Below, in pieces: positions 1 to 64,000 of a stretch of 64,000 nt of DNA. The position numbers and the translations under genes are program-made. The notes under the pieces were generated by a model. It made no database searches. It worked only from the letters and a program-made list of their open reading frames with translations, and was not told where the DNA came from. Source of the DNA: an uncultured Thermodesulfobacteriota bacterium (GTDB lineage Bacteria; Desulfobacterota; DSWW01); contig CAYZMM010000004.1 in the NCBI GenBank assembly GCA_964479535.1, positions 70,459 through 134,458 of the forward strand, given 5' to 3'. Positions within the stretch are counted from its first letter, which is position 1; every line of letters starts with the position of its first letter.

Positions 1-383
1 ACTACTTCTCCCGGTTCGGCTGCGACATCCCCCTCGGGGTGCGGTTCTCCGAGCCGTCGACCTATGACCGGAACCTCGACGGGATTCCGGACGAGAACCT
101 CTTCCCCTTTGCAGGCCGGATCACGAACGACTACGACTGGGATTCGGACGGGATTCCGGATGTGGAAGACAGCCTTCCCACCGTGCACGGCCGCTGCAGC
201 ACGAACAAGGTGAAGGGGGTGCCCGATTCGGATGGGGACGGGCGGTGCGACCCGGCTTCCTTCCGATTCGTGGCCGGAGGCTCCCGCCTGCTCGAGGGGG
301 ATCTTCTGATCGCCATGGAGGAGGATGTCGAGGCGGATGCCTGCCCCTACGTCTACGGGAAGAACGAAACGGGTTGCCCCTGA
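1..383 (+). CDS. Ca-binding repeat protein, C-terminal fragment (thrombospondin type-3-like D-x-D-x-D-G repeats); 5' end lies outside the window
   Basis: The frame is open from nt 3 with no upstream stop. It shows repeated DxDGIPD / DSDGDG acidic calcium-binding motifs. Confidence 0.5.
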   Translation, partial: YFSRFGCDIPLGVRFSEPSTYDRNLDGIPDENLFPFAGRITNDYDWDSDGIPDVEDSLPTVHGRCSTNKVKGVPDSDGDGRCDPASFRFVAGGSRLLEGDLLIAMEEDVEADACPYVYGKNETGCP

Positions 384-412
384 GCCGCATCCCGGTCGTG
401 CGCCAGCAGAGA

Positions 413-1528
413 CTATCCCGTTTCGATCGGGTATCTGCCGTACTTCTTTGCGGCCCGAACCATGGCGATGTAGTTCTCCGCCTTGACCCCCGGATGGATC
501 GTGTTCGAAGAGCTGATGATGTAGCCGCCCCCGGGTGCGGCCACCCGAATCGTCTCCGCCACGGTCTTCTCCACCTCCTCCTCGGTGCCGAAGGGGAGCA
601 GGAAGCTGCAGTCGATGTTCCCGACCAGGGCGGTCCGGCCCTGCGTGCTCTCCTTCACCTCCCCGATGTCCATGCACTGCGGCTGAATCGGGTGGAGGCC
701 GTCGAACCCCACTTCCACGAGGTCCTCCAGGATCGGCCAGAGATTGCCGTCCGAGTGCTTGACCACCTTCAGGCCCTTGCTGTGCGCAAACTCGATGATC
801 TCTGCGGTGAAGGGCTTCAAGAACCGCCGGTATTGATCCGGGCTCATCAGCGTGCTGGTGTTGAAGGCCAGGTCCCCCTGCAGGGTGATCACGTCCGCTC
901 CGCGATCGGCCGCGATGTCGATGGCGGCCCTGTTGAAATCGGTGGCGACCCTGGCGAGGTCCAGGACGAACGCCGGATTTCGGATGTAGGCCAGGAGCAG
1001 GGCGTCCATGCCGCCCATGAGCTGCCAGGAGGTGCGGAACGGCCCGGGGACGCCGAAGAAGTGGGCCACGTCCCTGCCCATCGTCTGGATCATGTACTCG
1101 AGCATGAGGAAGTCCGCCGGATCCGGCTCGATGCCGGCCACCTTGTGGAGGTCTTCCGGGCCCTGGACAGGCCCGCCCACGGGCAACGGTTCCCCCACCT
1201 CGGAGAGCATGTAGGTCGTCCCGTACTTGTCCCGGGCAAGGTCGTCGCCGGCCGGCTCCTTGCTGATGATCAGCACGGTGGAGACGCCGTCGTTGCCCAG
1301 CTCCCTGAGGATCAGCCCTAGAAGGTCCACGTACTTGACCTTGTCTTCCAGGGTCATCTTGGAAACGTGCTTCACCGGGGGGAGCTCGTCCGTGAAATGC
1401 GCTCCCAGCTTCACGATGCTCGATTCGTTGATGGCCAGCTCGAAGACCGGAACCCGGTCCGGTTCCCGGCATTCGAGGGCCGTGAGAATTCGCTCCTTAC
1501 CTGTCATGGCCGGTTCCCTCCCCGCCAT
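413..1528 (-). CDS. uroporphyrinogen decarboxylase (URO-D) family protein, MtaA/CmuA-like methyltransferase type
   Basis: A 371 aa ORF whose length and motif pattern fit the URO-D/methylcobamide methyltransferase family. It ends on a TAG stop. Confidence 0.65.
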   Translation of the reverse strand: MAGREPAMTGKERILTALECREPDRVPVFELAINESSIVKLGAHFTDELPPVKHVSKMTLEDKVKYVDLLGLILRELGNDGVSTVLIISKEPAGDDLARDKYGTTYMLSEVGEPLPVGGPVQGPEDLHKVAGIEPDPADFLMLEYMIQTMGRDVAHFFGVPGPFRTSWQLMGGMDALLLAYIRNPAFVLDLARVATDFNRAAIDIAADRGADVITLQGDLAFNTSTLMSPDQYRRFLKPFTAEIIEFAHSKGLKVVKHSDGNLWPILEDLVEVGFDGLHPIQPQCMDIGEVKESTQGRTALVGNIDCSFLLPFGTEEEVEKTVAETIRVAAPGGGYIISSSNTIHPGVKAENYIAMVRAAKKYGRYPIETG

Positions 1529-1577
1529 TGCGTTTCGCCTTTCGGAGATCGGTGCCTGTCCCCGAACTCCGCGAGGC

Positions 1578-2867
1578 TCACTCGTTGAGCAACACGATCT
1601 GTTCCACCCTTGCCAGATCTCTTTCGTACCATCGGGATCCGATGAGAAGCAACCCGGATGCGATCGCCCCGAAGACGGGCAGGGCGAAGAGGGCCTTGTC
1701 CAGACCCAAGCGGTCCGACAGGGCGCCGATGAGCATGGGTGACCAGGCCCCCCCGAGGAGGTGCTGGCAGATCACGCAGAGGCCGTAGGAGAGGGCGCGC
1801 ATTCCCGGGTGGACCACCTCCTGGGTGACCGCAGCCGAAGGGGCCACGTAGCAGACGGTGATGATGCCGAAGCAGATCAGCAGCGGGGCAAAGAAAACGG
1901 AGCCGGTGAACAGGAAGGCGGTGGCCAGGAGCAGCGCCGAAAGGAGAGAGGTGAGGCCCGAGAAGACCATCCGGGCGTTCACCCGTCTTCGTATCCAGCG
2001 ATCCGCCAGAAACCCGCCCAGGGGCGCGCCCACCATGACGAGAAGCATGAGCCCGGCCGCCATGTTGCCCGCCGTCTGCTTATCCATCCCGTGGAACCGG
2101 TGAAAATAAGCGGGCAGCCACGTCAGGAGCGCATTCGTGATCGCCGTGTTCATGGCGAAGGCCAGATACACGAACCAGATCGTGGGAATGCGAAACAGCC
2201 CGAACACGGAGCCCCTGAAGCCGCCCGGCGCCTCCGGTCCTGCGCCGACTCTCTGGTCGAGAGCGACGCTTCGATAGTCCCGGGTGAACCAGAACAGCAC
2301 CGCCAGGATGAGGCCGGGAAGGGAGACGAGCCCGAAGGCATGCCGCCACCCGTAGCGCTGGCCGATGTACCCGCCGACCATGAACCCGACGGCGGCCCCG
2401 ATCGGGATGAAGGCGTTCCACACGCCCATGGCACGGGCCCGCACCTCCCGGGGGTAAGCGGCCGCAAGCGAGGCGGTGCCTGCCGGCGCATAGCCCGCCT
2501 CCCCCAGCCCCACGAAGGCGCGTGCCACGAGAAGCTGCCCGTAGTTGCGCGTGAACGCGCAGGCGAGCGTCGCCATGCTCCATACGAAGACCATCAGGGA
2601 AATCATCTTCCGGCGGCTCCACCGGTCCACCAGCACGGACAGGGGGAGCACGAAGACCGCGATGGTCAGGTAGATCACGCTCGTCAGGGAGCCGAGGGCC
2701 TGGTCCGACAGGCCCCAGTCCTGCTTGATGAAGGGGATGAGGGCCCCCACGATCATGCGATCCGCATAGTCGAAGAGCATGGTGAGGCAGAGCAGGATCA
2801 GGGTGACCGCCGCGCCGCGCCGGCCCGGCCGGTAGATCTCGTTCTGCCCGGTCATCGGTGGTTTCAT
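1578..2867 (-). CDS. MFS transporter
   Basis: 429 aa with about 12 predicted TM segments and an MFS-type D-R-x-G-R-R/K loop (LVDRWSRRK). Confidence 0.75.
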   Translation of the reverse strand: MKPPMTGQNEIYRPGRRGAAVTLILLCLTMLFDYADRMIVGALIPFIKQDWGLSDQALGSLTSVIYLTIAVFVLPLSVLVDRWSRRKMISLMVFVWSMATLACAFTRNYGQLLVARAFVGLGEAGYAPAGTASLAAAYPREVRARAMGVWNAFIPIGAAVGFMVGGYIGQRYGWRHAFGLVSLPGLILAVLFWFTRDYRSVALDQRVGAGPEAPGGFRGSVFGLFRIPTIWFVYLAFAMNTAITNALLTWLPAYFHRFHGMDKQTAGNMAAGLMLLVMVGAPLGGFLADRWIRRRVNARMVFSGLTSLLSALLLATAFLFTGSVFFAPLLICFGIITVCYVAPSAAVTQEVVHPGMRALSYGLCVICQHLLGGAWSPMLIGALSDRLGLDKALFALPVFGAIASGLLLIGSRWYERDLARVEQIVLLNE

Positions 2868-3048
2868 CAGGGATCGCTTGCGCTGTCGTGAAGGAGGACG
2901 GGCGGATTATACATGCACATCTCCCGGCGCGTCCATTCCCGGCAAGTGACCCGGCATTCGCGGCTCGATCCCGCTCCCCGCGGAATTGATTTGTACCCGG
3001 GTCCTGTGCGACTGTAGGCGCAAAGACCGAGCCGAGGGGGGACTTCCT

Positions 3049-4545
3049 ATGGACCCGGAGCGCCTTCCCGTGATCGTGGGCGTGGGCCAGACCGTGAACA
3101 GGCCGAAGACCATGGAGGAGATCCGGGAGCCGGTGGATCTGATCGAAGCGTCCGCCCGAAGGGCTGAAGAGGACAGCGGGGCGGAGGGGACGCTTTCCGG
3201 CCTCGAGCTGCTCGGCGTGGTCAACATCCTCTCCTGGTCCTATGAAGATCCTCCGGCCACGGTGGCGGAAAGGCTCGGCGCGAAGCCGGCCGTCCGATGG
3301 TACACCGGGGTGGGGGCCTGCGGGCCCCAGTGGCTGCTCGCGGAAGGGGCGGACAAGATCGCCCAGGGGGAGGTGAAGGTCGCTCTCGTCTGCGGGGCCG
3401 AATCGTATGCGTCGAGGTCCACGGCGCGCAAGTGCGGAGAGAGGCCTCCCTGGAAGCGGGAGCCGGGCACCCTGAATCTGGTGGGGGACCTGCGCCACGC
3501 GACCACGCCCACCGAGGAGCGGCACGGCCTCATCGTGCCGTCCGACATCTACGCCCTGTTCGAGAATGCCCGACGTTACGAAAAGGGCCAGACGCTCGAG
3601 GAGCACACGCGGGAGATCGCCGACCTGTGCGCGGAACTGGGGCGGGTCGCCGCGAAGAACCCGTATGCCTGGTTCCGGCAGGAACGGAGCGCCGATGATT
3701 TCCGCACGGTTTCCGAGCGAAACCGAATGGTGGCCGTTCCCTACACCAAGCTGATGTGCTCCATGATCTTCACGGACCAGGCTTGTGCGGTCCTGATGAT
3801 GAGCCTGGCCGAGGCGAGGCGGAGAAGGATCCCGGAAGAGAAGTACGTCTTCCCCGTCGGATTCGGGGAAGCGTCCGACCTCTGGTACGTCACGCACCGC
3901 AAGGATCTCCACGACTCCCCCTGCGCAAAGACGGCGGCGGACATGGCCCTGGCCCAGGCGGGCAGCTCCCTGGAGGAGGTGGACTGCCTCGACCTCTACA
4001 GCTGCTTCCCGTGCGTCCCCCGAATCGTACGGGACGCCCTCGGGATCGAGCCCGCCGACCCCAGGCACCTGACCGTGACAGGGGGCATGTCGAACTTCGG
4101 GGGCCCGGGGAACAACTACAGCCTGCACGCCGTCTGCCGGATGACGGAAATCCTGCGCGAACAGCCCGGCAAACAGGGCCTCGTCCATTCCGTGAGCTGG
4201 TTCCTTAGCAAGAATGCGGTCGGCGTCTACCGGAGCGGGCCCTGCCCGGAGGCGTGGAAACGCCCGGACAAGGGGCCGTTTCTCCGGGAGCTCGAGGCGC
4301 TCGAGGCACCGGAGATCGTCGAATCCCCGGAAGGCGATGCCACCATCGAGACGTACACAGCCGGCTATCAGGGAGGAGAGCCGGGCTACGGCTTCGTGAT
4401 CGGAAGAACCCCGGAAGGCGCGAGGTTTCTCGCCCGGGTGGAGGACGACCCCGACACCCTGGCGGCCATGGCTTCCGAGGAGGTCATCGGCCGAAAGGGC
4501 ACGGTCCGCCCATCCCCGGCCGGCACGAACCTGTTCGGCCTCTAG
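3049..4545 (+). CDS. thiolase-like (SCP-x / acetyl-CoA C-acyltransferase family) protein with a C-terminal DUF35-type OB-fold domain
   Basis: The thiolase N-domain carries an active-site Cys region (VGVGQT...GACG). A roughly 110 aa C-terminal extension resembles the OB-fold partner proteins of SCP-x thiolases. The ATG at 3049 is preferred over the 2986 start. Confidence 0.6.
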   Translation: MDPERLPVIVGVGQTVNRPKTMEEIREPVDLIEASARRAEEDSGAEGTLSGLELLGVVNILSWSYEDPPATVAERLGAKPAVRWYTGVGACGPQWLLAEGADKIAQGEVKVALVCGAESYASRSTARKCGERPPWKREPGTLNLVGDLRHATTPTEERHGLIVPSDIYALFENARRYEKGQTLEEHTREIADLCAELGRVAAKNPYAWFRQERSADDFRTVSERNRMVAVPYTKLMCSMIFTDQACAVLMMSLAEARRRRIPEEKYVFPVGFGEASDLWYVTHRKDLHDSPCAKTAADMALAQAGSSLEEVDCLDLYSCFPCVPRIVRDALGIEPADPRHLTVTGGMSNFGGPGNNYSLHAVCRMTEILREQPGKQGLVHSVSWFLSKNAVGVYRSGPCPEAWKRPDKGPFLRELEALEAPEIVESPEGDATIETYTAGYQGGEPGYGFVIGRTPEGARFLARVEDDPDTLAAMASEEVIGRKGTVRPSPAGTNLFGL

Positions 4546-4666
4546 GAAGGCCGCGGCACACGGGGGTTGCCACGTCGGCTGCGCCTCCTCGCAATATCCC
4601 AGGCTCACGGATACCGGGCCTTTCCCCTTTGACCTTCAACAGCCTGTCCCCGCATCCGGCACTGCT

Positions 4667-4695
4667 TTGCCTTCGCCGGAAGATCCTATTATAAT
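4667..4695 (+). promoter_or_regulatory. putative sigma70 promoter (TTGCCT-17 nt-TATAAT) for the pdaD-ior-paaK operon
   Basis: A perfect -10 TATAAT sits at 4690-4695 with TTGCCT exactly 17 nt upstream. Both are rare by chance in 65% GC DNA. Confidence 0.4.
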
Positions 4696-4765
4696 GCAAG
4701 GTTCACTCGATCGTCTTCTGATCGAAGTTCCTGTATTTCCCTCTCCGACCATTGGGCCCGATAAA

Positions 4766-5314
4766 ATGTACGTCCCGCGAATGATGTTCCTGACCAAAGG
4801 GGTCGGCCGGCACAAGGAGAAGCTCGCCAGCCTGGAGCTCGCACTCCGGACGGCGGGCATTGCCCCGTTCAATCTCATCAAGGTGTCGAGCATCTATCCC
4901 CCTTCGTGCAAGATCGTCTCCCGGGCGAAGGCGTTGAAGGTTCTGAAGCCGGGACAGGTGGTGCACACGGTCATGAGCGAGGCCGCCACCAAAGAGCCGC
5001 ATCGGTTGATTTCCGCCTCCATCGGCATCGCCATCCCGAAGGACCCGGAGCAGTACGGCTACCTTTCGGAGCACCACGCCTACGGCCAGACCGGGGAGGT
5101 TGCGGGCGAATATGCAGAAGACCTCGCCGCCTGGATGCTGGCGACCATCCTGGGCGCGGAGGATTTCGATCCGGATCAGGATTACGACGAGAAGAGGGAC
5201 TTCTGGCGCATCAGCGACAAGATCATTCGAACGCGCAACATCACGCAGTCGGCGGTCGGCCACAAGGCGGGGTTCTGGACGACCTGTCTGGCCGCCGCGG
5301 TCCTGATCCCCTGA
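4766..5314 (+). CDS. pdaD: pyruvoyl-dependent arginine decarboxylase (PdaD family)
   Basis: The FLTKGVG...NLIKVSSIYPP region matches the PdaD Ser-Ser self-cleavage site (compare the archaeal NLIRISSIMPP). The start at 4766 (MYVPRMMF) gives a typical 182 aa length. An alternative TTG at 4667 would overlap the putative promoter. Confidence 0.6.
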   Translation: MYVPRMMFLTKGVGRHKEKLASLELALRTAGIAPFNLIKVSSIYPPSCKIVSRAKALKVLKPGQVVHTVMSEAATKEPHRLISASIGIAIPKDPEQYGYLSEHHAYGQTGEVAGEYAEDLAAWMLATILGAEDFDPDQDYDEKRDFWRISDKIIRTRNITQSAVGHKAGFWTTCLAAAVLIP

Positions 5315-5326
5315 GGCACCACGATC

Positions 5327-6175
5327 ATGAAGAAGCCGGTCAGTGCAATCGACCTCTACAAGGCAACGCCGAGGACCAACTGCAAAGAGTGCGGGTTTCC
5401 GACCTGCCTGGCATTCGCAACCTGTGTCATCGTGGAGAAGAAGCCCCTGGAAAGCTGCCCCTACCTGCCGGAGGGGGTGAGGGAGGAACTGGGCGGAAGG
5501 ATCCACGAACAGCAGACCGAAGGCGTGTACGTGAAGCGGGACCTCTACAAGATCACCGCGGATCACATCCGGGAGCGGATCGCGGACCATGACTTCTCCG
5601 CCATCGCCGAGGGCCTGGGCGCCGAGTACACCGAAGAAGACGGCCAACCCCATCTGCGCCTCTCCTACATGAACCGTGACTGCCGGGTCTCCAGGCAGGA
5701 GATCCGGATCGAAGGAAGCCCGGCCGGGAATCACTGGGACAACATCCTGCTCTACAACTACGTCCATTTCTCGGGCAGCGAACCGGTCCGCGGCGAATGG
5801 ATCCCCATCGACAACATACCGGGGCACATCCCGAAGAAGCCGGAGCTCGAGCACGGCTGCGAGCAGAAGATCGCGGCCCATTTCGAGGGGAAGCCGGAGA
5901 GGCTGGAAGGAGCTGCGGGTGCCCTCGGAGGGAGGCAGGCGGAGAACGAATCCGGCGCGGACGCGGCCCTGACCTTTCTCCCCCTGCCGAAGGTCCCCTT
6001 CTTCCTCCTCTTCTGGGACGCGGTTCCCGAGGAGGGGTTCGAGTCGAGGGCCAAGCTTCTCTTCGATCGGTCCGTTACGGACTATCTGGACATCGAGTCC
6101 CTGGTCTTCCTTGCCGAGAGATTCGCCGACACCCTGATCGAGGAAGACGAACGAACCTCTAACACGAGAGTCTGA
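5327..6175 (+). CDS. Fe-S cluster-binding protein with an N-terminal CFeSP-like 4Fe-4S motif (CxxCGFPTCLAFA...CP) and a DUF3786-like body
   Basis: The N-terminal Cys motif is identical in pattern to the N-terminus of the corrinoid iron-sulfur protein large subunit. Confidence 0.5.
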   Translation: MKKPVSAIDLYKATPRTNCKECGFPTCLAFATCVIVEKKPLESCPYLPEGVREELGGRIHEQQTEGVYVKRDLYKITADHIRERIADHDFSAIAEGLGAEYTEEDGQPHLRLSYMNRDCRVSRQEIRIEGSPAGNHWDNILLYNYVHFSGSEPVRGEWIPIDNIPGHIPKKPELEHGCEQKIAAHFEGKPERLEGAAGALGGRQAENESGADAALTFLPLPKVPFFLLFWDAVPEEGFESRAKLLFDRSVTDYLDIESLVFLAERFADTLIEEDERTSNTRV

Positions 6176-6179
6176 CACC

Positions 6180-7937
6180 ATGGAATCGACGAATACGAAA
6201 CTGCTGTCCGGAAACGAGGCGATCGCATGGGGGGCCTATGATTACGGCGTCAAGGTGGCTTCGGCCTATCCGGGCACGCCCAGCACCGAAATCCTCGAAA
6301 ACATCGCCCGCTTCGACGACGTGTACGCGGAATGGGCCCCCAACGAGAAGGTCGCCCTGGAGGTGGCCATCGGAGCCTGTCTAGGGGGCGTACGAACCCT
6401 GGCCAGCATGAAGCACGTGGGCCTGAACGTGGCGGCGGACCCCTTCTTCACCGCCTCCTACATCGGCGTCAACGGCGGCCTCGTGATCATCAGCGCGGAC
6501 GACCCGGGCATGCACAGCTCCCAGAACGAGCAGGACAACCGCCACTACGCTCTGGCCGCCAAGGTGCCCATGCTGGAGCCTGCGGATTCCCAGGAAGCGT
6601 ACGAATTCATCGGAGAGGCCCTCGAGATCAGCGAGAAGTACGACACGCCCGTGCTCTTCCGGGTCACCACCAGGATCTCCCATTCGAAAGGCGTGGTCCG
6701 GAGAAGGGCGAACCGGGTGCAACACCTCAGAGAGCCGGGCTTCGTCAAGGACCCGCCCAAGTATGTGATGGTACCCAATTTCGCCCGCCAGAGGCACGAT
6801 GTGGTGGAGCAGCGTGTCGTCCGGCTCCAAGAGCTTTCGGAAACGACCCCGCTCAACCGAATCGAGTGGGGCCGCCGGGAAGTGGGCATCATCACCAGCA
6901 GCGTAGCGTACCAGTATGCCAGGGAAGCCCGCCCCCGGGCCTCCTTCCTGAAGCTGGGTCTGAGCTATCCCCTGCCCGAGAGCCGGGTGAGGGAATTCGC
7001 CGAGGGCGTGAACAAGGTCTTCGTGGTGGAGGAACTGGATCCCTATCTGGAAGACCAGATCAGGGCCCTCGGGATCCCGGCCATCGGAAAGGAGCGCTTC
7101 CCGATCTGCGGCGAGCTCTCGCCCGAGATCGTGAAACAGGGCATGAGCGGAAGGAGGCGGAAGAAAGTCCCCGCTGCCGCAGCGATCCCGCCGAGGCCTC
7201 CCGCCCTCTGCCCCGGATGCCCTCACTCGGCCACCTTCTACACGATCAAGAAGCTCAAGCTGAACGTGATGGGCGACATCGGGTGTTACACGCTGAGCGT
7301 GGCCCCTCCCCTGGAAACGATGGACTCCACGCTCTGCATGGGGGCGAGCATCGGCATGGCCCACGGCATGGACAAGGCCCTCGGTGCGGACCCTGATTCG
7401 CGCTGCGTTGCCGTCCTCGGGGACAGCACGTTTCTGCACAGCGGCATCGCCCCGCTCCTGAACATCGCCTACAACCGGGGGAACTCGACCACGGTCATCC
7501 TGGACAACCGTACCACGGCCATGACCGGTTTCCAGGAGCACGCGGCCACCGGCAAGACCCTTCAGGGAGAGGAAGCCCCCGAGGTCGATTTCGAGGGCCT
7601 GGGCAAGGCGCTCGGGATCGAGTCGGTCCGTACGGTCGACCCGTACGAGATGAAGGGCCTCGAACGGGCCCTGAAAGAGGAGGTGGAGGCGCCCCGCTCC
7701 TCCCTGATCATCGCCCGGAGGGACTGCCTCCTCAAGAAGCGAGGCGAGCGGAAGACGCCCAAGACCGTGGCCCCGGAAAAATGCGTGGGATGCAACATGT
7801 GCCTGCTCACGGGGTGCCCGGCCCTCAGCCAGACAGCGCACGGAAAGGCGCAGATCGACAGCGTCCTCTGCAACGGATGCCCGATCTGTGAACAGATATG
7901 CAAGCTGGACGCGATCCACGACCTCTCGTACGACTAG
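6180..7937 (+). CDS. iorA: indolepyruvate ferredoxin oxidoreductase, alpha subunit (TPP-binding, two C-terminal 4Fe-4S ferredoxin motifs)
   Basis: 585 aa. The N-terminus is a 2-oxoacid:ferredoxin oxidoreductase with a TPP-binding fold. The C-terminus carries CxxCxxCxxxCP twice. Confidence 0.85.
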   Translation: MESTNTKLLSGNEAIAWGAYDYGVKVASAYPGTPSTEILENIARFDDVYAEWAPNEKVALEVAIGACLGGVRTLASMKHVGLNVAADPFFTASYIGVNGGLVIISADDPGMHSSQNEQDNRHYALAAKVPMLEPADSQEAYEFIGEALEISEKYDTPVLFRVTTRISHSKGVVRRRANRVQHLREPGFVKDPPKYVMVPNFARQRHDVVEQRVVRLQELSETTPLNRIEWGRREVGIITSSVAYQYAREARPRASFLKLGLSYPLPESRVREFAEGVNKVFVVEELDPYLEDQIRALGIPAIGKERFPICGELSPEIVKQGMSGRRRKKVPAAAAIPPRPPALCPGCPHSATFYTIKKLKLNVMGDIGCYTLSVAPPLETMDSTLCMGASIGMAHGMDKALGADPDSRCVAVLGDSTFLHSGIAPLLNIAYNRGNSTTVILDNRTTAMTGFQEHAATGKTLQGEEAPEVDFEGLGKALGIESVRTVDPYEMKGLERALKEEVEAPRSSLIIARRDCLLKKRGERKTPKTVAPEKCVGCNMCLLTGCPALSQTAHGKAQIDSVLCNGCPICEQICKLDAIHDLSYD

Positions 7938-7950
7938 GAGACTCCGAGCA

Positions 7951-8523
7951 TTGAAGAACCACGACATCTTTCTCGCCGGCGTTGGCGGACAAGGCATCCT
8001 ACTGGCAGGAGAGATCCTCTGCCTGGTGTTCATGGAGGCGGGGCTGGACGTGAAGAAGAGTGAAGTCCACGGCATGGCGCAACGGGGCGGGTCGGTCACC
8101 AGCCATGTCCGGTGCGGCCGCAAGGTCTTCTCCCCTCTGATTCCGAAAGGCCAGGCGGACATCCTCATGGGATTCGAGGCCCTCGAGGCCCTTCGGTGGG
8201 CCGATTTTCTGAAAGAGGACGGGGTCCTCCTGGTCAACCGGCAGAAGATCAACCCGACCACGGTCACCTCGGGCCGCATGGATTACCCGAGCCGCATCTA
8301 CGATCTCCTGAAGAAGAAGCGGCCCACCACCCGGATCGTCGACGGCCTGAAGCTCGCCCGAAAGGCGGGCGATGTTCGCACCGTGAACAGCGTGCTCGTG
8401 GGGGCCATCTCCCGGGAGCTGGACTTCCCGGAAGAGATGTGGACGAAGGCGATCTCCCAGAGGCTTCCGGAGAAGTTCGTGCCCATGAACCTGCACGCCT
8501 TCGAACTCGGCAGGGGTCGTTGA
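7951..8523 (+). CDS. iorB: indolepyruvate oxidoreductase, beta subunit
   Basis: A TTG start at 7951 lies just after the iorA stop. The GVGGQGILLAG motif is typical of OFOR gamma/IorB subunits. The protein is 190 aa. Confidence 0.8.
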   Translation: MKNHDIFLAGVGGQGILLAGEILCLVFMEAGLDVKKSEVHGMAQRGGSVTSHVRCGRKVFSPLIPKGQADILMGFEALEALRWADFLKEDGVLLVNRQKINPTTVTSGRMDYPSRIYDLLKKKRPTTRIVDGLKLARKAGDVRTVNSVLVGAISRELDFPEEMWTKAISQRLPEKFVPMNLHAFELGRGR

Positions 8524-8541
8524 GGCGGGAAAGGAGCCGCG

Positions 8542-9840
8542 TTGTACTGGAACGAAGCGTGCGAATGCTGCGGCCGGGAAGACCTGGAGAGGCTTCAGCT
8601 GGAGAGGTTGCAGCGTCTGGTCGACAGGGTCTACCGGCAGGTGCCCTTCTACCGGAACAGGCTCGAGGGAGCGGGCATCGGGCCCGCGGACATCCGCAGC
8701 CTCGAGGATCTCGAGAAGATCCCCTTCACTACAAAGGCCGACCTTCGCGACAACTATCCCTTCGGCCTCTTCGCCGTGCCCATGGATGAAATCATCCGGC
8801 TACACGCCTCGACCGGCACCACGGGAAAGCCCACGGTGGTCGGGTACACGCGAAAAGACATCGACACATGGGCAGAGGTCATGGCCCGGACGCTGGTTTC
8901 GGCGGGCGCGCACCAGGGGGACATCATCCAGGTCGCCTACGGCTACGGCCTGTTCACCGGAGGGCTGGGCGCCCATTACGGCGCCGAGAAGATCGGAGCG
9001 GCGGTCGTGCCGGTCTCGACCGGGAACACGAAGCGACAGATCACGCTGCTCGAGGACTTCGGAACCACGGTTCTCTGCTCGACCCCCTCCTACGCGCTGT
9101 ACCTGGCAGAGGCGGCGGAGGAGCGAGGCGTCTCCACGTGCGCCCTTCCGCTGCGGGTGGGCGTGTTCGGAGCCGAGCCCTGGACCGACAGTCTGCGGAA
9201 GGAGATCGAGAGGAAGCTCCACGTATCCGCCATCGACATCTACGGCTTGAGCGAGATCATCGGCCCCGGCGTGGCGTCCGAGTGTGAGGCGAAGGACGGA
9301 CTGCACATCATGGAGGATCATTTCCTGCCCGAGATCATCGACCCGGACACGGGGGAGCCGCTGGAGGAAGGCGCGGCCGGTGAGCTCGTGATCACGACAC
9401 TGACCAAGGAGGGAATCCCCCTCCTGAGGTATCGGGTGCGGGACATCACGCGACTGACCCGGGAGCCGTGCCCCTGCGGCAGGACCACGGCCCGCATGGA
9501 GCGTGTCACCGGGCGATCGGACGACATGCTGATCATCCGGGGGGTCAACGTGTTTCCGTCCCAGATCGAGAGCGTTCTGCTGGGAATTCCGGAGGCGGCT
9601 CCGCACTACATGATCTACGTGGACCGGGAGAAGACCCTCGACACCCTCGAGATCCATGTGGAGGTCTCGGAGGAGATGTTCTCGGACGAGGTCAGAGAAA
9701 TGGCGGGAATCGAGAAGCGGATCCGTGGGGAAGTGGAAAGCATCCTGGGGATCGGCGTGAAGATCAAGCTCGTGGAGCCCAGATCGATCACCCGGAGCGA
9801 GGGCAAGGCGGTACGCGTGATCGATCGAAGAAGGACGTAG
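8542..9840 (+). CDS. paaK: phenylacetate-CoA ligase (PaaK-type adenylate-forming enzyme)
   Basis: A TTG start is preceded by an AAGGAG RBS. The [10 protein letters not shown]-loop and the overall length match PaaK. Confidence 0.8.
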
Positions 9841-9940
9841 GATTCAGGTGGCGGCCGGCAAGCATCCTCGAGTGAGGGACCTTGCGAGGAGGCGCAGCCG
9901 ACGCGGCAATCCCCCGCATCCTACACGGAGGAGATGTGGC

Positions 9941-10372
9941 ATGGTTGTGAAGCAGGTTTCCGTTTTTCTGGAGAATCGGGCGGGACGGCTGGCCGAGGTG
10001 ACCGGGATTCTCGCCGATCAGAACATCAACATCCGGGCCCTCTCCCTTGCCGACTCGGTGGACTTCGGGATCCTGCGCCTGATCGTGGACGATGTGGAAC
10101 GGGCCAAGTCGATCCTGAAGGAGGAAGGGCTGACCGTCCGGGAGACGGATGTGGTTGCGGTGGAGGTCCCGGACAAGCCGGGCGGGCTTGCCCACCTTCT
10201 CCAGCTGCTCCGGGGGGAGAAGCTCAACGTAGAGTACATGTATGCCTTCGTAAAGGCCCCTTCCGAAAGCGCGGTCATGATCTTCCGCTTCCACGACCTG
10301 CCGAAAGCCCTGCAGGTCCTCCAGCGCAAGGAGATTCGGACCCTCCCGGGGGACCAGCTGTACAATATGTGA
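9941..10372 (+). CDS. ACT domain-containing protein (the small regulatory subunit commonly paired with IorAB/PaaK)
   Basis: It has two ACT-like beta-alpha-beta-beta-alpha-beta halves. The ATG at 9941 is preceded by a GGAGGAG RBS. Confidence 0.65.
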   Translation: MVVKQVSVFLENRAGRLAEVTGILADQNINIRALSLADSVDFGILRLIVDDVERAKSILKEEGLTVRETDVVAVEVPDKPGGLAHLLQLLRGEKLNVEYMYAFVKAPSESAVMIFRFHDLPKALQVLQRKEIRTLPGDQLYNM

Positions 10373-10455
10373 GAAGGGTCGGGGATCAGGGCTCAGGGGT
10401 CAGGCCCCGCCGCGCAAAGCCGGCTGAGAGAAACTCGAGGGTCGATGGAGACCCG

Positions 10456-11670
10456 TCACCGCCGACCGAACCTTTCCCGGTAGGCTTTCTCGAGCTTCTC
10501 GCCCGCCCCAGCGAGGACCTCGTCGGTCTTGCAGAAGCAGAACCGAACCAGGTTGCGCGCCAGTCCTTTGTGCGCTTCCGAATAGAAAGCGCTGGGGGGT
10601 ATGGCCCCGACGCCCACCTCCACGGTGAGGGTTCGGCAGAGGTCCACGTCGTCTTCAAAGCCCCAGGAAGAACAATCCGCCAGGATGAAGTAGGTTCCCT
10701 CCGGCACGTAAGGACGAAAACCGCTGCGTTCCAGGGCCTGCACCAGGAAATCCCGCTTCTTCTGGTACATGGCCCGAAGCCCTGAATAGTAGTCCCGCGG
10801 GCCCGCCTCCTCGAGGGCACGGGCCACAGCCTCCTGGAGGGGCGTGGTGACTGCGTAGGGAACCCACTGGTGCACCTTGCGAAGGGCGTCCGAGAGGGCG
10901 GTCGATGCCACGGCCCAACCGATCTTCCAGCCCGTGACCGAGAACGTCTTGCCGGCGCTGCCCAGGGTGACCGTCCGATCCCACATGCCCGGCAGGGAGG
11001 CGATGCGAACGTGCTCGAGCCCGTCGAAGACCATGCGGTCGTAGACCTCGTCGCTCACGACGAGCGCATCGTGACGAATGCTCAGCTCCGCGATCTGCTC
11101 GAGCTCCGCACGCGAGAAGACCTTGCCGGTCGGGTTCTGCGGAGAGTTGAGGAATACGAGCTTGGTCCGGTCCGTAAATGCCCGCTCCATCTCCGCCGGA
11201 TCGAACACCCACTTCCCGCCCGGGTCCGGTCTGAGGGGAACGTGCACACAGCTCGCCCCGCAGAGGGCGCTGTCCGCGGGGTAGGCGTCGTAGAAGGGCT
11301 CGATCAGCACGACCTCGTCTCCCGGCTCCAGAAACGCCTGGGCAGCGATGAACAGCCCTTCGGTGGCCCCTGTCGTGACCGTGATCTCGGAGAGCGGGGC
11401 CAGGTCCCTGGCGAACTCCGGGGACAGCTCTCTCGCCAGGACCTCGACCAGGTGCAGCGTCCCGGCGCTCCGGGCGTACTGGTTCTGATCCTCGTCGATG
11501 GCCCTTTTGGCAGCCTCTTTCAGGAAACCGGGGCACGGAAAATCCGGGAACCCCTGGCCCAGGTTGACCGCCCCGTGGGCCACGGCGAGTTCGGTCATCT
11601 CGGCAAAGATCGTGGTCCCGAACCCCCGGATCCTCCCGGCCCAGTGTCTGCTTGCATCGTCTTCCGTCAT
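10456..11670 (-). CDS. class I/II PLP-dependent aminotransferase (KAT/MalY-like)
   Basis: It shows an NPTG motif, and SAGK shows the PLP lysine. The start at 11670 is preferred. The alternative start is at 11703. Confidence 0.75.
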   Translation of the reverse strand: MTEDDASRHWAGRIRGFGTTIFAEMTELAVAHGAVNLGQGFPDFPCPGFLKEAAKRAIDEDQNQYARSAGTLHLVEVLARELSPEFARDLAPLSEITVTTGATEGLFIAAQAFLEPGDEVVLIEPFYDAYPADSALCGASCVHVPLRPDPGGKWVFDPAEMERAFTDRTKLVFLNSPQNPTGKVFSRAELEQIAELSIRHDALVVSDEVYDRMVFDGLEHVRIASLPGMWDRTVTLGSAGKTFSVTGWKIGWAVASTALSDALRKVHQWVPYAVTTPLQEAVARALEEAGPRDYYSGLRAMYQKKRDFLVQALERSGFRPYVPEGTYFILADCSSWGFEDDVDLCRTLTVEVGVGAIPPSAFYSEAHKGLARNLVRFCFCKTDEVLAGAGEKLEKAYRERFGRR

Positions 11671-11813
11671 TTCCCGGCCTCTCCCCCGGTCCTCTCGGGT
11701 CACGAGACGGAGATCCTAGCAGACTCGGGCGACTTGCCACAAATCTGAGCCTTGGGTTAATCTAATCGTTTCATTCGATCGATAAGAAACGGTGAGGAAG
11801 GGGAGAGACGAGA

Positions 11814-12017
11814 ATGAGCACAGCCAAGGATTTCCGTGGCCTCATCCAGTTCGCCATCTGTGAAGAGAAGAAGGCGCAGGAGATGTACAGAGAGCTGGCC
11901 GAACAGGCCGGCGACGACTACGCAAAGGCCATTCTGGAAGGACTCCGGGAACAGGAGTTCAAGCACGAGGAGAAGCTCCAGGCCCTCCTCGACTCGATTG
12001 ACCCATCCAGGGCCTGA
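11814..12017 (+). CDS. small ferritin/rubrerythrin-like helical protein (67 aa)
   Basis: A compact ORF with an EEKKAQEMY...EQEFKHEE pattern. Confidence 0.3.
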   Translation: MSTAKDFRGLIQFAICEEKKAQEMYRELAEQAGDDYAKAILEGLREQEFKHEEKLQALLDSIDPSRA

Positions 12018-12092
12018 CCCGACCCCTGTGAGGGTTCCGGTCCGGCCCTGCCGTGTGGATGAATCTTTGGTTCAGGAGACCCGAACGGGATC

Positions 12093-12740
12093 ATGCCGAA
12101 CACAGAAGACCGCCGCGACCCCTGTGAACGAGTGAAGAGGGCCATGCAAGCTGTCGGCAGCGACCTGCGTGAATCGATGAAGCAGATCCTCGAGGCCCTG
12201 GAACAGCGGAACGGAGCCGAGGCCGGGGAGATCCCCACCCGGCTCGAGGACGTTCGTGAAAAGGAGGACACGCTGAAGGAGCTCTGCCTTCAGATCCTCG
12301 GGGAAGCGAGTGGAAGCACCCCCGAACTCCGATGGACGGGCTGCGCACACAACATCCTGACCCTGATGTCCAAGGTCTCCAGGGAGATCGGAATCCTTGT
12401 TCAACAGATAGGCAGGATCCACCAGGGGCCTGAACTGCCGATCGGTGAAGACCTGCCCGACATGGCCAGACTGGCCGCCTGGATGCTCGACCAGAGCATC
12501 CGGACCGCCCTCGACCCCGACGCAGAGAGCGCACGCAGGGTGATGGAGGAGGACTCTTCCCTGGACCAGCGCAAGGAGGATTTCGCAAGGCGCGCGATCC
12601 TTCTCGTCAACGAGTATCCGGAGAGCTCGCAGCCCGTGGTTCCCTACGTCCTCGTATCCCGCCACCTGGAGAGAATCGGGGACCACGCCAGCCACATCGC
12701 CGAAGAGGTAGCGTACTACCTCGAGGACGCCGCTGCATAG
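12093..12740 (+). CDS. PhoU-domain phosphate-uptake regulator homolog
   Basis: The C-terminal RIGDHASHIAEEVAYY motif is diagnostic of PhoU, and two PhoU repeats are present. Confidence 0.75.
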   Translation: MPNTEDRRDPCERVKRAMQAVGSDLRESMKQILEALEQRNGAEAGEIPTRLEDVREKEDTLKELCLQILGEASGSTPELRWTGCAHNILTLMSKVSREIGILVQQIGRIHQGPELPIGEDLPDMARLAAWMLDQSIRTALDPDAESARRVMEEDSSLDQRKEDFARRAILLVNEYPESSQPVVPYVLVSRHLERIGDHASHIAEEVAYYLEDAAA

Positions 12741-12777
12741 AGAAAAGAAGGAAACAACGTCCCCTGTTCGAGCCGAG

Positions 12778-13467
12778 TCATGCGAGCAGGGCCTGGAGGG
12801 CGTCGGCTGCGAGGGAGACGGCGATGCCGATCATGAGCATGCCGGAGAGCAGATCCGAGGTCTGCCGGTAGCGGCGGACGAATCCGGAGGCGCCCGTGCC
12901 GAGCAGGAACAGGCCGGGCACGGTTCCCAGGCCGAAACAGAGAAGCAGAAGGCCCCCCTCGAGGAACCCGCCGCAGGCCAGTGCCCGGGCAAAGCCTGCA
13001 TAGGAAAGCCCGCAGGGCAGAAGCCCCATCATCAGGCCGAACAGGAAGACCGATGTCGGATTCCCCCTTCCGGTGACGCCGTCCCTCACCCGGCGGAAGC
13101 CGGGAATCCTGGACGGAGACGCAACGGCCATCTGGTCCGGCTCTACGAGAATTCCAAGGCGAAAGAGCCCGAGGAAGAGAAGCAGGGCCGAGGCCACCAG
13201 GGAGAAGGCGACCTGGACCCGCGCGATCCAGATCATGGGATCCCCCCCGGCCAACCCGGCCAGTGCGGACAGCACCACGCCCGCCCCCCCCATGACCGCG
13301 CCCACGGCCGCGTACGTCGTGATCCGGCCCAGATGGTAGAAGACGTGCGCCGAGATCCTGCCGGCCTGCGCGGGAATCGCCAGCACAAGGGGCCCGCACA
13401 TCCCGATGCAGTGGCCGGTGCCCAGAAACCCGAGAAGGAAGAGGGCATAGAGATCGGCTTCGCTCAT
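12778..13467 (-). CDS. DsbD_2 / TauE-SafE-family (UreH-like) membrane protein with HCxxMCGP and LPCG motifs
   Basis: 230 aa and six TM segments. A GHCIGMCGP motif lies in TM1 and a second Cys motif in TM4. The start is placed at 13467 (MSEADLY). Confidence 0.6.
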   Translation of the reverse strand: MSEADLYALFLLGFLGTGHCIGMCGPLVLAIPAQAGRISAHVFYHLGRITTYAAVGAVMGGAGVVLSALAGLAGGDPMIWIARVQVAFSLVASALLLFLGLFRLGILVEPDQMAVASPSRIPGFRRVRDGVTGRGNPTSVFLFGLMMGLLPCGLSYAGFARALACGGFLEGGLLLLCFGLGTVPGLFLLGTGASGFVRRYRQTSDLLSGMLMIGIAVSLAADALQALLA

Positions 13468-13606
13468 GGGCTTCCAGCATACCCGCGATCTTTCGGTTTT
13501 CACAAGCCCTTCGATCCGGTATGATGTCGACCGCACGGCATGAATTCCTCCCGGTATCCGCTGCCGCCGCTTTCCGCGCTCAACCCGATTCGATGAAAGG
13601 AAGCCT

Positions 13607-14182
13607 ATGCCGATTCGTTCCCCTCGTTCCCGCATCCTTCCCGTGATCTTCCTGTTGATTCTGTTCCCCGCCGGATGCCAGAAGACCGAAAGGGCCGACA
13701 AGATCGATCCCGGAAGGGGCCCAACCCCCGCCCTGCGGGGGATCGATGCAGAAGGCACACTTCAGGTGAGCGAGGGCGACCGTTGCCCTGTGTGCGCCAT
13801 GCAGGTGAAGAACCACCCGAAGTTCGCTTGCGGCATCGAACTGAGCCACGGCCGGACCTTCTACTTCTGCGGCACCGGCTGCATGATCCGGTCCTGGCTC
13901 CATCCGGAGCACTTCCTGGGCGTCGAGAAGAGCGCTCTCCGCCGCTGTGTGGTCCAGGACTATTTTGACGGACGGCACGTGGACGGCCTCGCGGTGACGT
14001 GGGTGGCCGGCTCCGACGTGGTCGGACCGATGGGGCCGGCCCTCGTCCCGGTGAAGGACCCGAGCGCGCTCGAGGCCTTCCTGAAGCGCCACGGCGGCAA
14101 GACCACCTTCCGCCTGGCAGATCTGGACGACCGGAAATGGGAAGAGATCACAGGCAGGAAGGCGGTCCCCCGGGACCCGTGA
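13607..14182 (+). CDS. nosL: NosL-family copper-binding lipoprotein
   Basis: A signal peptide with a lipobox (FPAGC) precedes the CPVCAM...FCGTGC motifs typical of NosL. Confidence 0.65.
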   Translation: MPIRSPRSRILPVIFLLILFPAGCQKTERADKIDPGRGPTPALRGIDAEGTLQVSEGDRCPVCAMQVKNHPKFACGIELSHGRTFYFCGTGCMIRSWLHPEHFLGVEKSALRRCVVQDYFDGRHVDGLAVTWVAGSDVVGPMGPALVPVKDPSALEAFLKRHGGKTTFRLADLDDRKWEEITGRKAVPRDP

Positions 14183-14192
14183 CGGAAGAAAG

Positions 14193-14525
14193 ATGAGCCA
14201 CAGAAAGCACCCCGACGATCGACTGGGGCTCGCCAGGAACCTGCTGCTCGCCTCCTGGCTCGCAACGGCCTCGGCGCTGGGCCTCATGGTTCTCGACGCC
14301 TCCCTGCGATCTTCCCCCGGGGAGGCGCCGCTGCACGGGCTGGCCGAAGGCCTGTCGCTTTCGAACCTGTCGGTCGTGCCGGCCGGCCGGCCCCTTCGGC
14401 ATCCGGAGACCCTTCACCCTGCAATCGATCTTCGCTTCTCTCCCCTGCTGCCGAAGGCAGACACCGCCCCGGCCGGCCTGCTGCTTCGCCGAGCCGGTTC
14501 GCCGGCGCACGGGTACGCCCCATGA
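14193..14525 (+). CDS. hypothetical small protein with one TM helix, translationally coupled (ATGA overlap) to the downstream permease
   Basis: The only support is the gap-filling position and the stop/start overlap at 14522-14525. Confidence 0.3.
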   Translation: MSHRKHPDDRLGLARNLLLASWLATASALGLMVLDASLRSSPGEAPLHGLAEGLSLSNLSVVPAGRPLRHPETLHPAIDLRFSPLLPKADTAPAGLLLRRAGSPAHGYAP

Positions 14526-15682
14526 GGAAGCCCTTTCCTTCCACCATGCTCGTCTGGTCGGTTCGGGAAGCGATGCGCCGACCCGGAGAAACCCTGCTGC
14601 TGGCCGCGGCCCTGTTCGCCCTCGTCGCATGGATCGGTACGGTTCTTCTGCTGACCCACGCCCTGGAGAACACCGCAGCCTCCATCCTTGCGAAGGGCCC
14701 TTCCCTGGTGGTGCGGCGCATCTCCCCGGGTGGGTGGGCTCCCATCCCTGCGAGAACGTCGGCCGACATCGCCCGGGCCCTTCCCGGCGTCACGCACGCC
14801 AGGCCCAGGATCTGGGGCCTCGTCGCGAGCCCGAGCGGTCCCTTGACCGTTGTGGCGGCGGACGAGGAGACGCGGATGGGGGGAGAGGCTGCCGCCGTCT
14901 CGGCCCCGGCAAGAGGCGAAGCGGTTCTGGGTCCCGGCGCAGCCCCGGAAACGAACGGACCGTCCTTGACCCTTCGAGGCGCGCGGACCATGACGTTCAA
15001 GGTGGCGGGCAGGCTCCCGCCCGCATCCGGCCTCCTGGCACACGATATCGTCGTCCTCTGTGCGGAAGACGCCCGCCGACTGCTCGGCCTTCCCGAGGGT
15101 CACGCAAGCGACCTGGCCCTTCGCGTGTTCCACGAAGAGGAAGAAGAGGCGATCCTGCCCGATCTTTCCACGGCCTTCCCCTGGCCGGTCCGGATCGCCA
15201 CCCGCTCGGAGACGGTCGGCCTGTACGCAGGGGGGACCGCGCGCAGGGGAGGAATCGCCCTGGTGCTCACGGTCCCGGCGATCCTGGCCGCTGTGCTCCT
15301 CGTAGCCGGGTCGGCCCGGGACCGCATCGGCCGGCAGCGGGAGGTGGGGCTGCTCAAGGCCATGGGCTGGACCACCGGGGACCTGGTCCGCCTGCATCTG
15401 CTTCGTTCGGCAGCGGTGGGACTTCCCGCAACGGCCCTCGGAATGCTCTTCGCCTATGGGCTCGTCCTCTGGCCCGGCGTGCGCTGGCCCGGGGCCCTTC
15501 TCTTCGGATGGCAGGGACCGGCCCCGCTCCTGATCCTGACCCCGGCGGGCGCGTTCCTGACCCTGCTCGAGGTCGGGGCCCTGGTCTTCGTTCCGTGGCT
15601 GGCGGCGAACCTCTGGGCCGCCGCAAAAGGGGCATCCGCAGATCCCCAGGACCTGATCCAGGGAGGCGAGTTGCTCGCATGA
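14522..15682 (+). CDS. ABC transporter permease, FtsX/MacB-like (4-TM)
   Basis: An N-terminal TM segment is followed by a periplasmic domain and three C-terminal TM segments. Confidence 0.7.
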   Translation: MRKPFPSTMLVWSVREAMRRPGETLLLAAALFALVAWIGTVLLLTHALENTAASILAKGPSLVVRRISPGGWAPIPARTSADIARALPGVTHARPRIWGLVASPSGPLTVVAADEETRMGGEAAAVSAPARGEAVLGPGAAPETNGPSLTLRGARTMTFKVAGRLPPASGLLAHDIVVLCAEDARRLLGLPEGHASDLALRVFHEEEEEAILPDLSTAFPWPVRIATRSETVGLYAGGTARRGGIALVLTVPAILAAVLLVAGSARDRIGRQREVGLLKAMGWTTGDLVRLHLLRSAAVGLPATALGMLFAYGLVLWPGVRWPGALLFGWQGPAPLLILTPAGAFLTLLEVGALVFVPWLAANLWAAAKGASADPQDLIQGGELLA

Positions 15683-16365
15683 AGGATGCCGGAATCGAAT
15701 GCCGCGAGGTCACCTTTGCGCCCCGGGACCGGCCCGAGGGCAACCGGCCGATCCTGGACGGGGTGAATGCGAAGTTCGAACCGGCCCGGCCCGCCCTGAT
15801 CACGGGCCCCATGGGGGCAGGCAAGACCACCCTGCTCCACGTCCTTGCCGGCCTGCTGAGACCCACCCGGGGCGAGGTGCTCGCAGGGGGCCGGCCCGTC
15901 TCCCGCTGGACGGCCGCCCACCGCGATCTGTGGCGACGGGAAGTGGGGATCGTGTTTCAGGCCTCCAGCCTGTGGCCGGAGCTGACGGCCCTCGAGAACG
16001 TCCTCCTGCCCGTGATCCCCCGGGGCCGACGAACGGCAGCGATCCGTGCACAGGCCCTCGAGGCCCTGAAGGCGGTCGGGGTTTCCGACCTGGCCGGCCG
16101 GAGCGCACGCCTGCTTTCGGGAGGAGAGCGTCAGCGGGTGGCCGTTGCAAGAGCCCTTGTCTCGCGGCCCGCCTTTCTCTTCGTCGATGAACCCACGGCG
16201 CATCAGGACGACCACGGTGTCCGCCACGTTCTCGACGCGGTCTCCTCCGCCACCGCACGCGGCGCTCTGCTGGTGGTCGCTTCCCACGATCCCCGGGTGG
16301 CGGAAGACCACCGGCTCACGGATCGCTGGCACTTGAAGGCCGGACGGCTGGAGCGGATCCGATGA
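15679..16365 (+). CDS. ABC transporter ATP-binding protein
   Basis: It carries Walker A GPMGAGKTT, an LSGGERQRVAVARAL signature and a Walker B FVDEPT motif. The start at 15679 overlaps the permease stop. The long N-terminal extension of ORF 14629 is rejected as spurious. Confidence 0.85.
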   Translation: MKDAGIECREVTFAPRDRPEGNRPILDGVNAKFEPARPALITGPMGAGKTTLLHVLAGLLRPTRGEVLAGGRPVSRWTAAHRDLWRREVGIVFQASSLWPELTALENVLLPVIPRGRRTAAIRAQALEALKAVGVSDLAGRSARLLSGGERQRVAVARALVSRPAFLFVDEPTAHQDDHGVRHVLDAVSSATARGALLVVASHDPRVAEDHRLTDRWHLKAGRLERIR

Positions 16366-17393
16366 TCTGGCATCCACTGCTCCTCTCCGTGCTGACCCTG
16401 GACGTCCTCGCGCTCTTCTTCCTCCTCGCCGGACTGCTCTCGGCCCTGCAGATCGCCGCCCGCTGGTCGCCCGCGTCGGTGGAGAAAGAACAACTCGCTC
16501 TCGAAAGGAGAGCCGAGAGCGCTTCCATCCAGGGCCGCACCTGCGCCGTCCTTCTTCTCACCTCCACCCTGATCCTCATCATCGCAATCAGCGGGGTCCT
16601 GCCGGATCTCGTCCCCGGGGCCATGTGCGGAACAGGGGTGCTTCAGGCCACGCAGGGCGCAGGGGGGCGGGCACTCGCCCTGCGGGCACTCGCCCTGGGC
16701 CTGGTCGCCGCATGGCACCTCGTGGACCGGCTCAACCGGGCACGGCCCGGATCCCCCCTCGCTCTCACCGCATCCCGGGCCCTCCTGCTCGCCGGCCCGG
16801 TGGTGTTCCTGGCGGTGTACGACACGTTCCGGGCCGTCCTCCGGCTGGACGTGCACCGCCCCGTGGACTGCTGTTCGGTGGTCTACGATCAGATCCGACC
16901 CGCGGGTGAGGCAGTGGGAACATTCGGTCTGCCGGAGGCGTACGGGGTGTGGGGGCTCGCTCTGGGGGGAATCGTGATCCTGTTTCTGGGCGTGCGCCTC
17001 CGGCGCTCCCGCCGGCAGCAGGAACCCCGGAGAACAGCGCCCCTCGCTCTCGTCACCTTGTGCTGGGTTCCTTTGGCCGCAAGCGCGCTCGTCCGATCCC
17101 TTGCCGCGTATCACTACGGCGTGCTGCAGCACCGATGTCCCTGGTGTCTCTTCCTCCCGGAACACAAGCTGGTCGGCTACCTGCTGTTCGGCGCCCTGAC
17201 CCTGACCGCCGTGGAAGCAGGCGCCGCCTTCCTCTGCTCGAAGATCGCCGCCACCCTTCCCGCACTCGAACCGGACACCCTGAAACGGTCCCGTGCAGCC
17301 GGGCTGCGCATCACCGCAGCAACCGCCCTCTTCCTCGCCCTGTCAGGCCTGCCTCCGCTCCTGTGGCGCCTTCGGTTCGGCGTGTGGATGTGA
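16362..17393 (+). CDS. polytopic membrane protein (about 8 TM) with CC and C-P-W-C motifs; possible membrane thiol-disulfide oxidoreductase
   Basis: The start overlaps the ATPase stop. It has conserved-looking Cys pairs (DCCSVVYD, HRCPWC). Confidence 0.45.
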   Translation: MIWHPLLLSVLTLDVLALFFLLAGLLSALQIAARWSPASVEKEQLALERRAESASIQGRTCAVLLLTSTLILIIAISGVLPDLVPGAMCGTGVLQATQGAGGRALALRALALGLVAAWHLVDRLNRARPGSPLALTASRALLLAGPVVFLAVYDTFRAVLRLDVHRPVDCCSVVYDQIRPAGEAVGTFGLPEAYGVWGLALGGIVILFLGVRLRRSRRQQEPRRTAPLALVTLCWVPLAASALVRSLAAYHYGVLQHRCPWCLFLPEHKLVGYLLFGALTLTAVEAGAAFLCSKIAATLPALEPDTLKRSRAAGLRITAATALFLALSGLPPLLWRLRFGVWM

Positions 17394-17458
17394 TGCAGCA
17401 CCCGGCCTGAAGGAGCGTTCCCGGGCAGGTTCTTGATGCGTTCGATCCCTCTGTTGTT

Positions 17459-17893
17459 CTACGGGATCGTCACCCTGGCCTTGGCGACAGCCACCTTCTC
17501 TCCTTCCTGATTCTCAGCCCAGAGGTCCACGACAACGAAACTCTTCGACTTCCGCCTGGGGTGCTTCTCGCTGACGATGCCTCGGCACGTTATGGCGTCT
17601 CCCGGCCGCACAGGGTGAATGAATTTGCTCTCCAGTCGCGTTATGAACCCACCGCTTTCATAGCACCAGTCGGTGACCACCGAGGTCATGAAGGAAAACG
17701 TGCACATGCCGTGCGCGATGGTGGTTCCCTTCCCCAGCAGGTTGATCCGTTTCGCCCAGGCAGGGTCAACGTGGATGGGGTTGTAGTCCAGGGATGCGGT
17801 GGCATTTCTTGTGATCACTTTCTGGTCTACGTACTTGACCTGCGTCGGAAGTTCCATATCCGGGGGAATGCTCTCAAAGGTACCCGTCGCCAT
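17459..17893 (-). CDS. MaoC-like (R)-specific enoyl-CoA hydratase/dehydratase, hotdog fold
   Basis: 144 aa. An LDYNPIHVDPAWAK motif is present. Confidence 0.75.
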   Translation of the reverse strand: MATGTFESIPPDMELPTQVKYVDQKVITRNATASLDYNPIHVDPAWAKRINLLGKGTTIAHGMCTFSFMTSVVTDWCYESGGFITRLESKFIHPVRPGDAITCRGIVSEKHPRRKSKSFVVVDLWAENQEGEKVAVAKARVTIP

Positions 17894-17931
17894 TTGTCAC
17901 CTCCTGCGTTTGTACGGGAATCTGCCTGAAT

Positions 17932-18483
17932 TCAAAACGTGTGCGATTCTTCCCCATGGGACCTCGGCAAAATCAACGTAATCCACCACTTCGCAACCGG
18001 TTGGTCGTTCTGGTTGAAGAATTCGGTCTCATACGTGAGGTATCGCTTTCCACGCTTTACCCATTTGTCAAAGAACCTCGACTTGGCCCGGATGGTGTCT
18101 CCGAGGCGTATCGGTTCGTAGAATTCAATGACTTGGCCGGGGTTGATCGCTCCCGGTGTACGGACCCAGCTTCCCGGCCCGCTGTCGCCCGTCAGCCAGA
18201 AGCCCACAGGGGTCAAGAACAGCGGATGAGCAATGAGACCGCCGAAGGGGCCTTGTTCGGCGGCCTTCTTGTCGTTGAAGAGCGGGTTGTCGTCGAGGAT
18301 TCCTTCCGAATAGGCCAGGATGTCCTCTTCCTCGACTTCGAAGGTGCGCTCGATCTCGTACACGCCATCGAAATCGACGTCCTCCCATTTCTCGTACTCC
18401 TCGGCTTTCTTGAAGAAGTCGACTTCAAAAGCCTTCTGCTTCTTCGTCGTGAGAAAGTCCTCAATGCGAACGTCATCGTCCAT
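17932..18483 (-). CDS. hotdog-fold dehydratase, N-terminal-type partner subunit (FAS1 DH-N/HadA-like)
   Basis: 183 aa. It is adjacent to and co-oriented with the MaoC-like gene. Confidence 0.55.
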   Translation of the reverse strand: MDDDVRIEDFLTTKKQKAFEVDFFKKAEEYEKWEDVDFDGVYEIERTFEVEEEDILAYSEGILDDNPLFNDKKAAEQGPFGGLIAHPLFLTPVGFWLTGDSGPGSWVRTPGAINPGQVIEFYEPIRLGDTIRAKSRFFDKWVKRGKRYLTYETEFFNQNDQPVAKWWITLILPRSHGEESHTF

Positions 18484-18572
18484 GGTCTCTGCCCCCCATC
18501 GTTTTAGGGTTTACGGTTCTGCCATATAGAGGAGAGTTTCCCGGCCATTGTCCCGGCTCCTTTCTAGAATCT

Positions 18573-19212
18573 TTACTTGCCCTCGCCGATGTTCTCGTAG
18601 ATTTCTTTGGTTAGCGCCGTGAATTCCGACTCGCCGGGGAGAAGCACGTAGAGGGGATCGCGTATCCTTTCTCTATCAAAGCCTTCCCTCTTCAACGGCC
18701 CCTTTATGACTTTCATCGTGCCGGTCGTTGGCAGTTCCGACGAAATCCTCAGGAACTTGGGCACTGCAAAATCTGCAAGGTTGTCCCTTAGAATCGCGGT
18801 GAATCCACCCAGATCGTTTCTTGAACGCCTTCCATATTTCGGGGCGAAGGCCGTTGCCGACGATGGCTTCCACAGGGTTGGCAGCGTCATCCGGCTTCTC
18901 GGGTTGGTTCATGAGGTATTGGCACATCTCCCCGATGTAACCGAACTTCCTGGCGTGGAATTTCCTTATGTCGCTCCAGAACCGGGAAGCACTGAACTTC
19001 CTTCTTATCGCTATGGCTGCCCCCCTGTACATCACCGGCGCCCAGGATACGCCTAATGCATGGTTATGATAGAACGGCAGAGGAACGTAGAGCGTATCGT
19101 TCGGCTGCAAATCCAGCAGCTCGGAGAAGGCGTAGCCACCCGACAGTACAGCGGCGTGAACCCTGATCTGACTTGGGCCGCTCAGGGACCAGAGCAGAAA
19201 CACTGCATCTTC
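18573..19212 (-). pseudogene. fatty-acyl-CoA synthetase (FadD/FATP-like AMP-binding enzyme): 3' two-thirds only, and frameshifted
   Basis: Two overlapping ORFs encode the AMP-binding middle and C-terminal motifs (YVPLPFYHNHALG; PTTGTMKVIKGPLKREG). The whole N-terminal third is absent and the break abuts cyclase copy 1. Confidence 0.65.
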
Positions 19213-19289
19213 ACCTTTTTTTGGACATCTACCGTATGTCGTGCGGCATCCCCCTTTCGGTCGTAATTGCGACCAATGCCTGACGGGGT

Positions 19290-22121
19290 TTACACCAGCT
19301 CCTCGAGAAGGGCCTTCGCCTCCTTCAGGTCGCGGGCCTCTTGCTTGCGGCCCTGCTGCTGCCACAGGCGGGCGAGGCCCGTCGCCGCACGAAGCTCATA
19401 GGATTTCGCCCTCTGGCGCCGCGCTACCTCGAGCGCATCGCGGAAGGACGCCTCCGCCCCTGCCGGGTCGGCAGCGGTACGAGCGAGGAGCAGCTCGGCC
19501 TTCGTGCGGTGCAACTCCGCCTCCGCATAGCGTTCGCCGGTCTTGGTCGCGAATTCCAATCCCTCCGCTACGACGGCGAGGCCTTCCTCCACTTGCCCTG
19601 CCTTCCCGTGTGCCACGGCCAGAGTAGCAAGAAACCACGAGAATGCGGCCAACGCGCCCCTAGCCCGCAGACCCTCGAGAATGGAGCGCATTCCCGTGAT
19701 TCCTTTCTCCAGCTCTCTCCGCTCTGTAAGTGCCGCGAAGCGACACATGGTTCCGAATGCTAGCCAGTATGGAAAACCATGCTCTTCCGACAGAACGATC
19801 AGTGCTTCGGTCACCTTCAGGGACGCCTCCGAGTCTCGGCGCAGCAAGTGAACGATGCCAAGACCATTAAGGGCTGTTGCCTCACTGAAGGTATGAGACA
19901 GCTCCCGCGCCAGGGCGAGTGCCTCCCGGGCTCTTGTCAGGGCCTGTTCCGGATAGCCGAGCCAGAAAAGCGTCCAGCTCGAGTAGAACAGCGCAAGTAC
20001 GCCAACATTCGAAGAGGCCGAGAGGTAATCATGGCCCCGGTGTTTTTTGGGGTCGTAGAGGCCCAGCAGTTCTTCGAGATGTTCTCGGGCCTCGCAATGC
20101 TCCCCCCGCAAGAAGGATGTCGCGCCCATGGCGACCAGCGCGCAAAGGATTTGTCCCGGATCACCTGTCTGGCGGGCCACACGCAGCAGTTCCTCTGCTA
20201 GCAGGCGCGACTTGTCATGCTCAGCACGCATTTGTTGGCCCGCCCGCAGTCCATTCAAGGCTTCGAACAAATGAGAAGCATCCCCAAGGCGCCGAGCGAG
20301 ATCTCTGGCGCGCGCATACGCCTGCTCCGTCTCCACAGACGCGAAGCCCTCGGTCACGTGCAAGGCCTGGCCGAGTGTGCACTGCAGGACCAGATCCAGT
20401 TCGTCGCGCTCCCGGGTCTCGGGCAGAGTCTTCTGCTGTTCGAGAGCCTGCCTGAGGCGATCGATCGCCTCCCCGTAGGCCGAGCGCTCGATGGCCTGCT
20501 CTCCGGCCAGCCGGAGGTACTCGACCGCCTTCGGCGTGTTCGCGCTCCGGCCGTAGTGATGGGCCAGTTCCTCGTAGTGGGCGTCGAGTCCCTGAGGGTT
20601 GAGGGCCTCGATGGCCTGGCCGGTGCGCTCGTGCAGCACGCGCCGACGCTCCCTGAGAAGGGAGCCGTACGCCACCTCCTGCGTGAGGGCGTGCTTGAAG
20701 GTGTACTCCGGGTCCGGAAAGGCCGGCCGCTCGTAGATGAACTCCGCTACCTGCAGATGCGAGAGCCCGCGGGAGAGCTCCTCCAGGAAGAAGGGGTTTC
20801 CCTGGGTCTTGGAAAGGATGAGCCGGTCCAGGGCCTCCCGCTCTTCTCCCGCCCCTTCGCCCAGAAGGGCACCGAGCAGCTCCCTTGACTCCTCGGCTCC
20901 GAAAGGATCCAGCCTGAGCTGCGTGTAGCAGGTCCTGCTCCCCCAGCCGTGCCCGTACTCGGGCCGGTAGTTGACCAGCAAGAGGAGCCTCGCCGTGGCC
21001 ACACTGTCGACGAGCACGTCCAGGAAGGCCTGCGTCTCGGAGTCGATCCAGTGGAGATCCTCGAAGAGGAGAACACAGGGCTGGTTGAGGGTCTCCCGCA
21101 CCAGCACGCGTTTCACCGCCTCCAGGGCCCGCTGCCGCCGGATCTGCGGGTCCATCTGCTCGAGGGAGCCCGTCCTGTCTCCGATGCCGAGGAGGGTGAA
21201 GAGATACGGCAGGGTGTCCTCGAGCGTGCGGTCCAGGGCGAGCACGGTCCCGGTGACCTTCTCCCGCCTCCGGCGCTCGTCGTCTTCCACTCGGATTCGG
21301 AAATAGCCCTTCAGAAGCTCGAGCAACGGCAGGTAGGCGGATGCCTTGCCGTGGGAGACCGAGAAACCCTCGAGCACGCGGCAGCCGCTCCCGACGAGCC
21401 CCTTGAACTCGTGGAGCAGGCGCGACTTGCCCACACCCGCCTCGCCCAGCACCGCCAAAATCTGCCCACGTCCCGCTTGGGCTGCCTCCCACGCCCGCTC
21501 GAGCTCTCCCATCTCCCGCTCTCGGCCTACGAAGCGAACCAGCCCCCGCCTTGCCGAGACCTCCAGGGGGCTTCTCAGCGGACCCACGCCCTGCAACTCA
21601 TAGACACGCAGTGGCTCCGAGGTTCCGGCGATTTTGGACTCCCCCAGGTCCAGGAGTTGGAAAAAACCCTCCACGAGCCGCGCCGTGTGCTGGCTCAGGT
21701 AGGCGTGGCCCGGCTCTGCGAGCTGCTCGACTCGCTGCGCTAAACCCACCGTGTGCCGCTGAGCCGTGTAGTCCATGCGCAGGTCATCTCCGATCTTCCC
21801 GACCACCACCTCCCCGGAATTCAGGCCGAGACGGACCGAGAAGTTCAAGCTCCGATCCATGCGAAGCTCTTGCGCGTACTTCCTGAGTTGCTCGCAGAGA
21901 GCCAGCGCCGCGCAGCAAGCCCTCTGGGCGTGATCCTCGTGCGCGATCGGCGCACCGAACAGCGCCATGATGCCGTCGCCCGTGTACTGGTTCACCGTTC
22001 CCTCGAAGCGGTGCACGCCGTCTGCGAGATTCTGGAAGAACCGGTCGAGGATGCGGTGCCACTCCTCCGGGTCGACCTGCTCGGCCAGCTCCATCGACCC
22101 CTTCACGTCGGCGAAGAGCAC
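19290..22121 (-). CDS. class III nucleotidyl cyclase (CHD) - AAA/STAND NTPase - TPR protein, paralog 1 (N-terminally truncated; no Zn-ribbon; GTG start)
   Basis: The FADVKGS...GDGIMALFG metal-binding Asps, Walker A GEAGVGKSRL and C-terminal TPR-like helices are all present. Homology to the other copies continues upstream of the only start codon. Confidence 0.8.
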   Translation of the reverse strand: MLFADVKGSMELAEQVDPEEWHRILDRFFQNLADGVHRFEGTVNQYTGDGIMALFGAPIAHEDHAQRACCAALALCEQLRKYAQELRMDRSLNFSVRLGLNSGEVVVGKIGDDLRMDYTAQRHTVGLAQRVEQLAEPGHAYLSQHTARLVEGFFQLLDLGESKIAGTSEPLRVYELQGVGPLRSPLEVSARRGLVRFVGREREMGELERAWEAAQAGRGQILAVLGEAGVGKSRLLHEFKGLVGSGCRVLEGFSVSHGKASAYLPLLELLKGYFRIRVEDDERRRREKVTGTVLALDRTLEDTLPYLFTLLGIGDRTGSLEQMDPQIRRQRALEAVKRVLVRETLNQPCVLLFEDLHWIDSETQAFLDVLVDSVATARLLLLVNYRPEYGHGWGSRTCYTQLRLDPFGAEESRELLGALLGEGAGEEREALDRLILSKTQGNPFFLEELSRGLSHLQVAEFIYERPAFPDPEYTFKHALTQEVAYGSLLRERRRVLHERTGQAIEALNPQGLDAHYEELAHHYGRSANTPKAVEYLRLAGEQAIERSAYGEAIDRLRQALEQQKTLPETRERDELDLVLQCTLGQALHVTEGFASVETEQAYARARDLARRLGDASHLFEALNGLRAGQQMRAEHDKSRLLAEELLRVARQTGDPGQILCALVAMGATSFLRGEHCEAREHLEELLGLYDPKKHRGHDYLSASSNVGVLALFYSSWTLFWLGYPEQALTRAREALALARELSHTFSEATALNGLGIVHLLRRDSEASLKVTEALIVLSEEHGFPYWLAFGTMCRFAALTERRELEKGITGMRSILEGLRARGALAAFSWFLATLAVAHGKAGQVEEGLAVVAEGLEFATKTGERYAEAELHRTKAELLLARTAADPAGAEASFRDALEVARRQRAKSYELRAATGLARLWQQQGRKQEARDLKEAKALLEELV

Positions 22122-22448
22122 CGTGACCTGCTTGCGCTCGCCCTCCAGTGCGGGCCTGGACTGCAGGATCCTGTCGGCCAGGTGCTTGGGGGTGTAGGAC
22201 TGAGGCCGGGAATAGTCGATGGGCGCAGCCGTTCTACACTTTAGAAATACGGAGTGGACCCTGTCAAGAGAATCCTTGAGGTCATGAAACGAGGAAAAGC
22301 CTATACGAGTCCGGAAGGAAACCGAGGGGCAGGGGAAATCCGAATCTCCTCTGTGTCAAGTCATCTGAGGACCAAAGGGGATTAACGGCCACTTCCCGAC
22401 GAGAGTCGGCATGCTCCCGATTGACAGCACCCCTCAGGAAGCCTTGAA

Positions 22449-22676
22449 TCACGTCTTCTTCAGGACCGATGCAGGGAGTTCTGCTTGATCGAGGATTGAC
22501 TTGATGGTTTTGGGAGCGAGAGTTTCCTTGGCATGAACCGGAACCGTAACGTGGAGTCTACCGTCTTCGCTCTCGAAATGGTGGTGACTGCCTCTCACGT
22601 GACTCAGAGAGAATCCATGTTTCATCAGGATCCTGCAGAGTTGCTTTCCTGTTACTCTTCCGAGTTTCCGAGTCAA
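22449..22676 (-). CDS. hicA: HicA toxin (mRNA interferase)
   Basis: 75 aa with the RGSHHHF...VTVPVH HicA signature. It has a 4-nt overlap with hicB. Confidence 0.8.
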   Translation of the reverse strand: MTRKLGRVTGKQLCRILMKHGFSLSHVRGSHHHFESEDGRLHVTVPVHAKETLAPKTIKSILDQAELPASVLKKT

Positions 22677-22906
22677 GCCGCGACCTCTATTCTGATTCTC
22701 GCATCCGGCTCAAACTCTCTGGGAACAGGCTTCTTCGCCTTCCTGAGACCCTCGATGTGACAGAGGATAGCCTCTCTCGCCCTGTCTATGCATTGCTCGA
22801 TGTCCTTCCCTTGCGTAACGCAGCCCGGAAGGACAGGAACCGTCACCGTAAACATCTTAGCCTCTTTGTCGTAATACAACTCGATGTTGTAAGTCAGTTT
22901 TCTCAT
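22673..22906 (-). CDS. hicB: HicB antitoxin (UPF0150 / RNase-H-like fold)
   Basis: YNIELYYDKEAKMFTVTVPVLPGCVTQG is typical of HicB. The start is at 22906, with 22924 possible. Confidence 0.75.
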   Translation of the reverse strand: MRKLTYNIELYYDKEAKMFTVTVPVLPGCVTQGKDIEQCIDRAREAILCHIEGLRKAKKPVPREFEPDARIRIEVAA

Positions 22907-22995
22907 ATCAAAATCCTCCAGCATCGAGTAATCTGGATGAGGCTCCGGTAGGCAGCAGCCCTTCACGACACCGAAGCCTGACCAGCAACAACCAA

Positions 22996-23024
22996 ATACT
23001 ACAGAAGGTCCGAAGAAATGACAA
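22996..23024 (-). promoter_or_regulatory. putative sigma70 promoter for hicBA (TTGTCA-17-TAGTAT on the minus strand)
   Basis: It sits roughly 70-90 nt upstream of the hicB start in locally AT-rich sequence. Confidence 0.3.
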
Positions 23025-23099
23025 TTGCGAACCGGTCCCTATCTCGCTTGCGCATTGAAATGATTCAAGATAAGGGTCGTGTGTTCTCCCTGGGGCGCC

Positions 23100-23330
23100 C
23101 ATGCCGGACAGACCTGCTTCCGTCCGTTGCCGGCAACTCCGCCAGCTCGTTCCTCACCTTGGCCGGCTCGGTCAGGTGTCCCAGTCGCTCGAAGATCACC
23201 AGGGCATCTGTCAGGTATTTTCGTGCCTCCTGCACGTTCCCCTGCTGCTTGTGGTACCGGCCCATGCCGGAGTAGTCAAGGGCCAGTTCGTTTTCGGCCT
23301 TGATCTCTCTGTTGATGGATACGCTCTCCC
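23100..23330 (-). pseudogene. orphan C-terminal TPR fragment of a further cyclase-STAND-TPR paralog (remnant)
   Basis: ENELALDYSGMGRYHKQQGNVQEARKYL...VRNELAELP closely parallels the extreme C-terminus of copy 4 (ENELALAYASMGRFYKMQGNMEKTREYL...VRKELADLP). Confidence 0.5.
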
Positions 23331-23601
23331 CAAGCTGAGACGATGATTGCGAGTTTGACCCTCTTACCGTCTTTCCTGCCCGTTCTACTCGGTGGACTTT
23401 AAAGCCCCCGTAAGGCAAAATCGTAAAAAGGAGGACAAACTTGCTTGAACGACCATAATCCTGTCTTCCTAACGCGGCTTGCACCTCAGAGGGAACGTCA
23501 GGATGATCAAGCCCGCCACAAGATGGTCTTGTCGACTTCTCCCTCTCGCTACGAATGTCTACTTCCTGTCGCTCTTGATGGTGCCCAGTGTCTGACGAGG
23601 T

Positions 23602-26600
23602 TCATGCCAGCTCGTCGAGAAGGGCCTTCGCCTCCTTCAGGTCGCGGGTATCGAGGCCCTCGGTGAACCAGTCGTAGACAGGTGCGAGTAGATCGCGGGC
23701 CTCTTGCCTGCGGCCCTGCTTCCGCCACAGGCGGGCGAGGCCCGTCGCGGCACGAAGCTCATAGGATTTCGCGCTCTGGCGCCGCGCTACCTCGAGCGCA
23801 TCGCGGAAGGACGCCTCCGCCCCTTCCGGGTCGGCAGGCGTACGAGCGAGAACCAACTCGGCCTTTACGCGATGCAATTCCGCCTCGCCCCAGTGTTCGC
23901 CGGTCTTCCTCACGAATTCCAGTTCCTCCGCGGCGGCGGCAAGCCCTTCCTCCACTTGCCCTGCCTTCCTGTGTGCTCCGGCCAAGAGGGCAAGATACCA
24001 CGACGATCCCACCACTGCCCCCCTGGCCCGCATACCCTCGATAACAGAGCGCATTCCGGCGATTCCCTCCTGCAGATCGCCCTGCTCAGCGAGAGCCGCG
24101 CCGCGAAAGCCGGCTCCGAATGCCAGATACGAAGGAAACCCCTGCTCGCTCGATAGGGCGATCAGCGTTTCTGCTGTCTCAAGGGAGGCCTTCGACTCGC
24201 GACGAAACATGTGGACGATACCGAGACCGAGGAGGGCAGTTCCCTCACTGAAGGCATGGGAGAGTTCCCGGGCAAGGGCGAGGCCCTGCCGGGCTCTTGT
24301 CAGGGCCTGATCCGCGTACCCGAACGGGAACAGCGTCCAGCTGAAGAAAAGGAGCCCCCATATGCCAACATTGGCTGTGGGCTTGAGGTATTCGTGGCCC
24401 CGGTGCTTCTTGGGGTCGTAGAGGCGGAGGAGCTCTTCGAGATGTTCCCGGGCCTCGTAAAACTCTCCCCGATAGAAGGATGCCACGCCCATGCCGAAGA
24501 GCGCACGCAGGAGTTGTCCCGGGTCGTGTGACTCGCGGGCCACACCGAGCAGTTCCTCGGCGAGCAATTGCGACTTGTCATGCTCAGCACGAGCGATTTG
24601 GACCGTCCGCAGTCCGTTCAACGCCGCAAACAACTGAGAAGCGTCCCCCAGGCACCGGGCGAGATCTCGGGCGCGCACATACGCCTGCTCCGCTTCCGCG
24701 GACGCCAAGCCCTCGATCACGAGCAAAGCCTGGCCGAGTGCGGACTGCACGACCAGCTCCAGCTCGTCCCGCTCCCGGGTGTCGGACAGGGTCTTCAGGA
24801 GTTCGAGAGCCTGCCTGAGCCGGGCGATAGCCTCGCCGTACGCCGAGCGCGCCACCGCCTGCTCACCGGCCAGCCGCAGGTACTCGACAGCCTTGGGCGT
24901 GTTCGCGCTCCGGCCGTAGTGATGGGCCAGTTCCTCGTAATGGGCGTCGAGCGCCTGAGGGTTGAGAGCCTCGATGGCCTGCCCGGTGCGCTCGTGCAGC
25001 ACGCCCCGGCGCTCCCGGAGTAGCGACCCGTACGCCACTTCCTACGTGAGTGCGTGCTTGAACGTGTACTCCGGGTCCGGAAAGGCCGGCCGCTCGTAGA
25101 TGAACTCCGCTGCCTGCAGATGCGAGAGCTCTCTGGAGAGATACTCCTCGGCCTCTCCGGCCACGGCGCGGATGAGGCCCAGGGAGAACTCCTTGCCGAT
25201 CACGGCCAGGGTCTGCAGCAGGTCCTTCTCCCGGGAAGGCAGCCGGTCGATGCGTGCCCCGATCACCCCCTGAACCGTGGCCGGGATGTGGAGTTCTGTC
25301 GGGGATCTCTTCAGACGGTAATGACCCGGCTCCCCTGCGAGCACCCCTTCCTCGACGAGCGTCTGCACCAGCTCCTCCAGGAAGAAGGGGTTTCCCTGGG
25401 TCTTGGAAAGGATGAGCCGGTCCAGGGCCTCCCGCTCTTCTCCCGCCCCTTCGCCCAGAAGGGCACCGAGCAGCTCCCTTGACTCCTCGGCTCCGAAAGG
25501 ATCCAGCCTGAGCTGCGTGTAGCAGGTCCTGCTCCCCCAGCCGTGCCCGTACTCGGGCCGGTAGTTGACCAGCAAGAGGAGCCTCGCCGTGGCCACACTG
25601 TCGACGAGCACGTCCAGGAAGGCCTGCGTCTCGGAGTCGATCCAGTGGAGATCCTCGAAGAGGAGAACACAGGGCTGGTTGAGGGTCTCCCGCACCAGCA
25701 CGCGTTTCACCGCCTCCAGGGCCCGCTGCCGCCGGATCTGCGGGTCCATCTGCTCGAGGGAGCCCGTCCTGTCTCCGATGCCGAGGAGGGTGAAGAGATA
25801 CGGCAGGGTGTCCTCGAGCGTGCGGTCCAGGGCGAGCACGGTCCCGGTGACCTTCTCCTGCCTCCGGCGCTCGTCGTCTTCGATCCGGATTCGGAAATAG
25901 CCCTTCAGAAGTTCGAGCAACGGCAGGTAGGCGTATGCCTTGCCGTGGGAGACCGAGAAGCCCTCGAGCACGCGGCAGCCGCTCGTAAGCTGCTCTTTGA
26001 ACTCGTAGAGGAGGCGCGACTTGCCCACACCCGCCTCGCCCAGCACTGCCACGATCTGCCCGCGGCCCGCCCGGGCTGCCTCCCAGGCGCGCTCAAGCTC
26101 TCCCATCTCCCGCCGCCGGCCCACGAAGCGCACAAGCCCTCGCCTCGCGGCTACCTCCATTTTCGTTCGCAGGGGGCCCACGCCCTGCAGCTCGAAGACA
26201 CGCAGCGGTTCCTGCACGCCCTGCACGTTGAAGCGGCCCAGATCGCTGAGGCGGAGCGCCGCGTAGCACGCCCGCTGCGCATGGTCCTCGTGGGCAATGG
26301 GCGCACCGAACAGCGCCATGATCCCGTCGCCCGTGTACTGGTTCACGGTTCCTTCGAAGCGGTGGACCCCATCGGCCAGGATCTGGAAGAAACGGTCGAG
26401 GATGCGGTGCCACTCCTCCGGGTCCACCTGCTCGGCCAGCTCCATGGACCCCTTCACGTCGGCGAAGAGGACGGTCACCTGCTTCCGCTCCCCATCCAGT
26501 GCGGACCCGGACTGCAGAATCCTGTCGGCCAGGTGTTTGGGCGTGTAAGACTGAGGCTGCAAGTGGTCTATCGTGGCGGCTTCAACAGGCTTTCTCAGGT

Positions 26601-26742
26601 CGTGGCCGCATCTATCACAGAACCTGCTTTCCGGTGTATTCAGGTTTGCGCATTGAGGGCAGGAGAGTTCCAGTTTGCTCCCGCACGCCTTGCAGAAGGT
26701 GGCCCCCTCTCTGTTTTCGGCGTGGCAAGTGGGGCACTTCAT
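23602..26742 (-). pseudogene. Zn-ribbon - cyclase - AAA/STAND - TPR paralog 2, disrupted by an in-frame TAG at 25039-25041 and an in-frame deletion of about 243 bp in the cyclase domain
   Basis: The two ORFs 25042..26742 and 23602..25038 share a frame and are separated only by TAG, where copy 1 has CAG. The cyclase domain lacks roughly 81 aa present in copies 1, 3 and 4. Confidence 0.75.
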
Positions 26743-26778
26743 CCAGGTCCTCCAAGCCGATTCAGGCGAATCGATGCC

Positions 26779-27183
26779 CTATAGCAATTTCACCTGTCTC
26801 AGGGCCTTGACCTTCCTGTGAAGCTTCTTGTCTGACGTGACGAGATCACACGCAAGCCGCCTTGCCAGCTCGACATATGCGGCATCGTAGAGGGTGATTC
26901 CATAGCGTCTGGACAATCGGATGGCGCTCGAGAACTCCTCGAATCCAAGGTCAAAGACCTGGAGGTCAAAATTCCACAGCATGGAGAACACCTCGGAGAC
27001 CGCCCCTGCATCCAGCCTTGTCCGCGTTAGGAGCACGTTGGCCGCTTCATAGAAGAACAGGTCCGGCACGGCGATCGGCTCTTCTCCGGAAACGTGCACG
27101 TCCCTGTAACGAAGGGCTCGATCACTGCCTTCCTCGTTCTCAAAGATCCACTTGAGGACGACCGATGCATCCAATACGATCAT
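26779..27183 (-). CDS. vapC: VapC PIN-domain toxin
   Basis: MIVLDASVV...YEAANVL...YDAAYVELA...TSD gives the PIN acidic residues. A 4-nt overlap with phd is present. Confidence 0.8.
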   Translation of the reverse strand: MIVLDASVVLKWIFENEEGSDRALRYRDVHVSGEEPIAVPDLFFYEAANVLLTRTRLDAGAVSEVFSMLWNFDLQVFDLGFEEFSSAIRLSRRYGITLYDAAYVELARRLACDLVTSDKKLHRKVKALRQVKLL

Positions 27184-27458
27184 CTGCTGTCTCTCATCTC
27201 GCGGATTGCCCCCGTCACATCCGTTCGGCTGGTCTCTTTCCCATGTCGCTCTTTCCACTTCTCCATGCCTGCACAGATCTCCTGAAGTTTCCGGCCCCTC
27301 TCCTTTTTCAGTATCCTCTCCTCATACTCATCTACGGAAATGATGACCGCGAGGGGCTTGTTTGCCCTTGACACGATGAAGCGCTCCTTTCGGTCGTGAA
27401 CCTCGTTCAGAATGCTTCCGAGCTTCTTCCTTAGGTCCAGCGCAGTCAGTCTCTTCAT
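27180..27458 (-). CDS. phd: Phd/YefM-family antitoxin
   Basis: 93 aa. FIVSRANKPLAVIISVDEYE is classic for Phd/YefM. Confidence 0.75.
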   Translation of the reverse strand: MKRLTALDLRKKLGSILNEVHDRKERFIVSRANKPLAVIISVDEYEERILKKERGRKLQEICAGMEKWKERHGKETSRTDVTGAIREMRDSR

Positions 27459-27480
27459 TGTCTTCTCCCTTCTGGGTTCA

Positions 27481-27510
27481 ACTATACTATGAGCTATCAT
27501 AGTCACTATG
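27481..27510 (-). promoter_or_regulatory. putative phd-vapC operator: inverted repeat CTATGA-N4-TCATAG plus ACTAT direct repeats immediately upstream of phd
   Basis: The palindrome at 27487-27502 lies 30-50 nt upstream of the phd start codon. Confidence 0.35.
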
Positions 27511-27732
27511 TCAATGAGATCTGGCCTGGGCTCCCTCCGAATGCGCCCTAAGACGTGATGCACGCGAGGGCCTCCCGGGCGCGGGTGAGCCAGTAGCTCC
27601 AGGGGGCGTTCATTTCCAGGCATACGGCTTCCGCTTTTTTCAGGTTACCCACGGCTTCTTCTCTTCTCTCCGGATCGGCGAACAGCCCCCCGAAGCGGTA
27701 GGGTGGATGAAGCGAAGCGAATCCGCCACAGT

Positions 27733-30700
27733 TCACGTAAGCTCCTCGAGAAGGGCCTTCGCCTCCTTCAGGTCGCGGGTGTCGAAGCCTTCCGTGAACC
27801 AGTGGTAGACCGGTGCGAGCAGCTCGCGGGCCTTTTGCTTGCATCCCTGCTGCTGCCATAGGCGGGCGAGGCCCGTCGCCGCTCGAAGCTCATATGATTT
27901 CGCGCTCTGGCGCCGCGCTACCTCGAGCGCATCGCGGAAGGACGCCTCCGCCCCTACTTGGTCGGCGGGTGTATGACCGAGAAGCAACTCGCCTTTTACG
28001 CGATGCAACTCTGCCTCCATCATGCGCTCGTCGGTCTTTGTCACGAATTCCAATCCCTGCGCCACGAGAGCGACACCTTCCTCCACTTGTCCTGCCTTCC
28101 TGTGTGCCCGGGCCAAGAGGGCAAGAAACCACGAAGATCCCAGGACTGCGCCCCTGGCCCGCATACCCTGGAGAACCGACCGCATCCCGGCGATTCCCTC
28201 CTGCAGCTGTCCCTCCTCGGTGAGCGCCTCGAGGCGAAGCCAGGCTCCGAATGCCAGATAGTACGCAAACCCATGCTCGCTTGAGAGATTGATTACAGCC
28301 TCTGCTGTCTGAAGAGATGCCTTAGAGTCGCGCCGCTCCAGGTAGATACGGCTAATACAGAATAGGGCAACTGACTCACTGAAGGGATCAGAGAGCTCCC
28401 GCGCCAGGGCGAGCCCCTCCAGGGCCCTCTTGAGGGCCTGGACCGGGTAACCGAGGGAGACAAGCGTCCAGCTGAAGAAGAAGAGGCCCCATACGCCAAC
28501 ATTCGCTGAGGCTGAGAGGTAATCATGGCCCCGATGTTTCTTCGGGTCGTAAAGGCCGAGGAATTCTTCGAGATGCTCTCGGGCCTCCGAAAACTCTCCC
28601 CGATAAAAGGATGTCCCGCTCATGGCATGCAGCGCGCGCAGGAGTTGTCCCGGGTCGCGTGACTCGCGGGCCACACGGAGCAGTTCCTCGGCGAGCAGAC
28701 GAGCTTTGTCATGCTCAGCACGTACCTGTTGGCCCGCCCGCAGTCCGGTCAACGCTGCAAACACCTGAGAAGCATTCCCCAGGCACTCAGCGAGATCCCG
28801 GGCGCGCAAATACGCCTGCTCTGCTTCCACGGACGCGAAGGTCTCGGTTACGTCCAAGGCCTGGCCGAGTGCGGACTGCAGGGACAGCTCCAGTTCGTCC
28901 CGCTCCCGGGTCTCGGGCAGGGTCTTCAGGAGTTCGAGAGCCTGCCTGAGCCTGTCGATCGCCTCCCCGTAGGCCGAGCGCGCCACCGCCTGCTCACCGG
29001 CCAGCCGCAGGTACTCCGCGGCCTTGGGCGTGTTCGCACTCCGGCCGTAGTGGTGGGCCAGCTCCTGGTAGTGCTCGTCGAGTGTTTCGCTGTAGACCTT
29101 CTCGATCGCCTGACCCACCCTCTCGTGTATTGCCCCGCGCCTCTCTCGCAGCATGGACCCGTACGCCACCTCCTGCGTGCGTGCGTGCTTGAACGTGTAC
29201 TCCGGGTCCGGAAAGGCCGGCCGCTCGTAGATGAACTCCGCTGCCTGCAGATGCGAGAGCTCTCTGGAGAGATACTCCTCGGCCTCTCCGGCCACGGCGC
29301 GGATGAGGCCCAGGGAGAACTCCTTGCCGATCACGGCCAGGGTCTGCAGGAGGTCCTTCTCCCGGGAAGGCAGCCGGTCGATGCGGGCCCCGATCACCCC
29401 CTGAACCGTGGCCGGTATGTGCAGCTCCCCCGGGGATCTCTTCAGACGGTAATGACCCGGCTCCCCTGCAAGCACCCCTTCCTCGACCAGGGTCTGCACC
29501 AGTTCCTCCAGGAAGAAGGGGTTTCCCTGGGTCTTCGCCATGATGAGCCGTTCGAGCTCGGTCCGATCTGCGCTTGCCTCATCCCCCAAGAGGGCTGTTA
29601 GTAGCTCCCGAGCCTCCACATCCCCCAGTGGATCCAGCCGGAGCTGTGTGTAGCAGGTCCTGCTCCCCCAACCGTGCCCGTACTCGGGCCGGTAGTTCAC
29701 CAGGAACAGGAGCCTGGCCGTGGCCACGCTGTCGACGAGCACGTACAGGAAGGCCTGGGTCTCGGAGTCGATCCAGTGAAGATCCTCGAAGACGAGCACA
29801 CAGGGCTGGTCGAGGGTCTCCCGCACCAGCACGCGCTTCACGGCCTCCAGGGTCCGCTGCCGCCGGATCTGTGGGTCCATCTGCTCGAGCGGGCCGGTCA
29901 GGTCTCCGATGCCCAGGAGGGTGAAGAGATACGGCAGGGTGTCCTCGAGCGTGCGGTCCAGGGTCAGCACGGTCCCGGTGACCTTCTCCCGCCTCCGGCG
30001 CTCGTCGTCTTCTAGGCCGATTCGGAAATACCCCTTCAGAAGCTCGAGCAACGGCAGGTAGGCGTATGCCTTGCCGTGGGAGACCGACAAGCCCTCGAGC
30101 ACGCGGCAGCCGCTCGTAAGCTGCCCCTTGAACTCGTAGAGCAGGCGCGACTTGCCCACACCCGCTTCGCCCAACACCGCCACAATCTGGCCGCGGCCCG
30201 CCTGGGCGGCCTCCCACGCCCGCTGGAGCTGCTCCATCTCCCTCTGCCGGCCCACGAAGCGCGAAAGCCCCCGTCTTTCGGCTACCTCCATTTTCGTTCG
30301 CAGGGGGCCCACGCCCTGCAGCTCGAAGACCCGCAGCGGTTCCTGCACGCCCTGCACGTTGAAGCGGCCCAGATCGCCCAGCCGGCAGAGGCCCTCGACC
30401 ATCTTGGCCGTGTGCTCGCTGAGATAAGCCTTTCCCGGCTCCGCCAGTTGCTCCATGCGCGCCGCAAGGCCCACGGTCTGGCCCTGGGCCGTGTAGTCCA
30501 TCCGCAGGTCGTCGCCGATCTTACCGACCACCACTTCGCCCGAGTTGAGCCCCATCCTGACCGAGAACCGAAGCCCCTTCTCCCGTTTCAACTCTGCCGC
30601 GTACCGCTGCAGTCCCTCGCTCAGGCGGAGCGCCGCGTAGCAGGCCCGCTGAGCGTGATCCTCGTGAGCGATCGGCGCCCCGAAGAGCGCCATGACACCG

Positions 30701-31116
30701 TCGCCGGTGTACTGGTTCACCGTTCCCTCGAAACGGTGCACGCCGTCCGCAAGGATCTGGAAGAACCGGTCGAGGATCCGGTGCCACTCCTCCGGGTCGG
30801 TCTGTTCAGCCATTTCCATCGAGCCCTTTACGTCTGCGAAGAGGACGGTGACCACTTTCCGTTCGCCCTCGATCGAGCTGCGGGTCGTGAGGATCTTTTC
30901 GGCAAGGTAGTTCGGGGTGTAGGACCGAGGTTGGGAGTAGTCGACGGCGGGCGTTGCTACGGGCTTGGTCAGGTCATGGGCGCAATCGCCGCAGAACTTA
31001 TCGTTCGGAAGAACTTCAGCCCCGCACTGAGGGCAGGCGAGGACGAGTCTCGCCGCACATGCCCGGCAGAACTTCTTGTTATCCGGGTTGTCCGTCTGGC
31101 ACTGAGGGCATTTCAT
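27733..31116 (-). CDS. double Zn-ribbon - class III nucleotidyl cyclase (CHD) - AAA/STAND NTPase - TPR protein, paralog 3 (intact, 1127 aa)
   Basis: Two CPxC...CxxC ribbons are followed by a full CHD domain, a P-loop NTPase and long TPR-like C-terminal helices. No interruptions are seen. Confidence 0.85.
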   Translation of the reverse strand: MKCPQCQTDNPDNKKFCRACAARLVLACPQCGAEVLPNDKFCGDCAHDLTKPVATPAVDYSQPRSYTPNYLAEKILTTRSSIEGERKVVTVLFADVKGSMEMAEQTDPEEWHRILDRFFQILADGVHRFEGTVNQYTGDGVMALFGAPIAHEDHAQRACYAALRLSEGLQRYAAELKREKGLRFSVRMGLNSGEVVVGKIGDDLRMDYTAQGQTVGLAARMEQLAEPGKAYLSEHTAKMVEGLCRLGDLGRFNVQGVQEPLRVFELQGVGPLRTKMEVAERRGLSRFVGRQREMEQLQRAWEAAQAGRGQIVAVLGEAGVGKSRLLYEFKGQLTSGCRVLEGLSVSHGKAYAYLPLLELLKGYFRIGLEDDERRRREKVTGTVLTLDRTLEDTLPYLFTLLGIGDLTGPLEQMDPQIRRQRTLEAVKRVLVRETLDQPCVLVFEDLHWIDSETQAFLYVLVDSVATARLLFLVNYRPEYGHGWGSRTCYTQLRLDPLGDVEARELLTALLGDEASADRTELERLIMAKTQGNPFFLEELVQTLVEEGVLAGEPGHYRLKRSPGELHIPATVQGVIGARIDRLPSREKDLLQTLAVIGKEFSLGLIRAVAGEAEEYLSRELSHLQAAEFIYERPAFPDPEYTFKHARTQEVAYGSMLRERRGAIHERVGQAIEKVYSETLDEHYQELAHHYGRSANTPKAAEYLRLAGEQAVARSAYGEAIDRLRQALELLKTLPETRERDELELSLQSALGQALDVTETFASVEAEQAYLRARDLAECLGNASQVFAALTGLRAGQQVRAEHDKARLLAEELLRVARESRDPGQLLRALHAMSGTSFYRGEFSEAREHLEEFLGLYDPKKHRGHDYLSASANVGVWGLFFFSWTLVSLGYPVQALKRALEGLALARELSDPFSESVALFCISRIYLERRDSKASLQTAEAVINLSSEHGFAYYLAFGAWLRLEALTEEGQLQEGIAGMRSVLQGMRARGAVLGSSWFLALLARAHRKAGQVEEGVALVAQGLEFVTKTDERMMEAELHRVKGELLLGHTPADQVGAEASFRDALEVARRQSAKSYELRAATGLARLWQQQGCKQKARELLAPVYHWFTEGFDTRDLKEAKALLEELT

Positions 31117-31175
31117 CCCGGCGCGTCCCGCATGGAGGATGGGTGGGAGTGACTCGGGGTGCTCGCGCTCGGGGG

Positions 31176-31365
31176 TGTTCTAAATGCTAGAAAATAAAGA
31201 TAAAGGAGTCAATAATTGTTTTGCGTCAGGTAGGGCGGGGGCCGTCTCGATGTGAGATGATGGCAAATTTCAACCGATTTGTTTTTTCCCGTATGTTTCA
31301 AATACTTGTGTTCATCTTGATGGATTGGCACGGCCGTTGCTCTACCCTGATCCAACAACACCCTC
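31176..31365. repeat. divergent-promoter module, copy A; homologous to 38968..39236, with a degenerate third copy near 22240..22290
   Basis: GTTCTAAATGCTAGAAAATAAAGATAAAGGAGTCAATAATTG and GATGGATTGGCACGGCCGTTGCTCTACCCTGATC are conserved between the copies. Confidence 0.6.
31326..31341 (+). promoter_or_regulatory. sigma54 (RpoN) -24/-12 promoter, TGGCACG-N4-TTGCT, oriented toward the MMPL-CNB gene
   Basis: A perfect match to the sigma54 consensus with correct spacing. The identical element recurs at 39191-39206. Confidence 0.55.
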
Positions 31366-31548
31366 TTCTCGCTGAACGAGGCGATGGAGCACTCCATCCT
31401 CCTGGGATTCTGAGCATTGGAAGTTCCCCCGGGGCCTTCCGCCGATTCACCGCAGGGCGGTGGATCGCGTTGACACCGGATTCCGGACTCCCCTATACTT
31501 CACCCCAGGCGGGCACCTCTCATCTTCTCTCAAGAAGATGGAGAACGT

Positions 31549-34296
31549 ATGGACCGATTCTACGGTTGGATCGTCCGCAGGCCGAAGCTGATTCTCCTCC
31601 TCCTCGTTCTTCCCACAGCATTCCTTGCCCTTCAGGCGCGACACATCCGGTTGGACAGCTCCATCGAGAGCCTCCTGCCGAGGGAAGACCCTGAAAAGAA
31701 GTACTACGAAGAGATTCGTCAACTCTACGGCAGTGACGAGATCGTCGTGATCGGCCTCATGGCGGACAACGTCTACAGGCCGGAAACCGTTCAGAAGATC
31801 GAGCGGATCACGGAAAAGATCCGAGAGATGCCCGAGGTGAAGAGCGTTGCGAGCCTCACCAACGCGCAGGATGTGATCAAATCCGTTGCCGAGGACACCC
31901 TGCTCATCCCGGAGATTCCCACCACCGAGGAAGGATGGGAAGAGGTCAAGGGCAGGGTCGCCGAGCACCCCGTCTATCTGAAGAACCTGGTCTCCCCCGA
32001 TGGTCGCGCGGCCGCGATCAACGTCACCTTCCTGGAGAGTGTGTCGGACGAGGCGTTCCTGCGCCGCGGGATCGACGAGAGAATTCAGAAGATCCTGGAC
32101 GCGGAACAGGGGCCGGAGAAGCTCTACTACACGGGGCTTCCTCGCTTCAAGGTCCACGTGGTCCAATCCATGCGGGGAGATTTGAAGTCCTTTCTCCCCC
32201 TGGTGCTGCTCTGCATCGCTGTCGTCATGTTCGCAAGCTTCCGCTCTCTGCGTGGGGTGATCCTGCCTGCGGTTACCTCCGTCGTAGGCCTGACCTGGAC
32301 CCTCGGGATCATGGTGCTGGCCGGAAGTTCCCTGAGCCTGGGGAGCATCACACTTCCCCCTTTGCTCCTCGTCCTGGGCACGGTCTACTCCCTGCACGTG
32401 GTGGCCGAGTACTACGAATTGGCCCGGCCCGGCACGCCGGCGGGCGAGGTGGTCCTCGAGACCCTCAGAAAGACCGGAATGCCCGTCCTGATTACGGCAC
32501 TGACCACCGCCCTGGGCTTCGCGGCCCTGGCCGTGAACCGCATCGTCAGTATCCGGGAGATGGGCCTCTTCTCCGCAGCAGGCATCCTGTTCGCCTTCCT
32601 GCTCTCGGTGACCCTTGTGCCGGCGATCCTCTGCCTGTTGCCGCTGCCCAAGAGGCGGGCAGACCGGTTTTCGCCCGTGTTGACCTCGACACTTCAACGG
32701 ATAAGCCGCCTGGACATCCGATACCGCAGGCCGATCATCCTTGCGGGAATCCTCATTGCGGTCCTCGCAGCCTGGCAGATTCCCTCGATCATGGTGGACT
32801 CGAACTTCCAGTCCTTCTTCCGCAAAGACGACCCGATCCGCAAGGCCAGCGATGTCATCAACGAGCATCTTGCCGGAAGCTCTGCCTTCTACGTCACCAT
32901 CGACGGCGAGAAGACGGGCCTCGTGAAGAAATGGGACACCTTGAAGCGAATCAAAGAGCTTCAGCTCTACATCGACGCTTTGCCCGGAATCGAGAAGACG
33001 ATTTCCCTGGTGGACTACTGCGAGATCCTGGACAGAGGGATTCAGGCCGTGCCCCCCTGGGAGGAACCGCCCGAGCCGCAGGAGCCGGAGCCCCAGACGA
33101 CCTTCTGGGAGAATCCTTCCCAGCTCGACGGCGTCATGCAGCTGGTGTTCCTGAATGCGAAGAGCATATCCGGCGTTGCGAACCATCCCGTGTTCTCGCG
33201 GACGAACATCATCGTTCGCACCTCCCTCACCCACGCCAGCGATGTGGCCGCCACGGTGGAGAAGATCGAGGCGTTTGCCGCCGAGACCTTTCCCCCGGAG
33301 CTCACCGTGAGGACCACCGGCGAGTTGATCCTTCACACTCGCACGAGCGGCGACATCGTGAGGGGGCAGATTCAGAGCCTGGGGCTTGCCGCCGGGATCA
33401 TCTTCCTCGTCATGTCGACCATGTTTCTCTCCGTTCGGATCGGCCTGATCGCCATGGTTCCGAACCTCTTCCCGATCATGGTCTTCTTCGGGCTCATGGG
33501 CGCCTCAGGGGCCGTCCTCAGCCTGAGCACGAATATCATTGCCGCGATTGTCCTGGGGATCGCCGTGGACGATACCATCCACCTCATGTCACGCCTGAGT
33601 TCCCAGGTCAGGGCAACGGCCGACCGGGAAGAGGCCCTCCTTCACACCTTCTCCACCGTGGGGAAGCCCGTCTTCTACACGTCCGTGATCCTGTTCCTGG
33701 GCTTTCTCACGCTCTGCGTCTCCTCCTTTGTGCCGATCCGGGAATTCGGCATTCTGGCCGCCTTCACGATGATCGTGGCTCTTGGCGCAGATGTGGTCTT
33801 GTTGCCCGCCATCCTGTCGACCACGCGGTTCATCACCCTGTGGGATCTGCTCTATCTCAAGCTGGGCCGGGATCCGCACAAGGTCATTCCCCTCTTTGAC
33901 GGACTGAGGCCCTTGCAGGCCAAGATCGTCACCCTCATGGGCGAACTCAAGACCTTCACCCACGGCGATGCGATCGTCCGTCAGGGGGATATGGGCAATG
34001 AAATGTTCGTTCTGCTCAAAGGCACGGCGGAGATTCACATCCAGGCCGAAGGCCGGTCCAGACGCATTGCCGGGCTCGAGAGAGGGGACGTCTTTGGAGA
34101 AATGGGACTGCTTCGCCATCATGAACGCACGGCAGACGTCGTTGCTTCCGAAGATGTGGAAGTCCTGGCCGTAAACGAGCGCTTCCTCTCGCGCATCAAG
34201 CGCCGGTACCCGCGAATCGGCGCCCAGATCTTCTTCAATGTGGCAAAGATCCTCAGTGACCGCCTCGAAGAGGCAAGAAAGGTCCCCTCGGTATAG
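31549..34296 (+). CDS. RND-superfamily MMPL/HpnN-like exporter (two SSD/12-TM halves) fused to a C-terminal cyclic-nucleotide-binding (CAP-family) domain
   Basis: 915 aa with MMPL-type TM/periplasmic-loop topology. The last roughly 120 aa carry FGEMGLL...R..TADVVA, the cNMP phosphate-binding cassette. Confidence 0.75.
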   Translation: MDRFYGWIVRRPKLILLLLVLPTAFLALQARHIRLDSSIESLLPREDPEKKYYEEIRQLYGSDEIVVIGLMADNVYRPETVQKIERITEKIREMPEVKSVASLTNAQDVIKSVAEDTLLIPEIPTTEEGWEEVKGRVAEHPVYLKNLVSPDGRAAAINVTFLESVSDEAFLRRGIDERIQKILDAEQGPEKLYYTGLPRFKVHVVQSMRGDLKSFLPLVLLCIAVVMFASFRSLRGVILPAVTSVVGLTWTLGIMVLAGSSLSLGSITLPPLLLVLGTVYSLHVVAEYYELARPGTPAGEVVLETLRKTGMPVLITALTTALGFAALAVNRIVSIREMGLFSAAGILFAFLLSVTLVPAILCLLPLPKRRADRFSPVLTSTLQRISRLDIRYRRPIILAGILIAVLAAWQIPSIMVDSNFQSFFRKDDPIRKASDVINEHLAGSSAFYVTIDGEKTGLVKKWDTLKRIKELQLYIDALPGIEKTISLVDYCEILDRGIQAVPPWEEPPEPQEPEPQTTFWENPSQLDGVMQLVFLNAKSISGVANHPVFSRTNIIVRTSLTHASDVAATVEKIEAFAAETFPPELTVRTTGELILHTRTSGDIVRGQIQSLGLAAGIIFLVMSTMFLSVRIGLIAMVPNLFPIMVFFGLMGASGAVLSLSTNIIAAIVLGIAVDDTIHLMSRLSSQVRATADREEALLHTFSTVGKPVFYTSVILFLGFLTLCVSSFVPIREFGILAAFTMIVALGADVVLLPAILSTTRFITLWDLLYLKLGRDPHKVIPLFDGLRPLQAKIVTLMGELKTFTHGDAIVRQGDMGNEMFVLLKGTAEIHIQAEGRSRRIAGLERGDVFGEMGLLRHHERTADVVASEDVEVLAVNERFLSRIKRRYPRIGAQIFFNVAKILSDRLEEARKVPSV

Positions 34297-34341
34297 AGCG
34301 AGTTGCCCGAACAGCCTTGCCGGGGAACCAGGGAGGCAGAG

Positions 34342-35169
34342 ATGAAGATCACCTTCTATGGCACCCGAGGCTCCACGCCCATACCTGAACCGGATTACTT
34401 CCAGGTCGGCGGCAACACACCGTGCGTCCTGTTCACTTCCGACAACGGAAGAATCGCCATCTTCGACGCGGGCACGGGAATCCGCAAGCTGGGCAACGAA
34501 CTGCTGGCTCGCGGGCACCAGCAGTTCGACAATATCTTCATCGCCCTCTCACATACCCACTGGCATCACATTCAAGGGTTCCCCTTCTTTCTCCCCGCAT
34601 ACGATCCGGCCCGCCACTTCACCATCACCATTATTGGAAGAGAGCGAGAGACGAAGAACCTCGAGGACATCTTTTCGACGCAGATGCAGCGCGAGTTCTT
34701 CCCCGTTCCCCTGGAGAAGATGGGGGCGAAGATGACCTTTTCCACACCCGAGACAACCCGTTTTACCACGCCGATTACAGGAAACAAGGTGATTACGCTC
34801 AGGCACAACCATCCTGGTGGGGCCTACAGCTACCGCGTCGAGGGTTCCGGAAAGACCTTCGTCTACTGCACGGATGTGGAACACACGGATGGGATCGATC
34901 CGAACATCGTCGCCCTCGCCAGAGAGGCCGACCTTCTGGTCCATGATGCACAGTTCACCCCGGAGGAGCTGAAGGAGAAGAAAGGCTGGGCCCACAGCAG
35001 TTGGGAGCAGGCGGTGGAGGTGGCGGAGCAATCCGGCGCAAAGAGACTGGCGCTCTTTCATCACGATCCGGAACACAGCGACCCCTTTCTCTTCCGAATG
35101 GAGAAAGCGTGTCAGAAGCGGTTCGCAGAGGCCTTTCTTGCCCGAGAGGGAATGGAAATCGAGTTATAG
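34342..35169 (+). CDS. MBL-fold metallo-hydrolase (atypical HTHWHH motif); candidate cyclic-nucleotide phosphodiesterase by context
   Basis: SHTHWHH, a CTDVEH motif and a C-terminal HHDPEH follow the MBL pattern. A GGGAGG RBS precedes the ATG at 34342. Confidence 0.55.
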   Translation: MKITFYGTRGSTPIPEPDYFQVGGNTPCVLFTSDNGRIAIFDAGTGIRKLGNELLARGHQQFDNIFIALSHTHWHHIQGFPFFLPAYDPARHFTITIIGRERETKNLEDIFSTQMQREFFPVPLEKMGAKMTFSTPETTRFTTPITGNKVITLRHNHPGGAYSYRVEGSGKTFVYCTDVEHTDGIDPNIVALAREADLLVHDAQFTPEELKEKKGWAHSSWEQAVEVAEQSGAKRLALFHHDPEHSDPFLFRMEKACQKRFAEAFLAREGMEIEL

Positions 35170-35502
35170 ATCGTCGTTTTCCAAGCGAGGTGCACGTGTG
35201 TAAGGATGTCGTCCAAGCCCCCATGCGGCCATGAGGCAGGGTTCGATATCATTGTGGAGAGGCCACAAGAACTTGACCAGCTCCGCAATTGGAGAAGTAG
35301 CGTTTTCGGCGTGGCCCTTCGTGAAGGCAAGGTTCTCCATGAAGCGGCGTGGTGATCCTGAAGTGGCGGCCTGGCTGAAGAAGGCACAGGGTGATCTCCG
35401 TATGGCTCGTCCGGCCATCGAGACGGAAGATCCGCTTTAGGACCAAGCGTGAATTCGGCGGCATTCAGAATGGAGTCGTCGCCTGCCAACGGCCTGAATT
35501 CC

Positions 35503-37359
35503 TTATCCTTCCGAAGGTAAATCTGCCAGCTCCTTCCTAACCTTCTCCGGCTCAATCAGGGCACCCAATCGCTCGAGAATCTTCACGGCATCGGCCAGGT
35601 ATTCGCGGGTCTTTTCCATGTTTCCTTGCATCTTGTAGAAGCGGCCCATAGACGCGTAGGCTAGGGCGAGTTCATTCTCGGCCTTGTTTTCCTTTGCCAG
35701 TTCCACACTTCTCTCAAAATGGGGAAGACCTTCTTCCGAACCGGTTGCCACGGCAATTTCTCCAAGCAGTCGGTAAGCCCATGGGAGGAACACGCGCCCG
35801 TTGCGGCGGGATTGCAGTTCAAGATGTACGTCAAGCATTTCCCTCGCTTTATCGTGCTCTTGTTCCGAACAGAACACTTCTCCTAGAATGGCGGTGGAGA
35901 AGAGTTCGGCCACTACGAATCGCGAGCTTCTGAACAGAGGGATAAGAGTCTCGATCACCTCCGGTTCTTTCCCTACATTGCCCGTTCGGCAACGGGCCCA
36001 GGCCAGGCATGTTATCGCCAGAGCCATGTCTCCCGGCGTGGAAGCCTTTTGCACCGCCAACTCGCCATATGCTATCGCTTGCTGGAGATCCCATTTGAAC
36101 GTGTGCGATACGCATAGTGTGAAGTAAGACCATGAGCTGTTGCTGTTATCCGCGTAGTTCTCAGCGATCCTGCATGCCTCTTCACCCAGCTTTTCCGCCT
36201 CACTCCACCGTCCGAGAAATGCGTTCGTCCATGTTGCTGCATTCAACGCCCACACCGAAGTACGGAGGTTGAACTGTTTGTCCATCTGGGCGAAGCACTT
36301 CTCCTTCAATGAGGACACCGCCTCCAGATCGCCCAACCACATATGATCCCATTCCATAATGCAGTACGCATACCCTGCATCTTCAGCATTTCCCGCCGAC
36401 TCACACAGTTCGGCCGCTTTACTCAGTGTAGATATGCCTTGCCGTGGGAGACCGAGAAAGCTTCCAGTACCCGGCATCCCTTAGCCAGAGGTGTCTTGAA
36501 CTCATAGACAACGCAACAGGCCTCGTTTCGCCGACACCTCCAAGGGGGTCCTTATCGGCCCTACGCCCTGAAGCTCGTATACACGCAGCGCCTCCGAGGT
36601 TCCCGCGATTTTCGACTCCCCCAGGTCCAGGAGTTGGAAAACCCCCTCCACGAGCCGCGCCGTGTGTTGGCTCAGATAGGCGTGGCCCGGCTCTGCGAGT
36701 TGCTCGACTCGCTGCGCTAAACCCACCGTCTGCCCCTGAGCCGTGTAGTCCATGCGCAGGTCATCTCCGATCCTCCCCACCACCACTTCCCCGGAATTCA
36801 GGCCGAGACGGGCCGAGAAGTTCAAGCCCCGCTGCAAGCGAAGCTCTTGCGCGTACTTTCTAAGTTGCTCACAGAGTGCCAGAGCCGAGTAGCAGGCCCT
36901 CTGCGCATGGTCTTCGTGCGCGATAGGCGCACCGAAGAGCGCCATGATCCCGTCACCCGTGTACTGGTTGATGGTCCCTTCGTAACGGTGGACCCCATCG
37001 GCCAGGATCTGGAAGAAACGATCAAGGATCCGGTGCCACTCCTCGGGGTCGACCTGTTCGGCCAACTCCATGGACCCTTTCACGTCGGCAAACAGCACCG
37101 TCACCTGCTTCCGTTCGCCTTCAAGTGCCGACTTGGTCTGGAGGATCTTGTCGGCGAGATATTTGGGGGTGTAGGACTGAGGCTGAGAGTAGTCGATCGA
37201 AGGGGCCTCCGCGGGCTTTCTGAGATCATGGCCGCATTTCTTGCAGAATTTGCCATCCGCGGGCGTCTCCGACCCGCATTTGGGGCAACGGTATTCGATG
37301 GGATTCCCGCAGTCGATGCAAAACTCAGCATCGTCAGGGTTCTGTTTGACAAAGCCCGT
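35503..37359 (-). pseudogene. Zn-ribbon - cyclase - [AAA domain deleted] - TPR paralog 4; no start codon ahead of the Zn-ribbon
   Basis: Cyclase ORF 36502..37104 and TPR ORF 35503..36477 lie in different frames with no P-loop region between them. The Zn-ribbon coding sequence (37105-37359) follows the acyl-CoA ligase TAG stop in frame, without any ATG/GTG/TTG. Confidence 0.65.
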
Positions 37360-38937
37360 CTACTCTCCTGACAGGGTTTTCGCTTTGAGGGTTCTCTTGT
37401 CTACCTTTCCTGTGGGATTGATGGGCATGGAGTCAAGGAATCGGATATCCCGGGGACGCTTGTAGTCGGCCAGTTTGTCCTGGGTGAAATCGTGGAGTTC
37501 TTCGGCTGTGACCTTCTCGCCCGGCTTCAGTGCCACGAAGGCCAGTACGTCTTCGCCGAGCTCCGGATGGGGCTTTGCAACCACCGCGCACTGTCCCACA
37601 GCCGGGTGTTCGTACAAAACACTCTCCACCTCCAAGGAGTAGACGTTGAATCCCCCGCGGACGATCATGTCCTTCTTGCGGTCTGTGAAGTAGAGGTAAC
37701 CCTCGTCATCGCTCCGTCCCATGTCTCCGGTGTAAAGCCAGCCGTCTCGTAGGGTCTGCGCGGTAGCTTCCGGGTTCTTGTAGTATTCCTTCATGACGTT
37801 CGGCCCACGGAGGACGATCTCTCCCACGTCTCCAGGGTCCAGGTTGTGTCCCTGGTCGTCCACGATCCGGAATTCCTGTTCCGGTGCCCACGGATGGCCC
37901 ACCGATCCAAGCTTGGTGTGTGTTTCAGCCGCATTCAGGGTTGTCCCACCGGTCCCCGCCTCTGTCAGGGCATAGGTCGTGTATACCTTGATACCCGGCC
38001 ACGCAGCGTGCACTCTCCGGATGACTTCCTCGGGCATGGCCGCAGCGCCCGAGATGAGCGACCGAAGGGAGGAGGTGTCGAACTCTCTGAATCGAGGGTG
38101 ATTCAAGAGGAAGACAAACATGGCGGGTGCACCGCCGTAGCTCGTGGGCCGTTCCTTCTCGATGGTCTCAAAGGTCTTCACCGGGTCGAAGGTTTCCTCG
38201 AGGATGAGTACCGGCGCGGAATAGAGCCACAACATCATGACCGAGCTGCAGCCGCTCGAGGTGAAAAAAGGGTAGCAATTCTGGGTGCGGGGCACTCCGT
38301 GATGAAGGCGTGACAAACCTAGGGAAGCGCCGATCAATCGGCCACAGGCAACCTTGTTCGCCTGGGTGAGTACAACCCCCTTCGGAAGGCCCGTGGTCCC
38401 GCTTGTGTACAATATGTCGGCTTCATCGTCCGGGCCGATGGAGACTGCCGGTGGAGAGCCCGAGGAAGCCATCCGCTTCGTGAACGATTCGACCCAGTCC
38501 GGCAGTTCCTGTCCCTCCTTTTCGATTCCCACATAGCCCTTGATGTTCAGCCGCTCCCGTATCTGATCGACCAGGGGAAGGAAGTCGTGCCCTCCGATCA
38601 TCCAGTCCGCGTCCGAGTGCTCCACGATGTACTCCACTTCCCGCGGGACCAGCCGGACGTTGATCGGGACGAACACGGCACCCAGCTTGTGGATCGCGAG
38701 GTACGTGTAGTAGCACTCGACGCTGTTGGTGAGCATGAACGCGACCTTCTCACCCTTCTTCACACCCAGGTCTGAAAGTCCGGCCGCGAGCCGTGTCGAC
38801 TGCTCGTCCATCTCCCCCCAGGTGTGACGAAGCCACTCCCTGGTCCGGTACGAGAAGGAAACAAAGGCCTCCCGGTCCGGGAAGTCGTCCACGTTTCGCT
38901 CCAGCAATTCGCGAATGGTCTCCGGTGCTCGCCACAT
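37360..38937 (-). CDS. acyl-CoA synthetase (AMP-binding enzyme, medium-chain/aryl type)
   Basis: 525 aa with the YTSGTTGLPKG adenylation motif. It ends on a TAG stop. Confidence 0.8.
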   Translation of the reverse strand: MWRAPETIRELLERNVDDFPDREAFVSFSYRTREWLRHTWGEMDEQSTRLAAGLSDLGVKKGEKVAFMLTNSVECYYTYLAIHKLGAVFVPINVRLVPREVEYIVEHSDADWMIGGHDFLPLVDQIRERLNIKGYVGIEKEGQELPDWVESFTKRMASSGSPPAVSIGPDDEADILYTSGTTGLPKGVVLTQANKVACGRLIGASLGLSRLHHGVPRTQNCYPFFTSSGCSSVMMLWLYSAPVLILEETFDPVKTFETIEKERPTSYGGAPAMFVFLLNHPRFREFDTSSLRSLISGAAAMPEEVIRRVHAAWPGIKVYTTYALTEAGTGGTTLNAAETHTKLGSVGHPWAPEQEFRIVDDQGHNLDPGDVGEIVLRGPNVMKEYYKNPEATAQTLRDGWLYTGDMGRSDDEGYLYFTDRKKDMIVRGGFNVYSLEVESVLYEHPAVGQCAVVAKPHPELGEDVLAFVALKPGEKVTAEELHDFTQDKLADYKRPRDIRFLDSMPINPTGKVDKRTLKAKTLSGE

Positions 38938-38967
38938 AGTGCTCCCCCATTTCTCGGTGATGAAACC

Positions 38968-39236
38968 GTTCTAAAACATAGAAAATAGAGATAAGAGTGT
39001 CAATGATTTCTTTGTGTTCGGAAAGGTGTGGGCGCCGTGAAGGGGGATGGCAGCACATGTCAATCGAGTGGGCTTTTGGATAGTTCCTTTTTGCTCGTAA
39101 AGAAAATATACGAACCGTCGGCAGTTGCAGGCTCCTCCGCATTCTTCTAAAAGCTATACACTTTGGGGGTTTATGTTTGGCCTGATGGGATGGCACGTCC
39201 GTTGCTCTACCCTCTGATCAAACAAGAAACCCAAAC
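38968..39236. repeat. divergent-promoter module, copy B (homolog of 31176..31365)
   Basis: On the minus strand it gives TTGACA-17-TATGTT upstream of the acyl-CoA synthetase. On the plus strand it gives the sigma54 element. Confidence 0.6.
39191..39206 (+). promoter_or_regulatory. sigma54 -24/-12 promoter, TGGCACG-N4-TTGCT, oriented toward the small ORF and the PAS kinase
   Basis: The core is identical to the element at 31326-31341. Confidence 0.5.
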
Positions 39237-39271
39237 ACGGAGGACAGCATGAGAGAAGGGAGGGTGTCACA

Positions 39272-39478
39272 ATGAAAGCGAGTAGAAACACCATCCGACT
39301 CCGAGGGCCGGCTGATGTTTCGTCGCCCTGGGAAGAGGTGAAGGAGTGGGCGAGAAGGAACGTCACGAACGATAGGGTTGCTGAGGTCAGCCTGTCACTG
39401 GCGGCCGCTGCTTCGCTATGCTATCTGGGAGCCAGGATCTTCGTGGGTGTGCAGAACTACGTGATGTATGCCTATTAG
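39272..39478 (+). CDS. hypothetical small protein (68 aa) with a C-terminal hydrophobic segment
   Basis: A GGGAGGG RBS sits 8 nt before the ATG. It lies about 55 nt downstream of the sigma54 element. Confidence 0.35.
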   Translation: MKASRNTIRLRGPADVSSPWEEVKEWARRNVTNDRVAEVSLSLAAAASLCYLGARIFVGVQNYVMYAY

Positions 39479-39501
39479 GCGGGTTACGTCTGAGCTGAGG
39501 G

Positions 39502-39521
39502 ATTCCCGCCTACGCGGGAAT
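39502..39521 (+). terminator. stem-loop ATTCCCGC-ctac-GCGGGAAT downstream of the small ORF
   Basis: An 8-bp perfect stem with no T-tract, so a classic intrinsic terminator is doubtful. Confidence 0.2.
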
Positions 39522-39736
39522 GACTGAGAAGTGAGCGAATGAACCGCACCTCCAAGCCACCCCTGGATTCCGGCGAGTGCGGTAATGGCGGGTCCTGCTA
39601 TGATGTGCAAGAATAGACGGCCCCTCAAAACCGAAGGCTTCACGCTCACTCCTTCACTTCGGCTCTCCCCCAAAAAGCTTCTCCCAAATGTAGAATCCAT
39701 TGTTCTCCCCCCTGCAATTGCAGAAAATCTATTTCC

Positions 39737-39764
39737 TTGACAAGATAATTTTAATTTATATAAA
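39737..39764 (+). promoter_or_regulatory. sigma70-like promoter (TTGACA-16-TATAAA) with a 12-bp perfect palindrome CTGCAATTGCAG at 39712-39723 just upstream
   Basis: An AT-rich tract sits ahead of the kinase gene. Confidence 0.35.
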
Positions 39765-39883
39765 GTTTATTTGCCGCAGAGGTCCTGTGCCCCCAAGGAC
39801 TACTCGCCCTTACGTTGCTCTCTCTGGTGCTCATCCTGCCCCGGAGGGGGACACTGTTTCGCCTTTTGGAGCGAGAAGCTGAC

Positions 39884-42649
39884 ATGAAAGAAACGGACTG
39901 GACGAGAGAACAGCTCATGGAAGAATTGCATCGTCTCCGGAACCGTGTTTCAGAGTTAGAGCAGATTGGAATCCAATCAAAACGAGATCAAGAAGATCTT
40001 CGCGAGAGCGAAGAGCGATTTCGTGCGATTTTTGAGGGTTCCCTCGACTCGATACTCCTTGCGGATCCTGAAACGGGTGAAATCCTTGATGCAAATCCAG
40101 CATCAGAACAGCTGCTCATGATGTCCCGAGAAGAAATCATCGGCCTTCACCAGACTCAGGTACACCCAATTCGTTTGAGAGAGACTGCAAAAGCTGCTTT
40201 CTTGCGAATTGCCTACGAAGCGGATCATCAGGTTCCAGCTGAGACCGTCTTACAGCGTTCGGACGGTAAAGAGCAGTCCGTCGAAATCCTGTCACAGGTG
40301 ATTCAAGTAGACGGTAAGCCTGTCATGTACGGCGTCTTTCGTGACATCAGTGCCCGGAAGCGAGATGAACGGGTCATAGCTGAGTCACGGGAACTACTTA
40401 GAAAGGTATTCATAAGCCAGTTGGATGCCATTTTCGTGCTCAATTCAGACAATCCCCCGAAAATCCTGGACTGCAATCCAGCAGCTACAAAGATCTTTGG
40501 ATATAGCCGTGAGGAAATGCTGGGGCGCACTGCAGACTTCGTTCACGTTACGGAAGGAACCCTTAGAGAATTCCAACACCTTGTGCACCTCGCAATATCG
40601 GAAAAGGGTTTCTTACATCTGCCTGAATTCAAAATGAGGAGAAAGGATGGAACGATCTTTATCAGTGAGCACAGCTTGGTTCCCCTGCTGGACGGACAAA
40701 ACGACCGGATTGGCTGGGTCAGCCATGTACGGGATATCACCGAAAGGAAGCAAAGTGAGGAGGCGCTGCGACGTAGTCAGCAGAGGTTTCGCGCAATCTT
40801 CGACCAAACGTATGAACTCATCGGACTGATGAGCACGGATGGGATTCTCATCGAGGCAAACAGAACGGCCCTCGACTTTGCAGGACTCCACGAATCAGAC
40901 GTAGTGGGAAAACCCTTTTGGGAGACCGCGTGGTGGACCCACTCGGCTGAATTACAGCAACGACTGCAAGACGCCGTGTCGAAAGCCGCCGCAGGACAGT
41001 TCGTTCGCTTTGAAGCGTGTCATCCAGACCGGAATGGTGAGATTCATTTGGTTGATTTTTCCCTAAAGCCAGTGAAGGATCGAGAGGGAAATGTCATCCT
41101 TCTGATTCCCGAAGGTCGAGACATAACGGATCGTGTACGAGCCGAGGAAGCCCTGCGGCATTCCGAGAGACGGTATAGAACCGTCGTTGAACATGCGCGG
41201 GACTTGATCTATACAGTTTCTACGGACACCCGGATTACCTCCTTGAGCCCTGCATTCCAGACTGCTACCGGTTGGCACATGCGTGAATGGATTGGTAAGT
41301 CCATAAAAGAGATCGTTCATCCAGATGACTGGCCATTGGCCCTCGAGATGGGAATGCGTTCCTTGAATGGGGAGAAACCGCCGATCCATGAGCTGCGCAT
41401 AAGGACAAAATCTTCCGAATACATTACGATGGAATTCAGTATCGCAGGTCATATGGAGCATGAAGGGTTGAGTGGTATCATCGGTATCGGACGGGATATT
41501 ACGGAACGGAAGCTCATGCAACAAGAGCTCCAGAAAGCACAGAGGCTCGAGTCACTGGGGACTCTTGCAGGCGGTATCGCTCATGATTTCAACAACATTC
41601 TGACACCCATTCTTGCAAACATATCGATTGCGAAGACCTTCGGAAACCTGGATGACGATATTGCAGAAGCCCTGGCAGATGCAGAAAAGGGTTGCCTTCG
41701 GGCGCAGGGCTTGACGCAGCAGTTACTTGCGTTCTCAAAAGGCGGCCTCCCGATAAAGGAATTGGCCTCAATTTCTCGTCTGTTGATCGAAGAAGCCCGA
41801 TTTGCTTCGAGTGGCTCGAATGTAAGATGGGAGTACTCCATACCGGCAGATCTTTGGCAGGTGGAAATAGACCCGGCCCAGATAGGACAGGTTATTCGGA
41901 ATCTCATCATAAATGCAGATCAATCGATGCCCGAAGGAGGAACGGCCAGAATCGAAGCCGCAAATGTAACGTTGGGGTCGGATACAAACATATCCCTGGA
42001 GGAAGAGAAGTTCGTGAGGATCGTTATTTCGGATAATGGAGTGGGTATACCACCAGATCATTTGCCAAAAATATTCGATCCATTCTATTCGACGAAAGAC
42101 AAGGGGAGCGGCCTCGGGCTCTCGATCTCGCATATGATTATAGAACGACATCACGGATCGATTGATGTTCAATCTGAAATGGGAAAAGGGACCACTTTTA
42201 GCATCTACTTGCCTGCATCGGAAAAGGATGCAGCTGCAGATGATGAAAAACGTACCGAGACGTTGAAGGGTAAAGGTCGCATACTCGTGATAGATGATGA
42301 CAGAGCAGTTCGAAGATCCGTTGAGGAGATGTTGAGACGTTTGGGATATGATGTCGAGTCTGCAAAAGACGAGCACGAAGGATTGAGACTCTATCGAGGT
42401 GCCAGGGAATCGGGCCGGCCTTTTTCCACCGTCATCATCGATTTGACTATTCCGGGGGGGATGGGAACACGGGAAGCAATTAACAGACTGAAGGAGGTGG
42501 AACCTGGGGCGAGGCTAATTGTCTCCAGCGGCTATTCTGATGATCCGGTAATGGCTGAGTTCAGACAGCACGGTTTCGAGGCTGCCCTGAAGAAACCCTA
42601 TTCCATTCAAGAACTTGCCGAGATCGTCTACAAGGTTGTGATGAGATAG
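39884..42649 (+). CDS. multi-PAS hybrid sensor histidine kinase (PAS x about 5, HisKA, HATPase_c, C-terminal receiver)
   Basis: It shows an H-box (IAHDFNNILTPI), N/G1/G2 boxes and a receiver domain with D at IIDLTIPGGMG. Its GC content is visibly lower than in neighbouring genes. The alternative start is at 39815. Confidence 0.85.
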   Translation: MKETDWTREQLMEELHRLRNRVSELEQIGIQSKRDQEDLRESEERFRAIFEGSLDSILLADPETGEILDANPASEQLLMMSREEIIGLHQTQVHPIRLRETAKAAFLRIAYEADHQVPAETVLQRSDGKEQSVEILSQVIQVDGKPVMYGVFRDISARKRDERVIAESRELLRKVFISQLDAIFVLNSDNPPKILDCNPAATKIFGYSREEMLGRTADFVHVTEGTLREFQHLVHLAISEKGFLHLPEFKMRRKDGTIFISEHSLVPLLDGQNDRIGWVSHVRDITERKQSEEALRRSQQRFRAIFDQTYELIGLMSTDGILIEANRTALDFAGLHESDVVGKPFWETAWWTHSAELQQRLQDAVSKAAAGQFVRFEACHPDRNGEIHLVDFSLKPVKDREGNVILLIPEGRDITDRVRAEEALRHSERRYRTVVEHARDLIYTVSTDTRITSLSPAFQTATGWHMREWIGKSIKEIVHPDDWPLALEMGMRSLNGEKPPIHELRIRTKSSEYITMEFSIAGHMEHEGLSGIIGIGRDITERKLMQQELQKAQRLESLGTLAGGIAHDFNNILTPILANISIAKTFGNLDDDIAEALADAEKGCLRAQGLTQQLLAFSKGGLPIKELASISRLLIEEARFASSGSNVRWEYSIPADLWQVEIDPAQIGQVIRNLIINADQSMPEGGTARIEAANVTLGSDTNISLEEEKFVRIVISDNGVGIPPDHLPKIFDPFYSTKDKGSGLGLSISHMIIERHHGSIDVQSEMGKGTTFSIYLPASEKDAAADDEKRTETLKGKGRILVIDDDRAVRRSVEEMLRRLGYDVESAKDEHEGLRLYRGARESGRPFSTVIIDLTIPGGMGTREAINRLKEVEPGARLIVSSGYSDDPVMAEFRQHGFEAALKKPYSIQELAEIVYKVVMR

Positions 42650-42834
42650 GATAACCGACTTATCCCTGGACTCGGCGGTTGAGAAATCTCGTTGCCGCAC
42701 CCCCGGTGCAACTTCGTGAAATGGCTCCTTCCCTTCCTGTTTCTCTTTCCGGGCTCAATGGGGTGCCGGGTGGATCGGTTGCATTCGGCGGCTTCGGTCC
42801 TCTTGCCTGGCCGATGATGGGCGCGGGGCGCTGC

Positions 42835-43548
42835 TCAGGAGGATCTTCCGGCCGACGACTGTGAGATCTCCAGGCCCACCAGCCGTGCGACGAGCACCAC
42901 GAGATAGATCTGGCCGATGATCGCTTCCAGGACGGAAAGGTTCTTCGCGACCGCCGTCCCTCCTGTGAGGTCACCGTACCCGAGGGTGGTCAGGGTGGTG
43001 AAGCTGAAGTAGAGGGCCTGGCCGGCGCCGGTTCCGTAGAAGGCCCTCGGGTCTCCCTCCGGGATGACCTCGCCGCCCGCGAGGAATGCCCCCGGATCGA
43101 GGAACTCCAGCAGGGAATAGAGGGTCGCGAAGATCACCCCGAGAAGGAGGTACGAACAGAGGGCGGCGCAGATCGTGTCGAAGGTCACCCGCTTCGCCTT
43201 GAGCACGTAGGAGAGGATGGTGCCTCCGATGTAGAGGAAGAAGAGGATGGCAAGGATGTGTCGCGCCTCGGCATAGGAGGCGGCCGGGTCGAAGTGGTCG
43301 AGCCAGATCAAGGCCACCGCAGGCACCAGGAGCGCAAGTGCGGTCAAGAGAGAGGACAGCTTCCCGCTCCCCGAGTAAGCGCCCACGATCAACATGGCGG
43401 TGGCCAGAAGATCATAGAGGGTGAAGCCCCGATCATCCGATCCCAGGAAGGGGCCCAAGAAGATGAAGACCATCAGGAAGACCAACAGAAAGAAGAAGCG
43501 CCTTTCTCTCGAAAACACCCAGTTCTTCACGATCGATCCGAACGGCAT
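42835..43548 (-). CDS. potassium channel family protein (pore-loop TTLGYGD)
   Basis: It contains the selectivity-filter sequence TLGYGD, flanked by TM helices. Confidence 0.7.
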   Translation of the reverse strand: MPFGSIVKNWVFSRERRFFFLLVFLMVFIFLGPFLGSDDRGFTLYDLLATAMLIVGAYSGSGKLSSLLTALALLVPAVALIWLDHFDPAASYAEARHILAILFFLYIGGTILSYVLKAKRVTFDTICAALCSYLLLGVIFATLYSLLEFLDPGAFLAGGEVIPEGDPRAFYGTGAGQALYFSFTTLTTLGYGDLTGGTAVAKNLSVLEAIIGQIYLVVLVARLVGLEISQSSAGRSS

Positions 43549-43700
43549 GGGTCGCCCCCGGGGAAGTTTCGTACAGAACTGTTAGCGAAACCGGCCGGAA
43601 ATGGCAAGTCCTTTCCGGTTCGGAATCGGTTTGACCCTGCAAGCCCCGGGTTTCTATACTCGTCCCGTGGTCGCGCGAGGCAGTACCGCAGGATCCTTCC

Positions 43701-44597
43701 GTGGAAGGCACAGCTGTCCGGATTGACGACGATCCGCTTTCGGTCGCAGGGGAAATGAAACGCACAGAAGGCAACCCACGCATCGGGATACCGGCCTACT
43801 TCACCTCTCACGCCTGGGTGGAGGCACGATTCGAAAAAGCGGGCCTTTTCGATACGAGAAAGGGCCGGTTCCTGTTCAGGGCCCTGGGGCCGTTCTTCCG
43901 CGGCCTCGGATTTCTGGGCCCTGCGGTCCGGTTTCACAACGAGTACCTGTTCGTCCGTCACTACGCTGTGGAGGCGAGGCTGCGGGCGATTCGGCCTACC
44001 AGCATCGTCGAGATCGGGTCCGGACTTTCACCCCGGGGGGTCGCCTTCGCCTCGGCGGATCCGGATCTCCGGTACATCGAGGTGGACCTTCCAAACATGG
44101 TGGCGGCCAAGAGGAAGGCGCTGCATGGCTTACAGTGTCCCCGGAACTACTTCCTCGGCGCGGCGGACCTCTTGGCCGAGGATTTCCTGGAAGCCCTGCC
44201 CGAGGCACCCAGGCCGGGGGACCGCCTGGCCGTCGTCACCGAAGGGGTCACCGACTATTTCAACATGCCGGAGAAGCGCAAAGCCTTCCGGAACATCCGC
44301 TCCCTGCTGGAAGCACACGGGGGCGGCCGCTATCTCCTGGACATCTATGCCCGCGAGCACTTCCCTCGTCCCGCCTGGCTCACGAACGCGTTTGTCCTTA
44401 CCTTGGGTCGCCTGGTGGGTCGCTCCTTTGACGATCAGCTCTTCGACCGGGTGGACGATGCCTGCCGGTTTCTGACCGGCTGCGGCTTCGACGAGGCCGG
44501 CGAACTGGACCTCGCGGAGCTGAACACCTCGGCCTACCAGCCGCCCCTCGCGGACTGCACCTGCCGGATCGTGGAGGCGACGGTCCCTCACTTGTAG
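43701..44597 (+). CDS. class I SAM-dependent methyltransferase (LCM/TcmP-like)
   Basis: A VEIGSGLSPRG motif I is present. The start is uncertain, either 43701 or 43755. Confidence 0.55.
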   Translation: MEGTAVRIDDDPLSVAGEMKRTEGNPRIGIPAYFTSHAWVEARFEKAGLFDTRKGRFLFRALGPFFRGLGFLGPAVRFHNEYLFVRHYAVEARLRAIRPTSIVEIGSGLSPRGVAFASADPDLRYIEVDLPNMVAAKRKALHGLQCPRNYFLGAADLLAEDFLEALPEAPRPGDRLAVVTEGVTDYFNMPEKRKAFRNIRSLLEAHGGGRYLLDIYAREHFPRPAWLTNAFVLTLGRLVGRSFDDQLFDRVDDACRFLTGCGFDEAGELDLAELNTSAYQPPLADCTCRIVEATVPHL

Positions 44598-46708
44598 ACC
44601 TTGCACAGGAACCCTTTCCAGGGCTCGGAGCCCCAGACGGCGTCCGCGGGCTGCGGGTCGAGGAGCAGGCTTGCGCTCGATTCCTTCCAGCCGTATTCCG
44701 GCGGCTCGCGTTCCGGAAACCACCAAGCGTGCTGAATCGACACCACGCGAGGGGCGATGCCGGGGGTCAGCCTGGCGCGCTGGCGGATTCTTCCCCGGGG
44801 GGACTCGATCCAGACCCAGTCGCCTTCGGCGATCGACAGCCTCGCGGCCGTCTCCGGGTGCAACTCCACGAGCGGGTCCGGGTTCCTCTTCCTCTGGGAC
44901 GGGAGCTGTCGCAGCTCGGTGTGGAAGAATGGCTCGATCTTGGCACCTGTAATGGCGATCAGCGGGTACCTCTCGGCCAGGTCGGGTGTGCTGTAGGGGC
45001 TCTCCGGGGGCTCGAAGTAGTTCGGGAGCGCGTCGTGTCCCATCGCCTCGAGGGCCGAGCAGGCGATCTCGAACTTTCCGGACGCGGTCGGGAACCCGTC
45101 TGTCTCGTGCTTCCTGTACTGCATCTCCCCCCGGAGCAGGCCGATCTCCTTGAAGGCCTCGAAGTCGAGTCCCGACCCTTCGAGCACGTAGTCACACCAC
45201 TGACGCACGTCCTTCCAGGGAAAGAACGCCTCGAGACCGACCCTCCTGGCCAGCTCGATGAGGATCTTCTTGTCGTCCCAGCACTCCCCCACCTCCGCCA
45301 CCTTCTGGCGCGCGGCCACGCACCAGATGAAATGGAGGTCCGCCACATCGTCCTGCTCGAGCCAGCTCGCAGCGGGCAGCACGATGTCGGCCAGCTGCGC
45401 GGTGGGCGTCATGAAGAGGTCGACACAGCAGGAGAAGTCGAGTCGCTTCAGGGCCTCCTCTCCCCTCAGGGGGGCGCTGCTCGTGAGCAGCGGGTTCGTG
45501 CCCATGATGAGAAGGGCCTTGACCGGGTAGGGCTTCTGATCGAGCACCGCATCCCAGAAGACGGGGTGACGGACCCCGGGGTTCAGAGGAATGGACTCGC
45601 CGTAGCCCAGCTTCCTCGCGGCCGCCTCCGGTGTCATCCTCCCGAGCAGGGTGTTCTCCGGCTCCACGAAAGGGGAGGTCTGAAAGACCTTCTCGGGAGG
45701 AACCCAGAAGACGTCCCCTCCCGGCACGTCGATGTTCCCGGTCACGGCGCGCAGGATCATGAGGGCGCGGGCCGTCTGGAAACAGTTCGGGCTCTGATCC
45801 AGGCCGTTTCCCCAGAGCAGGCAGGCGGGCTTGGTCGTGGCGTACAGACGGGCCGCCTCCCGGATCGTCTCCTCCGGGACCCAGGTGATCGCTTCCCCCC
45901 GGGAGGGCGGGTATGCCCTTACGCGGTCCGCCAGCCGGTCGAAGCCGACCGTGTACGTCTCCACGAATTCCCTGTCGTAGAGCCCCCCCTCGATGATCAC
46001 GTGGAGCATGGAGAGTGCAAGGGCCGCGTCCGTGCCCGGACGAACCTGGAGCCACAGGTCGGCCCTGTCCGCGGGGGGCGTTCTTCTCGGGTCCACCACG
46101 ATGGAGCGTGCGCCTTTTCGAATCACGCGCGTCGCCATGGGGCCGCACATGCCGTCCGCCGCACCCGTCTCCTGGATGTTGCACCCCCAGACGAGAACGA
46201 GGGCCGGCTCGACGCCCCCGAACCCGTAGAAGTCGCAGACCGGCAGGTGCATGCCGCAGGTCACGGCCGCCGCCATCACCCTCGGCAGGTAGCAGGCGTG
46301 GGCATAGCTGACCACGTTCGGCGTGCCGAAGGCGTTCGCGAACCGGAGGCTCATGAACATGTAGGGCCGGCCCGTTCCCAGGGCGAGGGCCACCGACTCG
46401 GGGCCGTGCTCGTCCTTGAAATGCAGGAGCCGCTCGGCGGTCGTGTCCAGCGCCTCGTCCCAGCTGATGCGCTCCCACTTGTTCTCTCCCTTGCCCCCGG
46501 CCCGTTTCAGGGGGTGGAGCAGCCGGTCCGGGTGGTAGAGCAGTTCCGGCGAGGCCCTCCCCTTGGAGCAGATGTACCCCCTGCTCATCGGGTGGTCCGG
46601 GTCGCCGGTCACCTTGACCACCCGGCCCGCTTCCAGGTGCACCTTCACGCCGCACACGCCGTGGCACATGCGGCAGATCGATTTCACCACGGTCCCGGAG
46701 GCGCCCAT
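44588..46708 (-). CDS. molybdopterin-dependent oxidoreductase (MopB superfamily, cytoplasmic; no Tat signal)
   Basis: An N-terminal CxxCxxxC...C 4Fe-4S motif is followed by about 700 aa of MopB domains. Confidence 0.75.
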   Translation of the reverse strand: MGASGTVVKSICRMCHGVCGVKVHLEAGRVVKVTGDPDHPMSRGYICSKGRASPELLYHPDRLLHPLKRAGGKGENKWERISWDEALDTTAERLLHFKDEHGPESVALALGTGRPYMFMSLRFANAFGTPNVVSYAHACYLPRVMAAAVTCGMHLPVCDFYGFGGVEPALVLVWGCNIQETGAADGMCGPMATRVIRKGARSIVVDPRRTPPADRADLWLQVRPGTDAALALSMLHVIIEGGLYDREFVETYTVGFDRLADRVRAYPPSRGEAITWVPEETIREAARLYATTKPACLLWGNGLDQSPNCFQTARALMILRAVTGNIDVPGGDVFWVPPEKVFQTSPFVEPENTLLGRMTPEAAARKLGYGESIPLNPGVRHPVFWDAVLDQKPYPVKALLIMGTNPLLTSSAPLRGEEALKRLDFSCCVDLFMTPTAQLADIVLPAASWLEQDDVADLHFIWCVAARQKVAEVGECWDDKKILIELARRVGLEAFFPWKDVRQWCDYVLEGSGLDFEAFKEIGLLRGEMQYRKHETDGFPTASGKFEIACSALEAMGHDALPNYFEPPESPYSTPDLAERYPLIAITGAKIEPFFHTELRQLPSQRKRNPDPLVELHPETAARLSIAEGDWVWIESPRGRIRQRARLTPGIAPRVVSIQHAWWFPEREPPEYGWKESSASLLLDPQPADAVWGSEPWKGFLCKVYK

Positions 46709-46712
46709 TCCG

Positions 46713-47585
46713 TCAACCCTCTGCAGCGGCGATGGATGTGTTCATGACCACGGCAATCACGCGATCCTCCAGGCCCCGGTCGATCACGTCCACCCGCGTC
46801 AGGGACGTGTTGCCCGTTCTGCGGATCATCCGCGTTCTGGTCCGGAAGGGCCCTTTCTTCCCCTGGGAAAGATACTGGATCGCCAGATCCTTGGTGATCA
46901 TGCCCTTTCCCAGAGCGGCGCCGGCCGCAAGCTCCCCGGCCGTGTCCGCCAGGACGCCGATCATCCCTCCCTGCAGGACCCGGAGGCTGTTGCGAACGTA
47001 CGCTTTCAACTCGAGTTCCACGACGCCAGCCCCCGGGTCGAGGACACGGATCCCTGCCGCGTCACGGTACGGCCGCTTCAGCCCGGACCCGTCGATTCCG
47101 AAGTCGACCGTCTCGTTCGCCTCGAGGGCCGGCTCGAACACGGGGGTGTCGTCCCTTCGGGGGAGCCGAGAGAAGGTGGTCATGCCGGTCCCGATCGATG
47201 GGGCCGATCCGTCCGCGCCGCTGCCCTCTTCCCGGATGTCCACGTCGATGATCGCCATCGTGCGGCCCGACCGGATCACCTCACCCGCGGCCACGAGCGT
47301 TTCGCAGACGGGCCTGCGGGCAAGATGGACCGAAAGGCTGGCCGTGGCGATCCAGTCGGGATAGACGGCCCGGAAGGTCAACGCTCCGGCAAGCACATCG
47401 ATCATGGTGGCTACGGCCCCCACCTGGACGGATCCGTCCGGGGCACGGATTTCCGGCACCACCGGGGCACGGACGACCGCCTTCCCCTCGCCCTGAAAGG
47501 TCAGGCAGACGCGAAGGTCCCGCAGGATGTGGTTGTGGGGTGGGTACTGGCCGTTGTCGCCGCTTTCTTCTCTGTTCTCCCCCAT
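46713..47585 (-). CDS. tandem hotdog-fold (PaaI-like) thioesterase protein
   Basis: Two hotdog-like halves. The start is placed at 47585 to avoid overlap with the upstream gene. Confidence 0.45.
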   Translation of the reverse strand: MGENREESGDNGQYPPHNHILRDLRVCLTFQGEGKAVVRAPVVPEIRAPDGSVQVGAVATMIDVLAGALTFRAVYPDWIATASLSVHLARRPVCETLVAAGEVIRSGRTMAIIDVDIREEGSGADGSAPSIGTGMTTFSRLPRRDDTPVFEPALEANETVDFGIDGSGLKRPYRDAAGIRVLDPGAGVVELELKAYVRNSLRVLQGGMIGVLADTAGELAAGAALGKGMITKDLAIQYLSQGKKGPFRTRTRMIRRTGNTSLTRVDVIDRGLEDRVIAVVMNTSIAAAEG

Positions 47586-47592
47586 GCCTCGT

Positions 47593-48906
47593 TCACCCGT
47601 CGCAGAATTCTCCCTCTGTGAGGTAATCCGGCTTCGCGCCGCAATCTTCACAGAACACGTGGGGAAGCCCGGCGAGCCCGGTCTCGACCATCTGGTTCAG
47701 CCACTCCGCCACGGTGTACCCGCTCGTCACTTCCTCGTAGAACATGGGGTTGCCCAGGATCGTGTGATTGCATCCCGGGCTGACGTAGTACCGGATGTTG
47801 TCTTCCTGGTTCAGGGCGATCGCCTCGTCGATGATCGCGTACATCTTCGGATTCCACGCTTCGGCCGTTTCGTTCACAAACCGCCAGTAGTCGACGCCCT
47901 GCAGCAGCAGGGAGGCGTAGTCCATGTTCAGCATGGCCCAGTAGAAGAAGATCTGGTTGTGGTCCCACGCCGCCGTGTAGGGCGCGATGATGCTGTCCGG
48001 GTAATCCTTCGCGATCTCGGCGTACATCTCGCCGGTGCTGAAATCGGTGAAGTCGGTCGTGCCCTCGATGAAGGCCTCGACCTGCCACGGAAGCTGAAGG
48101 TCCCACTGCCTCTGGGCCAACGCCTTGAAGACCGCGTCGTTGTCCGGCATGATGCCGTTCCCCGCGTCCGGAAAGCAGTAGGCCGAGGAGGTCGGGAACG
48201 CGTCCCTCACATCCGGGAAGTTCAGGATCGCCCCGTAGGCGCCCGCGCTGCTGCCCGCCACGAAGACCTTGTCCGGCGAGACGGTGAAGGTGTCCTGGAT
48301 CCACTGCAGCACGACCCGGAAGTTCACCTTCCCCCGGTGCCGGATCCTCCAGTAGTTGAATTCCGGGATCAGATGGAACCCCAGGTCGTCCGGGTAGTCG
48401 TAGTCGTTCGCCCCGGCGTGCACATCGCCGGTGCAGTAAGGAATGTAGATGAAGTTCCATTCCCGGAAGGGGTTGTCCGGGTTCTCCACATCCCCGATCC
48501 CAGCGTTCTCTCCGAGGGTGTCCACACGCGCGCTCACGCCGGTGTTCGTCGTGGAGTAGTAGATGCAGTTGATCGTGTGCCAGCAGGCGCCTCCTCCTTC
48601 GAAGTAGACGACCAGGTTGTTGACGGTTCCTCCCCGGGCGAAGAAGTAGAACTGGGACTCGCACTCGTCCATGGGGCAATGGGTGCAGCTCGGTGAAAGG
48701 CCTCGGTAGGTGAAGTCGGGATAGGAATCCCGCCAGTCCACCTTGTTCCATCCTTCCGGGATCGGACTCGTGTACGTTTCGGCGGCCGGATCGCTCGAGC
48801 CGCCCGGTGCTCCGCCGGCGCCTGCAGGATCTTCACTGCTGCATCCTGTCCACCCCACCGAAAGGAGCAGCAGGGCAACGAGCAAACCGCATCGTTCTGG
48901 TTTCAT
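47593..48906 (-). CDS. pectin-acetylesterase (PAE/Notum) family lipoprotein
   Basis: A lipobox (GWTGC) with VVYFEGGGACW and AGSSAGAYG motifs. Confidence 0.55.
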   Translation of the reverse strand: MKPERCGLLVALLLLSVGWTGCSSEDPAGAGGAPGGSSDPAAETYTSPIPEGWNKVDWRDSYPDFTYRGLSPSCTHCPMDECESQFYFFARGGTVNNLVVYFEGGGACWHTINCIYYSTTNTGVSARVDTLGENAGIGDVENPDNPFREWNFIYIPYCTGDVHAGANDYDYPDDLGFHLIPEFNYWRIRHRGKVNFRVVLQWIQDTFTVSPDKVFVAGSSAGAYGAILNFPDVRDAFPTSSAYCFPDAGNGIMPDNDAVFKALAQRQWDLQLPWQVEAFIEGTTDFTDFSTGEMYAEIAKDYPDSIIAPYTAAWDHNQIFFYWAMLNMDYASLLLQGVDYWRFVNETAEAWNPKMYAIIDEAIALNQEDNIRYYVSPGCNHTILGNPMFYEEVTSGYTVAEWLNQMVETGLAGLPHVFCEDCGAKPDYLTEGEFCDG

Positions 48907-49166
48907 CCGGATTCCTCCTCTGTTGTGCCTCGTCCGACCCTGGCCAGCCCACGGGACAGCGATGATGTCTGTGTACCACAGACATCACGGCGATAGCAAA
49001 GCATCATGGAAGAAAGAACCGTTCGATTCGCCCGGTTTGACACGCCCCTTTCACCTGTCTATAGATCAACCTGATCCGAGGCAACATCCAAGGCAGGTAG
49101 AATCCCTTTCCTGGAAACACGAACGGTGCTCAGCACCGATGGCTGCAGCACATCAAGGGCGATGAA

Positions 49167-51737
49167 ATGACACCCTCGAACCTGGACCGAAACATCTTTT
49201 CCACGCTGCGCCCTGCGTCCCGGCTGGCTCTGTCTCTGTTGCAGGTGAGCGTACTTGCACTTGCCGCATGCGGCGGCGACGACCGCGCCCCGGCCAACGG
49301 AACCGCCTCGGGAAGACTGATCGTTCCTCCCGGCCAGGTCCTGGAGGAGGAACCGAACCAGACGATCGACCGGGCACAGAGGGTGGAGGACACCTGGCTG
49401 GTCACGGGAAGCGCCTCGAGCGACGATCCGGGCTTCTCGCCGCCCGGATTCCCGGACGTGGAAGTGGAGGACCTGTACCGGGTGAGCTCGAGCGGACGGA
49501 TCCAGGTGATTCTCACCATTGCGGAGGACGATCTCCTTGCAAACGACCTGGACCTGCTCCTGCTGGATCTCGCGGGCAACCCTCTGGACGGATCGGAAGG
49601 GGTGGCCTCCACCGAGATGATCGACACCACGGGACCCGGGGAATTCCTGATCGGCGTCCGCGGCTTCCAGGGCGAGAGCGCCTACTCGCTTTCGTTCACC
49701 CCGCTCGAGGCCCTCCCTGCGGGGGACCGCGGGATCCTTCCGCCGGGTGCGGATTTCGTGCCCGGCGAAATCCTGGTCCGGTTCCGGTCGGAAGCGCCGG
49801 GCGCAGCCCGAAGCGACCGGGCCGTCCTCTCGCGCCTAGGGCTCGCCGCGAAACGGTCTTTGCCCCGCGGCGTGCAGATGCTCGCCGTATCCCTGCCGGA
49901 CCGGCTCCGTCAGGACGCTTCCGGCGTACGGAAGATCTTTCAGCACCGGAGCGACGTCGCTCTTCTCAAGGCGCTGACACTGGACCGGATCCGCGATCTG
50001 CGAAGGGACCCGCAGGTCGCGTATGCGGAGCCGAACTTTATTCGCAAGCCTTGTCTCGCACCGAACGATCCGGGCTTCGAACTCCAGTGGCACTACCGGC
50101 TGATCAACCTCCCGGAGGCGTGGGACATCAGCACCGGGTCGGAGGAGATCACCGTCGCCGTGCTCGACAGCGGGGTCCTGTCGAATCACCCGGACCTGAC
50201 GGGCCGGCTGACAGAGGGCTACGATTTCGTGAGCCGGATCGACAACGCGAACGACGGGGACGGAAGGGACCCGGACCCGGAGGACCCGGGGGACGATCCG
50301 GAAGGAGAAAACAGCTCCTTTCACGGAACCCATGTGACCGGGACCGTGGGGGCCGCTACGAACAACGGGAACGGTGTGGCCGGCGTGACCTGGAACACGA
50401 GAATCATGCCCCTTCGTGTGCTGGGCGTGGAGGGAGGGGCGGATTCGGACATCCTGGAGGCGATCCGCTATGCGGCCGGCCTGAGCAACAGCACGGGAAC
50501 CGTACCGGACAGGCCGGCCAGGGTGCTGAACATGAGCTTCGGCGGTCCCGGCTTCAGCCAGACGGTGCAGGATGCCGTCCTGGACGCAAGGGCGGAGGGC
50601 GCGATCCTGGTGGCTGCGGCAGGGAACGGCAGCACCCGGAGGGCGTCCTATCCGGCATCCTTCGACGGGGTGGTCTCGGTTTCGGCGGTGGACCTCAACC
50701 TGCAGTTGGCCCCCTACTCCAATTTCGGCTCCGGCATCGATGTGGCCGCACCCGGCGGCGACACCGGCGTGGACCTGAACGGGGACAGCTTCGGGGACGG
50801 GGTTCTGAGCACCCTGGGAGATGAGCAGGGCGACTTCTTCTATCGCTTCTTTCAGGGCACGTCCATGGCGGCGCCCCATGCAGCCGGGACCTTTGCCCTG
50901 ATGCTCGCGGTCAACCCGAACCTGACCCCCGCGGACATCGACGATCTGCTGACCGGGACCCATCCGGACACGACGGTTCGGATCACGCAGGACCTCGGGC
51001 AGGCGGGCCGGGACGACCTGTACGGACACGGAATGGTTGACGCAGCGCAGGCCGTCCTGGCCGCCCAGTCCATTCCCGGAGGCGGAGGCACACCGCCGAC
51101 GGGTTCGATTCTCGCCGTGTCCACGAACCTGCTCAACTTCGAGAACTTCCTCGAGCAGCTCACCTTCAAGATCACGAACGCGGGCATCGGTACGTTGCAG
51201 GTCACGAGCATCACGGACAACGCCCCATGGCTCACCCTGTCCCCCGCATCCGGCGGTGCGCCTCTTGCCGTGAAGGCAACCGTGAACCGTTCCGGCCTTT
51301 CGGACGGCGAGCGCTCCGCAACGATCCAGGTGTCTTCGAACGCGACCCAGGGAAACCGGATCGCCACCCTCCAGGTCGAGATGCGGGTCGGCGGCAAGAC
51401 CATGGGCGACGTGGGCGAGGTCTTCGTCATCGTGCTGGAACCCACCTCGTCGGACCCGGTGGCGCAGGCGGAAACGGACGCGTCCCAGGGCTACGCCTTC
51501 ACGACGCCAGGACTGGCGCCCGGCAGCTACTCGTTGATCGCCGGAACCGATCTGGATGACGACGGCTTCATCTGCGACATCGAAGACGCATGCGGCTTCA
51601 GTCAGGGGCTGGTGACCATCAACGCCGGACAGAACACCCCCGGCATCGATTTCGTGCTGGGCACGATCGTCTCGCCCCAGAGTGTTCCCCTCGGAGCCAC
51701 GGACCTCCGGGAGAGACGGCACCCCGGAATTCGCTGA
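49167..51737 (+). CDS. secreted S8 (subtilisin-family) serine peptidase with C-terminal extra domains
   Basis: D (AVLDSGV), H (HGTHVTGT) and S (GTSMAAPH) catalytic motifs are all present. A signal peptide is present. Confidence 0.85.
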   Translation: MTPSNLDRNIFSTLRPASRLALSLLQVSVLALAACGGDDRAPANGTASGRLIVPPGQVLEEEPNQTIDRAQRVEDTWLVTGSASSDDPGFSPPGFPDVEVEDLYRVSSSGRIQVILTIAEDDLLANDLDLLLLDLAGNPLDGSEGVASTEMIDTTGPGEFLIGVRGFQGESAYSLSFTPLEALPAGDRGILPPGADFVPGEILVRFRSEAPGAARSDRAVLSRLGLAAKRSLPRGVQMLAVSLPDRLRQDASGVRKIFQHRSDVALLKALTLDRIRDLRRDPQVAYAEPNFIRKPCLAPNDPGFELQWHYRLINLPEAWDISTGSEEITVAVLDSGVLSNHPDLTGRLTEGYDFVSRIDNANDGDGRDPDPEDPGDDPEGENSSFHGTHVTGTVGAATNNGNGVAGVTWNTRIMPLRVLGVEGGADSDILEAIRYAAGLSNSTGTVPDRPARVLNMSFGGPGFSQTVQDAVLDARAEGAILVAAAGNGSTRRASYPASFDGVVSVSAVDLNLQLAPYSNFGSGIDVAAPGGDTGVDLNGDSFGDGVLSTLGDEQGDFFYRFFQGTSMAAPHAAGTFALMLAVNPNLTPADIDDLLTGTHPDTTVRITQDLGQAGRDDLYGHGMVDAAQAVLAAQSIPGGGGTPPTGSILAVSTNLLNFENFLEQLTFKITNAGIGTLQVTSITDNAPWLTLSPASGGAPLAVKATVNRSGLSDGERSATIQVSSNATQGNRIATLQVEMRVGGKTMGDVGEVFVIVLEPTSSDPVAQAETDASQGYAFTTPGLAPGSYSLIAGTDLDDDGFICDIEDACGFSQGLVTINAGQNTPGIDFVLGTIVSPQSVPLGATDLRERRHPGIR

Positions 51738-51788
51738 GACTCGGTTCAGCGAGAGGCAAGCAGGTTCAAACCGATCGATCCAGGGAGG

Positions 51789-52877
51789 ATGAACATGAAA
51801 GCTCTGCTGAGTGTAATGGGCTGTCTGCTGACCGTCCTTTTGTGTGCAGGCCTCGTTCAGGGGCAGGAGCAAGGAACGTCCGAAAGAAAGTGGGTGGTCG
51901 GCACGAAGCATGCCCCCCCCTTTGCCATCAAGAACGAAGACGGGTCCTGGAGCGGCATCAGCATCGACCTTTGGGGCCGGATCGCGAGGGAGCACGACGT
52001 GGATTATGAACTCAAGGAGTTCGATCTGGAAGGCTTGTTGCAGGCCGTCGCGTCCGGCTCCGTGGATCTGGCCGTGGGGGCGCTCACCATGACCCCGGAG
52101 AGGGAGAAGCTCTTCGACTTCACCCACCCGTTCTACACGACCGGGCTGAGCATTGCGGTCTCTTCGCAGGGGAAGAAGAACTGGCAGAAGGCCCTGGAGC
52201 GTGTCTTCTCCCCACGGTTTCTCCGCGCCGTCGGCGGGCTGGCCCTCCTTCTGCTGGCCATCGGCGTCCTGGCATGGCTCGCCGAACGCAAGCGAAATCC
52301 GGATCACTTCGGTGGAAGCGCCCTGCGCGGAATCGGGTCCGGGTTCTGGTGGTCCGCAGTCACCATGACCACCGTCGGTTACGGGGACAAGGCTCCGGCC
52401 ACCTTTCTGGGCCGCCTCCTGGGAATGGTCTGGATGTTCGCAGGCATCATCATGATCTCCGGTTTCACGGCGGCCATGACGTCGGCCCTCACCCTCACGC
52501 AGCTCGAGTCAAAGGTGAGCGGCCCCGAAGATCTCCCCAAGGTATCGGTGGGGTCGGTCCCCGGATCCACGAGCGCCTCCTATCTCGGTCGAGCCGGCCT
52601 CTCCTTCAGGGAGTACGACTCCCTGGAAGAGGGCCTGGGCGCCATTGCCGCAGGAGACCTGGACGCCGTGGTCTACGACGCCCCGATTCTTCGCTACCTG
52701 GCGACCAAGGATTTCAGAGCGTCCGTGCGGGTCCTGGAGACGACCTTCACACGCCAGGACTATGCCTTCGCCCTGCCTCGCAAGAGCCCTCATCGCGAAA
52801 CCCTGAACCTGGCCATGCTCGAGGTGATCAAGACCGACGCGTGGGAGGACCTTCTCCGCACCTATCTGGGGGAATGA
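51789..52877 (+). CDS. GluR0-like prokaryotic ionotropic glutamate-receptor homolog (SBP_bac_3 ligand-binding domain interrupted by an M1-P-M2 K+ pore, TTVGYGD)
   Basis: A signal peptide is followed by lobe 1 of the binding domain. Two TM segments flank a TVGYGD pore loop. Lobe 2 follows. Confidence 0.7.
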   Translation: MNMKALLSVMGCLLTVLLCAGLVQGQEQGTSERKWVVGTKHAPPFAIKNEDGSWSGISIDLWGRIAREHDVDYELKEFDLEGLLQAVASGSVDLAVGALTMTPEREKLFDFTHPFYTTGLSIAVSSQGKKNWQKALERVFSPRFLRAVGGLALLLLAIGVLAWLAERKRNPDHFGGSALRGIGSGFWWSAVTMTTVGYGDKAPATFLGRLLGMVWMFAGIIMISGFTAAMTSALTLTQLESKVSGPEDLPKVSVGSVPGSTSASYLGRAGLSFREYDSLEEGLGAIAAGDLDAVVYDAPILRYLATKDFRASVRVLETTFTRQDYAFALPRKSPHRETLNLAMLEVIKTDAWEDLLRTYLGE

Positions 52878-53178
52878 CCCCTGCACGGGCGGAGGCCCTG
52901 GCGCCTTCCCGTGCGATGCCCGGGGATTGCCGCGTCGCCTTCGGCCCCGCGCAATCTCCCGCACCGAGTTCGGGGACAGCCGCCGAACTGCCAATATTTG
53001 TTCACAGTTCCGAGTTCGGTGGCTGTCCCCGAACTCCCCCCCGAACTCCCCCGAACTCCGCATTTCTATTTTTTCCGCTATGCTTCCTGCTCTTGCCTTT
53101 GCCCTGTCAACGTTGACCTTTCGCAAAGTGTGATTACTTTATCTTCAGTTTACCTTTGTGAGAGGGTTCGCAGCAGAG

Positions 53179-54174
53179 ATGAAGAGCACAGACTATTACA
53201 AGGACCTGGGCGTATCCAAAAACGCCACCCAGGACGAAATCAAGAAGGCTTACAAGCGCCTCGCCAAGAAGTACCACCCGGATCGAAATCCAGGGGACAA
53301 GGAGGCGGAGAACCGGTTCAAGCAGATCTCCGAGGCGTACCGCTGTCTGTCCGAGCCTGAGAAGCGAAAGCAGTACGACATGTTCGGTCAGACCGGCTTT
53401 CAGGCCGATCCGGGCTTCTGGGGAAGGGCTCCGGGCAACGCGTCGGGAGGCACCTACACATGGTCCTCCGACGCCGGATACAGCGGATTCGACCTGAAAG
53501 ACCTCTTCGGCCAGATCTTCGGCGGAGGCGGCAGGAGCCGAGGCCGATCCGAGGGCTTTGCCGGCGGCAACCCCTTCGGGGCCGGAACGGGTTCTTACGA
53601 TTTCGGTTTCGGGTTCGACCCGGGCCCTGCACCGGCCCGCGACCTGGAAGCGGATGTAACGATCGGTTTCGAGGAAGCGATCCGGGGCGGAACGCACCGC
53701 ATCTCCCTGCAGAGAAACGCGGGGGCCGGAACGGAAAGCCTGAACGTGAAGATCCCGGCCGGTGTGGCCGACGGCGGCAGGCTGCGAATCCCCGGAAAGG
53801 GGGCCGCCGGGCCGGAAGGCAGGAACGGGGATCTCCTCCTTCGCATTCACGTGATCCCCCACAAGGTGTTCCGAAGGGAAGGAAAGGACCTCCACATGGA
53901 CCTTCCCGTGACGGTAAGCGAGGCCGCACTGGGGGCGAAAGTCGAGGTGCCGACCCTCAACGGGAAAGCAACCGTGACGATTCCGGCCGGAACGCAAAGC
54001 GGGGCCAAACTCCGCTTGAAGGGAAAGGGTGCACCGGACCCGAAAGGAGGAACCCCGGGTGACATGTACGTGCACACGCGGATCGTTGTGCCGAAGAGCA
54101 CCGATGCAAAGGAGAAGAAGATCTTCGAGACCTTGAAGGAACTGGAAAGCGATCCGCGGGCGGGGATGTTCTAA
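53179..54174 (+). CDS. DnaJ-class co-chaperone without zinc finger (CbpA-type)
   Basis: A J-domain with HPD (KKYHPDRN), a G/F-rich linker and C-terminal CTD I/II. No CxxCxGxG repeats are present. Confidence 0.8.
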
Positions 54175-54186
54175 AGGAGACCGAGC

Positions 54187-54888
54187 ATGCGTATTCCGAT
54201 CACCATAACCGGCCCTGAAGACCGTTCGAGCCGCAAAGAGCCGGGTCAACCGTTGCGGCGTCATCCGCGATATCGCGATTCGCACGGAAACCTCGTGGAC
54301 GACGAAGGCATAGGTCTCACCGGCCCTGTCGTGCGGGGTCCGACGAACCTGGCCGTGGAACAGGAGCCCGAGAGGGAACGTGAAGTCAACGCGCCCTACG
54401 ATGAGCCGCCCGTAGAGAGCGAGCCCGCCCCGGAGCCGACGAGGCACGTGAAGCCGGATCAGGAACCGAAGGAAGACTGGAAGGAGCGCTACCTTCGGCT
54501 GCGCGCTGATTTCGACAACTACAAGCGACATGCCGAAGCAGAGCGGGACCGGCTCTCAGGAATGGGCCGGGAAAAGGTTCTGGAGGATATCTTCCCCGTG
54601 GTGGAGCACATGGAGAGGGCGATACGGGCGGCAAAGGACGCACGCGACCGGACCGGCATCCTGGAAGGCATCGAGCTGGTCTACCAGGAGTTGCTCAAGG
54701 TGCTGGAGAAGAACGGTGTGGAAAGGATCCGGACGGTGGGAACCGCCTTCGACCCGGAGTTCCACGATGCGCTCGCGGTGTCCGATCACGCCGACTACCC
54801 GGCCGGTACGGTGGTGGAAGAGGTCCGGGCGGGATTCAGGAAGGACGGCAAGCTGCTCAGGCCGGCGTCGGTGATCGTTGCCCGTTAG
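54187..54888 (+). CDS. grpE: GrpE nucleotide-exchange factor
   Basis: The LRLRADFDNYKRH motif and C-terminal beta-domain are present. The N-terminal roughly 90 aa are proline/acidic-rich. Confidence 0.75.
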   Translation: MRIPITITGPEDRSSRKEPGQPLRRHPRYRDSHGNLVDDEGIGLTGPVVRGPTNLAVEQEPEREREVNAPYDEPPVESEPAPEPTRHVKPDQEPKEDWKERYLRLRADFDNYKRHAEAERDRLSGMGREKVLEDIFPVVEHMERAIRAAKDARDRTGILEGIELVYQELLKVLEKNGVERIRTVGTAFDPEFHDALAVSDHADYPAGTVVEEVRAGFRKDGKLLRPASVIVAR

Positions 54889-54923
54889 CCTGCGCCCGTT
54901 GACGATCCTGTCCCAACCACCTG

Positions 54924-55142
54924 TCACTTGTATTTCTTCAAGAGGTCCTTCTTCGCCCTTTCGTACTCCCTCTGGGTGATGACGCCCTGCTCATAGGCCT
55001 CCTGCAGGTCGGTGAGTTCCTGACCCAGGGTTGCATTCGACTGCTTGACCTGGGCACCCCCTCCTCCACAGCCCGCGAAAACACCGCCCGCGAGTATCGT
55101 GAAGACCAGAACACCCACAACCACTAACTTGCTGAGACGCAT
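54924..55142 (-). CDS. small lipoprotein with a SHOCT-like C-terminal motif
   Basis: A lipobox (FAGC) with GVITQREYERAKKDLL. Confidence 0.45.
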   Translation of the reverse strand: MRLSKLVVVGVLVFTILAGGVFAGCGGGGAQVKQSNATLGQELTDLQEAYEQGVITQREYERAKKDLLKKYK

Positions 55143-55199
55143 ACCCCTCTCCTTGTCTGATTGTTTGACGATTCAGATGCCGCCAACCGGATATCTGTT

Positions 55200-57842
55200 T
55201 CAACCCTCCCCTCCTTCGCCCTCTCCGGGTTCCGCCTCGATCTCCCCTTGTTCTTCGGGCACCAGACCGGCCGCCTCGACCTTCTTCGCCGCCTCCTCCA
55301 TCCTGGCGAGTGCCTCGGCATGCCGCCGCGCCGCCCTGTCGGCAAGCTCCATCACATCCAGGGAGGCCGACTCGATGTCCGAGCCTTCCTCGTGGTCCGC
55401 ACCGGCATCGCCCGCTTCCTTCCACTCCCTCAATTTCTCCTCTGCGTACCCACGGGCCTCGGCCGCTTCCTCTTCCGCCTTCCGGACCTCCCGCTTCGCC
55501 CTGGCAAAGGCATCGAGCGCCGCGGCGATCTCGGCGGACTTCCCCTCCTCCGGTTCTGCATCCAGGGGGATGTCTTCTGCGGCCAGCCCGATGGCGGTCA
55601 CCGGCAGGGGAGCGAGAAGATCTTCGATCCGCCCGCCAAAGGGTCCGACCAGGCGGTTTCCGCTCAGACGGAAGGGCAGGAAGACGAGGGCGGCATTTCC
55701 CGAATGCTCCGCCACGGCCTCCAGGGTCGTGCCGACCACGACCTCCGGTTCCGCCGTGATCCTGAACTCCTCGAGGGTCTTGCGCAGATCCTCGACCGTG
55801 GATTCATATTGCGCGTCCGTCTCCACGGACCCCTCCCCAGCCCCATCGGTTTCGGCACCCTCCTCGGCACCCGATTCGGCAGCCAGGACACGGAGCCTTG
55901 CACCGCTCCATTCCGGACACTTCGTCATGAGATAGGCAAGAAGGAGCATCAGCCGGGAGGTCCGGTCTTTCCACCACCACACATCGATCCGTCGCTTGTC
56001 CGGGGGGAGTTCCGCCAGGGATGCCCAGGCGTCTTCCTTTGCGTTCAGGATGAGAATGTTGCAGCCCAGCCGGAAGAGGGCCCGCAGGTTGCGTCCATAG
56101 ATCTCCGTGCTCTGGGGCTGCGCCTCTCCGGGAAGCTGCTCGAGCCAGTTGAGAAGGATCGTATTCGCACGAATCGGACCGATCCCGTAAGCTTGAACCA
56201 GCGTACTCGCCCCCACGCTCAGATTCGGAGCGGCCACGGCAAGCGAAAAGGCGCCGGGATGAAATCGTGCCAGGTCCTTGCGAAGCTCCGCCTCCACCTC
56301 CTGCCGGCGCTTCATCATCTTCACCCCCTCTCCCTCCAGGATCTTGACCAGTGTGGTCAGCCCGCTCGGGCCTTCGAGCCAGGAGGCGAACCGAAGAAGG
56401 GGCGCCCGCCGTTCCGGATTCTCCGAAAAGACGAGCAGCTCCGGACGCCAGTCCCTCGGATGCTCCTGCTCCCTGGCCGCGCCGAGGAGGTGCTCCCGAA
56501 CCCGCTGAAGATGGTACGACCGTCGGCTGTCGGCCCAGCGTGCAGGTCCTGCCGTGCGCTTGAGGTACTGGTAGATGGAGAAGAGGACGGCGATGGCGAC
56601 CAGCCCCGCCGCCACGTCGATGGCGAGCATGGCCCCGAGGCAGGCGACCCCGCCCAGGAGGCTGAGCCTCGCGTCGAACCAGCGGAATCGGGGGCGAAAG
56701 GAGGGGCTCGCCGCCCTGGCCTCGTAGAAGGTCGCGTAGTTGAGGAGACCGTAGGAGATGAGGAAGAACATGGAGACCACGGGCGCGATCAGGTTCAGCT
56801 TCCCGAGGGCGATCGTTGCGAAGGCGATCCCGCAGGAGAGCAGCACCCCCCGCCGCGGGTTTCCCGCGGCTCCGGCCCCCTTGGCAAAGGGCAGCAGGAA
56901 GGGAAAGATGCGATCCTGCGCGAGGGACTGGAGGATTCGCGGCGCGCCCAGGAAAGAGGCCATGCCGGAGGACAAGGTCGCTGCGATCACCCCCGCGTCG
57001 ATAACGAAACCGATGCTCGCCAACCGCTTCATGGCCGTGTAGTCCCGGCTGAGCACCTCCCGGGGCAGCCCCCCGGCGAAGAGGAGGGCGACGATGAGAT
57101 AGACGAGGGCCGAAAGCCCGACCGCGAGAAAGGTGCCGAGGGGCAGGCTCTTGCCCGGGTCTTTCAGGTCGCCGGACATGCTGACGCCCTGCGTGAATCC
57201 CGTAACGGCGGGGAAGAAGATGGCGAAGAGCACCCAGAAGGGAGGCCCGGACTCGGGCGCGCTCCAGTTGCTCACCAGCAGGCCGGAGTCCCAGCGGGTG
57301 AAACCACCGACGAAAACGGAGACGAGGGCAAGCACCAGGATCGTCATGACCGCGTACTGAAACCTCGTGGCCCAGTCCGCGCCCAGCCACGCAAAGACGA
57401 AGAGCAGGGAGGCGGCGAGAGCCGCAATGATTTGAGGAACGTACCTGCCCGAGAAGGGAAGTACGTCGGTCAGGGCCTCGCCGAAACCGATGCAGTAGAA
57501 GGCGATCGACACCGATTGGGCCAGAAAGAGCACGATACCGATGGCCCCTCCGAACTCGAGCCCCAGGGTGCGGGAGATGAGGTAGTAATCTCCCCCCCCC
57601 TTGACCTTCAGGTTCGTGGTGATGGCCGAAAGGGAAACGCTGGTCAGGACCGAAATCGCATTCGCCAGGCCGATCATGATCAAGGCGCGGCCCAGGCCCG
57701 CGTTGCCCACCACGTACCCGAGCCGGAGGAACAGGATGATCCCGAGGATCGTCAGGATGCTCGGCGTGAAGACCCCGGCGAAGGTCCCCAGCTTGCCCTC
57801 CTGCGACCCGGACCCCGCCTTCTGGCTCGTACCTTCCACCAT
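55200..57842 (-). CDS. cation-chloride cotransporter (SLC12/CCC, APC superfamily) with a large cytoplasmic C-terminal domain
   Basis: GTFAGVFTPSILTILGIILFLRLGYVVG...GGDYYLISRTLGLEFGGAIG is near-identical in pattern to NKCC/KCC TM1-TM3. The protein is 880 aa. Confidence 0.7.
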   Translation of the reverse strand: MVEGTSQKAGSGSQEGKLGTFAGVFTPSILTILGIILFLRLGYVVGNAGLGRALIMIGLANAISVLTSVSLSAITTNLKVKGGGDYYLISRTLGLEFGGAIGIVLFLAQSVSIAFYCIGFGEALTDVLPFSGRYVPQIIAALAASLLFVFAWLGADWATRFQYAVMTILVLALVSVFVGGFTRWDSGLLVSNWSAPESGPPFWVLFAIFFPAVTGFTQGVSMSGDLKDPGKSLPLGTFLAVGLSALVYLIVALLFAGGLPREVLSRDYTAMKRLASIGFVIDAGVIAATLSSGMASFLGAPRILQSLAQDRIFPFLLPFAKGAGAAGNPRRGVLLSCGIAFATIALGKLNLIAPVVSMFFLISYGLLNYATFYEARAASPSFRPRFRWFDARLSLLGGVACLGAMLAIDVAAGLVAIAVLFSIYQYLKRTAGPARWADSRRSYHLQRVREHLLGAAREQEHPRDWRPELLVFSENPERRAPLLRFASWLEGPSGLTTLVKILEGEGVKMMKRRQEVEAELRKDLARFHPGAFSLAVAAPNLSVGASTLVQAYGIGPIRANTILLNWLEQLPGEAQPQSTEIYGRNLRALFRLGCNILILNAKEDAWASLAELPPDKRRIDVWWWKDRTSRLMLLLAYLMTKCPEWSGARLRVLAAESGAEEGAETDGAGEGSVETDAQYESTVEDLRKTLEEFRITAEPEVVVGTTLEAVAEHSGNAALVFLPFRLSGNRLVGPFGGRIEDLLAPLPVTAIGLAAEDIPLDAEPEEGKSAEIAAALDAFARAKREVRKAEEEAAEARGYAEEKLREWKEAGDAGADHEEGSDIESASLDVMELADRAARRHAEALARMEEAAKKVEAAGLVPEEQGEIEAEPGEGEGGEG

Positions 57843-57852
57843 CCCTCTTTCC

Positions 57853-59142
57853 TCACTGCATGTAGAAACGCAACTCGATGAAGAAGGTGAACGGGTAGGT
57901 CCCGTATTCGCTGTTCAACCGAAAATCCGACAGGGCGAGCCCTCCCGGCGCGAGAACGAAGGTGGGCGCTTCCCCCACGGGGATCGTGCATCCGGCCGTG
58001 GCCACGGCGTTGTCCGCGACCGAGTATTCGAGAACCGGGTTCAGGGTTGCGGACGGGTCGGTCAGGTTCACGAGCACGTTGAGCATCCCCATCAGGATCG
58101 GGAAGATCTCGTAGCTTGCCCCAAGGCCCAGGTTGTGGCGGCCGAGCAAGAGGGTCCCCCGCGAAAGAAGCCGGTCGTCGATCAGGGACTGGTTCAGGTC
58201 TTCCACATTCACGGCGCCCGCACCGTAGTAATAATACTCTCCCAGCAGGTAGGGGCCCTTGCCCGGAAAACGGTAGTCCAACCCGACGAGGACATCCACA
58301 TAGTCGGAGCTGTCCTTCACGTGGTTGAACAGGATCTCGCCGTGAATCCCGATCCCTGAACGCCCGAGATCTCCGGCAAAGTCGCCGCCTCCGACGATGT
58401 CGGTCTGCACCCAGCCACCGAGGACGGAGATGTCGTAGTCCTCGAACAGGGTCTTGAACTTCCCGACCCCGGCGGACCGGTCCGGGTCCGCATCCGGCCC
58501 GAAGGCCCACACGAACTCCGCCTGCGTGAAGGCGCCCAGTGCGAAAAGGAGCCGTGCCGCGTCGTTTCCCGCCTTGAACTCCCGGTCCACCTGAAGCGGA
58601 CCGAAGGGGCTGAACAGGTCGACGGGCTGCCAGAACCGGCCGGTGCCCCACGTGATCGCCTGGCGGCCGAAGACGAAGTCGAGTCCCCACAGGGAAAAGG
58701 TGGCGGCGAGCCGGTCGAACGCGTGGGCCCACAGGAAGTCCTCGGTCTCTTCGATGTCCCAGGAGAGCGAAGTGTATCGGTAGAGGCTCCCGGTGTCGGT
58801 CACCGTGACGAACCCGGTCAGGCCCAGGGCCGTTTCCGGCGGGTTGATGAAGGCGAAGTGCTGATAGTGGACCTCGAGGGCAAGTCTTTCGTAGAGGCCC
58901 AGGTCCAGCATCATCCGGCCGCGGGCGAAGTTCGCGGCCTGGGTGCGATCCTCCACGAAGGGAATCTCATAGTAGCGGTTGCCCAGGAAGAGGTTCTTGA
59001 AGGTGGCTCCGAGATCCAGGAAGAGGGTGTCCGATTCGTAGAGCTGCCTGGCTTCGGACTCGGGGGGCAAGAGGAGAGCAAGGCTCCCGAGAAAGATCAG
59101 GAGCGGGAAGCGACCCCGGCTGAATCGGAAGACCCGCCTCAC
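57853..59142 (-). CDS. putative outer-membrane beta-barrel protein (signal peptide; C-terminal aromatic-rich strand)
   Basis: A signal peptide, alternating hydrophobic beta-strand pattern and C-terminal ...FIELRFYMQ. Confidence 0.4.
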   Translation of the reverse strand: MRRVFRFSRGRFPLLIFLGSLALLLPPESEARQLYESDTLFLDLGATFKNLFLGNRYYEIPFVEDRTQAANFARGRMMLDLGLYERLALEVHYQHFAFINPPETALGLTGFVTVTDTGSLYRYTSLSWDIEETEDFLWAHAFDRLAATFSLWGLDFVFGRQAITWGTGRFWQPVDLFSPFGPLQVDREFKAGNDAARLLFALGAFTQAEFVWAFGPDADPDRSAGVGKFKTLFEDYDISVLGGWVQTDIVGGGDFAGDLGRSGIGIHGEILFNHVKDSSDYVDVLVGLDYRFPGKGPYLLGEYYYYGAGAVNVEDLNQSLIDDRLLSRGTLLLGRHNLGLGASYEIFPILMGMLNVLVNLTDPSATLNPVLEYSVADNAVATAGCTIPVGEAPTFVLAPGGLALSDFRLNSEYGTYPFTFFIELRFYMQ

Positions 59143-59870
59143 GGTGCCCCCTCTCTTCTCTCCTCTTCCTTCTCCCCCGAGACGGCTGAGGCCGTGTCCT
59201 CCAGGACTTCGCCGTCCCGAAGCCGGATCGTCCTCGTGGCGCGCTCCATGACCAGAGTATCGTGGGTCGAGAAGAGGAAGGTGGTCCCCTCCTGTCGGTT
59301 CAGCTCCCGCATGAGGTCGAGCAGGGATGCGGCCGTCCTGGAGTCCAGGTTCGCGGTCGGCTCGTCGGCCAGGACGATCCTCGGCCCCGAGGCGATCGCC
59401 CTTGCCACGGCCACCCGCTGCTGCTGTCCGCCGCTCAGCTCGTACGGCCTTCGGTGTTCCATTCCCTCCAGGCCGACATCCTTGAGAAGCCGCAGAACGC
59501 GGGTCCTTCGCTCCTTCTCGTCGACGCCCTGGAGGAGAAGAATGAACTCGGTATTTTCATAAGCGGACAAAACGGGAATCAGGTTGTATGCCTGGAACAC
59601 GAATCCGATGTGATGGAGCCTGAAGCGGCTCAGCTCCCCCGGCCCGAGGCCGCTCACTTCGGTCCCGTCGAGCCAGATGCTGCCGCGGTCCGGGCTGTCC
59701 AGTCCGCCCAGCAGGTTGAGCAGGGTCGTCTTCCCCGAACCGGAGGGACCCACCAGGGCGGTGAACTCCCCCTGCTCGATGGCGAGCGATACGCCTTTCA
59801 GGGCCTCCACCGCGACTGCGCCTTGCTGATAGATCCTCCAGACGCCTTCCGTACGGATGATGGTTTCCAT
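59139..59870 (-). CDS. ABC transporter ATP-binding protein (LolD/MacB-type)
   Basis: GPSGSGKTT, LSGGQQQRVAVARA and a Walker B LADEPT motif. A 4-nt overlap with the upstream gene is present. Confidence 0.85.
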   Translation of the reverse strand: METIIRTEGVWRIYQQGAVAVEALKGVSLAIEQGEFTALVGPSGSGKTTLLNLLGGLDSPDRGSIWLDGTEVSGLGPGELSRFRLHHIGFVFQAYNLIPVLSAYENTEFILLLQGVDEKERRTRVLRLLKDVGLEGMEHRRPYELSGGQQQRVAVARAIASGPRIVLADEPTANLDSRTAASLLDLMRELNRQEGTTFLFSTHDTLVMERATRTIRLRDGEVLEDTASAVSGEKEEERREGAP

Positions 59871-59897
59871 GGGGCCTCTCCTGCTCGTTGATCCGCC

Positions 59898-61128
59898 CTA
59901 CTGGAACTTCGTGATGGCACGCACCGGATCCACCCTCGCCGCGCGAACCGCCGGGTAGATCCCCACGGCCAGGGTCACGCTGAAAACGATTCCCACCAGG
60001 ACCAGAACCCGGTCGGGCGCCAGCTCCGAATAGAGCACGGAGTCGAAGACCGCGCCGGCCGCGCTCAACTGCCGGTCGCTGCCGAAGCCCATGTCGAAGC
60101 CGTGCTCGGCGAAATAGAGGTGGGCGCCCAGCCCGAGGACGGCACCGACCCCGAGGGAGACGAGAGACAGGAACATCGTCTCCAGCACGACCAGTACCAG
60201 CAGCCGGCCGGGTGCCATGCCGAGGGCGACCATGAGCCCGAACTCACGGGTCCGCTCCAGCACACTCATCAGGATCGTGTTCAGAATGCCGAGGGCCACC
60301 ACGACCATGATGATGCCCATGAAGATGTAGGTGCCCGCGTTGTCCATCTGCACGAAGAGAACCAGGTCGGGCATGACGTCCTCCCAGTCGAACACGGCCG
60401 CCTTCGATGCCGAGAGCAGGGGCTCGATCTTCTGCTTGATGCAGGCCTGATCTTTCTCCTTCTCCAGGAACACCGCCAGCTGGGTGGCTCCCTCGGATAT
60501 GCCCAGCAAGGCCCGCGCCAGGGGAAGGCTCACCTGGGCGAAGTAGCCGTCCATCTCCTGGATGCCGGTCCGGAAGATCCCGCGGACCCGGACGAGTTGG
60601 CTCGAGATCTGCCCCGAGGCATCCTGGGCGGTCACCACCGCCTTGCCACCCAGCGAGGCCTCGAGCCTGCGGGCCAGGTCCTCGCCGATGAGGACTCCCC
60701 GCTCGTCCTCTTCCCGGAGGTACCGCCCCTCGGTGATCTTCGGCTCGAGGGTTCGGCGGGTCATGTCCGAAGCCGGATCCACGCCCATGATCGCCACGCC
60801 CGCCGAGTTCTCCGCCGTGTAGAGGAGCCCCCTCACGATGATCCGCTCCGAGACGTTCCGGATGCCGGGAAATCCGCGGATTCGGTCCCGCAGTGCGGAG
60901 GCGCCCTGAACGAGCTTGTCGTTCGTCGGCTCGTCCGGGTATTCCTCGTGCTCCACCGTGAGGTTGCCGGAGCCGAGGCGGACGGCGTTCCGGATCAACT
61001 GGTTGTGGAATCCGTCCGCCAGACCGAGGAAGATCAACGCCAGGGCGAAGCCGACCGCGATCATCGTCAGGGTGATGAGCGTACGCCTCCGGTTCTTCCA
61101 GAGGTTGCGCCACGCGAGCTTGAGAAGA
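59898..61128 (-). CDS. ABC transporter permease, FtsX/MacB-like; start codon unresolved (possible ATT after an AGGAGAGG RBS)
   Basis: LLKLAWRNLWKNRRRT is the canonical MacB/LolE N-terminus. No ATG/GTG/TTG lies in frame between it and the upstream stop. Confidence 0.6.
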
Positions 61129-61168
61129 ATGGCACCTCTCCTCTTTCGAGGCTGTCCCGCCAGCCTCC

Positions 61169-62383
61169 TCAGGTTCGCATCACCTCGACCGGCTTGAGCC
61201 GTGCCGCCTTGACCGAAGGGTAGAGCCCTGCCAGGGCGGAGATGATGAGCATGATTCCCATGCACTGCAGCATGCCCGCGGGCCAGAGGGCGGCTCGGAG
61301 CACGTTCTCGATGGCGAACCCCGTGTACTCGAACCCCTCTCCGAACAGACCGGTGAGATCCCACCCCTTCACCTTCAACCGCCAGCTCCAGAGCAGGCCG
61401 AGGCTCAGGCCCAGGATTTCGCTGATGCCGGCGAGCATGAGCGTTTCGAGGAGAATGAGGCGGACCAGCCGCACGGGCTTGAGGCCCACGGCGAGCATCA
61501 GGCCCAGCTCGTACATCCTCTCGAACACGGCCATGAGCATGGTGTTCAGGATGCCGAGGGAGGCAATCGAAAAGACGATCAGGAGCATGATCGTGGTCCA
61601 GGCCTTGTTCAGGGCGAGCGCCTCCCGGAGGGTCGGTGCGATCTCCTTCCAGGTCCGGACTTCGCAGCCTGCCCCCTGAAGGAGCGCGGCGACCTCCGGC
61701 TTGTAGCGTTCCACCTCCACCGCGTTCGGCGTGCGGACCGCCACCTCGTGGATCCGGCCGGGAAGGACGAGCAGTTCCGCAAAGTCCCCGAGGGACATGA
61801 TCACGGCGGTGCGGTCGGTCGTCTCGTCCAGGGTCTTCAGGACACCCACGACCCGGTACAGATCGTTCCCCAGGCTGCCGTCCGCGGCCTGGGTGATCAG
61901 GGCAAGCTCGCTGCCGGGCCGCGCGCTCAGGGTCTCGGCGATCTTCCTGCCCAGGAGGACCGTGTTTTCATCTCCCGGTCGGAGGTAGCGGCCCTTCAGC
62001 ATGTGCTTCCAGAGGTCCGTGACTTCCCGCTCCTGCTGCGGGTCGATCCCACGGATCTGCACCCCTGCGGACTGGTCCCCAAGGCTTGCCAGGCCGTACG
62101 CGTAGGCGCGCGGCGCCGCCTGATAGCGGGTCTCCTCGAACCGGTCGAGAATCGAACGAGGCAGGGTGCCGTGAAGCCCTCTGTCCCTGTAGTAACCCTC
62201 TGCATGGGCCTGCACGTGCCCGAGGGAGCGGTCGGCGGCGTAACCGACCATCTGCCGGTTCATCCCCTCGATCAGGTTCGTGGCGACGATCATCAGGGTC
62301 AGGCTGAAGGTCATGGCGCACAGGGTGATCAGGGATCTGCGCGGGTTCCGCCAGATGTTGCGCCAGGCGATGCGGACCAGCAT
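61169..62383 (-). CDS. ABC transporter permease, FtsX/MacB-like
   Basis: The MLVRIAWRNIWRNPRRS N-terminus and 4-TM topology are present. Confidence 0.75.
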   Translation of the reverse strand: MLVRIAWRNIWRNPRRSLITLCAMTFSLTLMIVATNLIEGMNRQMVGYAADRSLGHVQAHAEGYYRDRGLHGTLPRSILDRFEETRYQAAPRAYAYGLASLGDQSAGVQIRGIDPQQEREVTDLWKHMLKGRYLRPGDENTVLLGRKIAETLSARPGSELALITQAADGSLGNDLYRVVGVLKTLDETTDRTAVIMSLGDFAELLVLPGRIHEVAVRTPNAVEVERYKPEVAALLQGAGCEVRTWKEIAPTLREALALNKAWTTIMLLIVFSIASLGILNTMLMAVFERMYELGLMLAVGLKPVRLVRLILLETLMLAGISEILGLSLGLLWSWRLKVKGWDLTGLFGEGFEYTGFAIENVLRAALWPAGMLQCMGIMLIISALAGLYPSVKAARLKPVEVMRT

Positions 62384-62413
62384 CCTGTCGTATCCCCTTG
62401 CGGGTTTGCACCC

Positions 62414-63226
62414 CTAACGCGTCTTTCGCAGGGAGCGAAGACCGAACAGATCCGATTTCAGATCCACGTCGAAGTCGATGTCCAGGTACTTCACACGGGT
62501 GTATTCCTTCGGCTTGTCCAGGGGCTGCATCTTGAGGACCGTCGGAAGGGTCCGGTCGTCCATCTCACGGATCTCGCTGAAGCCGAGTTCGCGAACCGCT
62601 TCCCCGTCCTCGTCGAAATAGGTCATCTTCAGAGGGATGTAGTCCTCGGCCCGGACGATGGAGAGGATCTTGCCCCAGACCACGGGGGCCTCCGGCTTCG
62701 GCAGGAGCGTGAGTTCGATGATCTTGCGGCCCTTCCGCTCTCCCTCGAAGGTGATCCGGGTATCGTAGTCCCTGGCGAACTGGCTGTCCTTGACCAGGTC
62801 GTCGTTCGTGAAGTGGCTTCCCATCCAGGAGCCGAGCATCATGGAGGCCGGCACCTTGGTGACCCGCTTGATCTTCGGAAGGTAGTTCCAGATGTTGTCT
62901 TCCACCTTGAGGGTGGCCACGCCCTCCTCTTTGGCCGGGTAGGTGATCCGCACCAGGGAACGCTCCAAACCCTTCGTGTAGACCTTCATCCGGAGCGTAC
63001 GGCTCCAGTGCTCGGTGACCACCTCCATCTCCATCTTCCCTTCGGAAGTGGATCCGCGCCACAACCGATCCACCTTGTCGAGGATCTCCTGGACGAGCGC
63101 CTCTTCCGACTCGCCCCGGGAAGGAGCGGCTTCGTCGGTCACGGCCAGGGCCATGCCCGCCCCCAGAACGAGACAGCCCACAAGCCAGCCCTGCGTCCAG
63201 ACGGCCCTTCGAGCCCGGAACTTCAT
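62414..63226 (-). CDS. LolA-like outer-membrane lipoprotein-sorting / periplasmic carrier protein
   Basis: It has a signal peptide, is about 270 aa, and lies head of the two-permease/ATPase operon. Confidence 0.45.
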   Translation of the reverse strand: MKFRARRAVWTQGWLVGCLVLGAGMALAVTDEAAPSRGESEEALVQEILDKVDRLWRGSTSEGKMEMEVVTEHWSRTLRMKVYTKGLERSLVRITYPAKEEGVATLKVEDNIWNYLPKIKRVTKVPASMMLGSWMGSHFTNDDLVKDSQFARDYDTRITFEGERKGRKIIELTLLPKPEAPVVWGKILSIVRAEDYIPLKMTYFDEDGEAVRELGFSEIREMDDRTLPTVLKMQPLDKPKEYTRVKYLDIDFDVDLKSDLFGLRSLRKTR

Positions 63227-63390
63227 CCGTTTCTCCGTGAAAGAAACCCTCGCTCTTCTTCCGGCTCATTCCATGAAAGGGGCACCCGTTCCCGTCCTAC
63301 GGAAGGGAACTTGAAGCCATAGAACTTATCAGGCTATAATGAAATAAACAACCTTTTTATTGCCCATCCATTGCCCTGGGAGGCCCGGCC

Positions 63391-64000
63391 ATGAAAAGAT
63401 GCCTCGCGACCTTCTTCGTCTGTGCGGGAATGGCGGTGTTTTCCATCAACCCCGCAGGCGCCGTCACGATGGACGAGTACGGGGACCTCTTCGACGCCGT
63501 GCTGAACAACATGCTGGACAACTATGCGTGGGAGCTCGACGATCAGGGCAACCCGATCGTCGGGAACTGGGATGCGGACGAGATGTACGATTCCACCCTG
63601 TTCGCTCCGGACATCCTCTACCGCCTGTCCAGGGATCCGGACTACGGGGACGAGGCGGCCCGGGCGCGTGTCCGCCTCCTGGCGAATCAGACCGTGGAGT
63701 ACGAGATGGAAAAGCTCGGCCAGTATCTCCTCGGCGACGACTCGGTCATGCTGGAGGCCTTTGCCGGGGCGCCCTGCCTGATCGACGCGTACCGGGAGAC
63801 CCGGTCGAGCGGCCACAACCTGACGCTGACCGCCGCGCTCACGATCGTCGAGGGAATGATCGCAGAGGAACCGAACTTCCTGGGCGACTACATGGGCTAT
63901 GTGTGCGCCAACGGCCTCGTTGGCTTCTATGCCCTCTATTTCGCAGACGTGCAGGGCCGCATGACCGGCTATCTCGCCAAGGACATCGGGCTCCGGGTGC
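63391..64000 (+). CDS. secreted hypothetical protein, 3'-partial (runs off the window end)
   Basis: An ATG at 63391 with a signal peptide (MKRCLATFFVCAGMAVFSINPAGA). The frame is open to nt 64000. Confidence 0.45.
   Translation, partial: MKRCLATFFVCAGMAVFSINPAGAVTMDEYGDLFDAVLNNMLDNYAWELDDQGNPIVGNWDADEMYDSTLFAPDILYRLSRDPDYGDEAARARVRLLANQTVEYEMEKLGQYLLGDDSVMLEAFAGAPCLIDAYRETRSSGHNLTLTAALTIVEGMIAEEPNFLGDYMGYVCANGLVGFYALYFADVQGRMTGYLAKDIGLRV

Follow-up and report, generated by a model that had tools for sequence, protein, structure and literature searches.

Two segments of the window (the 64,000-nucleotide stretch of DNA analysed here), at 31176-31365 and 38968-39236, share two sequence blocks, and were described in a first-pass annotation as duplicates of a bidirectional promoter module, in which block 1 would drive genes on the minus strand from a sigma70-type promoter and block 2 would drive genes on the plus strand from a sigma54 promoter. 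The question raised by this locus is which genes these promoters serve and whether the two blocks are parts of a single unit. Both blocks are present at both sites, far beyond chance, and domain matches agree with the genes that had been assigned around them (Table 1). The explanation that we consider best overall, and probably correct, is that the two segments (copies A and B) are paralogs of long standing, each a version of a divergent sigma54/sigma70 control region of ~260 bp that is conserved in several related uncultured bacteria. Around them, cyclase/AAA_16/TPR paralogs are interspersed with toxin-antitoxin pairs in an array that has been rearranged.

Table 1. Positions in the window of the control elements and of the genes next to them
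Feature	Position	Strand	Details
Block 1, degenerate copy C	22231-22268	-	TTGACA 22267-22262, 18-nt spacer, TAAAGT 22243-22238
Zn-ribbon/cyclase/AAA_16/TPR gene (cyclase copy 3)	27733-31116	-	Domain match
Block 1, copy A	31177-31216	-	-35 TTGACT 31212-31207, 17-nt spacer, -10 TAGCAT 31189-31184
Sigma54 -24/-12 element, copy A	31326-31341	+	TGGCACGGCCGTTGCT; predicted start near 31352
Deleted small-protein gene, 3' remnant	31363-31413	+	..LFSLNEAMEHSILLGF and stop (31411-31413), ~16 codons
Predicted sigma70 promoter of the MMPL-CNB gene	31470-31499	+	TTGACA, 18-nt spacer, TATACT; 11/12 consensus positions
MMPL (HAE3-type RND) transporter gene with C-terminal cyclic-nucleotide-binding domain (MMPL-CNB)	31549-34296	+	Domain match
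AMP-binding enzyme (acyl-CoA synthetase-like) gene	37360-38937	-	Domain match
Block 1, copy B	38968-39008	-	-35 TTGACA 39003-38998, 17-nt spacer, -10 TATGTT 38980-38975
Conserved upstream element, candidate UAS	39040-39156	+	nhmmer E = 2.9e-30; core TCGTA-N9-TACGA 39095-39113
Sigma54 -24/-12 element, copy B	39191-39206	+	TGGCACGTCCGTTGCT; predicted start near 39217
8-codon remnant of the cassette's first small gene	39249-39275	+	MREGRVSQ and stop; from comparison with L019, L025, L027
68-aa small membrane-protein gene, copy B cargo	39272-39478	+	VKxWARR motif, then long hydrophobic helix
Hairpin	39502-39521	+	ATTCCCGC-CTAC-GCGGGAAT; directly after the 68-aa gene; no U tract after
Sigma70-like site before the PAS histidine-kinase gene	39737-39766	+	TTGACA-18-TAAAGT; consensus match only
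PAS/HisKA/HATPase/receiver gene (PAS kinase)	39815-42649	+	Domain match

The sigma54 element and its candidate activator site

Canonical sigma54 (RpoN) promoters, such as glnAp2 and pspAp, carry the -24/-12 consensus TGGCACG-N4-TTGCW. Both copies of block 2 match this consensus exactly, and both are intergenic. With up to one mismatch allowed, we found three matches in the window, compared to 0.40 expected, and none of 100 shuffles reached three; the third match (60505, minus strand, one mismatch) lies inside a minus-strand ORF (59898-61364) with a match to FtsX/MacB. Moreover, the similarity between copies A and B continues outside the core of block 2 (TGATGG..TGGCACG.CCGTTGCTCTACC..CTGATC.AACAA).

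To this pair we aligned six further instances of the element, from five related metagenome contigs. TGGCAC, CCGTTGC and the spacing were invariant in all eight aligned instances, with substitutions confined to the spacer and the flanks, and seven of them had a small ORF whose ATG, preceded by GGAGG, stood ~45 nt downstream of the motif. It is this invariance, together with the fixed position of the small ORF, that leads us to read block 2 as a working sigma54 promoter for a small-protein cassette. Thus, the earlier description of block 2 as a textbook sigma54 promoter is borne out by its exact consensus and by its invariant -24/-12 positions, and the sigma54 dependence that we infer for it is probable. 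Like canonical sigma54 promoters, these elements have GG and GC one helical turn apart, are co-oriented with a gene, and, copy A apart, have a candidate activator dyad ~100 nt upstream with an AT-rich gap, as would be expected for a looping enhancer-binding protein; unlike them, the window's elements have as cargo a previously undescribed small-protein family, and their transcription start is predicted from sequence.

The exact block 2 pattern also occurred 10 times in 185,579 species-representative genomes, in unrelated phyla and without flanking similarity; these are independent, unrelated sigma54 promoters. Rfam covariance models run against the whole window gave no match, and the predicted fold of the copy A leader RNA was unremarkable (z = -1.63).

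Sigma54 is nearly universal among diderm bacteria with LPS (PMC3162934). Because Lol-type outer-membrane lipoprotein sorting proteins are encoded in the window, the organism is probably diderm, and these two points together lend soft support to the presence of rpoN.

A conserved upstream element, separated from the sigma54 promoter by an AT-rich stretch, was present in six of the instances, partial in L014 (at a contig end) and absent in copy A; where present it is conserved, with nhmmer E values of 1e-28 to 1e-34, and its profile matched itself on the reverse strand. In copy B, the TCGTA-N9-TACGA core of this element and the -24 element are ~80-100 nt apart, with the core upstream. L019, L027 and L025 have this core within a longer, imperfect dyad of ~34 bp around CGATCG; the dyad centre in L019 is ~125 nt upstream of the predicted start. 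The dyad is degenerate in copy B of the window and in the minus-strand copy of L025, where no inverted repeat was called. Both the position and the symmetry of the element would fit a binding site for a bacterial enhancer-binding protein (bEBP).

We also agree with the first-pass annotation that the window holds no gene for a sigma54 activator. The bEBP motifs GAFTGA, ESELFGH and Walker-A were found in none of the six frames of the window; tblastn with PspF gave nothing at E<=1 in the window, and EBPs were detected in two control loci; Pfam matches of ~50 window ORFs agree, and no bEBP gene was found in 151 kb of related loci. In the mechanism that we propose, RNA polymerase-sigma54 would bind the rightward promoter as a closed complex, with GG at -24 and GC at -12, and would need an ATP-hydrolysing enhancer-binding protein, encoded elsewhere, which probably binds the dyad element ~100-125 nt upstream of the predicted start and acts across the AT-rich stretch. 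The transcript would start ~12 nt after the GC, begin with a conserved leader of 45 nt that includes the GGAGG ribosome-binding site, and encode one or two single-pass membrane proteins of 55-70 aa.

Genes downstream of the sigma54 promoter

The first-pass annotation had aimed the sigma54 promoter of copy A at the MMPL-CNB gene and that of copy B at a small ORF plus the PAS kinase. Of these targets only the small ORF of copy B stands; the conserved cargo lies in small genes, and the MMPL-CNB and PAS kinase genes have a sigma70 and a sigma70-like site of their own, respectively. Seven of the eight sigma54 instances precede one or two genes for single-pass membrane proteins of 55-70 aa, which belong to a family with 159 members in a database of 5.8 billion proteins. 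Members of this family share a conserved K-x-W-A motif, followed by one long hydrophobic helix, and AlphaFold modelled the 68-aa protein as a short helix and one long helix, at low confidence (pLDDT 62). Searches of Pfam and NCBIfam with the small proteins returned no credible family, with a single chance-level match of one member to MtmB (E = 0.044), and the literature that we searched held no description either of this module or of the small-protein family.

The gene order at related loci distinguishes the cargo from its neighbors. A metagenome scan with the MMPL protein recovered only two loci, one of which, L014, was decisive: a sigma54 site is followed there by a 55-aa ORF, a 68-aa ORF, a TTGACA/TATACT promoter and then MMPL-CNB. 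In L019 and L011, the sigma54 promoter and its small ORFs lie directly downstream of MMPL-CNB, and in L025 and L027, contigs that we found through the small-protein family, block 1 lies ~220 bp upstream of TGGCACGGCCGTTGCT, which is followed by two 68-aa ORFs. A TTGACA/TATACT promoter also precedes the orthologous MMPL-CNB gene in L011, L012 and L016, as it does in L014; in the window it lies ~50 nt upstream of the ATG at 31549, and the first-pass annotation had overlooked it. Judged by this comparison of loci, the conserved sigma54 cargo is the small membrane-protein cassette, and not the MMPL-CNB gene or the PAS kinase.

An exact-protein look-up of the window's MMPL gene returned no record, and homologs of the MMPL-CNB protein at 78-89% identity were found in metagenomes. 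Named MMPL homologs at ~60% identity are assigned to Binatia, Deltaproteobacteria and Methylomirabilota; named relatives of the molybdopterin oxidoreductase, also at ~60% identity, are assigned to Chloroflexota, in conflict with the MMPL labels.

Copy B would be the working version of the control region and would drive the 68-aa gene. The remnant of the cassette's first small gene retains the conserved leader, the GGAGG ribosome-binding site and an ATGAGA start. The hairpin that follows the 68-aa gene is found in L019 as well (9048-9067), with a compensatory pair change, and is a possible 3' end or processing signal. Because the PAS kinase further downstream has a sigma70-like site of its own, the 68-aa gene would be the primary target of copy B; read-through into the kinase is possible, but is not required.

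Two known arrangements resemble this cassette. The pspG gene of E. coli is a PspF-dependent sigma54 gene for a small inner-membrane protein, and the window likewise has a sigma54 promoter for a very small membrane protein, with the activator encoded elsewhere. This is an analogy only, as we detected no sequence similarity (Pfam and NCBIfam gave no match), and no psp genes lie near the cassette in the window. In mycobacterial mmpS-mmpL pairs, small membrane proteins are encoded beside MMPL transporters; similarly, two small membrane-protein genes lie directly upstream of MMPL-CNB in L014, and small genes lie directly downstream of it in L011, L019 and L025. In contrast to MmpS, however, the proteins of the window family are much shorter (55-70 aa), with no MmpS match found, and some of their cassettes have no MMPL gene beside them (L027 and the plus-strand copy of L025).

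Copy A lacks the small genes. The sequence from ~31363 onwards can be aligned to the 3'-terminal codons of small ORFs (L014, L019 and L025) and then to the L014 spacer before the MMPL promoter; within the remnant, a mini-ORF of 9 codons begins at an internal ATG (31384). The upstream element is likewise missing from copy A, as a 77-column stretch with dyad symmetry that is absent from the alignment and has no nhmmer match. Furthermore, the promoter block of copy A is 61-64% identical to the others, compared to 75-85% among the others themselves. Copy A is a decayed copy, in which an internal deletion has removed the small genes.

We considered that the sigma54 element of copy A might be a dead relic, which would leave the sigma70 promoter next to MMPL-CNB as the sole source of that gene's transcripts. 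The reduction of the small ORFs to a remnant of 16 codons, the loss of the candidate activator site and the faster divergence of the promoter block would all be expected of a relic, and the promoter of MMPL-CNB itself is near perfect and conserved at orthologous loci. However, the core of copy A is identical to that of L027 at 16/16 positions, against ~55% identity (35/64 positions) over the remainder of the promoter block; for 12 specified core positions without constraint, we estimated the chance of this at ~0.55^12 = 8e-4. Retention of the whole core next to such divergence argues for continued constraint on it. Moreover, the L012/L013 loci have the order of sigma54 site, no ORF, sigma70 promoter and MMPL-CNB, and since their intervening sequence differs from that of copy A, the loss of small genes there looks independent. 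We also found no terminator-like site between 31341 and 31549, the 208 nt that separate the element of copy A from its next intact gene, which has its own sigma70 promoter. On balance, we hold the relic to be a serious possibility, although a rather doubtful one. The intact core suggests, in our judgement, that copy A still binds the sigma54 polymerase; although it has neither the small genes nor the dyad element, copy A may contribute regulated transcription of the MMPL-CNB gene, which its sigma54 promoter could reach only by read-through.

The leftward promoter and its palindrome

Block 1 was recovered in two ways. A search for GTTCTAAANNNTAGAAAATANAGATAAG, with 0.00 matches expected, found it at 31177-31204 and at 38968-38995, each time with no more than one mismatch, and a separate scan for consensus promoters also reported TTGACT-17-TAGCAT and TTGACA-17-TATGTT on the minus strand. 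The scan thus finds both of the promoters that the first-pass annotation had proposed for cyclase copy 3 (ATG at 31116, faced by copy A) and for the acyl-CoA synthetase-like gene (ATG at 38937, faced by copy B), and block 1 is supported by its sequence as a sigma70-type promoter pointing at minus-strand genes. A degenerate third copy had been placed upstream of cyclase copy 1, and we found it as well (copy C): it abuts the truncated 5' end of that gene and keeps the palindrome described below, and its match to the block 1 nhmmer profile is weak (E = 1.6).

Each copy carries a palindrome, TTCTA-AATGC-TAGAA in copy A (31178-31192), where it spans the -10 and start region, TTCTA-AAACA-TAGAA in copy B (38969-38983) and TTCTA-CACTT-TAGAA in copy C (22232-22246). 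These three are the only occurrences of TTCTA-N5-TAGAA in the window, compared to 0.015 expected. In promoter orientation, the common design is TTGAC(A/T), 14-15 nt, TTCTA, five variable bases and TAGAAC. Among the 8-10 promoters that we compared, the half-sites are fixed, the 5-nt centre varies, and TTGACA stands 17-18 nt from TAnnnT, the -10 hexamer, which overlaps both the left half-site and the palindrome's centre; the -10 hexamers of block 1 end 30-70 nt upstream of start codons.

The same design occurs in relatives. It is found in L025 and L027 together with the left flank of copy A, it forms the MMPL-CNB promoters of L019 and L021 (and, in degenerate form, of L020), and, with its half-sites degenerate, it precedes the gene for an LCM methyltransferase in L025/L026; the palindromes of L025, L027, L019 and L021 each have a different 5-nt centre. 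Block 1, which the first-pass annotation had suggested testing as a mark of the cyclase family, is not specific to that family; the design also precedes MMPL-CNB, LCM and acyl-CoA synthetase-like genes.

With its fixed half-sites, variable centre and placement over the -10 and start, the palindrome looks most simply like an operator for a dimeric repressor, and we infer repression from these features. The palindrome includes the TA of the -10, so that the promoter itself may account for some of its conservation. No gene for a DNA-binding or HTH regulator was found among the ~50 window ORFs scanned, and the regulator of the palindrome, if there is one, would therefore be encoded elsewhere. We propose that the leftward sigma70 promoter, with its -10 and start inside TTCTA-N5-TAGAA, would be controlled through this operator by the putative repressor, and that the same operator would stand before the cyclases, the acyl-CoA synthetase-like gene and, in the neighborhoods of relatives, MMPL-CNB and the LCM methyltransferase.

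We also considered that block 1 might be the activator-binding enhancer (UAS) of the sigma54 promoter, 150-220 bp upstream of it, since block 1 is palindromic and lies at an enhancer-compatible distance in four instances. Against this, the cassettes of L019, L011 and the L025 minus-strand copy keep the sigma54 promoter and the small ORFs without block 1, and promoters of the block 1 type without a sigma54 site face MMPL-CNB (L019, L021) and LCM (L025, L026). Moreover, the distance from block 1 to the sigma54 element differs by 73 bp between copies A and B, and the spacing from TTGACA to TAnnnT is 17-18 nt in all copies. We rejected block 1 as the sigma54 enhancer because the two elements occur independently, and we consider this role for it very unlikely.

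As far as the arrangements in relatives can tell, the two blocks are separable elements and not one obligate bidirectional module. Divergent sigma70/sigma54 control regions are known from pspF-pspA and xylR(Pr)-Pu. As in these regions, the sigma70 and sigma54 promoters of the window point away from each other over 150-225 bp, with candidate regulatory sites in the interval; in contrast, the leftward gene in the window is a cyclase or acyl-CoA synthetase-like gene and not the activator gene, and the two promoters also occur apart in relatives.

Origin of the two copies and the possible regulon

The relationships among the copies bear on their age. Copies A and B are 72% identical to each other in block 1 and 74-78% identical there to L025/L027, and other segments behave likewise. 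The left flank of copy A is 85% identical to that of L025/L027, in a similarity that extends leftward into the cyclase leader, while the right neighborhood of copy B, with a small ORF and an LCM gene further on, matches that of L025. Since copies A and B resemble the copies in other genomes at least as closely as they resemble each other, we rejected a recent local duplication.

We likewise rejected an origin of the shared blocks as ends of a mobile or repetitive element (MITE-like or REP-like) or as recombination junctions, which we regard as scarcely credible: similarity in copies B and C does begin abruptly at GTTCTA, cyclase copy 1 is truncated exactly there, and the paralog array around them is rearranged and interleaved with toxin-antitoxin genes, but the similarity of copy A, L025 and L027 runs on leftward into the cyclase leader, just two or three copies occur in 64 kb with none elsewhere in the window, each copy stands at the start of a downstream gene, with its orientation and its distance to that gene fixed, invariance falls precisely on the positions contacted by sigma54 and sigma70, the 185,579 genomes yielded only unrelated sigma54 promoters and no homologous copies, and no Rfam family matched.

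Returning to the reading that we prefer, two old paralogous copies of a divergent control region, we note that the regulatory element itself is of an ordinary, well-known sigma54 class, and that its cargo family is new. The only functional clue to this family is its tight sigma54 control beside cNMP-related genes. A wider hypothesis, for which we would claim an outside chance, is that the sigma54-controlled small proteins, the palindrome promoters, the cyclase paralogs and MMPL-CNB make up one lineage-specific cyclic-nucleotide signalling regulon. In such a regulon, the small proteins could, by analogy with MmpS, be accessory or regulatory partners of MMPL-CNB, and the locus could integrate inputs from an unlinked enhancer-binding protein and from the putative repressor of TTCTA-N5-TAGAA.

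These results correct the gene served by each promoter, and add, for a lineage without cultured or studied members, a well-founded sigma54 promoter together with a candidate operator. The small-protein family gives a handle both on the matching activator and on a possible partnership with MMPL-CNB.

Promoters of the MMPL-CNB gene

We found two distinct promoter types at orthologous genes for the MMPL transporter with a C-terminal cyclic-nucleotide-binding domain (MMPL-CNB), such that the type differs by genome. One is a TTGACA/TATACT promoter lacking the palindrome, found in the window and in the related metagenome contigs L011, L012, L014 and L016; the other is of the block-1 type, the sigma70-type promoter with a palindrome over its -10 element (here TTCTA-N5-TAGAAC), found in L019 and L021 and degenerate in L020. 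In L019 (ENA contig_70617), frameshifts occur within the MMPL-CNB gene as well as the small ORFs (5500-5920 and 8573-9040). These are probably long-read assembly errors, so that ORFs called on this contig cannot be relied on; its intergenic regions nevertheless aligned well.

Leader and 3' hairpin of the small-protein genes

Nucleotide-level conservation across both paralogs and genomes covers the 45-nt leader together with the opening ~20 nt of the leading small ORF (ATGAGAACGGACGGACAGAC). This conservation exceeds what the protein sequence requires, which hints at an RNA-level constraint or gene conversion. Directly 3' of the small-protein gene, we noted a hairpin with a perfect 8-bp stem, ATTCCCGC-CTAC-GCGGGAAT, which L019 retains with one pair changed in compensation from C:G to T:A. 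The hairpin is not followed by a U tract and may be a 3'-end signal, a processing signal or a REP-like element.

Coordinates of the features
Feature	Position (window unless stated)	Strand	Remark
MMPL-CNB promoter, no palindrome	31470-31499
MMPL-CNB promoter, block-1 type	L019 5403-5448; L021 793-810; L020 ~720-760
Conserved small-ORF start	39249-39254; L019 8573; L025 9745 and 4785; L027 9746; L014 185; L011 12904
Hairpin	39502-39521; L019 9048-9067
Sigma54 site	L011 18140-18155		upstream of GAF-GGDEF gene
Cyclase array	19290-31116 and 35503-37350	-
Cyclase copy 1		-	5' end missing
Cyclase copy 2	25039-25041	-	nonsense codon, CAG to TAG
Cyclase copy 3		-	intact
Cyclase copy 4		-	two fragments, behind acyl-CoA synthetase-like gene
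Toxin-antitoxin pairs	22470-22966 and 26782-27500	-
Lipoprotein sorting genes	59139-63226	-

Cyclase array and cell envelope

The window holds a tandem array of paralogous Zn-ribbon/class III cyclase/AAA_16/TPR (STAND-like) genes, in which copy 1 is truncated exactly at block 1C. This region, which has the look of a variable island, also holds toxin-antitoxin pairs between the paralogs: PIN and Phd/YefM form one, and in the other a HicB-like antitoxin is joined by an ORF assigned as HicA-like by eye only. A cyclase of this type also occurs in L027, divergent from a sigma54 cassette. Elsewhere, an ABC ATPase and two MacB_PCD/FtsX permeases are encoded together with a LolA-like protein; this cluster points to a system for sorting outer-membrane lipoproteins, and therefore to a diderm organism.

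A further sigma54 site

L011 has another perfect sigma54 site, TGGCACCTCTCTTGCT, again followed by CTACCC. Its position upstream of a GAF-GGDEF gene suggests that the sigma54 regulon of this lineage is wider and includes second-messenger genes.

Follow-up and report, generated by a model that had tools for sequence, protein, structure and literature searches.

The question raised by this locus is whether an exporter of the RND superfamily can be controlled directly by a second messenger. The window (the whole stretch of DNA analysed here, 64,000 nucleotides) contains a gene whose product combines an MMPL-type transporter with a C-terminal cyclic nucleotide-binding (CNB) domain. An earlier note on this DNA had pointed to such a fusion, called it unusual, and placed the gene behind a sigma54 promoter. 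The gene and its parts are the following.

31540..31543, + strand: ribosome-binding site GGAG, 5 nt before the ATG; the GAGATG block is kept in orthologues
31549..34296, + strand: RND (MMPL/HAE3-type) transporter with C-terminal CNB domain (ORF, Pfam, AlphaFold2, Foldseek)
31549..33816, + strand: RND core, residues 1-756 (hydropathy, DSSP of the model, conservation in 118 homologues)
33817..33915, + strand: linker from TM12 to the CNB domain, residues 757-789, TT.IITLWDLLYLKLG.DPHK.I.LF.GLRP (conservation)
33916..34281, + strand: CNB domain, residues 790-911, with aA helix, 8-strand beta-roll and aB/aC helices (PF00027, phmmer, DSSP)
34093..34146, + strand: phosphate-binding cassette (PBC) FGEMGLLRHHERTADVVA, residues 849-866 (gap-free alignment to PfPKG)

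The open reading frame encodes 915 amino acids without interruption, and the N-terminus that follows its ATG start (MDRFYGWIV) is kept in orthologues. Pfam assigns the protein to the MMPL family (PF03176, E 6.8e-40, 137.5 bits compared to a threshold of 20.5) in two stretches, one in each half, and the Sterol-sensing and Patched SSD profiles match TM2-6. Hydropathy and the secondary structure of a confident AlphaFold2 model (pLDDT 82, pTM 0.73) agree on 12 TM helices and on an internal duplication with large periplasmic domains between TM1-2 and TM7-8, the order being TM1, periplasmic domain 1 (residues 31-207), the SSD-like TM2-6, TM7, periplasmic domain 2 (415-605), and TM8-12. The top Foldseek matches of the model are MmpL4/5 (E 4e-26, TM-score to target 0.76-0.79), followed by MmpL3, NPC1 and HpnN, all with probability 1.00 over ~800 columns. 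The identification as an MMPL/RND-type transporter in the earlier note is thus borne out by both profile and fold. Across 118 homologues, Y280 and H283 in TM4 and G670, D674 and H678 in TM10 vary little or not at all, and the same holds for D675 in TM10; TM4 is without the Asp of the GxxxD motif. The near-invariance of the first five positions suggests that the RND-CNB protein is likely an active transporter.

The position of the protein within the superfamily is less specific than the label "HpnN-like" used in the earlier note, which holds for superfamily and fold and fails at the equivalog level. The HpnN hopanoid transporter models score far below their cut-offs (142 compared to 751.85 for TIGR03480 and 65.4 compared to 1100 for NF052374). 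The best NCBIfam model is HAE3 (TIGR00921), which scores 252 bits, mainly over the N-terminal half, and falls short of the curated cut-off of 352. No hopanoid-biosynthesis (hpn/shc) genes were found among the annotated neighbours, which include cyclases, an MBL hydrolase, a TPR protein, an AMP-binding enzyme, a histidine kinase and others. HpnN of Burkholderia multivorans and Rhodopseudomonas palustris and the HAE3 proteins (TC 2.A.6.7) share the 12-TM RND plan with two periplasmic alpha/beta domains and SSD-like TM2-6, and the HpnN structures 5KHN and 5KHS are similar in sequence and fold (~15% identity over the fold alignment), but HpnN has no cytoplasmic CNB domain. The best structural matches are the mycobacterial lipid and siderophore exporters MmpL3, MmpL4 and MmpL5 (E ~1e-24 to 4e-26, TM-score to target 0.72-0.79), which belong to the same Pfam family at 15-17% identity, although the protein scores only 18 bits compared to 1400 with the NCBIfam model for MmpL3. 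MmpL3 also has a C-terminal cytoplasmic extension after TM12. The transporter in the window differs from the MmpL proteins: neither MmpS nor AcpM accompanies it, its periplasmic part has no coiled-coil insert, and its tail is a folded CNB domain.

The CNB domain matches the cNMP_binding profile (PF00027) at residues 801-884 with E 1.4e-19 and 70.2 bits (cut-off 27.5), within the region 790-915 indicated by the earlier note. Its best phmmer matches in PDB are PfPKG (~8e-27), PKA RII, CRP and SthK, with Epac also matched. In the model, TM12 extends from residue 728 to about 756-758 and is followed by the linker, which contains a short helix (764-772), then by the beta-roll (799-876) and the aB/aC helices (877-911). 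This order places the boundary between the RND and CNB parts outside the membrane, on the cytoplasmic side; the claim of a cytoplasmic CNB domain after TM12 is therefore confirmed by Pfam, hydropathy, AlphaFold2 and the PfPKG alignment, and the domain boundary does not lie inside a TM region. The cassette quoted in the earlier note as FGEMGLL...RTADVVA (residues 849-866, FGEMGLLRHHERTADVVA) can be aligned, with no gap, to cGMP sites that function in Plasmodium PKG (FGERALLYDEPRSATIIA). The contact residues G850, E851, R860, T861 and A862 are all canonical and the G-E...R-T-A spacing is that of PKG, PKA and CRP, so the domain is apparently ligand-competent as judged from its cassette; the Thr of the cassette does not discriminate between cyclic nucleotides. 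Conservation in the protein is highest in the linker, which has a mean top-residue frequency of 0.83 compared to 0.57-0.79 elsewhere, and with W765, L772, G773, P776, I780, F783 and L786 invariant.

A fused gene could in principle be an artefact of mis-assembly, frameshift or read-through joining two genes, and one close orthologue (L054) does have an in-frame stop in the linker, at the invariant Trp765. The window itself, however, contains one clean reading frame, the linker is the best conserved part of the protein, and the identical architecture is shared by every one of the 120 best homologues, which come from independent assemblies and sources and reach down to 56% identity. The fusion also occurs in relatives at ~30% identity and in 80 metagenome loci. 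The family has 286 representatives (50%-identity clusters) at E<=1e-30; of the 150 that rank highest, at least 126 are RND-CNB fusions, 86 of them full and 40 fragmentary. These many independent occurrences refute the artefact reading, to which we assign a negligible probability, and the same three sets (the top homologues, the ~30%-identity relatives and the representatives) indicate that the fusion is under long-term selection. In terms of frequency the fusion is not unusual, contrary to the earlier note: it is common in uncultured bacteria yet undescribed in the literature that we searched, where no paper on an RND-CNB fusion was found.

The family splits in two by its phosphate-binding cassette. 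In the canonical subfamily the ribose-contacting Glu is kept (E851 in 73 of 118 homologues), whereas in 44 of 118 (~37%) it is replaced by Val (FGVTSL...) and the residue after the Arg is hydrophobic. The Glu-to-Val subtype adjoins a DUF1329/LolA-like gene in 27 of 27 loci, compared to 1 of 36 for the canonical subtype, to which the gene in the window belongs. The constancy of this partner recalls the AmeABCD system of Castellaniella defragrans, a monoterpene/hydrophobe efflux system consisting of the HAE3-type RND AmeD, the DUF1329/LolA-like AmeB, the DUF1302 protein AmeA, and AmeC (PMC6394551). AmeD, which is of the same HAE3 type as the window transporter, adjoins AmeB, and the like pairing in the sister subfamily supports a role of the RND-CNB family in hydrophobe export; AmeD has 787 amino acids and no CNB domain, compared to 915 with the CNB domain here. 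The window does not contain an AmeABCD-like system, as no DUF1329 homologue was found in its 64 kb (tblastn, E<1e-6).

The Val variant means that canonical cNMP binding is not universal in the family although the CNB domain is, and it brings in the possibility that the domain binds another small ligand or is a constitutive structural, oligomerisation or docking module instead of a cAMP/cGMP sensor. CNB folds of CooA, NtcA, CprK and trypanosome PKA bind haem, 2-oxoglutarate, aromatic acids or nucleosides. CNB subfamilies with ligands other than cNMPs are documented (PMC2246266; PMC10959531). The exclusive pairing of the variant subtype with DUF1329 and the ~84% of family loci with no cyclase nearby would both fit this explanation. 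On the other hand, the transporter in the window and 73 of 118 homologues retain all the canonical contacts at the canonical spacing, cyclases are locally enriched and more often found with the canonical subtype, and G850 (118/118) and the cassette Arg (R860, 115/118) are kept almost throughout, while a purely structural role has no obvious need for the Arg. We consider this alternative unlikely for the gene in the window, if the most serious of those weighed here.

Control of a membrane transport protein by a C-terminal cytoplasmic CNB domain has parallels in other transporter classes. The bacterial channels SthK and MloK1 and the sperm Na+/H+ exchanger SLC9C1 carry such a domain, which a conserved linker connects to the last TM helix, as here, and the CNB domain of the transporter aligns to that of SthK at E ~2e-11. 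Predicted MFS-CNBD fusions, noted as uncharacterised (PMC10710835), and ABC-type CNB fusions (PMC2246266) represent the same concept of direct cNMP control. Unlike in the CNB-gated channels and exchanger, the transport module here is an RND pump, and a second-messenger-binding domain on an RND pump was not described in the sources searched; the modulators of RND pumps named in a review are small proteins only (AcrZ, YajC and WatS1).

If the transporter reads a cyclic nucleotide, a source of the signal may be sought among its neighbours. Four cyclase paralogues, two of them apparently disrupted, lie in 18 kb around the gene, and an MBL-fold hydrolase follows it.

19290..22121, - strand: paralogous cyclase-AAA_16-TPR gene (Pfam, tblastn)
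23602..26742, - strand: DZR-cyclase(partial)-AAA_16 ORF (25042-26742) and TPR ORF (23602-25038), apparently a split or degenerate cyclase copy (Pfam)
27733..31116, - strand: divergent class III nucleotidyl cyclase of STAND type, 1127 aa (Pfam)
34342..35169, + strand: MBL-fold hydrolase (Lactamase_B_2; Apyc1-like / PhnP-like), 275 aa (Pfam, NCBIfam)
35503..37104, - strand: cyclase-domain ORF (36502-37104) and TPR ORF (35503-36477), convergent with the MBL gene and apparently a split Guanylate_cyc-TPR gene (Pfam)

The cyclase encoded divergently from the transporter consists of a double zinc ribbon, a cyclase domain, AAA_16 and TPR, and is a candidate source of the cNMP signal. Both metal-binding Asp residues and the Arg are present in its active site, Gln occupies the Lys/Glu specificity site, and Gly replaces the catalytic Asn; these two substitutions imply that the enzyme may be weak or make an unexpected product. 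The neighbouring cyclases join a class III catalytic domain to AAA_16 and TPR modules and have a non-Lys residue (Gln) at the purine-specifying site; they presumably resemble the Rv0386 type of Mycobacterium tuberculosis, a cyclase-ATPase-TPR STAND protein, from which they differ in the N-terminal double zinc ribbon, in that no LuxR HTH was detected, and in the Gly in place of the transition-state Asn. In ORF 25042-26742 the cyclase match spans only profile positions 7-88 of 183. In L001 the orthologue is followed directly by a Guanylate_cyc-TPR gene that is intact. The DZR-cyclase-STAND architecture is also divergent from the orthologue in L003 and adjoins the MBL gene in L088.

This genome, where four paralogues fall inside 18 kb, is rich in cyclases, and the likelihood of chance adjacency is inflated here. 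The survey of 88 family loci is more informative: cyclase matches amount to 0.061 per kb within 2 kb of the gene, compared to 0.015 at 2-5 kb and 0.009 per kb at 5-10 kb. The search for MMPL-CNB architectures and their neighbours suggested by the earlier note thus yielded a large family with cyclase genes enriched next to it, in several different arrangements relative to the family genes, although a cyclase is present within 2 kb in only ~16% of the loci. Adjacent cyclases occur in 9 of 36 loci of the canonical subtype and 3 of 27 of the Glu-to-Val subtype, a difference too small to decide the matter alone.

The MBL gene starts 45 nt downstream of the transporter on the same strand, and a scan found no terminator-like site on the + strand between the two, which are probably co-transcribed, judging by this arrangement. 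MBL-fold enzymes of the Apyc1/YhfI type hydrolyse cNMPs (PMC9117128), and the downstream protein, which has the same fold (Lactamase_B_2, 77 bits), is a candidate cNMP phosphodiesterase. Its match to the model of a "cyclic nucleotide-degrading phosphodiesterase" (NF041851) is near full-length and weak, with 49 bits far below the cut-off of 400, and over part of its length the protein is matched better by RNase Z models. The Anti-Pycsar_Apyc1 family (PF23023) gave no match to the protein itself in a Pfam search, while precomputed matches on its homologues are weak to moderate; the JGI name for the family is PhnP-like phosphodiesterase. The motif HTHWHH replaces the Zn-binding HxHxDH of the Apyc1/YhfI enzymes, and the copy in the window is alone in having His for the metal-binding Asp, HTHWDH or close variants being found in 119 of 120 homologues. 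Unlike the phage-borne Apyc1, the protein is chromosomal and belongs to a very abundant family. The order of MMPL-CNB and MBL genes is repeated in L089 and in the independent genome L088, where a transporter with 81% identity, an MBL gene and a DZR-cyclase-STAND gene occur together. Of six contexts inspected for the MBL family, four have cyclases nearby. Other close orthologues of the transporter (L001, L007-L010 and L054) lack an MBL neighbour.

A cyclase, a CNB membrane protein and an Apyc1-like hydrolase in one place could also be read as a Pycsar-like anti-phage or abortive-infection module, in which the product of the STAND sensor-cyclase triggers a membrane effector. PADLOC finds PycC models in the cyclase domains (E 5e-25) and PycTIR models in the CNB domain (E 2e-16), the cyclase specificity residue is non-canonical, and the family of the downstream hydrolase has Anti-Pycsar_Apyc1 matches. 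STAND NTPase-TPR architectures are common in immune sensors. However, the PADLOC matches reflect generic domain homology, with values comparable to those that Pfam gives for Guanylate_cyc and cNMP_binding, and PADLOC has no match for the MBL protein. The effectors of known Pycsar systems are small proteins of CNB-TM or CNB-TIR type, encoded in a two-gene operon with a PycC cyclase, whereas the membrane protein here is a 12-TM RND transporter with conserved relay residues. The RND-CNB family is large, mostly without an adjacent cyclase and often paired with LolA-like partners, and the annotated neighbours show no signature of a mobile element or defence island. Membership in the Pycsar systems was rejected on these generic matches, the 12-TM RND "effector" and the divergent cyclase with STAND modules, and we regard the defence reading as very improbable.

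The wealth of signalling genes suggests another reading, in which the protein is a sensor or transceptor similar to Patched or SCAP, with the SSD sensing a membrane lipid, the CNB domain integrating a cNMP, and the output being a signal, perhaps to the STAND cyclases or histidine kinases next to it, instead of transport. It would explain the matches of TM2-6 to the Sterol-sensing and Patched profiles and a setting rich in signalling genes (a PAS hybrid histidine kinase and four STAND cyclases). In L007 the transporter gene is closely followed by one for a PAS histidine kinase. Similarity to the SSD profiles is, however, general in the MMPL/HpnN/NPC1 branch, and the bacterial proteins of that branch are genuine transporters. 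The invariance of the proton-relay-type residues in TM4 and TM10, the pairing of the sister subfamily with a periplasmic carrier of LolA-like type, as is usual in export systems of the AmeABCD kind, and the lack of a recognisable output domain besides the CNB also argue for transport. A signalling output appears improbable to us, if less so than a role in defence.

The regulation of the gene differs in part from what the earlier note proposed. Two promoter elements were found upstream.

31318..31365, + strand: sigma54 -24/-12 box TGGCACGGCCGTTGCT (31326-31341), an exact consensus match, in an extended block of ~45 nt
31470..31499, + strand: sigma70-type promoter TTGACA-N18-TATACT (11/12), ~50 nt upstream of the ATG (scan)

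The sigma54 box claimed in the earlier note exists and is exact, but the promoter conserved across close orthologues is the sigma70-type element, common to 7 of 7 aligned upstream regions, where GTTGACA is invariant and CCTATACT is present in 5; TTGACA is found upstream in L088 as well. This element is, by conservation, the proximal promoter of the transporter. The sigma54 box, ~208 nt from the ATG, occurs in only 2 of the 7 (the window and L001, with a related box at -172), and such boxes are not enriched upstream of the gene family-wide (3/55 compared to 5/220 in controls). In the window the consensus TGGCAC-N5-TTGCW has 2 exact matches compared to 0.04 expected, and the 21-nt extended pattern has an expectation of 0. 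The extended block has a second copy at 39183-39232, and in the eighth orthologue, L088, the box lies upstream of a small ORF preceding the transporter. As the extended block is duplicated in the window and conserved in L088, the box is probably functional. A PAS hybrid histidine kinase gene lies behind the twin sigma54 block. No sigma54 activator (bEBP homologue) was found in the 64-kb window by tblastn; of the 88 family loci, 12 have bEBPs within 2 kb, where these are enriched.

Taken as a cNMP-gated, PMF-driven RND exporter of hydrophobes inside a local cyclase/sensor/hydrolase module, the protein is best explained, in our estimate, with a probability of roughly 0.55. Direct ligand control of export appears to be the most economical reading of the sequence, and it is strengthened by the linker being the most conserved segment, by the enrichment of adjacent cyclases, and by the MBL gene that follows here and in L088. 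We infer that the exporter, of the lipid- and hydrophobe-handling MMPL/HAE3 branch and driven by the PMF, would serve as the receptor in a second-messenger module of three local parts. The neighbouring STAND-type class III cyclases would make the signal; a cNMP would bind the phosphate-binding cassette and reposition the aB/aC helices, whose movement may be passed through the conserved linker 757-789 to TM12. TM12 would pack on the putative proton-relay helices TM10 and TM4, and its movement may turn transport on or off. The co-directional Apyc1-like MBL hydrolase would probably remove the signal, with transcription mainly from the conserved sigma70-type promoter and a probable extra sigma54 promoter further upstream.

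On these results, a second messenger may act directly as the switch of some RND pumps. We speculate, with more doubt than belief, that the protein is the first second-messenger-gated RND pump, placed in a self-contained cyclase/exporter/hydrolase circuit, with a sister subfamily re-tuned to another ligand. If this is true, the product of a STAND-type sensor-cyclase would be a cyclic nucleotide, perhaps non-canonical in view of the Gln/Gly active-site substitutions, an RND lipid exporter would read it through the fused CNB domain and remodel the envelope within seconds, and the co-transcribed Apyc1-like hydrolase would reset the signal. The Glu-to-Val sister subfamily would then have re-tuned the same switch to a different ligand and recruited a LolA-like periplasmic carrier.

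The gene for the RND transporter with a C-terminal cyclic-nucleotide-binding (CNB) domain occupies positions 31549-34296 (+), exactly where the earlier note had placed it, and encodes 915 aa from an ATG start codon with a ribosome-binding site (GGAG) 5 nt before it; the N-terminus is kept in orthologues. Pfam detects MMPL in two stretches (E 6.8e-40) and, within the interval 790-915 for which it had been proposed, cNMP_binding at residues 801-884 (E 1.4e-19, 70 bits compared with a cut-off of 27.5). Both Kyte-Doolittle hydropathy and an AlphaFold2 model computed with 118 homologues as input (mean pLDDT 82.3, pTM 0.73) give a classical RND layout.

Segments of the RND-CNB protein from hydropathy and the AlphaFold2 model (residues)
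TM1, then periplasmic alpha/beta domain 31-207, then TM2-6
TM7, then second periplasmic domain 415-605, then TM8-12
728-758, TM12 helix
764-772, short helix after TM12
CNB fold: aA 788-796, beta-roll 799-876, aB 877-886, aC 888-911

With 12 spans and a basic N-terminus inside, the CNB domain is placed after TM12 and in the cytoplasm, as the earlier note had supposed, and the domain boundary lies outside the transmembrane segments. Sequence searches of the PDB matched functional CNB domains, among them Plasmodium PKG (about 8e-27 with the isolated domain), PKA RII, CRP, SthK and Epac. The phosphate-binding cassette (PBC), FGEMGLLRHHERTADVVA (residues 849-866), can be aligned to the cGMP sites of PKG with no gap, and its ribose-contacting Gly-Glu and phosphate-contacting Arg-Thr-Ala are all present. 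By these measures the tail holds a real, apparently ligand-competent CNB domain.

The description of the membrane module as MMPL/HpnN-like needs to be narrowed. The MMPL match stands, and the fold resembles HpnN among others: the best Foldseek matches were MmpL4/MmpL5 (E about 4e-26, TM-score to target 0.76-0.79), followed by MmpL3, NPC1/NPC1L1 and HpnN. However, the NCBIfam models for HpnN, BstA, ActII and MmpL3 score far under their cut-offs, which rules out HpnN membership, and the best model is the generic HAE3 (252 bits, under its cut-off of 352). The protein thus belongs to the RND superfamily branch that handles lipids and hydrophobes, but it is no HpnN orthologue. None of the solved RND structures among the Foldseek matches has a CNB domain. 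TM2-6 also match Sterol-sensing/Patched SSD in Pfam, and we consider it quite unlikely that the protein serves as a Patched-like sensor; Y280 and H283 in TM4 and G670, D674 and H678 in TM10 are invariant or nearly so in the 118 homologues, and such retention of intramembrane polar residues is the pattern expected for a working proton-coupled pump.

The fusion had been called unusual, which does not hold as a statement of frequency. MMPL and PF00027 occur together in all 120 of the 120 best homologues (56-100% identity). In addition, 1.84 billion cluster representatives were searched exhaustively by HMMER with TM11/12, linker and CNB domain (residues 700-915) as the query, which spans both modules, so that full coverage is possible for fused proteins only. 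The search yielded 286 representatives at E<=1e-30, of which the best 150 were classified.

Classification of the best 150 of 286 representatives
Full-length RND-CNB: 86, of which 15 with two tandem CNB domains
Fragments still spanning both modules: 40
Multi-CNB or short CNB-only proteins: 22
Short fragments, unclassifiable: 2

Relatives at about 30% identity in the 80 metagenome loci retrieved still match through the CNB domain, and source labels of the relatives are MAGs of Binatia, 'Deltaproteobacteria'/Desulfobacterota and Methylomirabilota. Scanning genome contigs with the single protein as query gave just one orthologue, besides a CNB locus that is unrelated. The breadth of homologues, representatives and loci indicates that the RND-CNB architecture is widespread and old; the chance that the fusion is an artefact is practically nil, and this explanation is effectively refuted. 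The members with two tandem CNB domains (P0159, P0162, P0175, P0178, P0184 and others) have about 1150-1310 aa and carry these domains after the RND core. A different arrangement was seen in a Rhizobiaceae MAG (locus L002), where two proteins of about 400 aa are encoded in tandem (2671-3876 and 3961-5220); each ends in a CNB domain with about 41% identity to that of RND-CNB and begins with ~270 aa that match nothing in Pfam.

Across the aligned 118 full-length homologues, conservation is highest in the linker that joins TM12 to the CNB domain (residues 757-789), with a mean top-residue frequency of 0.83 and with W765, L772, G773, P776, I780, F783 and L786 invariant; the conservation peak lies in neither the TM bundles nor the CNB core. 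In sequence terms this is the signature that would be expected of a coupling element. In an orthologue with 86% identity (locus L054), an in-frame stop at about 12296-12298 replaces the invariant Trp765 (ITL*DLLYLKLG); such a stop would leave the RND core and the CNB domain in separate pieces, and either a sequencing error or a natural truncation may account for it.

Of the PBC residues, G850 never varies and R860 is kept in 115 of the 118 homologues, among which two types of cassette occur. The canonical form, FGEMGL..R..ERTAD, is present in 73/118, including the window protein, and a form without the Glu, FGVTSL.RSQER[VIM][ST]D, in 44/118. It is possible, although we regard it as a minor prospect, that the CNB fold responds to another signal or has a structural role; the existence of the Glu-less subfamily speaks for this, but either is less likely for the canonical window member. 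PBC type was cross-tabulated against gene neighbours in the retrieved loci.

Loci with each neighbour, by PBC type
Glu-to-Val (n=27): DUF1329 27, Cyclase 3, MBL 0, SMC_N/AAA_23 0
Canonical (n=36): DUF1329 1, Cyclase 9, MBL 3, SMC_N/AAA_23 6

DUF1329 is the AmeB component of AmeABCD, a characterised HAE3 efflux system that exports monoterpenes (PMC6394551), and the Glu-to-Val subfamily is likewise paired with DUF1329. This pairing, together with the role of AmeABCD, supports hydrophobe export for the RND-CNB family. In contrast, the canonical subfamily, to which the window gene belongs, has a DUF1329 neighbour in 1 of 36 loci, which shows that it works without this partner. The DUF1329/LolA-like gene that always adjoins the Glu-to-Val genes (27/27) can lie on either strand (for example, L005 10793-12097; many among L011-L083), and in some loci (L014-L016, L026, L069) it is flanked by two RND-CNB paralogues. 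A sigma54 activator is often found about 1.4 kb from the Glu-to-Val genes. Directly 3' of canonical-PBC genes and on the same strand, an SMC_N/AAA_23 ATPase of about 575 aa was observed in eight loci (L003 10835-12550, L004 10776-12515, L028, L034, L047, L067, L077, L081).

The window gene is embedded among four paralogous genes for STAND-type class III cyclases (zinc ribbon, cyclase, AAA_16, TPR) spread over about 18 kb, and a gene for a metallo-beta-lactamase (MBL)-fold hydrolase lies 45 nt downstream.

Cyclase and hydrolase genes around the RND-CNB gene (Pfam)
19290-22121 (-), cyclase paralogue
23602-26742 (-), cyclase paralogue, apparently split: truncated cyclase domain in 25042-26742, TPR as separate ORF 23602-25038
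27733-31116 (-), cyclase, divergent from RND-CNB, apparently intact
34342-35169, MBL-fold hydrolase
35503-37104 (-), cyclase paralogue, apparently split: cyclase ORF 36502-37104, TPR ORF 35503-36477, no AAA_16

RND-CNB is the sole CNB-domain protein detected in the 64-kb window. Since the genome is cyclase-rich, we used distance as an internal control across 88 loci; cyclase neighbours occur at 0.061 hits/kb within 0-2 kb, 0.015 at 2-5 kb and 0.009 at 5-10 kb. They may be divergent upstream, same-strand downstream or convergent downstream. Alignment of the cyclase at 27733-31116 to CyaB and Cya2 shows both metal Asp residues and the Arg kept, Gly in place of the transition-state Asn, and Gln at the specificity site, a position occupied by Lys in adenylyl and by Glu in guanylyl cyclases; given the Gln and Gly substitutions, its product cannot be assigned. 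Both substitutions are common to the array cyclases where checked.

The MBL protein has a weak, near-full-length match to the NCBIfam model 'cyclic nucleotide-degrading phosphodiesterase', and its homologues carry precomputed Anti-Pycsar_Apyc1 Pfam hits; judged by profiles, the Apyc1-like assignment is a weak one. It is very improbable that RND-CNB is part of a Pycsar-like defence module, for which PADLOC gives generic domain matches only. The MBL gene is absent beside RND-CNB in the first 87 comparison loci, and we had entertained a mere chance neighbour; this was dropped on finding the same gene order in L088, an independent assembly with a transporter 81% identical and an abutting DZR-cyclase-AAA_16-TPR gene, and in L089. 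A cyclase is near an MBL-family gene in 4 of 6 contexts examined. The MBL-fold enzymes Apyc1 and YhfI hydrolyse cNMPs via an HxHxDH di-zinc site (PMC9117128). The Asp is kept in 119 of 120 homologues (HTHWDH or close variants), the sole exception being the window protein, in which a single-base substitution at codon 75 (34564-34566) places His at this metal-binding position (HTHWHH). The His could reflect an error in sequencing, or else a change that inactivates the enzyme or alters its metal chemistry.

These results lead us to favour, with a probability of roughly 0.55, a hydrophobe/lipid exporter that is driven by the PMF and placed under allosteric control by a cyclic nucleotide. On binding of this ligand to the C-terminal CNB domain, the conserved linker would relay the signal to TM12; in the window genome, that signal would come from the neighbouring STAND cyclase and be ended by the downstream MBL hydrolase. 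Of this best-supported model, the analysis shows the architecture and fold, the competence of the residues, the conservation and the associations with other genes, while the ligand identity, an effect on transport and its direction, and the substrate are inferred.

Other genes near RND-CNB are an AMP-binding (acyl-CoA/AMP ligase-like) gene at 37360-38937 (-), a small Ion_trans_2 K+-channel-like gene at 42835-43548 (-) and an LCM-type methyltransferase at 43701-44597 (+). AMP-binding and LCM genes also adjoin the L054 orthologue, but in tblastn they are 32% identical to those of the window or undetectable, and conserved synteny was rejected; a link to lipid metabolism from these neighbours is only a hint.

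The earlier note had placed the gene behind a sigma54 promoter as a second regulatory layer. The box TGGCACGGCCGTTGCT is indeed exact (31326-31341), and the window holds 2 exact matches compared with 0.04 expected. Each of the two sits in a block of about 45 nt, nearly identical between them (31318-31365 and 39183-39232, +), with the pattern GGCACG..CGTTGCTC.ACCC..CTGATCAA; this likeness extends well beyond the -24/-12 consensus and suggests either joint control of a sigma54 regulon or duplication of a promoter module. In L088, a related block that shares the downstream extension (4532-4565) precedes a small TM ORF 5' of the transporter; L001 has a box at -172, and L007 has an exact box (10843-10858), its transporter being directly followed by small homologous ORFs and a PAS histidine kinase. 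The window has its second box 5 kb downstream of RND-CNB, together with a PAS hybrid kinase and the small ORF 39272-39478. Judging by the recurrence of these elements, a clade-specific sigma54 module tied to the RND-CNB locus is probably real. As a family-wide feature the promoter was rejected, with boxes upstream in 3/55 compared with 5/220 controls (no enrichment), and so was its standing as the close clade's main conserved promoter: a sigma70-type element lies upstream of 7/7 aligned close orthologues (GTTGACA invariant, CCTATACT in 5/7; in the window at 31470-31499, score 11/12). The window yielded no enhancer-binding protein; across the 88 loci, sigma54 activator (bEBP) neighbours occur at 0.052 hits/kb within 0-2 kb and 0.005 at both 2-5 kb and 5-10 kb. 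Given the sigma70-type conservation, the lack of family-wide enrichment and of an enhancer-binding protein in the window, the second regulatory layer is plausible but secondary.

Directly behind the sigma54 block lie genes for small proteins of about 53-70 aa with a W..[LV]K.WA[RK][RK] motif and, after it, a single TM helix (window 39272-39478, +; L007 10910-11071 and 11125-11337; L088 4714-4899). They adjoin the MMPL-CNB gene in L088 and L007, and the PAS histidine kinase comes next in the window and L007. These proteins could be candidate small-protein modulators of the pump.

RND transporters export hopanoids, mycolates, siderophores and drugs, and contribute to envelope building and defence. 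CNB domains are promiscuous fusion partners, and a CNB fusion itself is therefore not shocking. Our literature searches on MMPL, RND or HAE3 with CNB, cNMP or cAMP binding returned nothing relevant, and in this literature there is no described precedent for a second-messenger-binding RND pump. The RND class is absent from a 2007 CNB census (PMC2246266), and for RND pumps a 2023 review on how bacterial transporters are controlled after translation names small-protein modulators only, while it mentions CNBD fusions for MFS only, as uncharacterised (PMC10710835). It is well supported that the gene belongs to a large, unstudied family combining known kinds of protein, RND exporters and CNB-regulated transport proteins. 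The two PBC subtypes with their differing gene partners offer a natural comparison for ligand specificity, and the strongly conserved linker would be a defined, mutable coupling element for asking by what route cytoplasmic signals arrive at the RND proton relay. The arrangement of cyclase, RND-CNB and hydrolase is a directly testable circuit. If the model is true, conserved RND pumps with a built-in sensor would make envelope lipid export directly switchable by a second messenger, and cAMP/cGMP signalling in cyclase-rich environmental bacteria would gain a concrete membrane effector.

Follow-up and report, generated by a model that had tools for sequence, protein, structure and literature searches.

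The window considered here is a stretch of 64,000 nucleotides from an uncultured Thermodesulfobacteriota bacterium (contig CAYZMM010000004.1), which carries four paralogous copies of a gene of the class III cyclase/STAND NTPase/TPR type. The fourth of these, copy 4, lies directly behind a gene for an acyl-CoA ligase, in frame with the TAG stop codon of the latter. This raises the question of whether copy 4 is a gene of its own, a part of a larger fusion, or a relic, and from where its parts have come.

With high probability, copy 4 is a chimeric pseudogene that lost its activity recently and has no function of its own, at least three junctions or deletions having built it. The original prediction had described it as a dead, start-less remnant and is supported in this respect: the start codon, the first zinc knuckle and the Walker A motif are missing, and the tail is foreign. 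The subfamily to which copies 1-3 and the front of copy 4 belong is here called A-type. Another cyclase/NTPase/TPR subfamily, to which the TPR tail is 43-65% identical at the amino acid level, is here named B-type. The features are collected in Table 1.

Table 1. Positions of the parts of copy 4, of the adjoining ligase gene and of a related relic in the window
Feature	Position	Strand	Remarks
Acyl-CoA ligase gene, intact	37360..38937	(-)	525 aa; native TAG at 37362-37360
Breakpoint 1, end of ligase-linked DNA	37356..37357	(-)	3 nt past the stop, after ACG; from the L082 alignment
Open 285-codon frame (ribbon remnant, linker, class III cyclase)	36502..37359	(-)	Ends at TGA 36504-36502
Truncated double zinc ribbon	37222..37356	(-)	No start codon; first knuckle without its two Cys
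Scar of the 116-nt deletion	36508..36511	(-)	Walker A region lost, frame shifted; blastn against copy 1
Residual A-type NTPase segment, wrong frame	36432..36509	(-)	About 78 nt encoding VYEFKTPLAKGCRVLEAFSVSHGKAY
Breakpoint 3, A-type/B-type junction	36432..36441	(-)	Short similarity, A: GGCAAGGCAT; B: GACAAGTCCAT
B-type C-terminal TPR tail, about 311 codons	35503..36435	(-)	TPR_12 (Pfam)
Second B-type tail relic, last ~79 codons	23131..23367	(-)	Closely downstream of copy 2; 61% identity to the B tail of L083 by tblastn, E = 5e-24

The cyclase part

The cyclase domain itself is intact and occupies positions 36574-37113 of the minus strand, that is, residues 83-262 of the 285-codon frame. It is recognized as a class III cyclase by the Pfam profile Guanylate_cyc (PF00211; 79 bits against a cutoff of 21.9), and its best solved relative is CyaB (3r5g, E = 3.5e-28). 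The two metal-binding Asp residues are present, with FADVKG and YTGDGIM of copy 4 aligning with FSDIRG and FVGDCVM of CyaB. The canonical substrate Lys is replaced by Gln (TINQYTGD versus TIDKFVGD in CyaB) and the transition-state Asn by Gly (TVGLAQR versus VNLASR). Since copies 1 and 3 and the A-type gene of the metagenome contig L083 (5276-6265) have the same two substitutions, these are a family trait and not a sign of decay. Judging from these residues, the A-type cyclases may have an unusual activity or specificity. The B-type gene, unlike the A-type cyclases, keeps VNLASR.

Over 228 codons copy 4 is collinear with copies 1 and 3, without any indel or stop, and blastn finds 86% nucleotide identity to copy 1 at 37197-36517. 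The dN/dS ratio against copy 1 is 0.09 at a dS of 0.62, and with copy 3 as outgroup just 9 amino acid changes fall on the copy-4 branch, beside 50 nucleotide changes. In the public record, gene callers have predicted two proteins at copy 4, one of 198 amino acids (P0132) and one of 324.

It could be imagined that the first of these is real, namely a stand-alone, unregulated cyclase of 198-200 amino acids that starts at GTG 37104 or 37098 and is transcribed together with the ligase. The intact catalytic domain with both metal-binding residues, the strong constraint on the amino acid sequence and the database entry would all fit such a protein, as would the neighbouring genes for a cNMP-binding MMPL transporter and an MBL-fold hydrolase. 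However, both GTG triplets are ordinary conserved Val codons in all copies, inspection by eye reveals no convincing Shine-Dalgarno sequence at a proper spacing, and no full-length relative is without the ribbon, the NTPase or the TPR module. A low dN/dS is, moreover, equally expected of a gene that has died recently. A free cyclase therefore seems quite improbable, and the 198-residue "cyclase" and the 324-residue "TPR protein" are better regarded as pieces of one chimeric pseudogene than as separate genes.

The NTPase lesion and the foreign tail

Behind the cyclase domain, a deletion of 116 nt near 36510 has taken out the stretch VGR...GEAGVGKSRL, which contains Walker A. A short similarity of the form CGC-Y-T is found at both edges of the gap. 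As GEAGVGKS lies inside the deletion, copy 4 has lost the P-loop of the STAND/AAA_16 type, and the Pfam profile AAA_16, which gives 84-88 bits with copies 1-3, has no match in copy 4. What remains of the NTPase beyond the scar is recognizable at the nucleotide level: in blastn, an island at 36433-36479 is 85-87% identical to copies 1 and 2 over 46-47 nt, including exact matches of 26 nt, and the remnant is 75% identical to copy 3 over 76 nt. Read in the frame of the cyclase, it gives the stops TGA 36504-36502 and TAA 36483-36481. The claim that the cyclase and TPR parts are out of frame does not hold, because the distance from 37104 to 36477 is 627 nt (3 x 209): both parts are in one frame and are separated by these two stops. 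Likewise, the idea of a single excised NTPase segment of about 1.2 kb is right as to the loss of the P-loop, but 78 nt of the NTPase survive in a shifted frame, and three lesions and two paralogue subfamilies are involved.

The homology to copies 1-3 stops at about 36433, and past this point blastn detects no nucleotide similarity to any of the three. The homology to the B-type gene of L083 begins at the Ile codon at 36435. The ATG at 36477, with which the open reading frame 35503-36477 begins, is fortuitous. The TPR tail has no nucleotide similarity to the tails of copies 1-3 and only 21% amino acid identity (copy 3), whereas its identity to the B-type gene of L083 amounts to 65% for amino acids and 74% for nucleotides, gapless over 315 codons and with a dN/dS of 0.20. 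Thus, the statement that the cyclase and TPR parts of the copy survive needs a qualification: the cyclase domain is intact and a TPR_12 match is present, but the tail is not copy 4's own. With a 5' part of A-type, as follows from its 86% nucleotide identity to copy 1, and a tail of B-type, copy 4 is a chimera.

The L083 contig is instructive as it contains a full B-type gene directly upstream of an A-type gene, in tandem, the latter being 70% identical to the front half of copy 4. As a general rule, such a pairing of A- and B-type genes is not supported, most B-type loci being single genes. Eighty metagenome loci with B tails were surveyed, 48 of which extend far enough upstream to be informative. 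In 47 of these 48, the tail stands behind its own B-type cyclase and NTPase, at a distance of 2122-2193 nt (median 2187). In copy 4, about 0.7 kb separates the B tail from the cyclase, which is of A-type.

A natural family of Zn-ribbon/cyclase/TPR proteins without NTPase, at which the protein P0007 (522 aa) seemed to hint, is rejected on account of the full architecture at these 47 loci, and copy 4 is not to be taken for a new NTPase-less architecture. The one exception (L124) and the proteins P0007, P0048 and P0145 look like independent internal deletions. In P0007 and L124, which come from other metagenomes, in-frame deletions join the cyclase straight to the TPR part, and the junction of P0007 lies at most a few residues from the entry point of copy 4. 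P0048 joins the ribbon to the TPR part and P0145 joins the cyclase to the last 30 residues, again in frame.

The second B-type relic, downstream of copy 2 (Table 1), shows that B-type genes were once inside the array. A similar short B-tail relic is seen in the intergenic region of L083, at 1605-1651.

Assembly support

Another assembly of these sequences is available as contig L081 (Logan assembly of run SRR7048227), which is 100% identical to the window over 37015-34392. This span includes the 116-nt deletion, both stops and the A/B junction; the assembler is independent, although the reads may be common to both. The region 37016-37357 is covered by one assembly. L081 ends inside an exact repeat of 35 nt that is shared with copy 2 (36986-37020).

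It might accordingly be suspected that one or more of the junctions are artefacts of assembly, in which paralogues have been mis-joined and two separate loci or an intact gene are hidden. Exact repeats, 35-37 nt in length, are indeed shared by the paralogues of the array, L081 breaks off at 37015 within one of them, and many database homologues appear frameshifted near the P-loop. Nevertheless, the deletion and the A/B junction recur identically in the second, k-mer-based assembly and are located outside the repeats, breakpoint 1 connects two unique sequences, and a repeat of 35 nt is shorter than a normal read. We therefore regard an artefact as very improbable.

The frameshifted homologues are a phenomenon in themselves. 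Many proteins of about 300 amino acids (for example P0128, P0130, P0154, P0205, P0221 and P0243) have out-of-frame tails that begin just past the cyclase or inside the P-loop. These could reflect real decay or indel errors in G+C-rich long-read assemblies.

The upstream boundary and the TAG codon

The ligase gene upstream of copy 4 is complete. Its product has the Pfam domains AMP-binding (274 bits) and AMP-binding_C and is of the PRK06187 type (NCBIfam, 459 bits). The 10 complete orthologues that were examined (55-83% amino acid identity) have 524-532 residues and a common end point. The closest relative, with 90% nucleotide identity and a dN/dS of 0.15, is on a Logan contig from another sample (L082). 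There, the ligase ends in ...KAKYLSGE-TAG-ACG (GAG-TAG-ACG), as in the window, and is followed by unrelated DNA with another gene. As the same GAG-TAG-ACG is present before the two sequences part, the TAG at 37362-37360 is the ligase's native stop, and the ACG behind it is also on the ligase side.

The alignment with L082 runs through 37357 (GGAGAGTAGACG) and then diverges. As the next outgroup, L001, which is the best of the orthologue loci with 83% amino acid identity in the ligase, is not alignable with the window downstream of the ligase, breakpoint 1 could represent either a deletion in the window or a replacement in the lineage of L082. Between the window and L001 there is no synteny match beyond the ligase gene itself, and exact-protein contig look-ups with the ligase and with copy 3 gave no match. 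To the question, asked in the original prediction, of whether ligase and cyclase are normally separate, the answer is affirmative: none of the 80 ligase-related metagenome loci fetched has a cyclase within 10 kb.

The codon after the TAG, ACG at 37359, opens the 285-codon frame, which starts with TGFVKQNPDDAEFCIDCGNPIEYRCPKCGSETPADGKFCKKCGHDL. In this frame, ATG, GTG and TTG are absent from the TAG at 37360 up to GTG 37104, the first start-type codon. It is thus confirmed that the Zn-ribbon codons follow the ligase stop in frame and without a start, and copy 4 is presumably not an expressible gene, as the 5' end of its homologous frame lacks any of the three start codons. The ribbon is also incomplete. 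The DZR match begins at position 7 of the 45 positions of the Pfam profile in copy 4 and at position 1 in copies 2 and 3, and of the four N-terminal CxxC knuckles of a double zinc ribbon (PF12773) three are left. All close homologues of the cyclase piece begin with M-x-C-x-x-C, with 10 residues to the next Cys. By this spacing, copy 4 has lost codons 1-4, and Phe (TTT, 37353-37351) occupies the site of the second Cys of the first knuckle. The in-frame position of the remnant behind the TAG is a one-in-three coincidence of the truncating junction.

Two simpler accounts of the missing 5' end were considered and rejected. A start codon mutated from ATG to ACG, preceded by the AGGAG in the last ligase codons as a ribosome-binding site, is at odds with L082, which has TAG-ACG without a cyclase behind it. 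An indel of 2 nt that would hide the Cys of the first knuckle (CTT TGT CAA AC versus CAG TGC CAG AC) is taken to be a chance match, since the spacing puts Phe 37353-37351 at the Cys site. A scan for promoters and terminators yielded nothing usable at the junction of ligase and remnant, and an Rfam scan of 34000-40500 yielded just a sub-threshold chance match to a miRNA.

Amber read-through or a recoding of this TAG, programmed or of the pyrrolysine type, had been proposed as an alternative and would create a ligase-ribbon-cyclase fusion of about 811 amino acids, for which the 285 open codons in frame behind the TAG could speak, but it is hardly credible and unsupported: TAG-ACG is a native ligase end without cyclase in L082, TAG is the stop of 16 of the 42 predicted genes in the window, a tRNA scan of the window found no tRNA gene, the 120 best homologues of the cyclase piece are all without an AMP-binding domain, the 80 ligase loci have no cyclase nearby, and the ribbon would have to be fused without its first knuckle. 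The in-frame TAG is therefore not a recoding candidate.

A possible course of decay

A chimeric pseudogene, the reading that we prefer, could have arisen along the following lines. A break 3 nt past the ligase stop would have removed the promoter, the ribosome-binding site, the start codon and the first zinc-knuckle codons, and would at the same time have brought what remained of the cyclase gene right up to the ligase. Short sequence similarity at its edges probably mediated the 116-nt deletion, which took away the Walker A P-loop and shifted the frame. In a further illegitimate junction, what was left of the A-type NTPase was linked to the final ~311 codons of a paralogue of B-type. The donor of the latter most likely followed as the neighbouring gene in a tandem array of mixed A- and B-type, and in that case the implied loss is about 5 kb rather than an excision of 1.2 kb. 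The adjacency of the donor and the order of the events are what we infer; the remnant itself would now be merely co-transcribed as a 3' tail of the ligase, without productive translation.

Both halves of copy 4 contain zero internal stops or indels. Together with the dN/dS values of 0.09 and 0.20, this points to a selection that lasted until recently and to young lesions, and hence to a recent inactivation of copy 4, as far as this can be read from sequence comparison.

Beyond annotation, the significance is small: copy 4 is an ordinary broken gene. Still, the locus offers a clean worked example of tandem STAND-cyclase paralogues that decay via short-homology deletions, and it illustrates that the two halves of one remnant can stem from different paralogues.

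The surrounding array

Copy 4 is not the only damaged member of the array. Copy 1 (ORF 19290-22121) also lacks a zinc ribbon and a start codon, its homology to the other copies beginning from ...APIDYSRPQSY. Copy 2 is split by an in-frame TAG at 25042-25044, exactly at the conserved Gln of FKHALTQEVAYG, which looks like a CAG-to-TAG nonsense mutation. In addition, in the region 26255-26470, an in-frame deletion of about 81 codons takes away half of its cyclase domain.

The cyclase paralogues are interleaved with toxin-antitoxin pairs. Upstream of copy 1 are a HicA toxin (22449-22676) and a HicB antitoxin (22673-22966), and between copies 2 and 3 (26779-27623) are a VapC-like toxin with a PIN domain and a Phd/YefM antitoxin. 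Between copies 3 and 4 there is a transporter of the MMPL/RND type with a C-terminal cyclic-nucleotide-binding domain (31549-34296). It is followed by an MBL-fold hydrolase (34303-35169), which matches a family of cyclic-nucleotide phosphodiesterases weakly and below the threshold. The two could form a local cNMP signalling module.

The base composition is uneven as well. The G+C content is 0.50-0.62 at 31000-43000 and 0.61-0.71 in the rest of the window, in which further spots of low G+C are located at 18-19 kb, 22-24 kb and 27-28 kb. With 0.61, the G+C content of the A-type part of copy 4 is below that of its counterpart in copy 1 (0.65), and in the B tail it is 0.54. This suggests that copy 4 and its neighbours have a history different from that of copies 1-3.

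The original prediction noted that both ends of the array abut AMP-binding ligases. This is literally so, but these are not halves of one gene and belong to different subfamilies. The left one, next to copy 1 (18676-19365), is a fragment of the FadD6/PRK08279 type with about 117 homologous residues (model positions 230-346 of 605). The right one is of the PRK06187 type, and a single ligase gene split by the island is accordingly rejected.

It is possible to speculate further, although we consider the idea unlikely, that copy 4 captures one moment in the birth-and-death turnover of NLR-like (STAND) cyclase sensors that form a mixed tandem array, in which microhomology deletions shuffle effector and sensor halves between subfamilies beside toxin-antitoxin modules. 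If this were true, such an array would resemble a rapidly evolving locus of immunity or surveillance, and the cyclase piece, being still intact, might keep some activity.

Comparison with known systems

Multidomain proteins that combine a class III cyclase, a STAND (AAA_16) ATPase and TPRs are known, for example Rv0386 of Mycobacterium tuberculosis (bioRxiv 10.1101/2024.03.06.583649). Copies 1-3 share this order of cyclase, P-loop STAND ATPase and TPR, and so do the two parents of copy 4. Unlike the Rv0386 type, the family described here carries a double zinc ribbon at the N-terminus and lacks a LuxR HTH. Copy 4, which has lost its start codon, its Walker A motif and the greater part of the NTPase and ends in a foreign TPR tail, is a relic rather than a working member. 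Like the A-type cyclases, Rv0386 presumably also has Gln at the position of the substrate Lys.

A second point of reference is TIGR03903 of NCBIfam, the kinase/cyclase fusion of TOMM systems. Copy 3 aligns to positions 276-1266 of the 1267 positions of this model, which comprise its cyclase, ATPase and TPR portion (E = 1.6e-130). However, the scores of copy 3 (437 bits) and copy 4 (47 bits, for the cyclase part alone) are both below the cutoff of 705.75, and a zinc ribbon stands in place of the N-terminal kinase, so that neither copy is a member. The resemblance to PycC of the Pycsar systems is of a more general nature. The cyclase domain matches the PycC models of PADLOC with 81-86 bits, but the match covers just the generic class III fold, and the architecture differs.

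A parallel for the state of copy 4 may be found in another kind of system. Chimeric and unitary pseudogenes arise by illegitimate (microhomology) deletions in tandem paralogue arrays, such as NLR clusters. By analogy, in copy 4 too a deletion would have fused neighbouring paralogues, with short similarity at the junctions and with several other decayed copies and relics in the same array. The difference is that the fusion in copy 4 is not a productive, in-frame one, two stops being left between its halves.

Follow-up and report, generated by a model that had tools for sequence, protein, structure and literature searches.

Channels of the GluR0 family are K+ channels opened by an extracellular amino acid and are kin of the glutamate receptors of the brain. 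This known bacterial family, described in 1999 and 2010, has thousands of members, and the gene at 51789-52877 of the window (the whole stretch of 64,000 nucleotides that was analysed) is an ordinary, intact member of it. Its product very probably belongs to the GluR0-type ('Group 1') prokaryotic iGluRs and is a K+ channel gated by an amino acid, working by the mechanism proposed below, gating and physiology included; the definition of the Group 1 class and of its conserved Arg and Asp is that of Ger et al. 2010 (PMC2950845).

Synechocystis sp. PCC 6803 GluR0 (Slr1257; 1ii5/1iit/1iiw) is built like the window channel, with a signal peptide, S1, M1-P-M2 carrying TTVGYGD and S2, without NTD, M4 or CTD and with the ligand-contact Arg and Asp conserved. 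The two differ in host, that of the window channel being non-cyanobacterial, and in length, with 360-362 aa in the window channel against at least 397 in Synechocystis GluR0 as inferred from the PhoA fusion site S397 (PMC13099474). Moreover, the pore helix reads FWWSAVTM in the window channel, which is more Kv-like, and MWFALVTL in Synechocystis GluR0, and the binding domain of the window channel has closer kin in the Nostoc homologue and in GlnH-type proteins than in Slr1257. With the Nostoc punctiforme GluR0 core (2pyy) the channel shares the pocket motifs PPF, SIDLW, T-x-T-x-ERE-x-FDF, GST-x-x-YL and DAVV(Y/F)DAP, at only about 35 % identity over the lobes; the 2pyy entry is without the membrane part and the pores are not comparable. 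No full-length GluR0-type structure was found in searches of the PDB.

Three other groups of proteins share parts of this design. The eukaryotic iGluRs (AMPA, kainate, NMDA and plant GLR) follow the same S1-pore-S2 logic and the whole channel chain superposes on their LBD-TMD structures, but with sequence identity of about 20 % in the Foldseek alignments; the window channel lacks their amino-terminal domain (no ANF_receptor match), M4 (no third TM) and C-terminal tail, and has a canonical TTVGYGD K+ filter where they have a Q/R/N-site cation pore. As regards the KcsA and Kv pores, the channel aligns to Kv2.1, Kv3.1, Kv1.x and KcsA from the outer helix through the pore helix and TTVGYGD to the inner helix, with E values of 1e-9 to 3e-11, and the pore-helix/filter string is nearly identical to that of Kv2.1 and close to those of Kv3.1 and KcsA as well; in contrast with these pores, the module would sit in the opposite membrane orientation and be gated by an extracellular clamshell, not by voltage or pH. 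Finally, among GlnH/HisJ-type proteins the joined S1 and S2 match GlnBP (1ggg/1wdn) over its full length with an E value of 5e-25 and the binding domains of GlnPQ (6h30) with one of 3e-35. In the channel, however, this fold is broken by a pore module of about 115 aa, and there is no ABC permease or ATPase to partner it.

Gene boundaries, domain order and topology

The open reading frame 51789..52877 (+) is complete, encodes 362 aa counted from the first ATG and ends with a stop codon at 52875-52877, in exact agreement with the coordinates of the earlier note, in which the start requires a small correction. Translation probably begins at the second ATG (51795), giving 360 aa, since a Shine-Dalgarno-like GGGAGGA overlaps the first ATG (51789) and since the database protein 100 % identical to the channel, as well as its 79-83 % relatives, are all of 360 aa.

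Pfam places SBP_bac_3 on residues 37-361 (E 1.7e-23) and, inside it, Lig_chan on 152-251 (8.6e-14), Ion_trans_2 on 182-235 (5e-13) and Lig_chan-Glu_bd on 37-125 (5e-12), all above the curated cut-offs, and the protein ends one residue past the end of SBP_bac_3. Its hydropathy profile displays an N-terminal signal-like segment and exactly two transmembrane segments (centres at about 156 and 219) that flank the filter, with none past S2. The nesting of the Pfam domains and the hydropathy confirm that the binding fold is split by two TM helices around TTVGYGD, as had been read from the sequence earlier, and the GluR0-type order S1-M1-P-M2-S2 is present, as seen from the nested domains and from the matching of 2pyy in two pieces.

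The N-terminal signal peptide (51789..51863, +, residues 1-25) is called from its sequence features, K4, a hydrophobic core at 5-22 and a probable cleavage between VQG and QEQ that follows from the -3/-1 rule; its Kyte-Doolittle hydropathy peaks at 2.49 at residue 14, and the structural model has a helix at 2-20 followed by a low-pLDDT linker. A lipoprotein signal was also considered and rejected: 'SVMGC' fits a lipobox, but its Cys, which is residue 12, or residue 10 when counted from the second ATG, lies too near the N-terminus. The S1 half of the amino-acid-binding clamshell follows at 51885..52172 (+, residues ~33-128), with Lig_chan-Glu_bd at 37-125, and aligns to residues 5-95 of 2pyy. 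The pre-M1 helix and M1 occupy 52182..52286 (+, residues 132-139 and ~142-166), with a hydropathy peak of 2.44 at 156 and alignment to GluR0 M1; the corresponding AlphaFold helices are 130-137 and 140-164 in 360-aa numbering. Next come the re-entrant pore helix FWWSAVTM and the K+ filter TTVGYGD (52320..52388, +), the filter itself being 52368-52388, residues 194-200, and the model pore helix 176-192. M2 (52404..52502, +, residues ~206-238) has its hydropathy peak at 219 and a model helix at 204-236, aligns to GluR0 M2 and corresponds to M3 of the eukaryotic receptors; its last stretch is the conserved S-G-F-T-A-A-M-T-S-A-L-T. The S2 half of the clamshell (52518..52871, +, residues ~244-361) contains the G-S-T start of helix F and aligns to residues 105-216 of 2pyy.

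From the signal peptide and the two-TM layout, the channel is predicted to be inverted with respect to KcsA, with both lobes periplasmic and the P-loop on the cytoplasmic side; a periplasmic pore loop, which the earlier note had named as evidence against its reading, is not what this layout suggests. PhoA fusions indicate the same inverted topology for Synechocystis GluR0, with some fusion values not statistically significant (PMC13099474). The pre-M1 segment, which would be in the periplasm, contains 6 Lys/Arg, against the positive-inside rule, though it lies downstream of a translocated domain.

Sequence similarity, fold and conserved residues

The best solved relative of the channel is the Nostoc GluR0 binding core 2pyy, which matches S1 and S2 in two pieces (E 1.6e-30). 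Once joined, S1 and S2 align in one stretch to 2pyy (2e-34), to Slr1257/GluR0 (1ii5/1iit, 6e-21; residues 8-224 of 1ii5) and to GlnBP. The alignment to Synechocystis GluR0 that had been proposed as a check was thus obtained at the sequence level, the binding core being covered end to end and the M1-P-M2 module being 44 % identical (E 2e-28) to the reference membrane-module sequence taken from bioRxiv 10.1101/2021.01.27.428399. The AlphaFold model has a pLDDT of 83.5 overall, above 90 in the binding-domain blocks and moderate (63-85) in the membrane part. Foldseek aligned this model over about 370 columns with AMPA and NMDA LBD-TMD cryo-EM chains (E ~1e-22, TM-score up to 0.70), and, consistent with the joined-lobe alignment, the two lobes act as a single, contiguous binding domain; lobes lying apart in 3D, which the earlier note had also named as evidence against its reading, are not indicated.

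Conservation was followed in an alignment of 40 relatives of 50-82 % identity. Arg105 of S1 (AGG, 52101-52103; 362-aa numbering), the contact of the ligand alpha-carboxylate, is invariant (40/40) and aligned to the ERE motif of 2pyy, and Asp297 of S2 (GAC, 52677-52679; 362-aa numbering), the contact of the ligand alpha-amino group, lies in a V-Y-D likewise found in 40/40 and aligned to the (F/Y)DAP motif of 2pyy; T100/T102 and the G-S-T that opens helix F vary little or not at all. In the pore (360-aa numbering), W185, W186, A188, V189, T190, M191 and T193-K199 are identical in all 40 sequences, S187 and T192 being slightly less strict (38/40 and 39/40 respectively). The family consensus at the end of M2 is S-S-F-T-A-A-I-T-S-S-L-T, compared to S-G-F-T-A-A-M-T-S-A-L-T in the window channel. 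When the latter is aligned by hand with the eukaryotic gate motif SYTANLAAFLT, the S, T, A, L and T positions agree. Taken together, the domain order, the two TM segments and P-loop, the K+ filter, the signal peptide, the Arg/Asp pair, the similarity to the Synechocystis and Nostoc GluR0 and the fold support the earlier assignment as a GluR0-type ligand-gated K+ channel.

Homologues of the channel number 4,632 at E <= 1e-10 and are spread across many phyla, and nearly all of the 120 homologues listed have this set of five Pfam domains; a relative is carried by at least 564 species representatives. Among relatives with a name, those nearest to the channel and to the neighbouring SLC12-type protein come from MAGs of Desulfobacterales, Thermodesulfobacteriota and Nitrospira and reach no more than 53-67 % identity.

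Going by the automated annotation of its relatives, the gene would encode the solute-binding part of an ABC transporter for amino acids, or a binding protein fused with a permease. SBP_bac_3 is indeed the top Pfam match, the best NCBIfam models are GlnH and Lys/Arg/Orn binding protein, and relatives are filed in databases as 'transporter substrate-binding domain-containing protein' or 'ABC-type amino acid transport substrate-binding protein'. However, with 91 bits where 303 are required and 86 where 256 are, the NCBIfam scores fall far short of the curated cut-offs, the membrane segment between the lobes resembles Ion_trans_2/Lig_chan and the pores of Kv channels and KcsA and not an ABC permease, and no amino-acid ABC permease or ATPase adjoins the gene, the ABC/FtsX genes at 59-62 kb being MacB-type and kept in relatives without the channel. 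ABC-type annotations of this class were already judged erroneous by Ger et al. (PMC2950845), and an ABC function is here hardly credible.

Genomic neighbourhood of the channel gene

The channel gene is immediately flanked by a subtilase gene, upstream with a 51-nt gap, and by DnaJ/GrpE. It had been described in the earlier note as part of a loose cluster of ion-transport genes, together with a K+ channel gene at 42835-43548 (-) and an SLC12-type gene at 55200-57842 (-). Both neighbours are real, the former encoding 237 aa with Ion_trans_2 and a TTLGYGD filter and the latter AA_permease and an SLC12 C-terminal domain, so that the phrase holds as a description; it does not hold as a functional module, given close relatives without the channel and none of 80 more distant loci with a relative of either neighbour in the fetched flanks.

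A co-functional role of the three genes would have some basis, since all three are genuine ion-transport genes, since locus L081, where the channel is only 58 % identical, and L087-L089 have retained the order S8 - channel - DnaJ - GrpE ... SLC12, and since SLC12-type cotransporters, like K+ channels, have a bearing on cell volume. On the other hand, the three genes are on different strands, with the neighbours 8.2 kb and 2.3 kb away and unrelated genes in between. Two collinear close relatives, L084 and L085 (77-81 % nucleotide identity), keep the K+ channel and/or SLC12, DnaJ and GrpE without the channel gene: in L085, collinear on both sides, an unrelated 456-nt segment replaces it, and in L084 the subtilase is missing as well, yet the 237-aa K+ channel, DnaJ, GrpE and SLC12 are retained. 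Furthermore, tblastn of the fetched flanks (up to 10 kb) found a relative of the K+ channel or of SLC12 at 0/80 genomic loci of other lineages, and a motif scan of the same 80 loci gave no second K+ filter motif in a real ORF. A co-functional ion-transport cluster is therefore considered quite improbable.

The breakpoints of blastn collinearity delimit a variable segment with the channel gene at 51689..53173, present in the window, L087-L089 and L081, and no degraded remnant of the gene was detected in relatives lacking it, L085 included. The gene is dispensable in close relatives and, therefore, its role is accessory. Downstream of the stop codon, a 24-nt inverted repeat (52966..53036; 96 % complementary, 23-nt loop) precedes three CCCCGAACTCC units and a T-run; it is part of a small repeat that occurs dispersed, and it may act as terminator for the transcription unit of the channel. 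Scans of 48.9-55.2 kb returned no sigma-70 promoter and, on the + strand, no terminator; searches for tRNA genes, for Rfam families (40-64 kb) and for housekeeping markers in the large ORFs were negative.

Proposed mechanism and MscS-type neighbours

In the mechanism favoured here, the signal peptide would be cleaved and S1 and S2 would then fold together in the periplasm as a bilobed GlnH/SBP_bac_3-type binding domain, with the M1-P-M2 segment between the lobes forming a K+-channel pore placed upside-down, its turret and filter mouth to the cytoplasm and its helix-bundle gate to the periplasm. By analogy with GluR0 and the eukaryotic iGluRs, the pore would be built of four subunits. An L-amino acid would be held by Arg105 through its alpha-carboxylate and by Asp297 through its alpha-amino group, whereupon closure of the clamshell would tug on the short S1-M1 and M2-S2 linkers and open the gate at the conserved SGFTAAMTSALT at the M2 end, allowing K+ to move down its electrochemical gradient. 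The channel would likely serve to link an amino-acid signal from outside with fast K+ flux, the membrane potential and the control of cell volume. For Synechocystis GluR0, published results comprise K+ uptake activity, a requirement for the soluble domains and an involvement in the volume response to KCl upshock (PMC13099474).

As to the ligand, the pocket motifs agree with those of the binding core of Nostoc GluR0, which makes L-glutamate, or else a wide range of amino acids, the best guess. Glutamine-binding proteins (6h30, 1ggg) and GluR0 cores score about equally against the binding domain, and the prediction goes no further than an alpha-amino acid with glutamate-like pocket motifs. A K+ channel of GluR0 architecture could also have a clamshell sensing a ligand other than a proteinogenic amino acid, or could be a constitutive or tension-modulated K+ leak in which the clamshell serves mainly for assembly. 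Synechocystis GluR0 complemented K+ uptake in E. coli without added ligand, with membrane tension raised by the authors as a possible input (PMC13099474), and the GluR0 pore can, when engineered, be gated by a different binding protein, for example EhuB, which binds ectoine (bioRxiv 10.1101/2021.01.27.428399). Against a ligand that is not an amino acid, however, R105, T100/T102, D297 and the opening G-S-T of helix F show little or no variation and match the Nostoc core, and it is because of these amino-acid-holding residues that an alpha-amino acid is argued for; such alternatives are considered unlikely.

Across the family, an MscS-type mechanosensitive channel gene was observed at <=2 kb from the GluR0-type gene at 12-13 of 83 genome loci, a local enrichment of about 40-fold in the genome set, and at 18 of 80 metagenome loci; among the metagenome loci with full flanks, an MscS-family neighbour was present at 12/42. 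Hosts in which the two genes adjoin include Alteromonas lipotrueiana (L016), Zhongshania aquimaris (L051) and Novosphingobium album (L080). The window channel gene has no adjacent MscS gene. No earlier report of this gene adjacency was found in the literature.

The adjacency fits an osmotic or glutamate-release role, glutamate release being an established role of MscS/MscCG. Tentatively, and as a possibility that is rather doubtful at present, the two channel types could form a two-part osmotic and signalling device. On swelling, the MscS-type channel would let out cytoplasmic glutamate, which, on binding to the periplasmic clamshell, would open the K+ path of the GluR0-type channel, balancing charge and speeding turgor relief, or spreading a signal to neighbouring cells. 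In the host of the window, the channel would have to act with MscS genes elsewhere in the genome. In plants, an interdependence of MSL10 and GLR has been reported (PMC8442888).

The main value of the window gene itself is one of correct annotation, from ABC-type names to GluR0-type amino-acid-gated K+ channel, within a family that draws evolutionary interest because glutamate receptors have their prokaryotic root in it. Being short (~360 aa), strongly conserved and abundant across phyla, its clade with a Kv-like pore could be a convenient minimal structural target. The family-level MscS adjacency is the more interesting result. If the two-part device were true, the adjacency would be the bacterial counterpart of the plant MSL10-GLR relation and the pairing of mechanosensor and glutamate receptor would be ancient. 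Together with the 2026 evidence of GluR0 in the cell-volume response and with glutamate export by MscS, it yields a testable hypothesis for the purpose of bacterial glutamate receptors, a question standing since 1999.

Architecture and affiliation of the channel protein

The ORF listing of the window places a 362-aa ORF at exactly 51789..52877 (+), the translation of which contains TTVGYGD (residues 194-200, nt 52368-52388). The sequence directly 5' of this ORF is CCAGGGAGGATGAACATGAAA, and a Shine-Dalgarno-like GGGAGGA, 6 nt ahead of the second ATG, overlaps the first. Given the position of this motif and the length of 360 aa found in a 100 %-identical protein of the public collection and in relatives at 79-83 %, the gene most likely starts two codons in, at 51795, which leaves the finding unaffected. 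Pfam assigns SBP_bac_3 to residues 37-361 (E 1.7e-23) and, nested within it, Lig_chan to residues 152-251 (8.6e-14), Ion_trans_2 to residues 182-235 (5.2e-13) and Ion_trans, as well as Lig_chan-Glu_bd to residues 37-125 (4.9e-12), all above curated cut-offs. A 19-residue Kyte-Doolittle scan displayed three strongly hydrophobic segments, one N-terminal with a peak of 2.49 at residue 14, followed by VQG|QEQ, and two with peaks at residues 156 and 219 that flank the filter; no hydrophobic segment was seen after S2. From Pfam nesting and hydropathy, the predicted order is signal peptide, S1, M1, P, M2 and S2, where S1 and S2 are the halves of the binding clamshell and M1/P/M2 the TM helices and pore loop between them, with no fourth helix, amino-terminal domain or tail. 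The earlier note's description of an SBP_bac_3 fold split by two TM helices around TTVGYGD is thus confirmed by ORF, Pfam and hydropathy.

By sequence, the best solved relative is 2pyy, an 'ionotropic glutamate receptor bacterial homologue' (E 1.6e-30), matched in two pieces corresponding to S1 (query 35-125) and S2 (244-355). When S1 and S2 were fused via a short linker and aligned as one construct, 2pyy was matched in one uninterrupted stretch (2e-34), the Synechocystis Slr1257/GluR0 cores 1ii5 and 1iit were aligned unbroken (6e-21, residues 8-224), and so were glutamine-binding proteins, 1ggg and 6h30 among them. This single-stretch alignment shows S1 and S2 to be the halves of one predicted binding-protein fold. 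For the membrane part, the Synechocystis GluR0 module printed within a chimera sequence (preprint, bioRxiv 10.1101/2021.01.27.428399) was used as BLASTP reference and is 44 % identical to that of the window over 100 residues (E 2e-28), with FSP(R/F)F, WLAE(R/H)(K/R)(R/K)NP(D/E)(H/Q)F, TTVGYGD and G(R/Q)L common to both. A search with the channel core by itself gave the pore modules of Kv2.1, Kv3.1, Kv1.x and KcsA as the closest matches (E 3e-11 to 6e-9), the pore helix and filter of the core reading FWWsavTMTTVGYGD compared with FWWatiTMTTVGYGD in Kv2.1. The GluR0-type identification made earlier is correct in view of domain order, 2pyy/1ii5 alignment, membrane module and K+ filter, and a GluR0-type, amino-acid-gated, K+-selective channel is the best-supported reading of the sequence.

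In an alignment of 40 sequences, 50-82 % identical to the query, W185, W186, A188, V189, T190, M191 and T193-K199 of the pore helix and filter (numbered from the second ATG) are invariant, with S187 kept in 38/40 and T192 in 39/40. The same alignment displays an invariant S1 Arg (AGG at 52101-52103; R105 when counted from the ORF start), an invariant S2 V-Y-D (D297, GAC at 52677-52679) and, at the M2 end, an almost invariant S-(S/G)-F-T-A-A-I-T-S-x-L-T, similar to SYTANLAAFLT, the eukaryotic gate motif. 'Group 1' prokaryotic glutamate-receptor channels, as described by Ger et al., combine S1-2TM-S2 with a K+ filter, the S1 Arg and S2 Asp and, in most cases, a signal peptide (PMC2950845); all these sequence features are present in the window protein. 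Among 8,000 candidates scored, 4,632 proteins were found at E <= 1e-10, and nearly all of the 120 listed have a five-domain Pfam signature in common. A relative is encoded in at least 564 species-representative genomes, with hosts including Desulfobacterota, Gemmatimonadota, Planctomycetota, Verrucomicrobiota, Ignavibacteriota, Methylomirabilota, Alpha- and Gammaproteobacteria. Their source names are generic ('ABC-type amino acid transport substrate-binding protein', 'transporter substrate-binding domain-containing protein') and are misleading, because the NCBIfam binding-protein models score far under their cut-offs (91 bits for the channel protein vs a cut-off of 303). The channel gene is an intact, ordinary addition to a known, very common GluR0-type family.

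Predicted fold, topology and gating

An AlphaFold2 model, for which the 40-sequence alignment was the input, reached a mean pLDDT of 83.5, with values above 90 in the binding-domain blocks and of 63-85 in the membrane part. Foldseek against the PDB aligned ~370 columns of this model to AMPA/NMDA LBD-TMD cryo-EM chains (E ~1e-22), covering both binding and membrane domains, with the highest TM-score (0.70) for the active-state GluA1/2 chain 7qhb_B. Since the alignment spans both domains, the model does not bear out the refuting condition named in the earlier note, binding lobes that are separate in 3D.

By homology, the signal peptide and the two TM helices after it would leave S1 and S2 together in the periplasm, and the M1-P loop (ERKRNPDHF..., four Lys/Arg) with the filter mouth on the cytoplasmic side, so that the pore would be inverted relative to KcsA. 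PhoA fusions of Synechocystis GluR0 indicate exactly this inverted topology, some of the values not being statistically significant (PMC13099474). The sole feature against it in the window protein is the Lys/Arg-rich segment before M1, with six positive charges. As a proposed mechanism, an alpha-amino acid gripped by R105 and D297 would close the clamshell, and short linkers would carry this closure to the bundle crossing that faces the periplasm at the M2 end. Because the pocket motifs of the Nostoc core (PPF, SIDLW, T-x-T-x-ERE-x-FDF, GST-x-x-YL, DAVV(Y/F)DAP) are also found in the window protein, the best guess for the ligand is glutamate or a broad amino-acid spectrum. We infer specificity, tetramer formation and gating.

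Gene order around the channel gene

The immediate neighbourhood of the channel gene comprises a subtilase gene (49167-51737, +) 51 nt upstream, a DnaJ-like gene (53158-54174, +) and GrpE. The order subtilase, channel, DnaJ, GrpE and, farther on, SLC12 is kept in the related locus L081 (channel 58 % identical) and the metagenome loci L087-L089 (82-83 %). The earlier note had also proposed a loose ion-transport cluster with a K+ channel gene (42835-43548, -) and an SLC12-type transporter gene (55200-57842, -). Both genes are real, the first having Ion_trans_2 and a TTLGYGD filter and the second, with widespread relatives, AA_permease and an SLC12 C-terminal domain, but a functional unit is unsupported. 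Two other close relatives, L084 and L085, are collinear with the window on both sides (72-81 % nucleotide identity) and lack the channel gene. In L085, an unrelated 456 nt (L085:15001-15456) stands instead of window 51689-53173; in L084 (14647-14820), window 48984-53173, with subtilase and channel, is missing and the 237-aa K+ channel, DnaJ, GrpE and SLC12 are retained. No channel-gene remnant was detectable in either relative. The subtilase is itself variably present, a contig with an 82 %-identical channel gene having no subtilase. Moreover, a K+ channel or SLC12 relative was found in 0/80 loci from other lineages, over fetched flanks of up to 10 kb, and likewise 0/80 have a plausible ORF with a further K+ filter. 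The channel gene, present or absent in collinear relatives, is therefore a polymorphism in a conserved backbone, and the apparent ion-transport cluster is inherited gene order, not a co-inherited module.

The DnaJ-like gene encodes 338 aa without a CXXCXGXG zinc-finger domain; in L081, L084, L085 and L087-L089, the syntenic orthologues have 392-407 aa with this domain, and blastn skips ~190 nt of the relatives between window 53719 and 53724. A TTGACC - 16 nt - TACTTT element conserved 5' of the gene (window 53095-53135; L085 ~15010-15050, reverse strand), read off the printed sequences and missed by the promoter scan, suggests that transcription of DnaJ/GrpE may not depend on the channel gene but start from a promoter of its own. 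On the 3' side of the channel gene lies a 24-nt inverted repeat (52966-53036, 96 % complementary, 23-nt loop), after which CCCCGAACTCC occurs three times in tandem, with a T-run (53027-53060). A third copy of the arm, with three mismatches, is found in intergenic 1546-1569, the chance expectation being zero matches. The element resembles small dispersed repeats of the REP type and is not conserved in relatives.

Elsewhere in the window, 19290-31116 (-) holds three signalling genes, paralogues of one another, that combine an adenylate/guanylate cyclase domain with AAA_16; zinc ribbons or TPR occur in some of them, and the middle paralogue is apparently split into two adjacent ORFs (25042-26742 and 23602-25038). 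Beside them, 31549-34296 (+) encodes an MMPL/sterol-sensing-type transporter that carries a fused cyclic-nucleotide-binding domain at its C-terminus. Between the SLC12 gene and MacB-type ABC/FtsX genes, a 429-aa ORF (57853-59142, -) gave no Pfam match, as did its positional counterparts of 417-425 aa in L081, L084 and L085.

MscS-type genes beside channel genes across the family

Neighbour ORFs of the related loci were clustered and an HMM was then built from the MscS cluster. MscS-type mechanosensitive channels, long MscK-like forms included, are the largest recurrent neighbour family, their identity being confirmed by Pfam in 7/7 representatives tested. In the genome set, 13 matches are no farther than 2 kb from the channel gene (272 kb of flank) vs 1 at 2-10 kb (807 kb), a local enrichment of roughly 40-fold over an outer-bin rate that equals the usual genomic density of such genes. 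An MscS gene thus lies within 2 kb in 12-13/83 genome loci (L001, L003, L007, L013, L016, L020, L023, L030, L041, L051, L078, L080, L083), from Desulfatiglandales, Methylomirabilis, Ignavibacteriales, Alteromonas, Acidobacteriota, Magnetococcales, Gemmatimonadota, Planctomycetota, Zhongshania and Novosphingobium; in L003, L007 and L051 the two genes share a strand and are directly adjacent or overlapping. The independent metagenome set (L087-L166) replicates this, with an MscS-family gene within 2 kb in 18/80 loci (12/42 where at least 1.5 kb of flank was available on both sides), two to three paralogues in some loci, and densities per 100 kb of 9.0 at 0-2 kb, 4.3 at 2-4 kb and 0 at 4-6 kb; these rates, covering the 80 best matches per collection, describe this clade, and the counts ignore phylogenetic relatedness. 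The HMM found no MscS-family match within the 64-kb window, and no published link between GluR0 and MscS genes was found in the literature searched.

The second most recurrent neighbour is a CorA-type Mg2+ channel gene, in 5/71 loci (L001, L020, L023, L029, L047; Pfam-confirmed for L029). In the long-contig context of L082, a TrkA_N/TrkA_C (K+ transport regulatory) protein (L082:2655-4298) is encoded 3.7 kb upstream of the GluR0-type gene, which shows another K+/osmotic-homeostasis gene near a member of the family.

Direct physiological data come only from Synechocystis, in which GluR0 resides in the plasma membrane, slows cell shrinkage upon KCl upshock and is proposed by the authors to be activated by effluxed glutamate; it also rescues a K+-uptake-deficient E. 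coli strain and depends on its soluble domains (PMC13099474). Glutamate export is an established function of MscS-type channels (PMC12541555, PMC6110860), and their place beside channel genes suggests that the bacterial receptor may sense glutamate released through a mechanosensitive valve.
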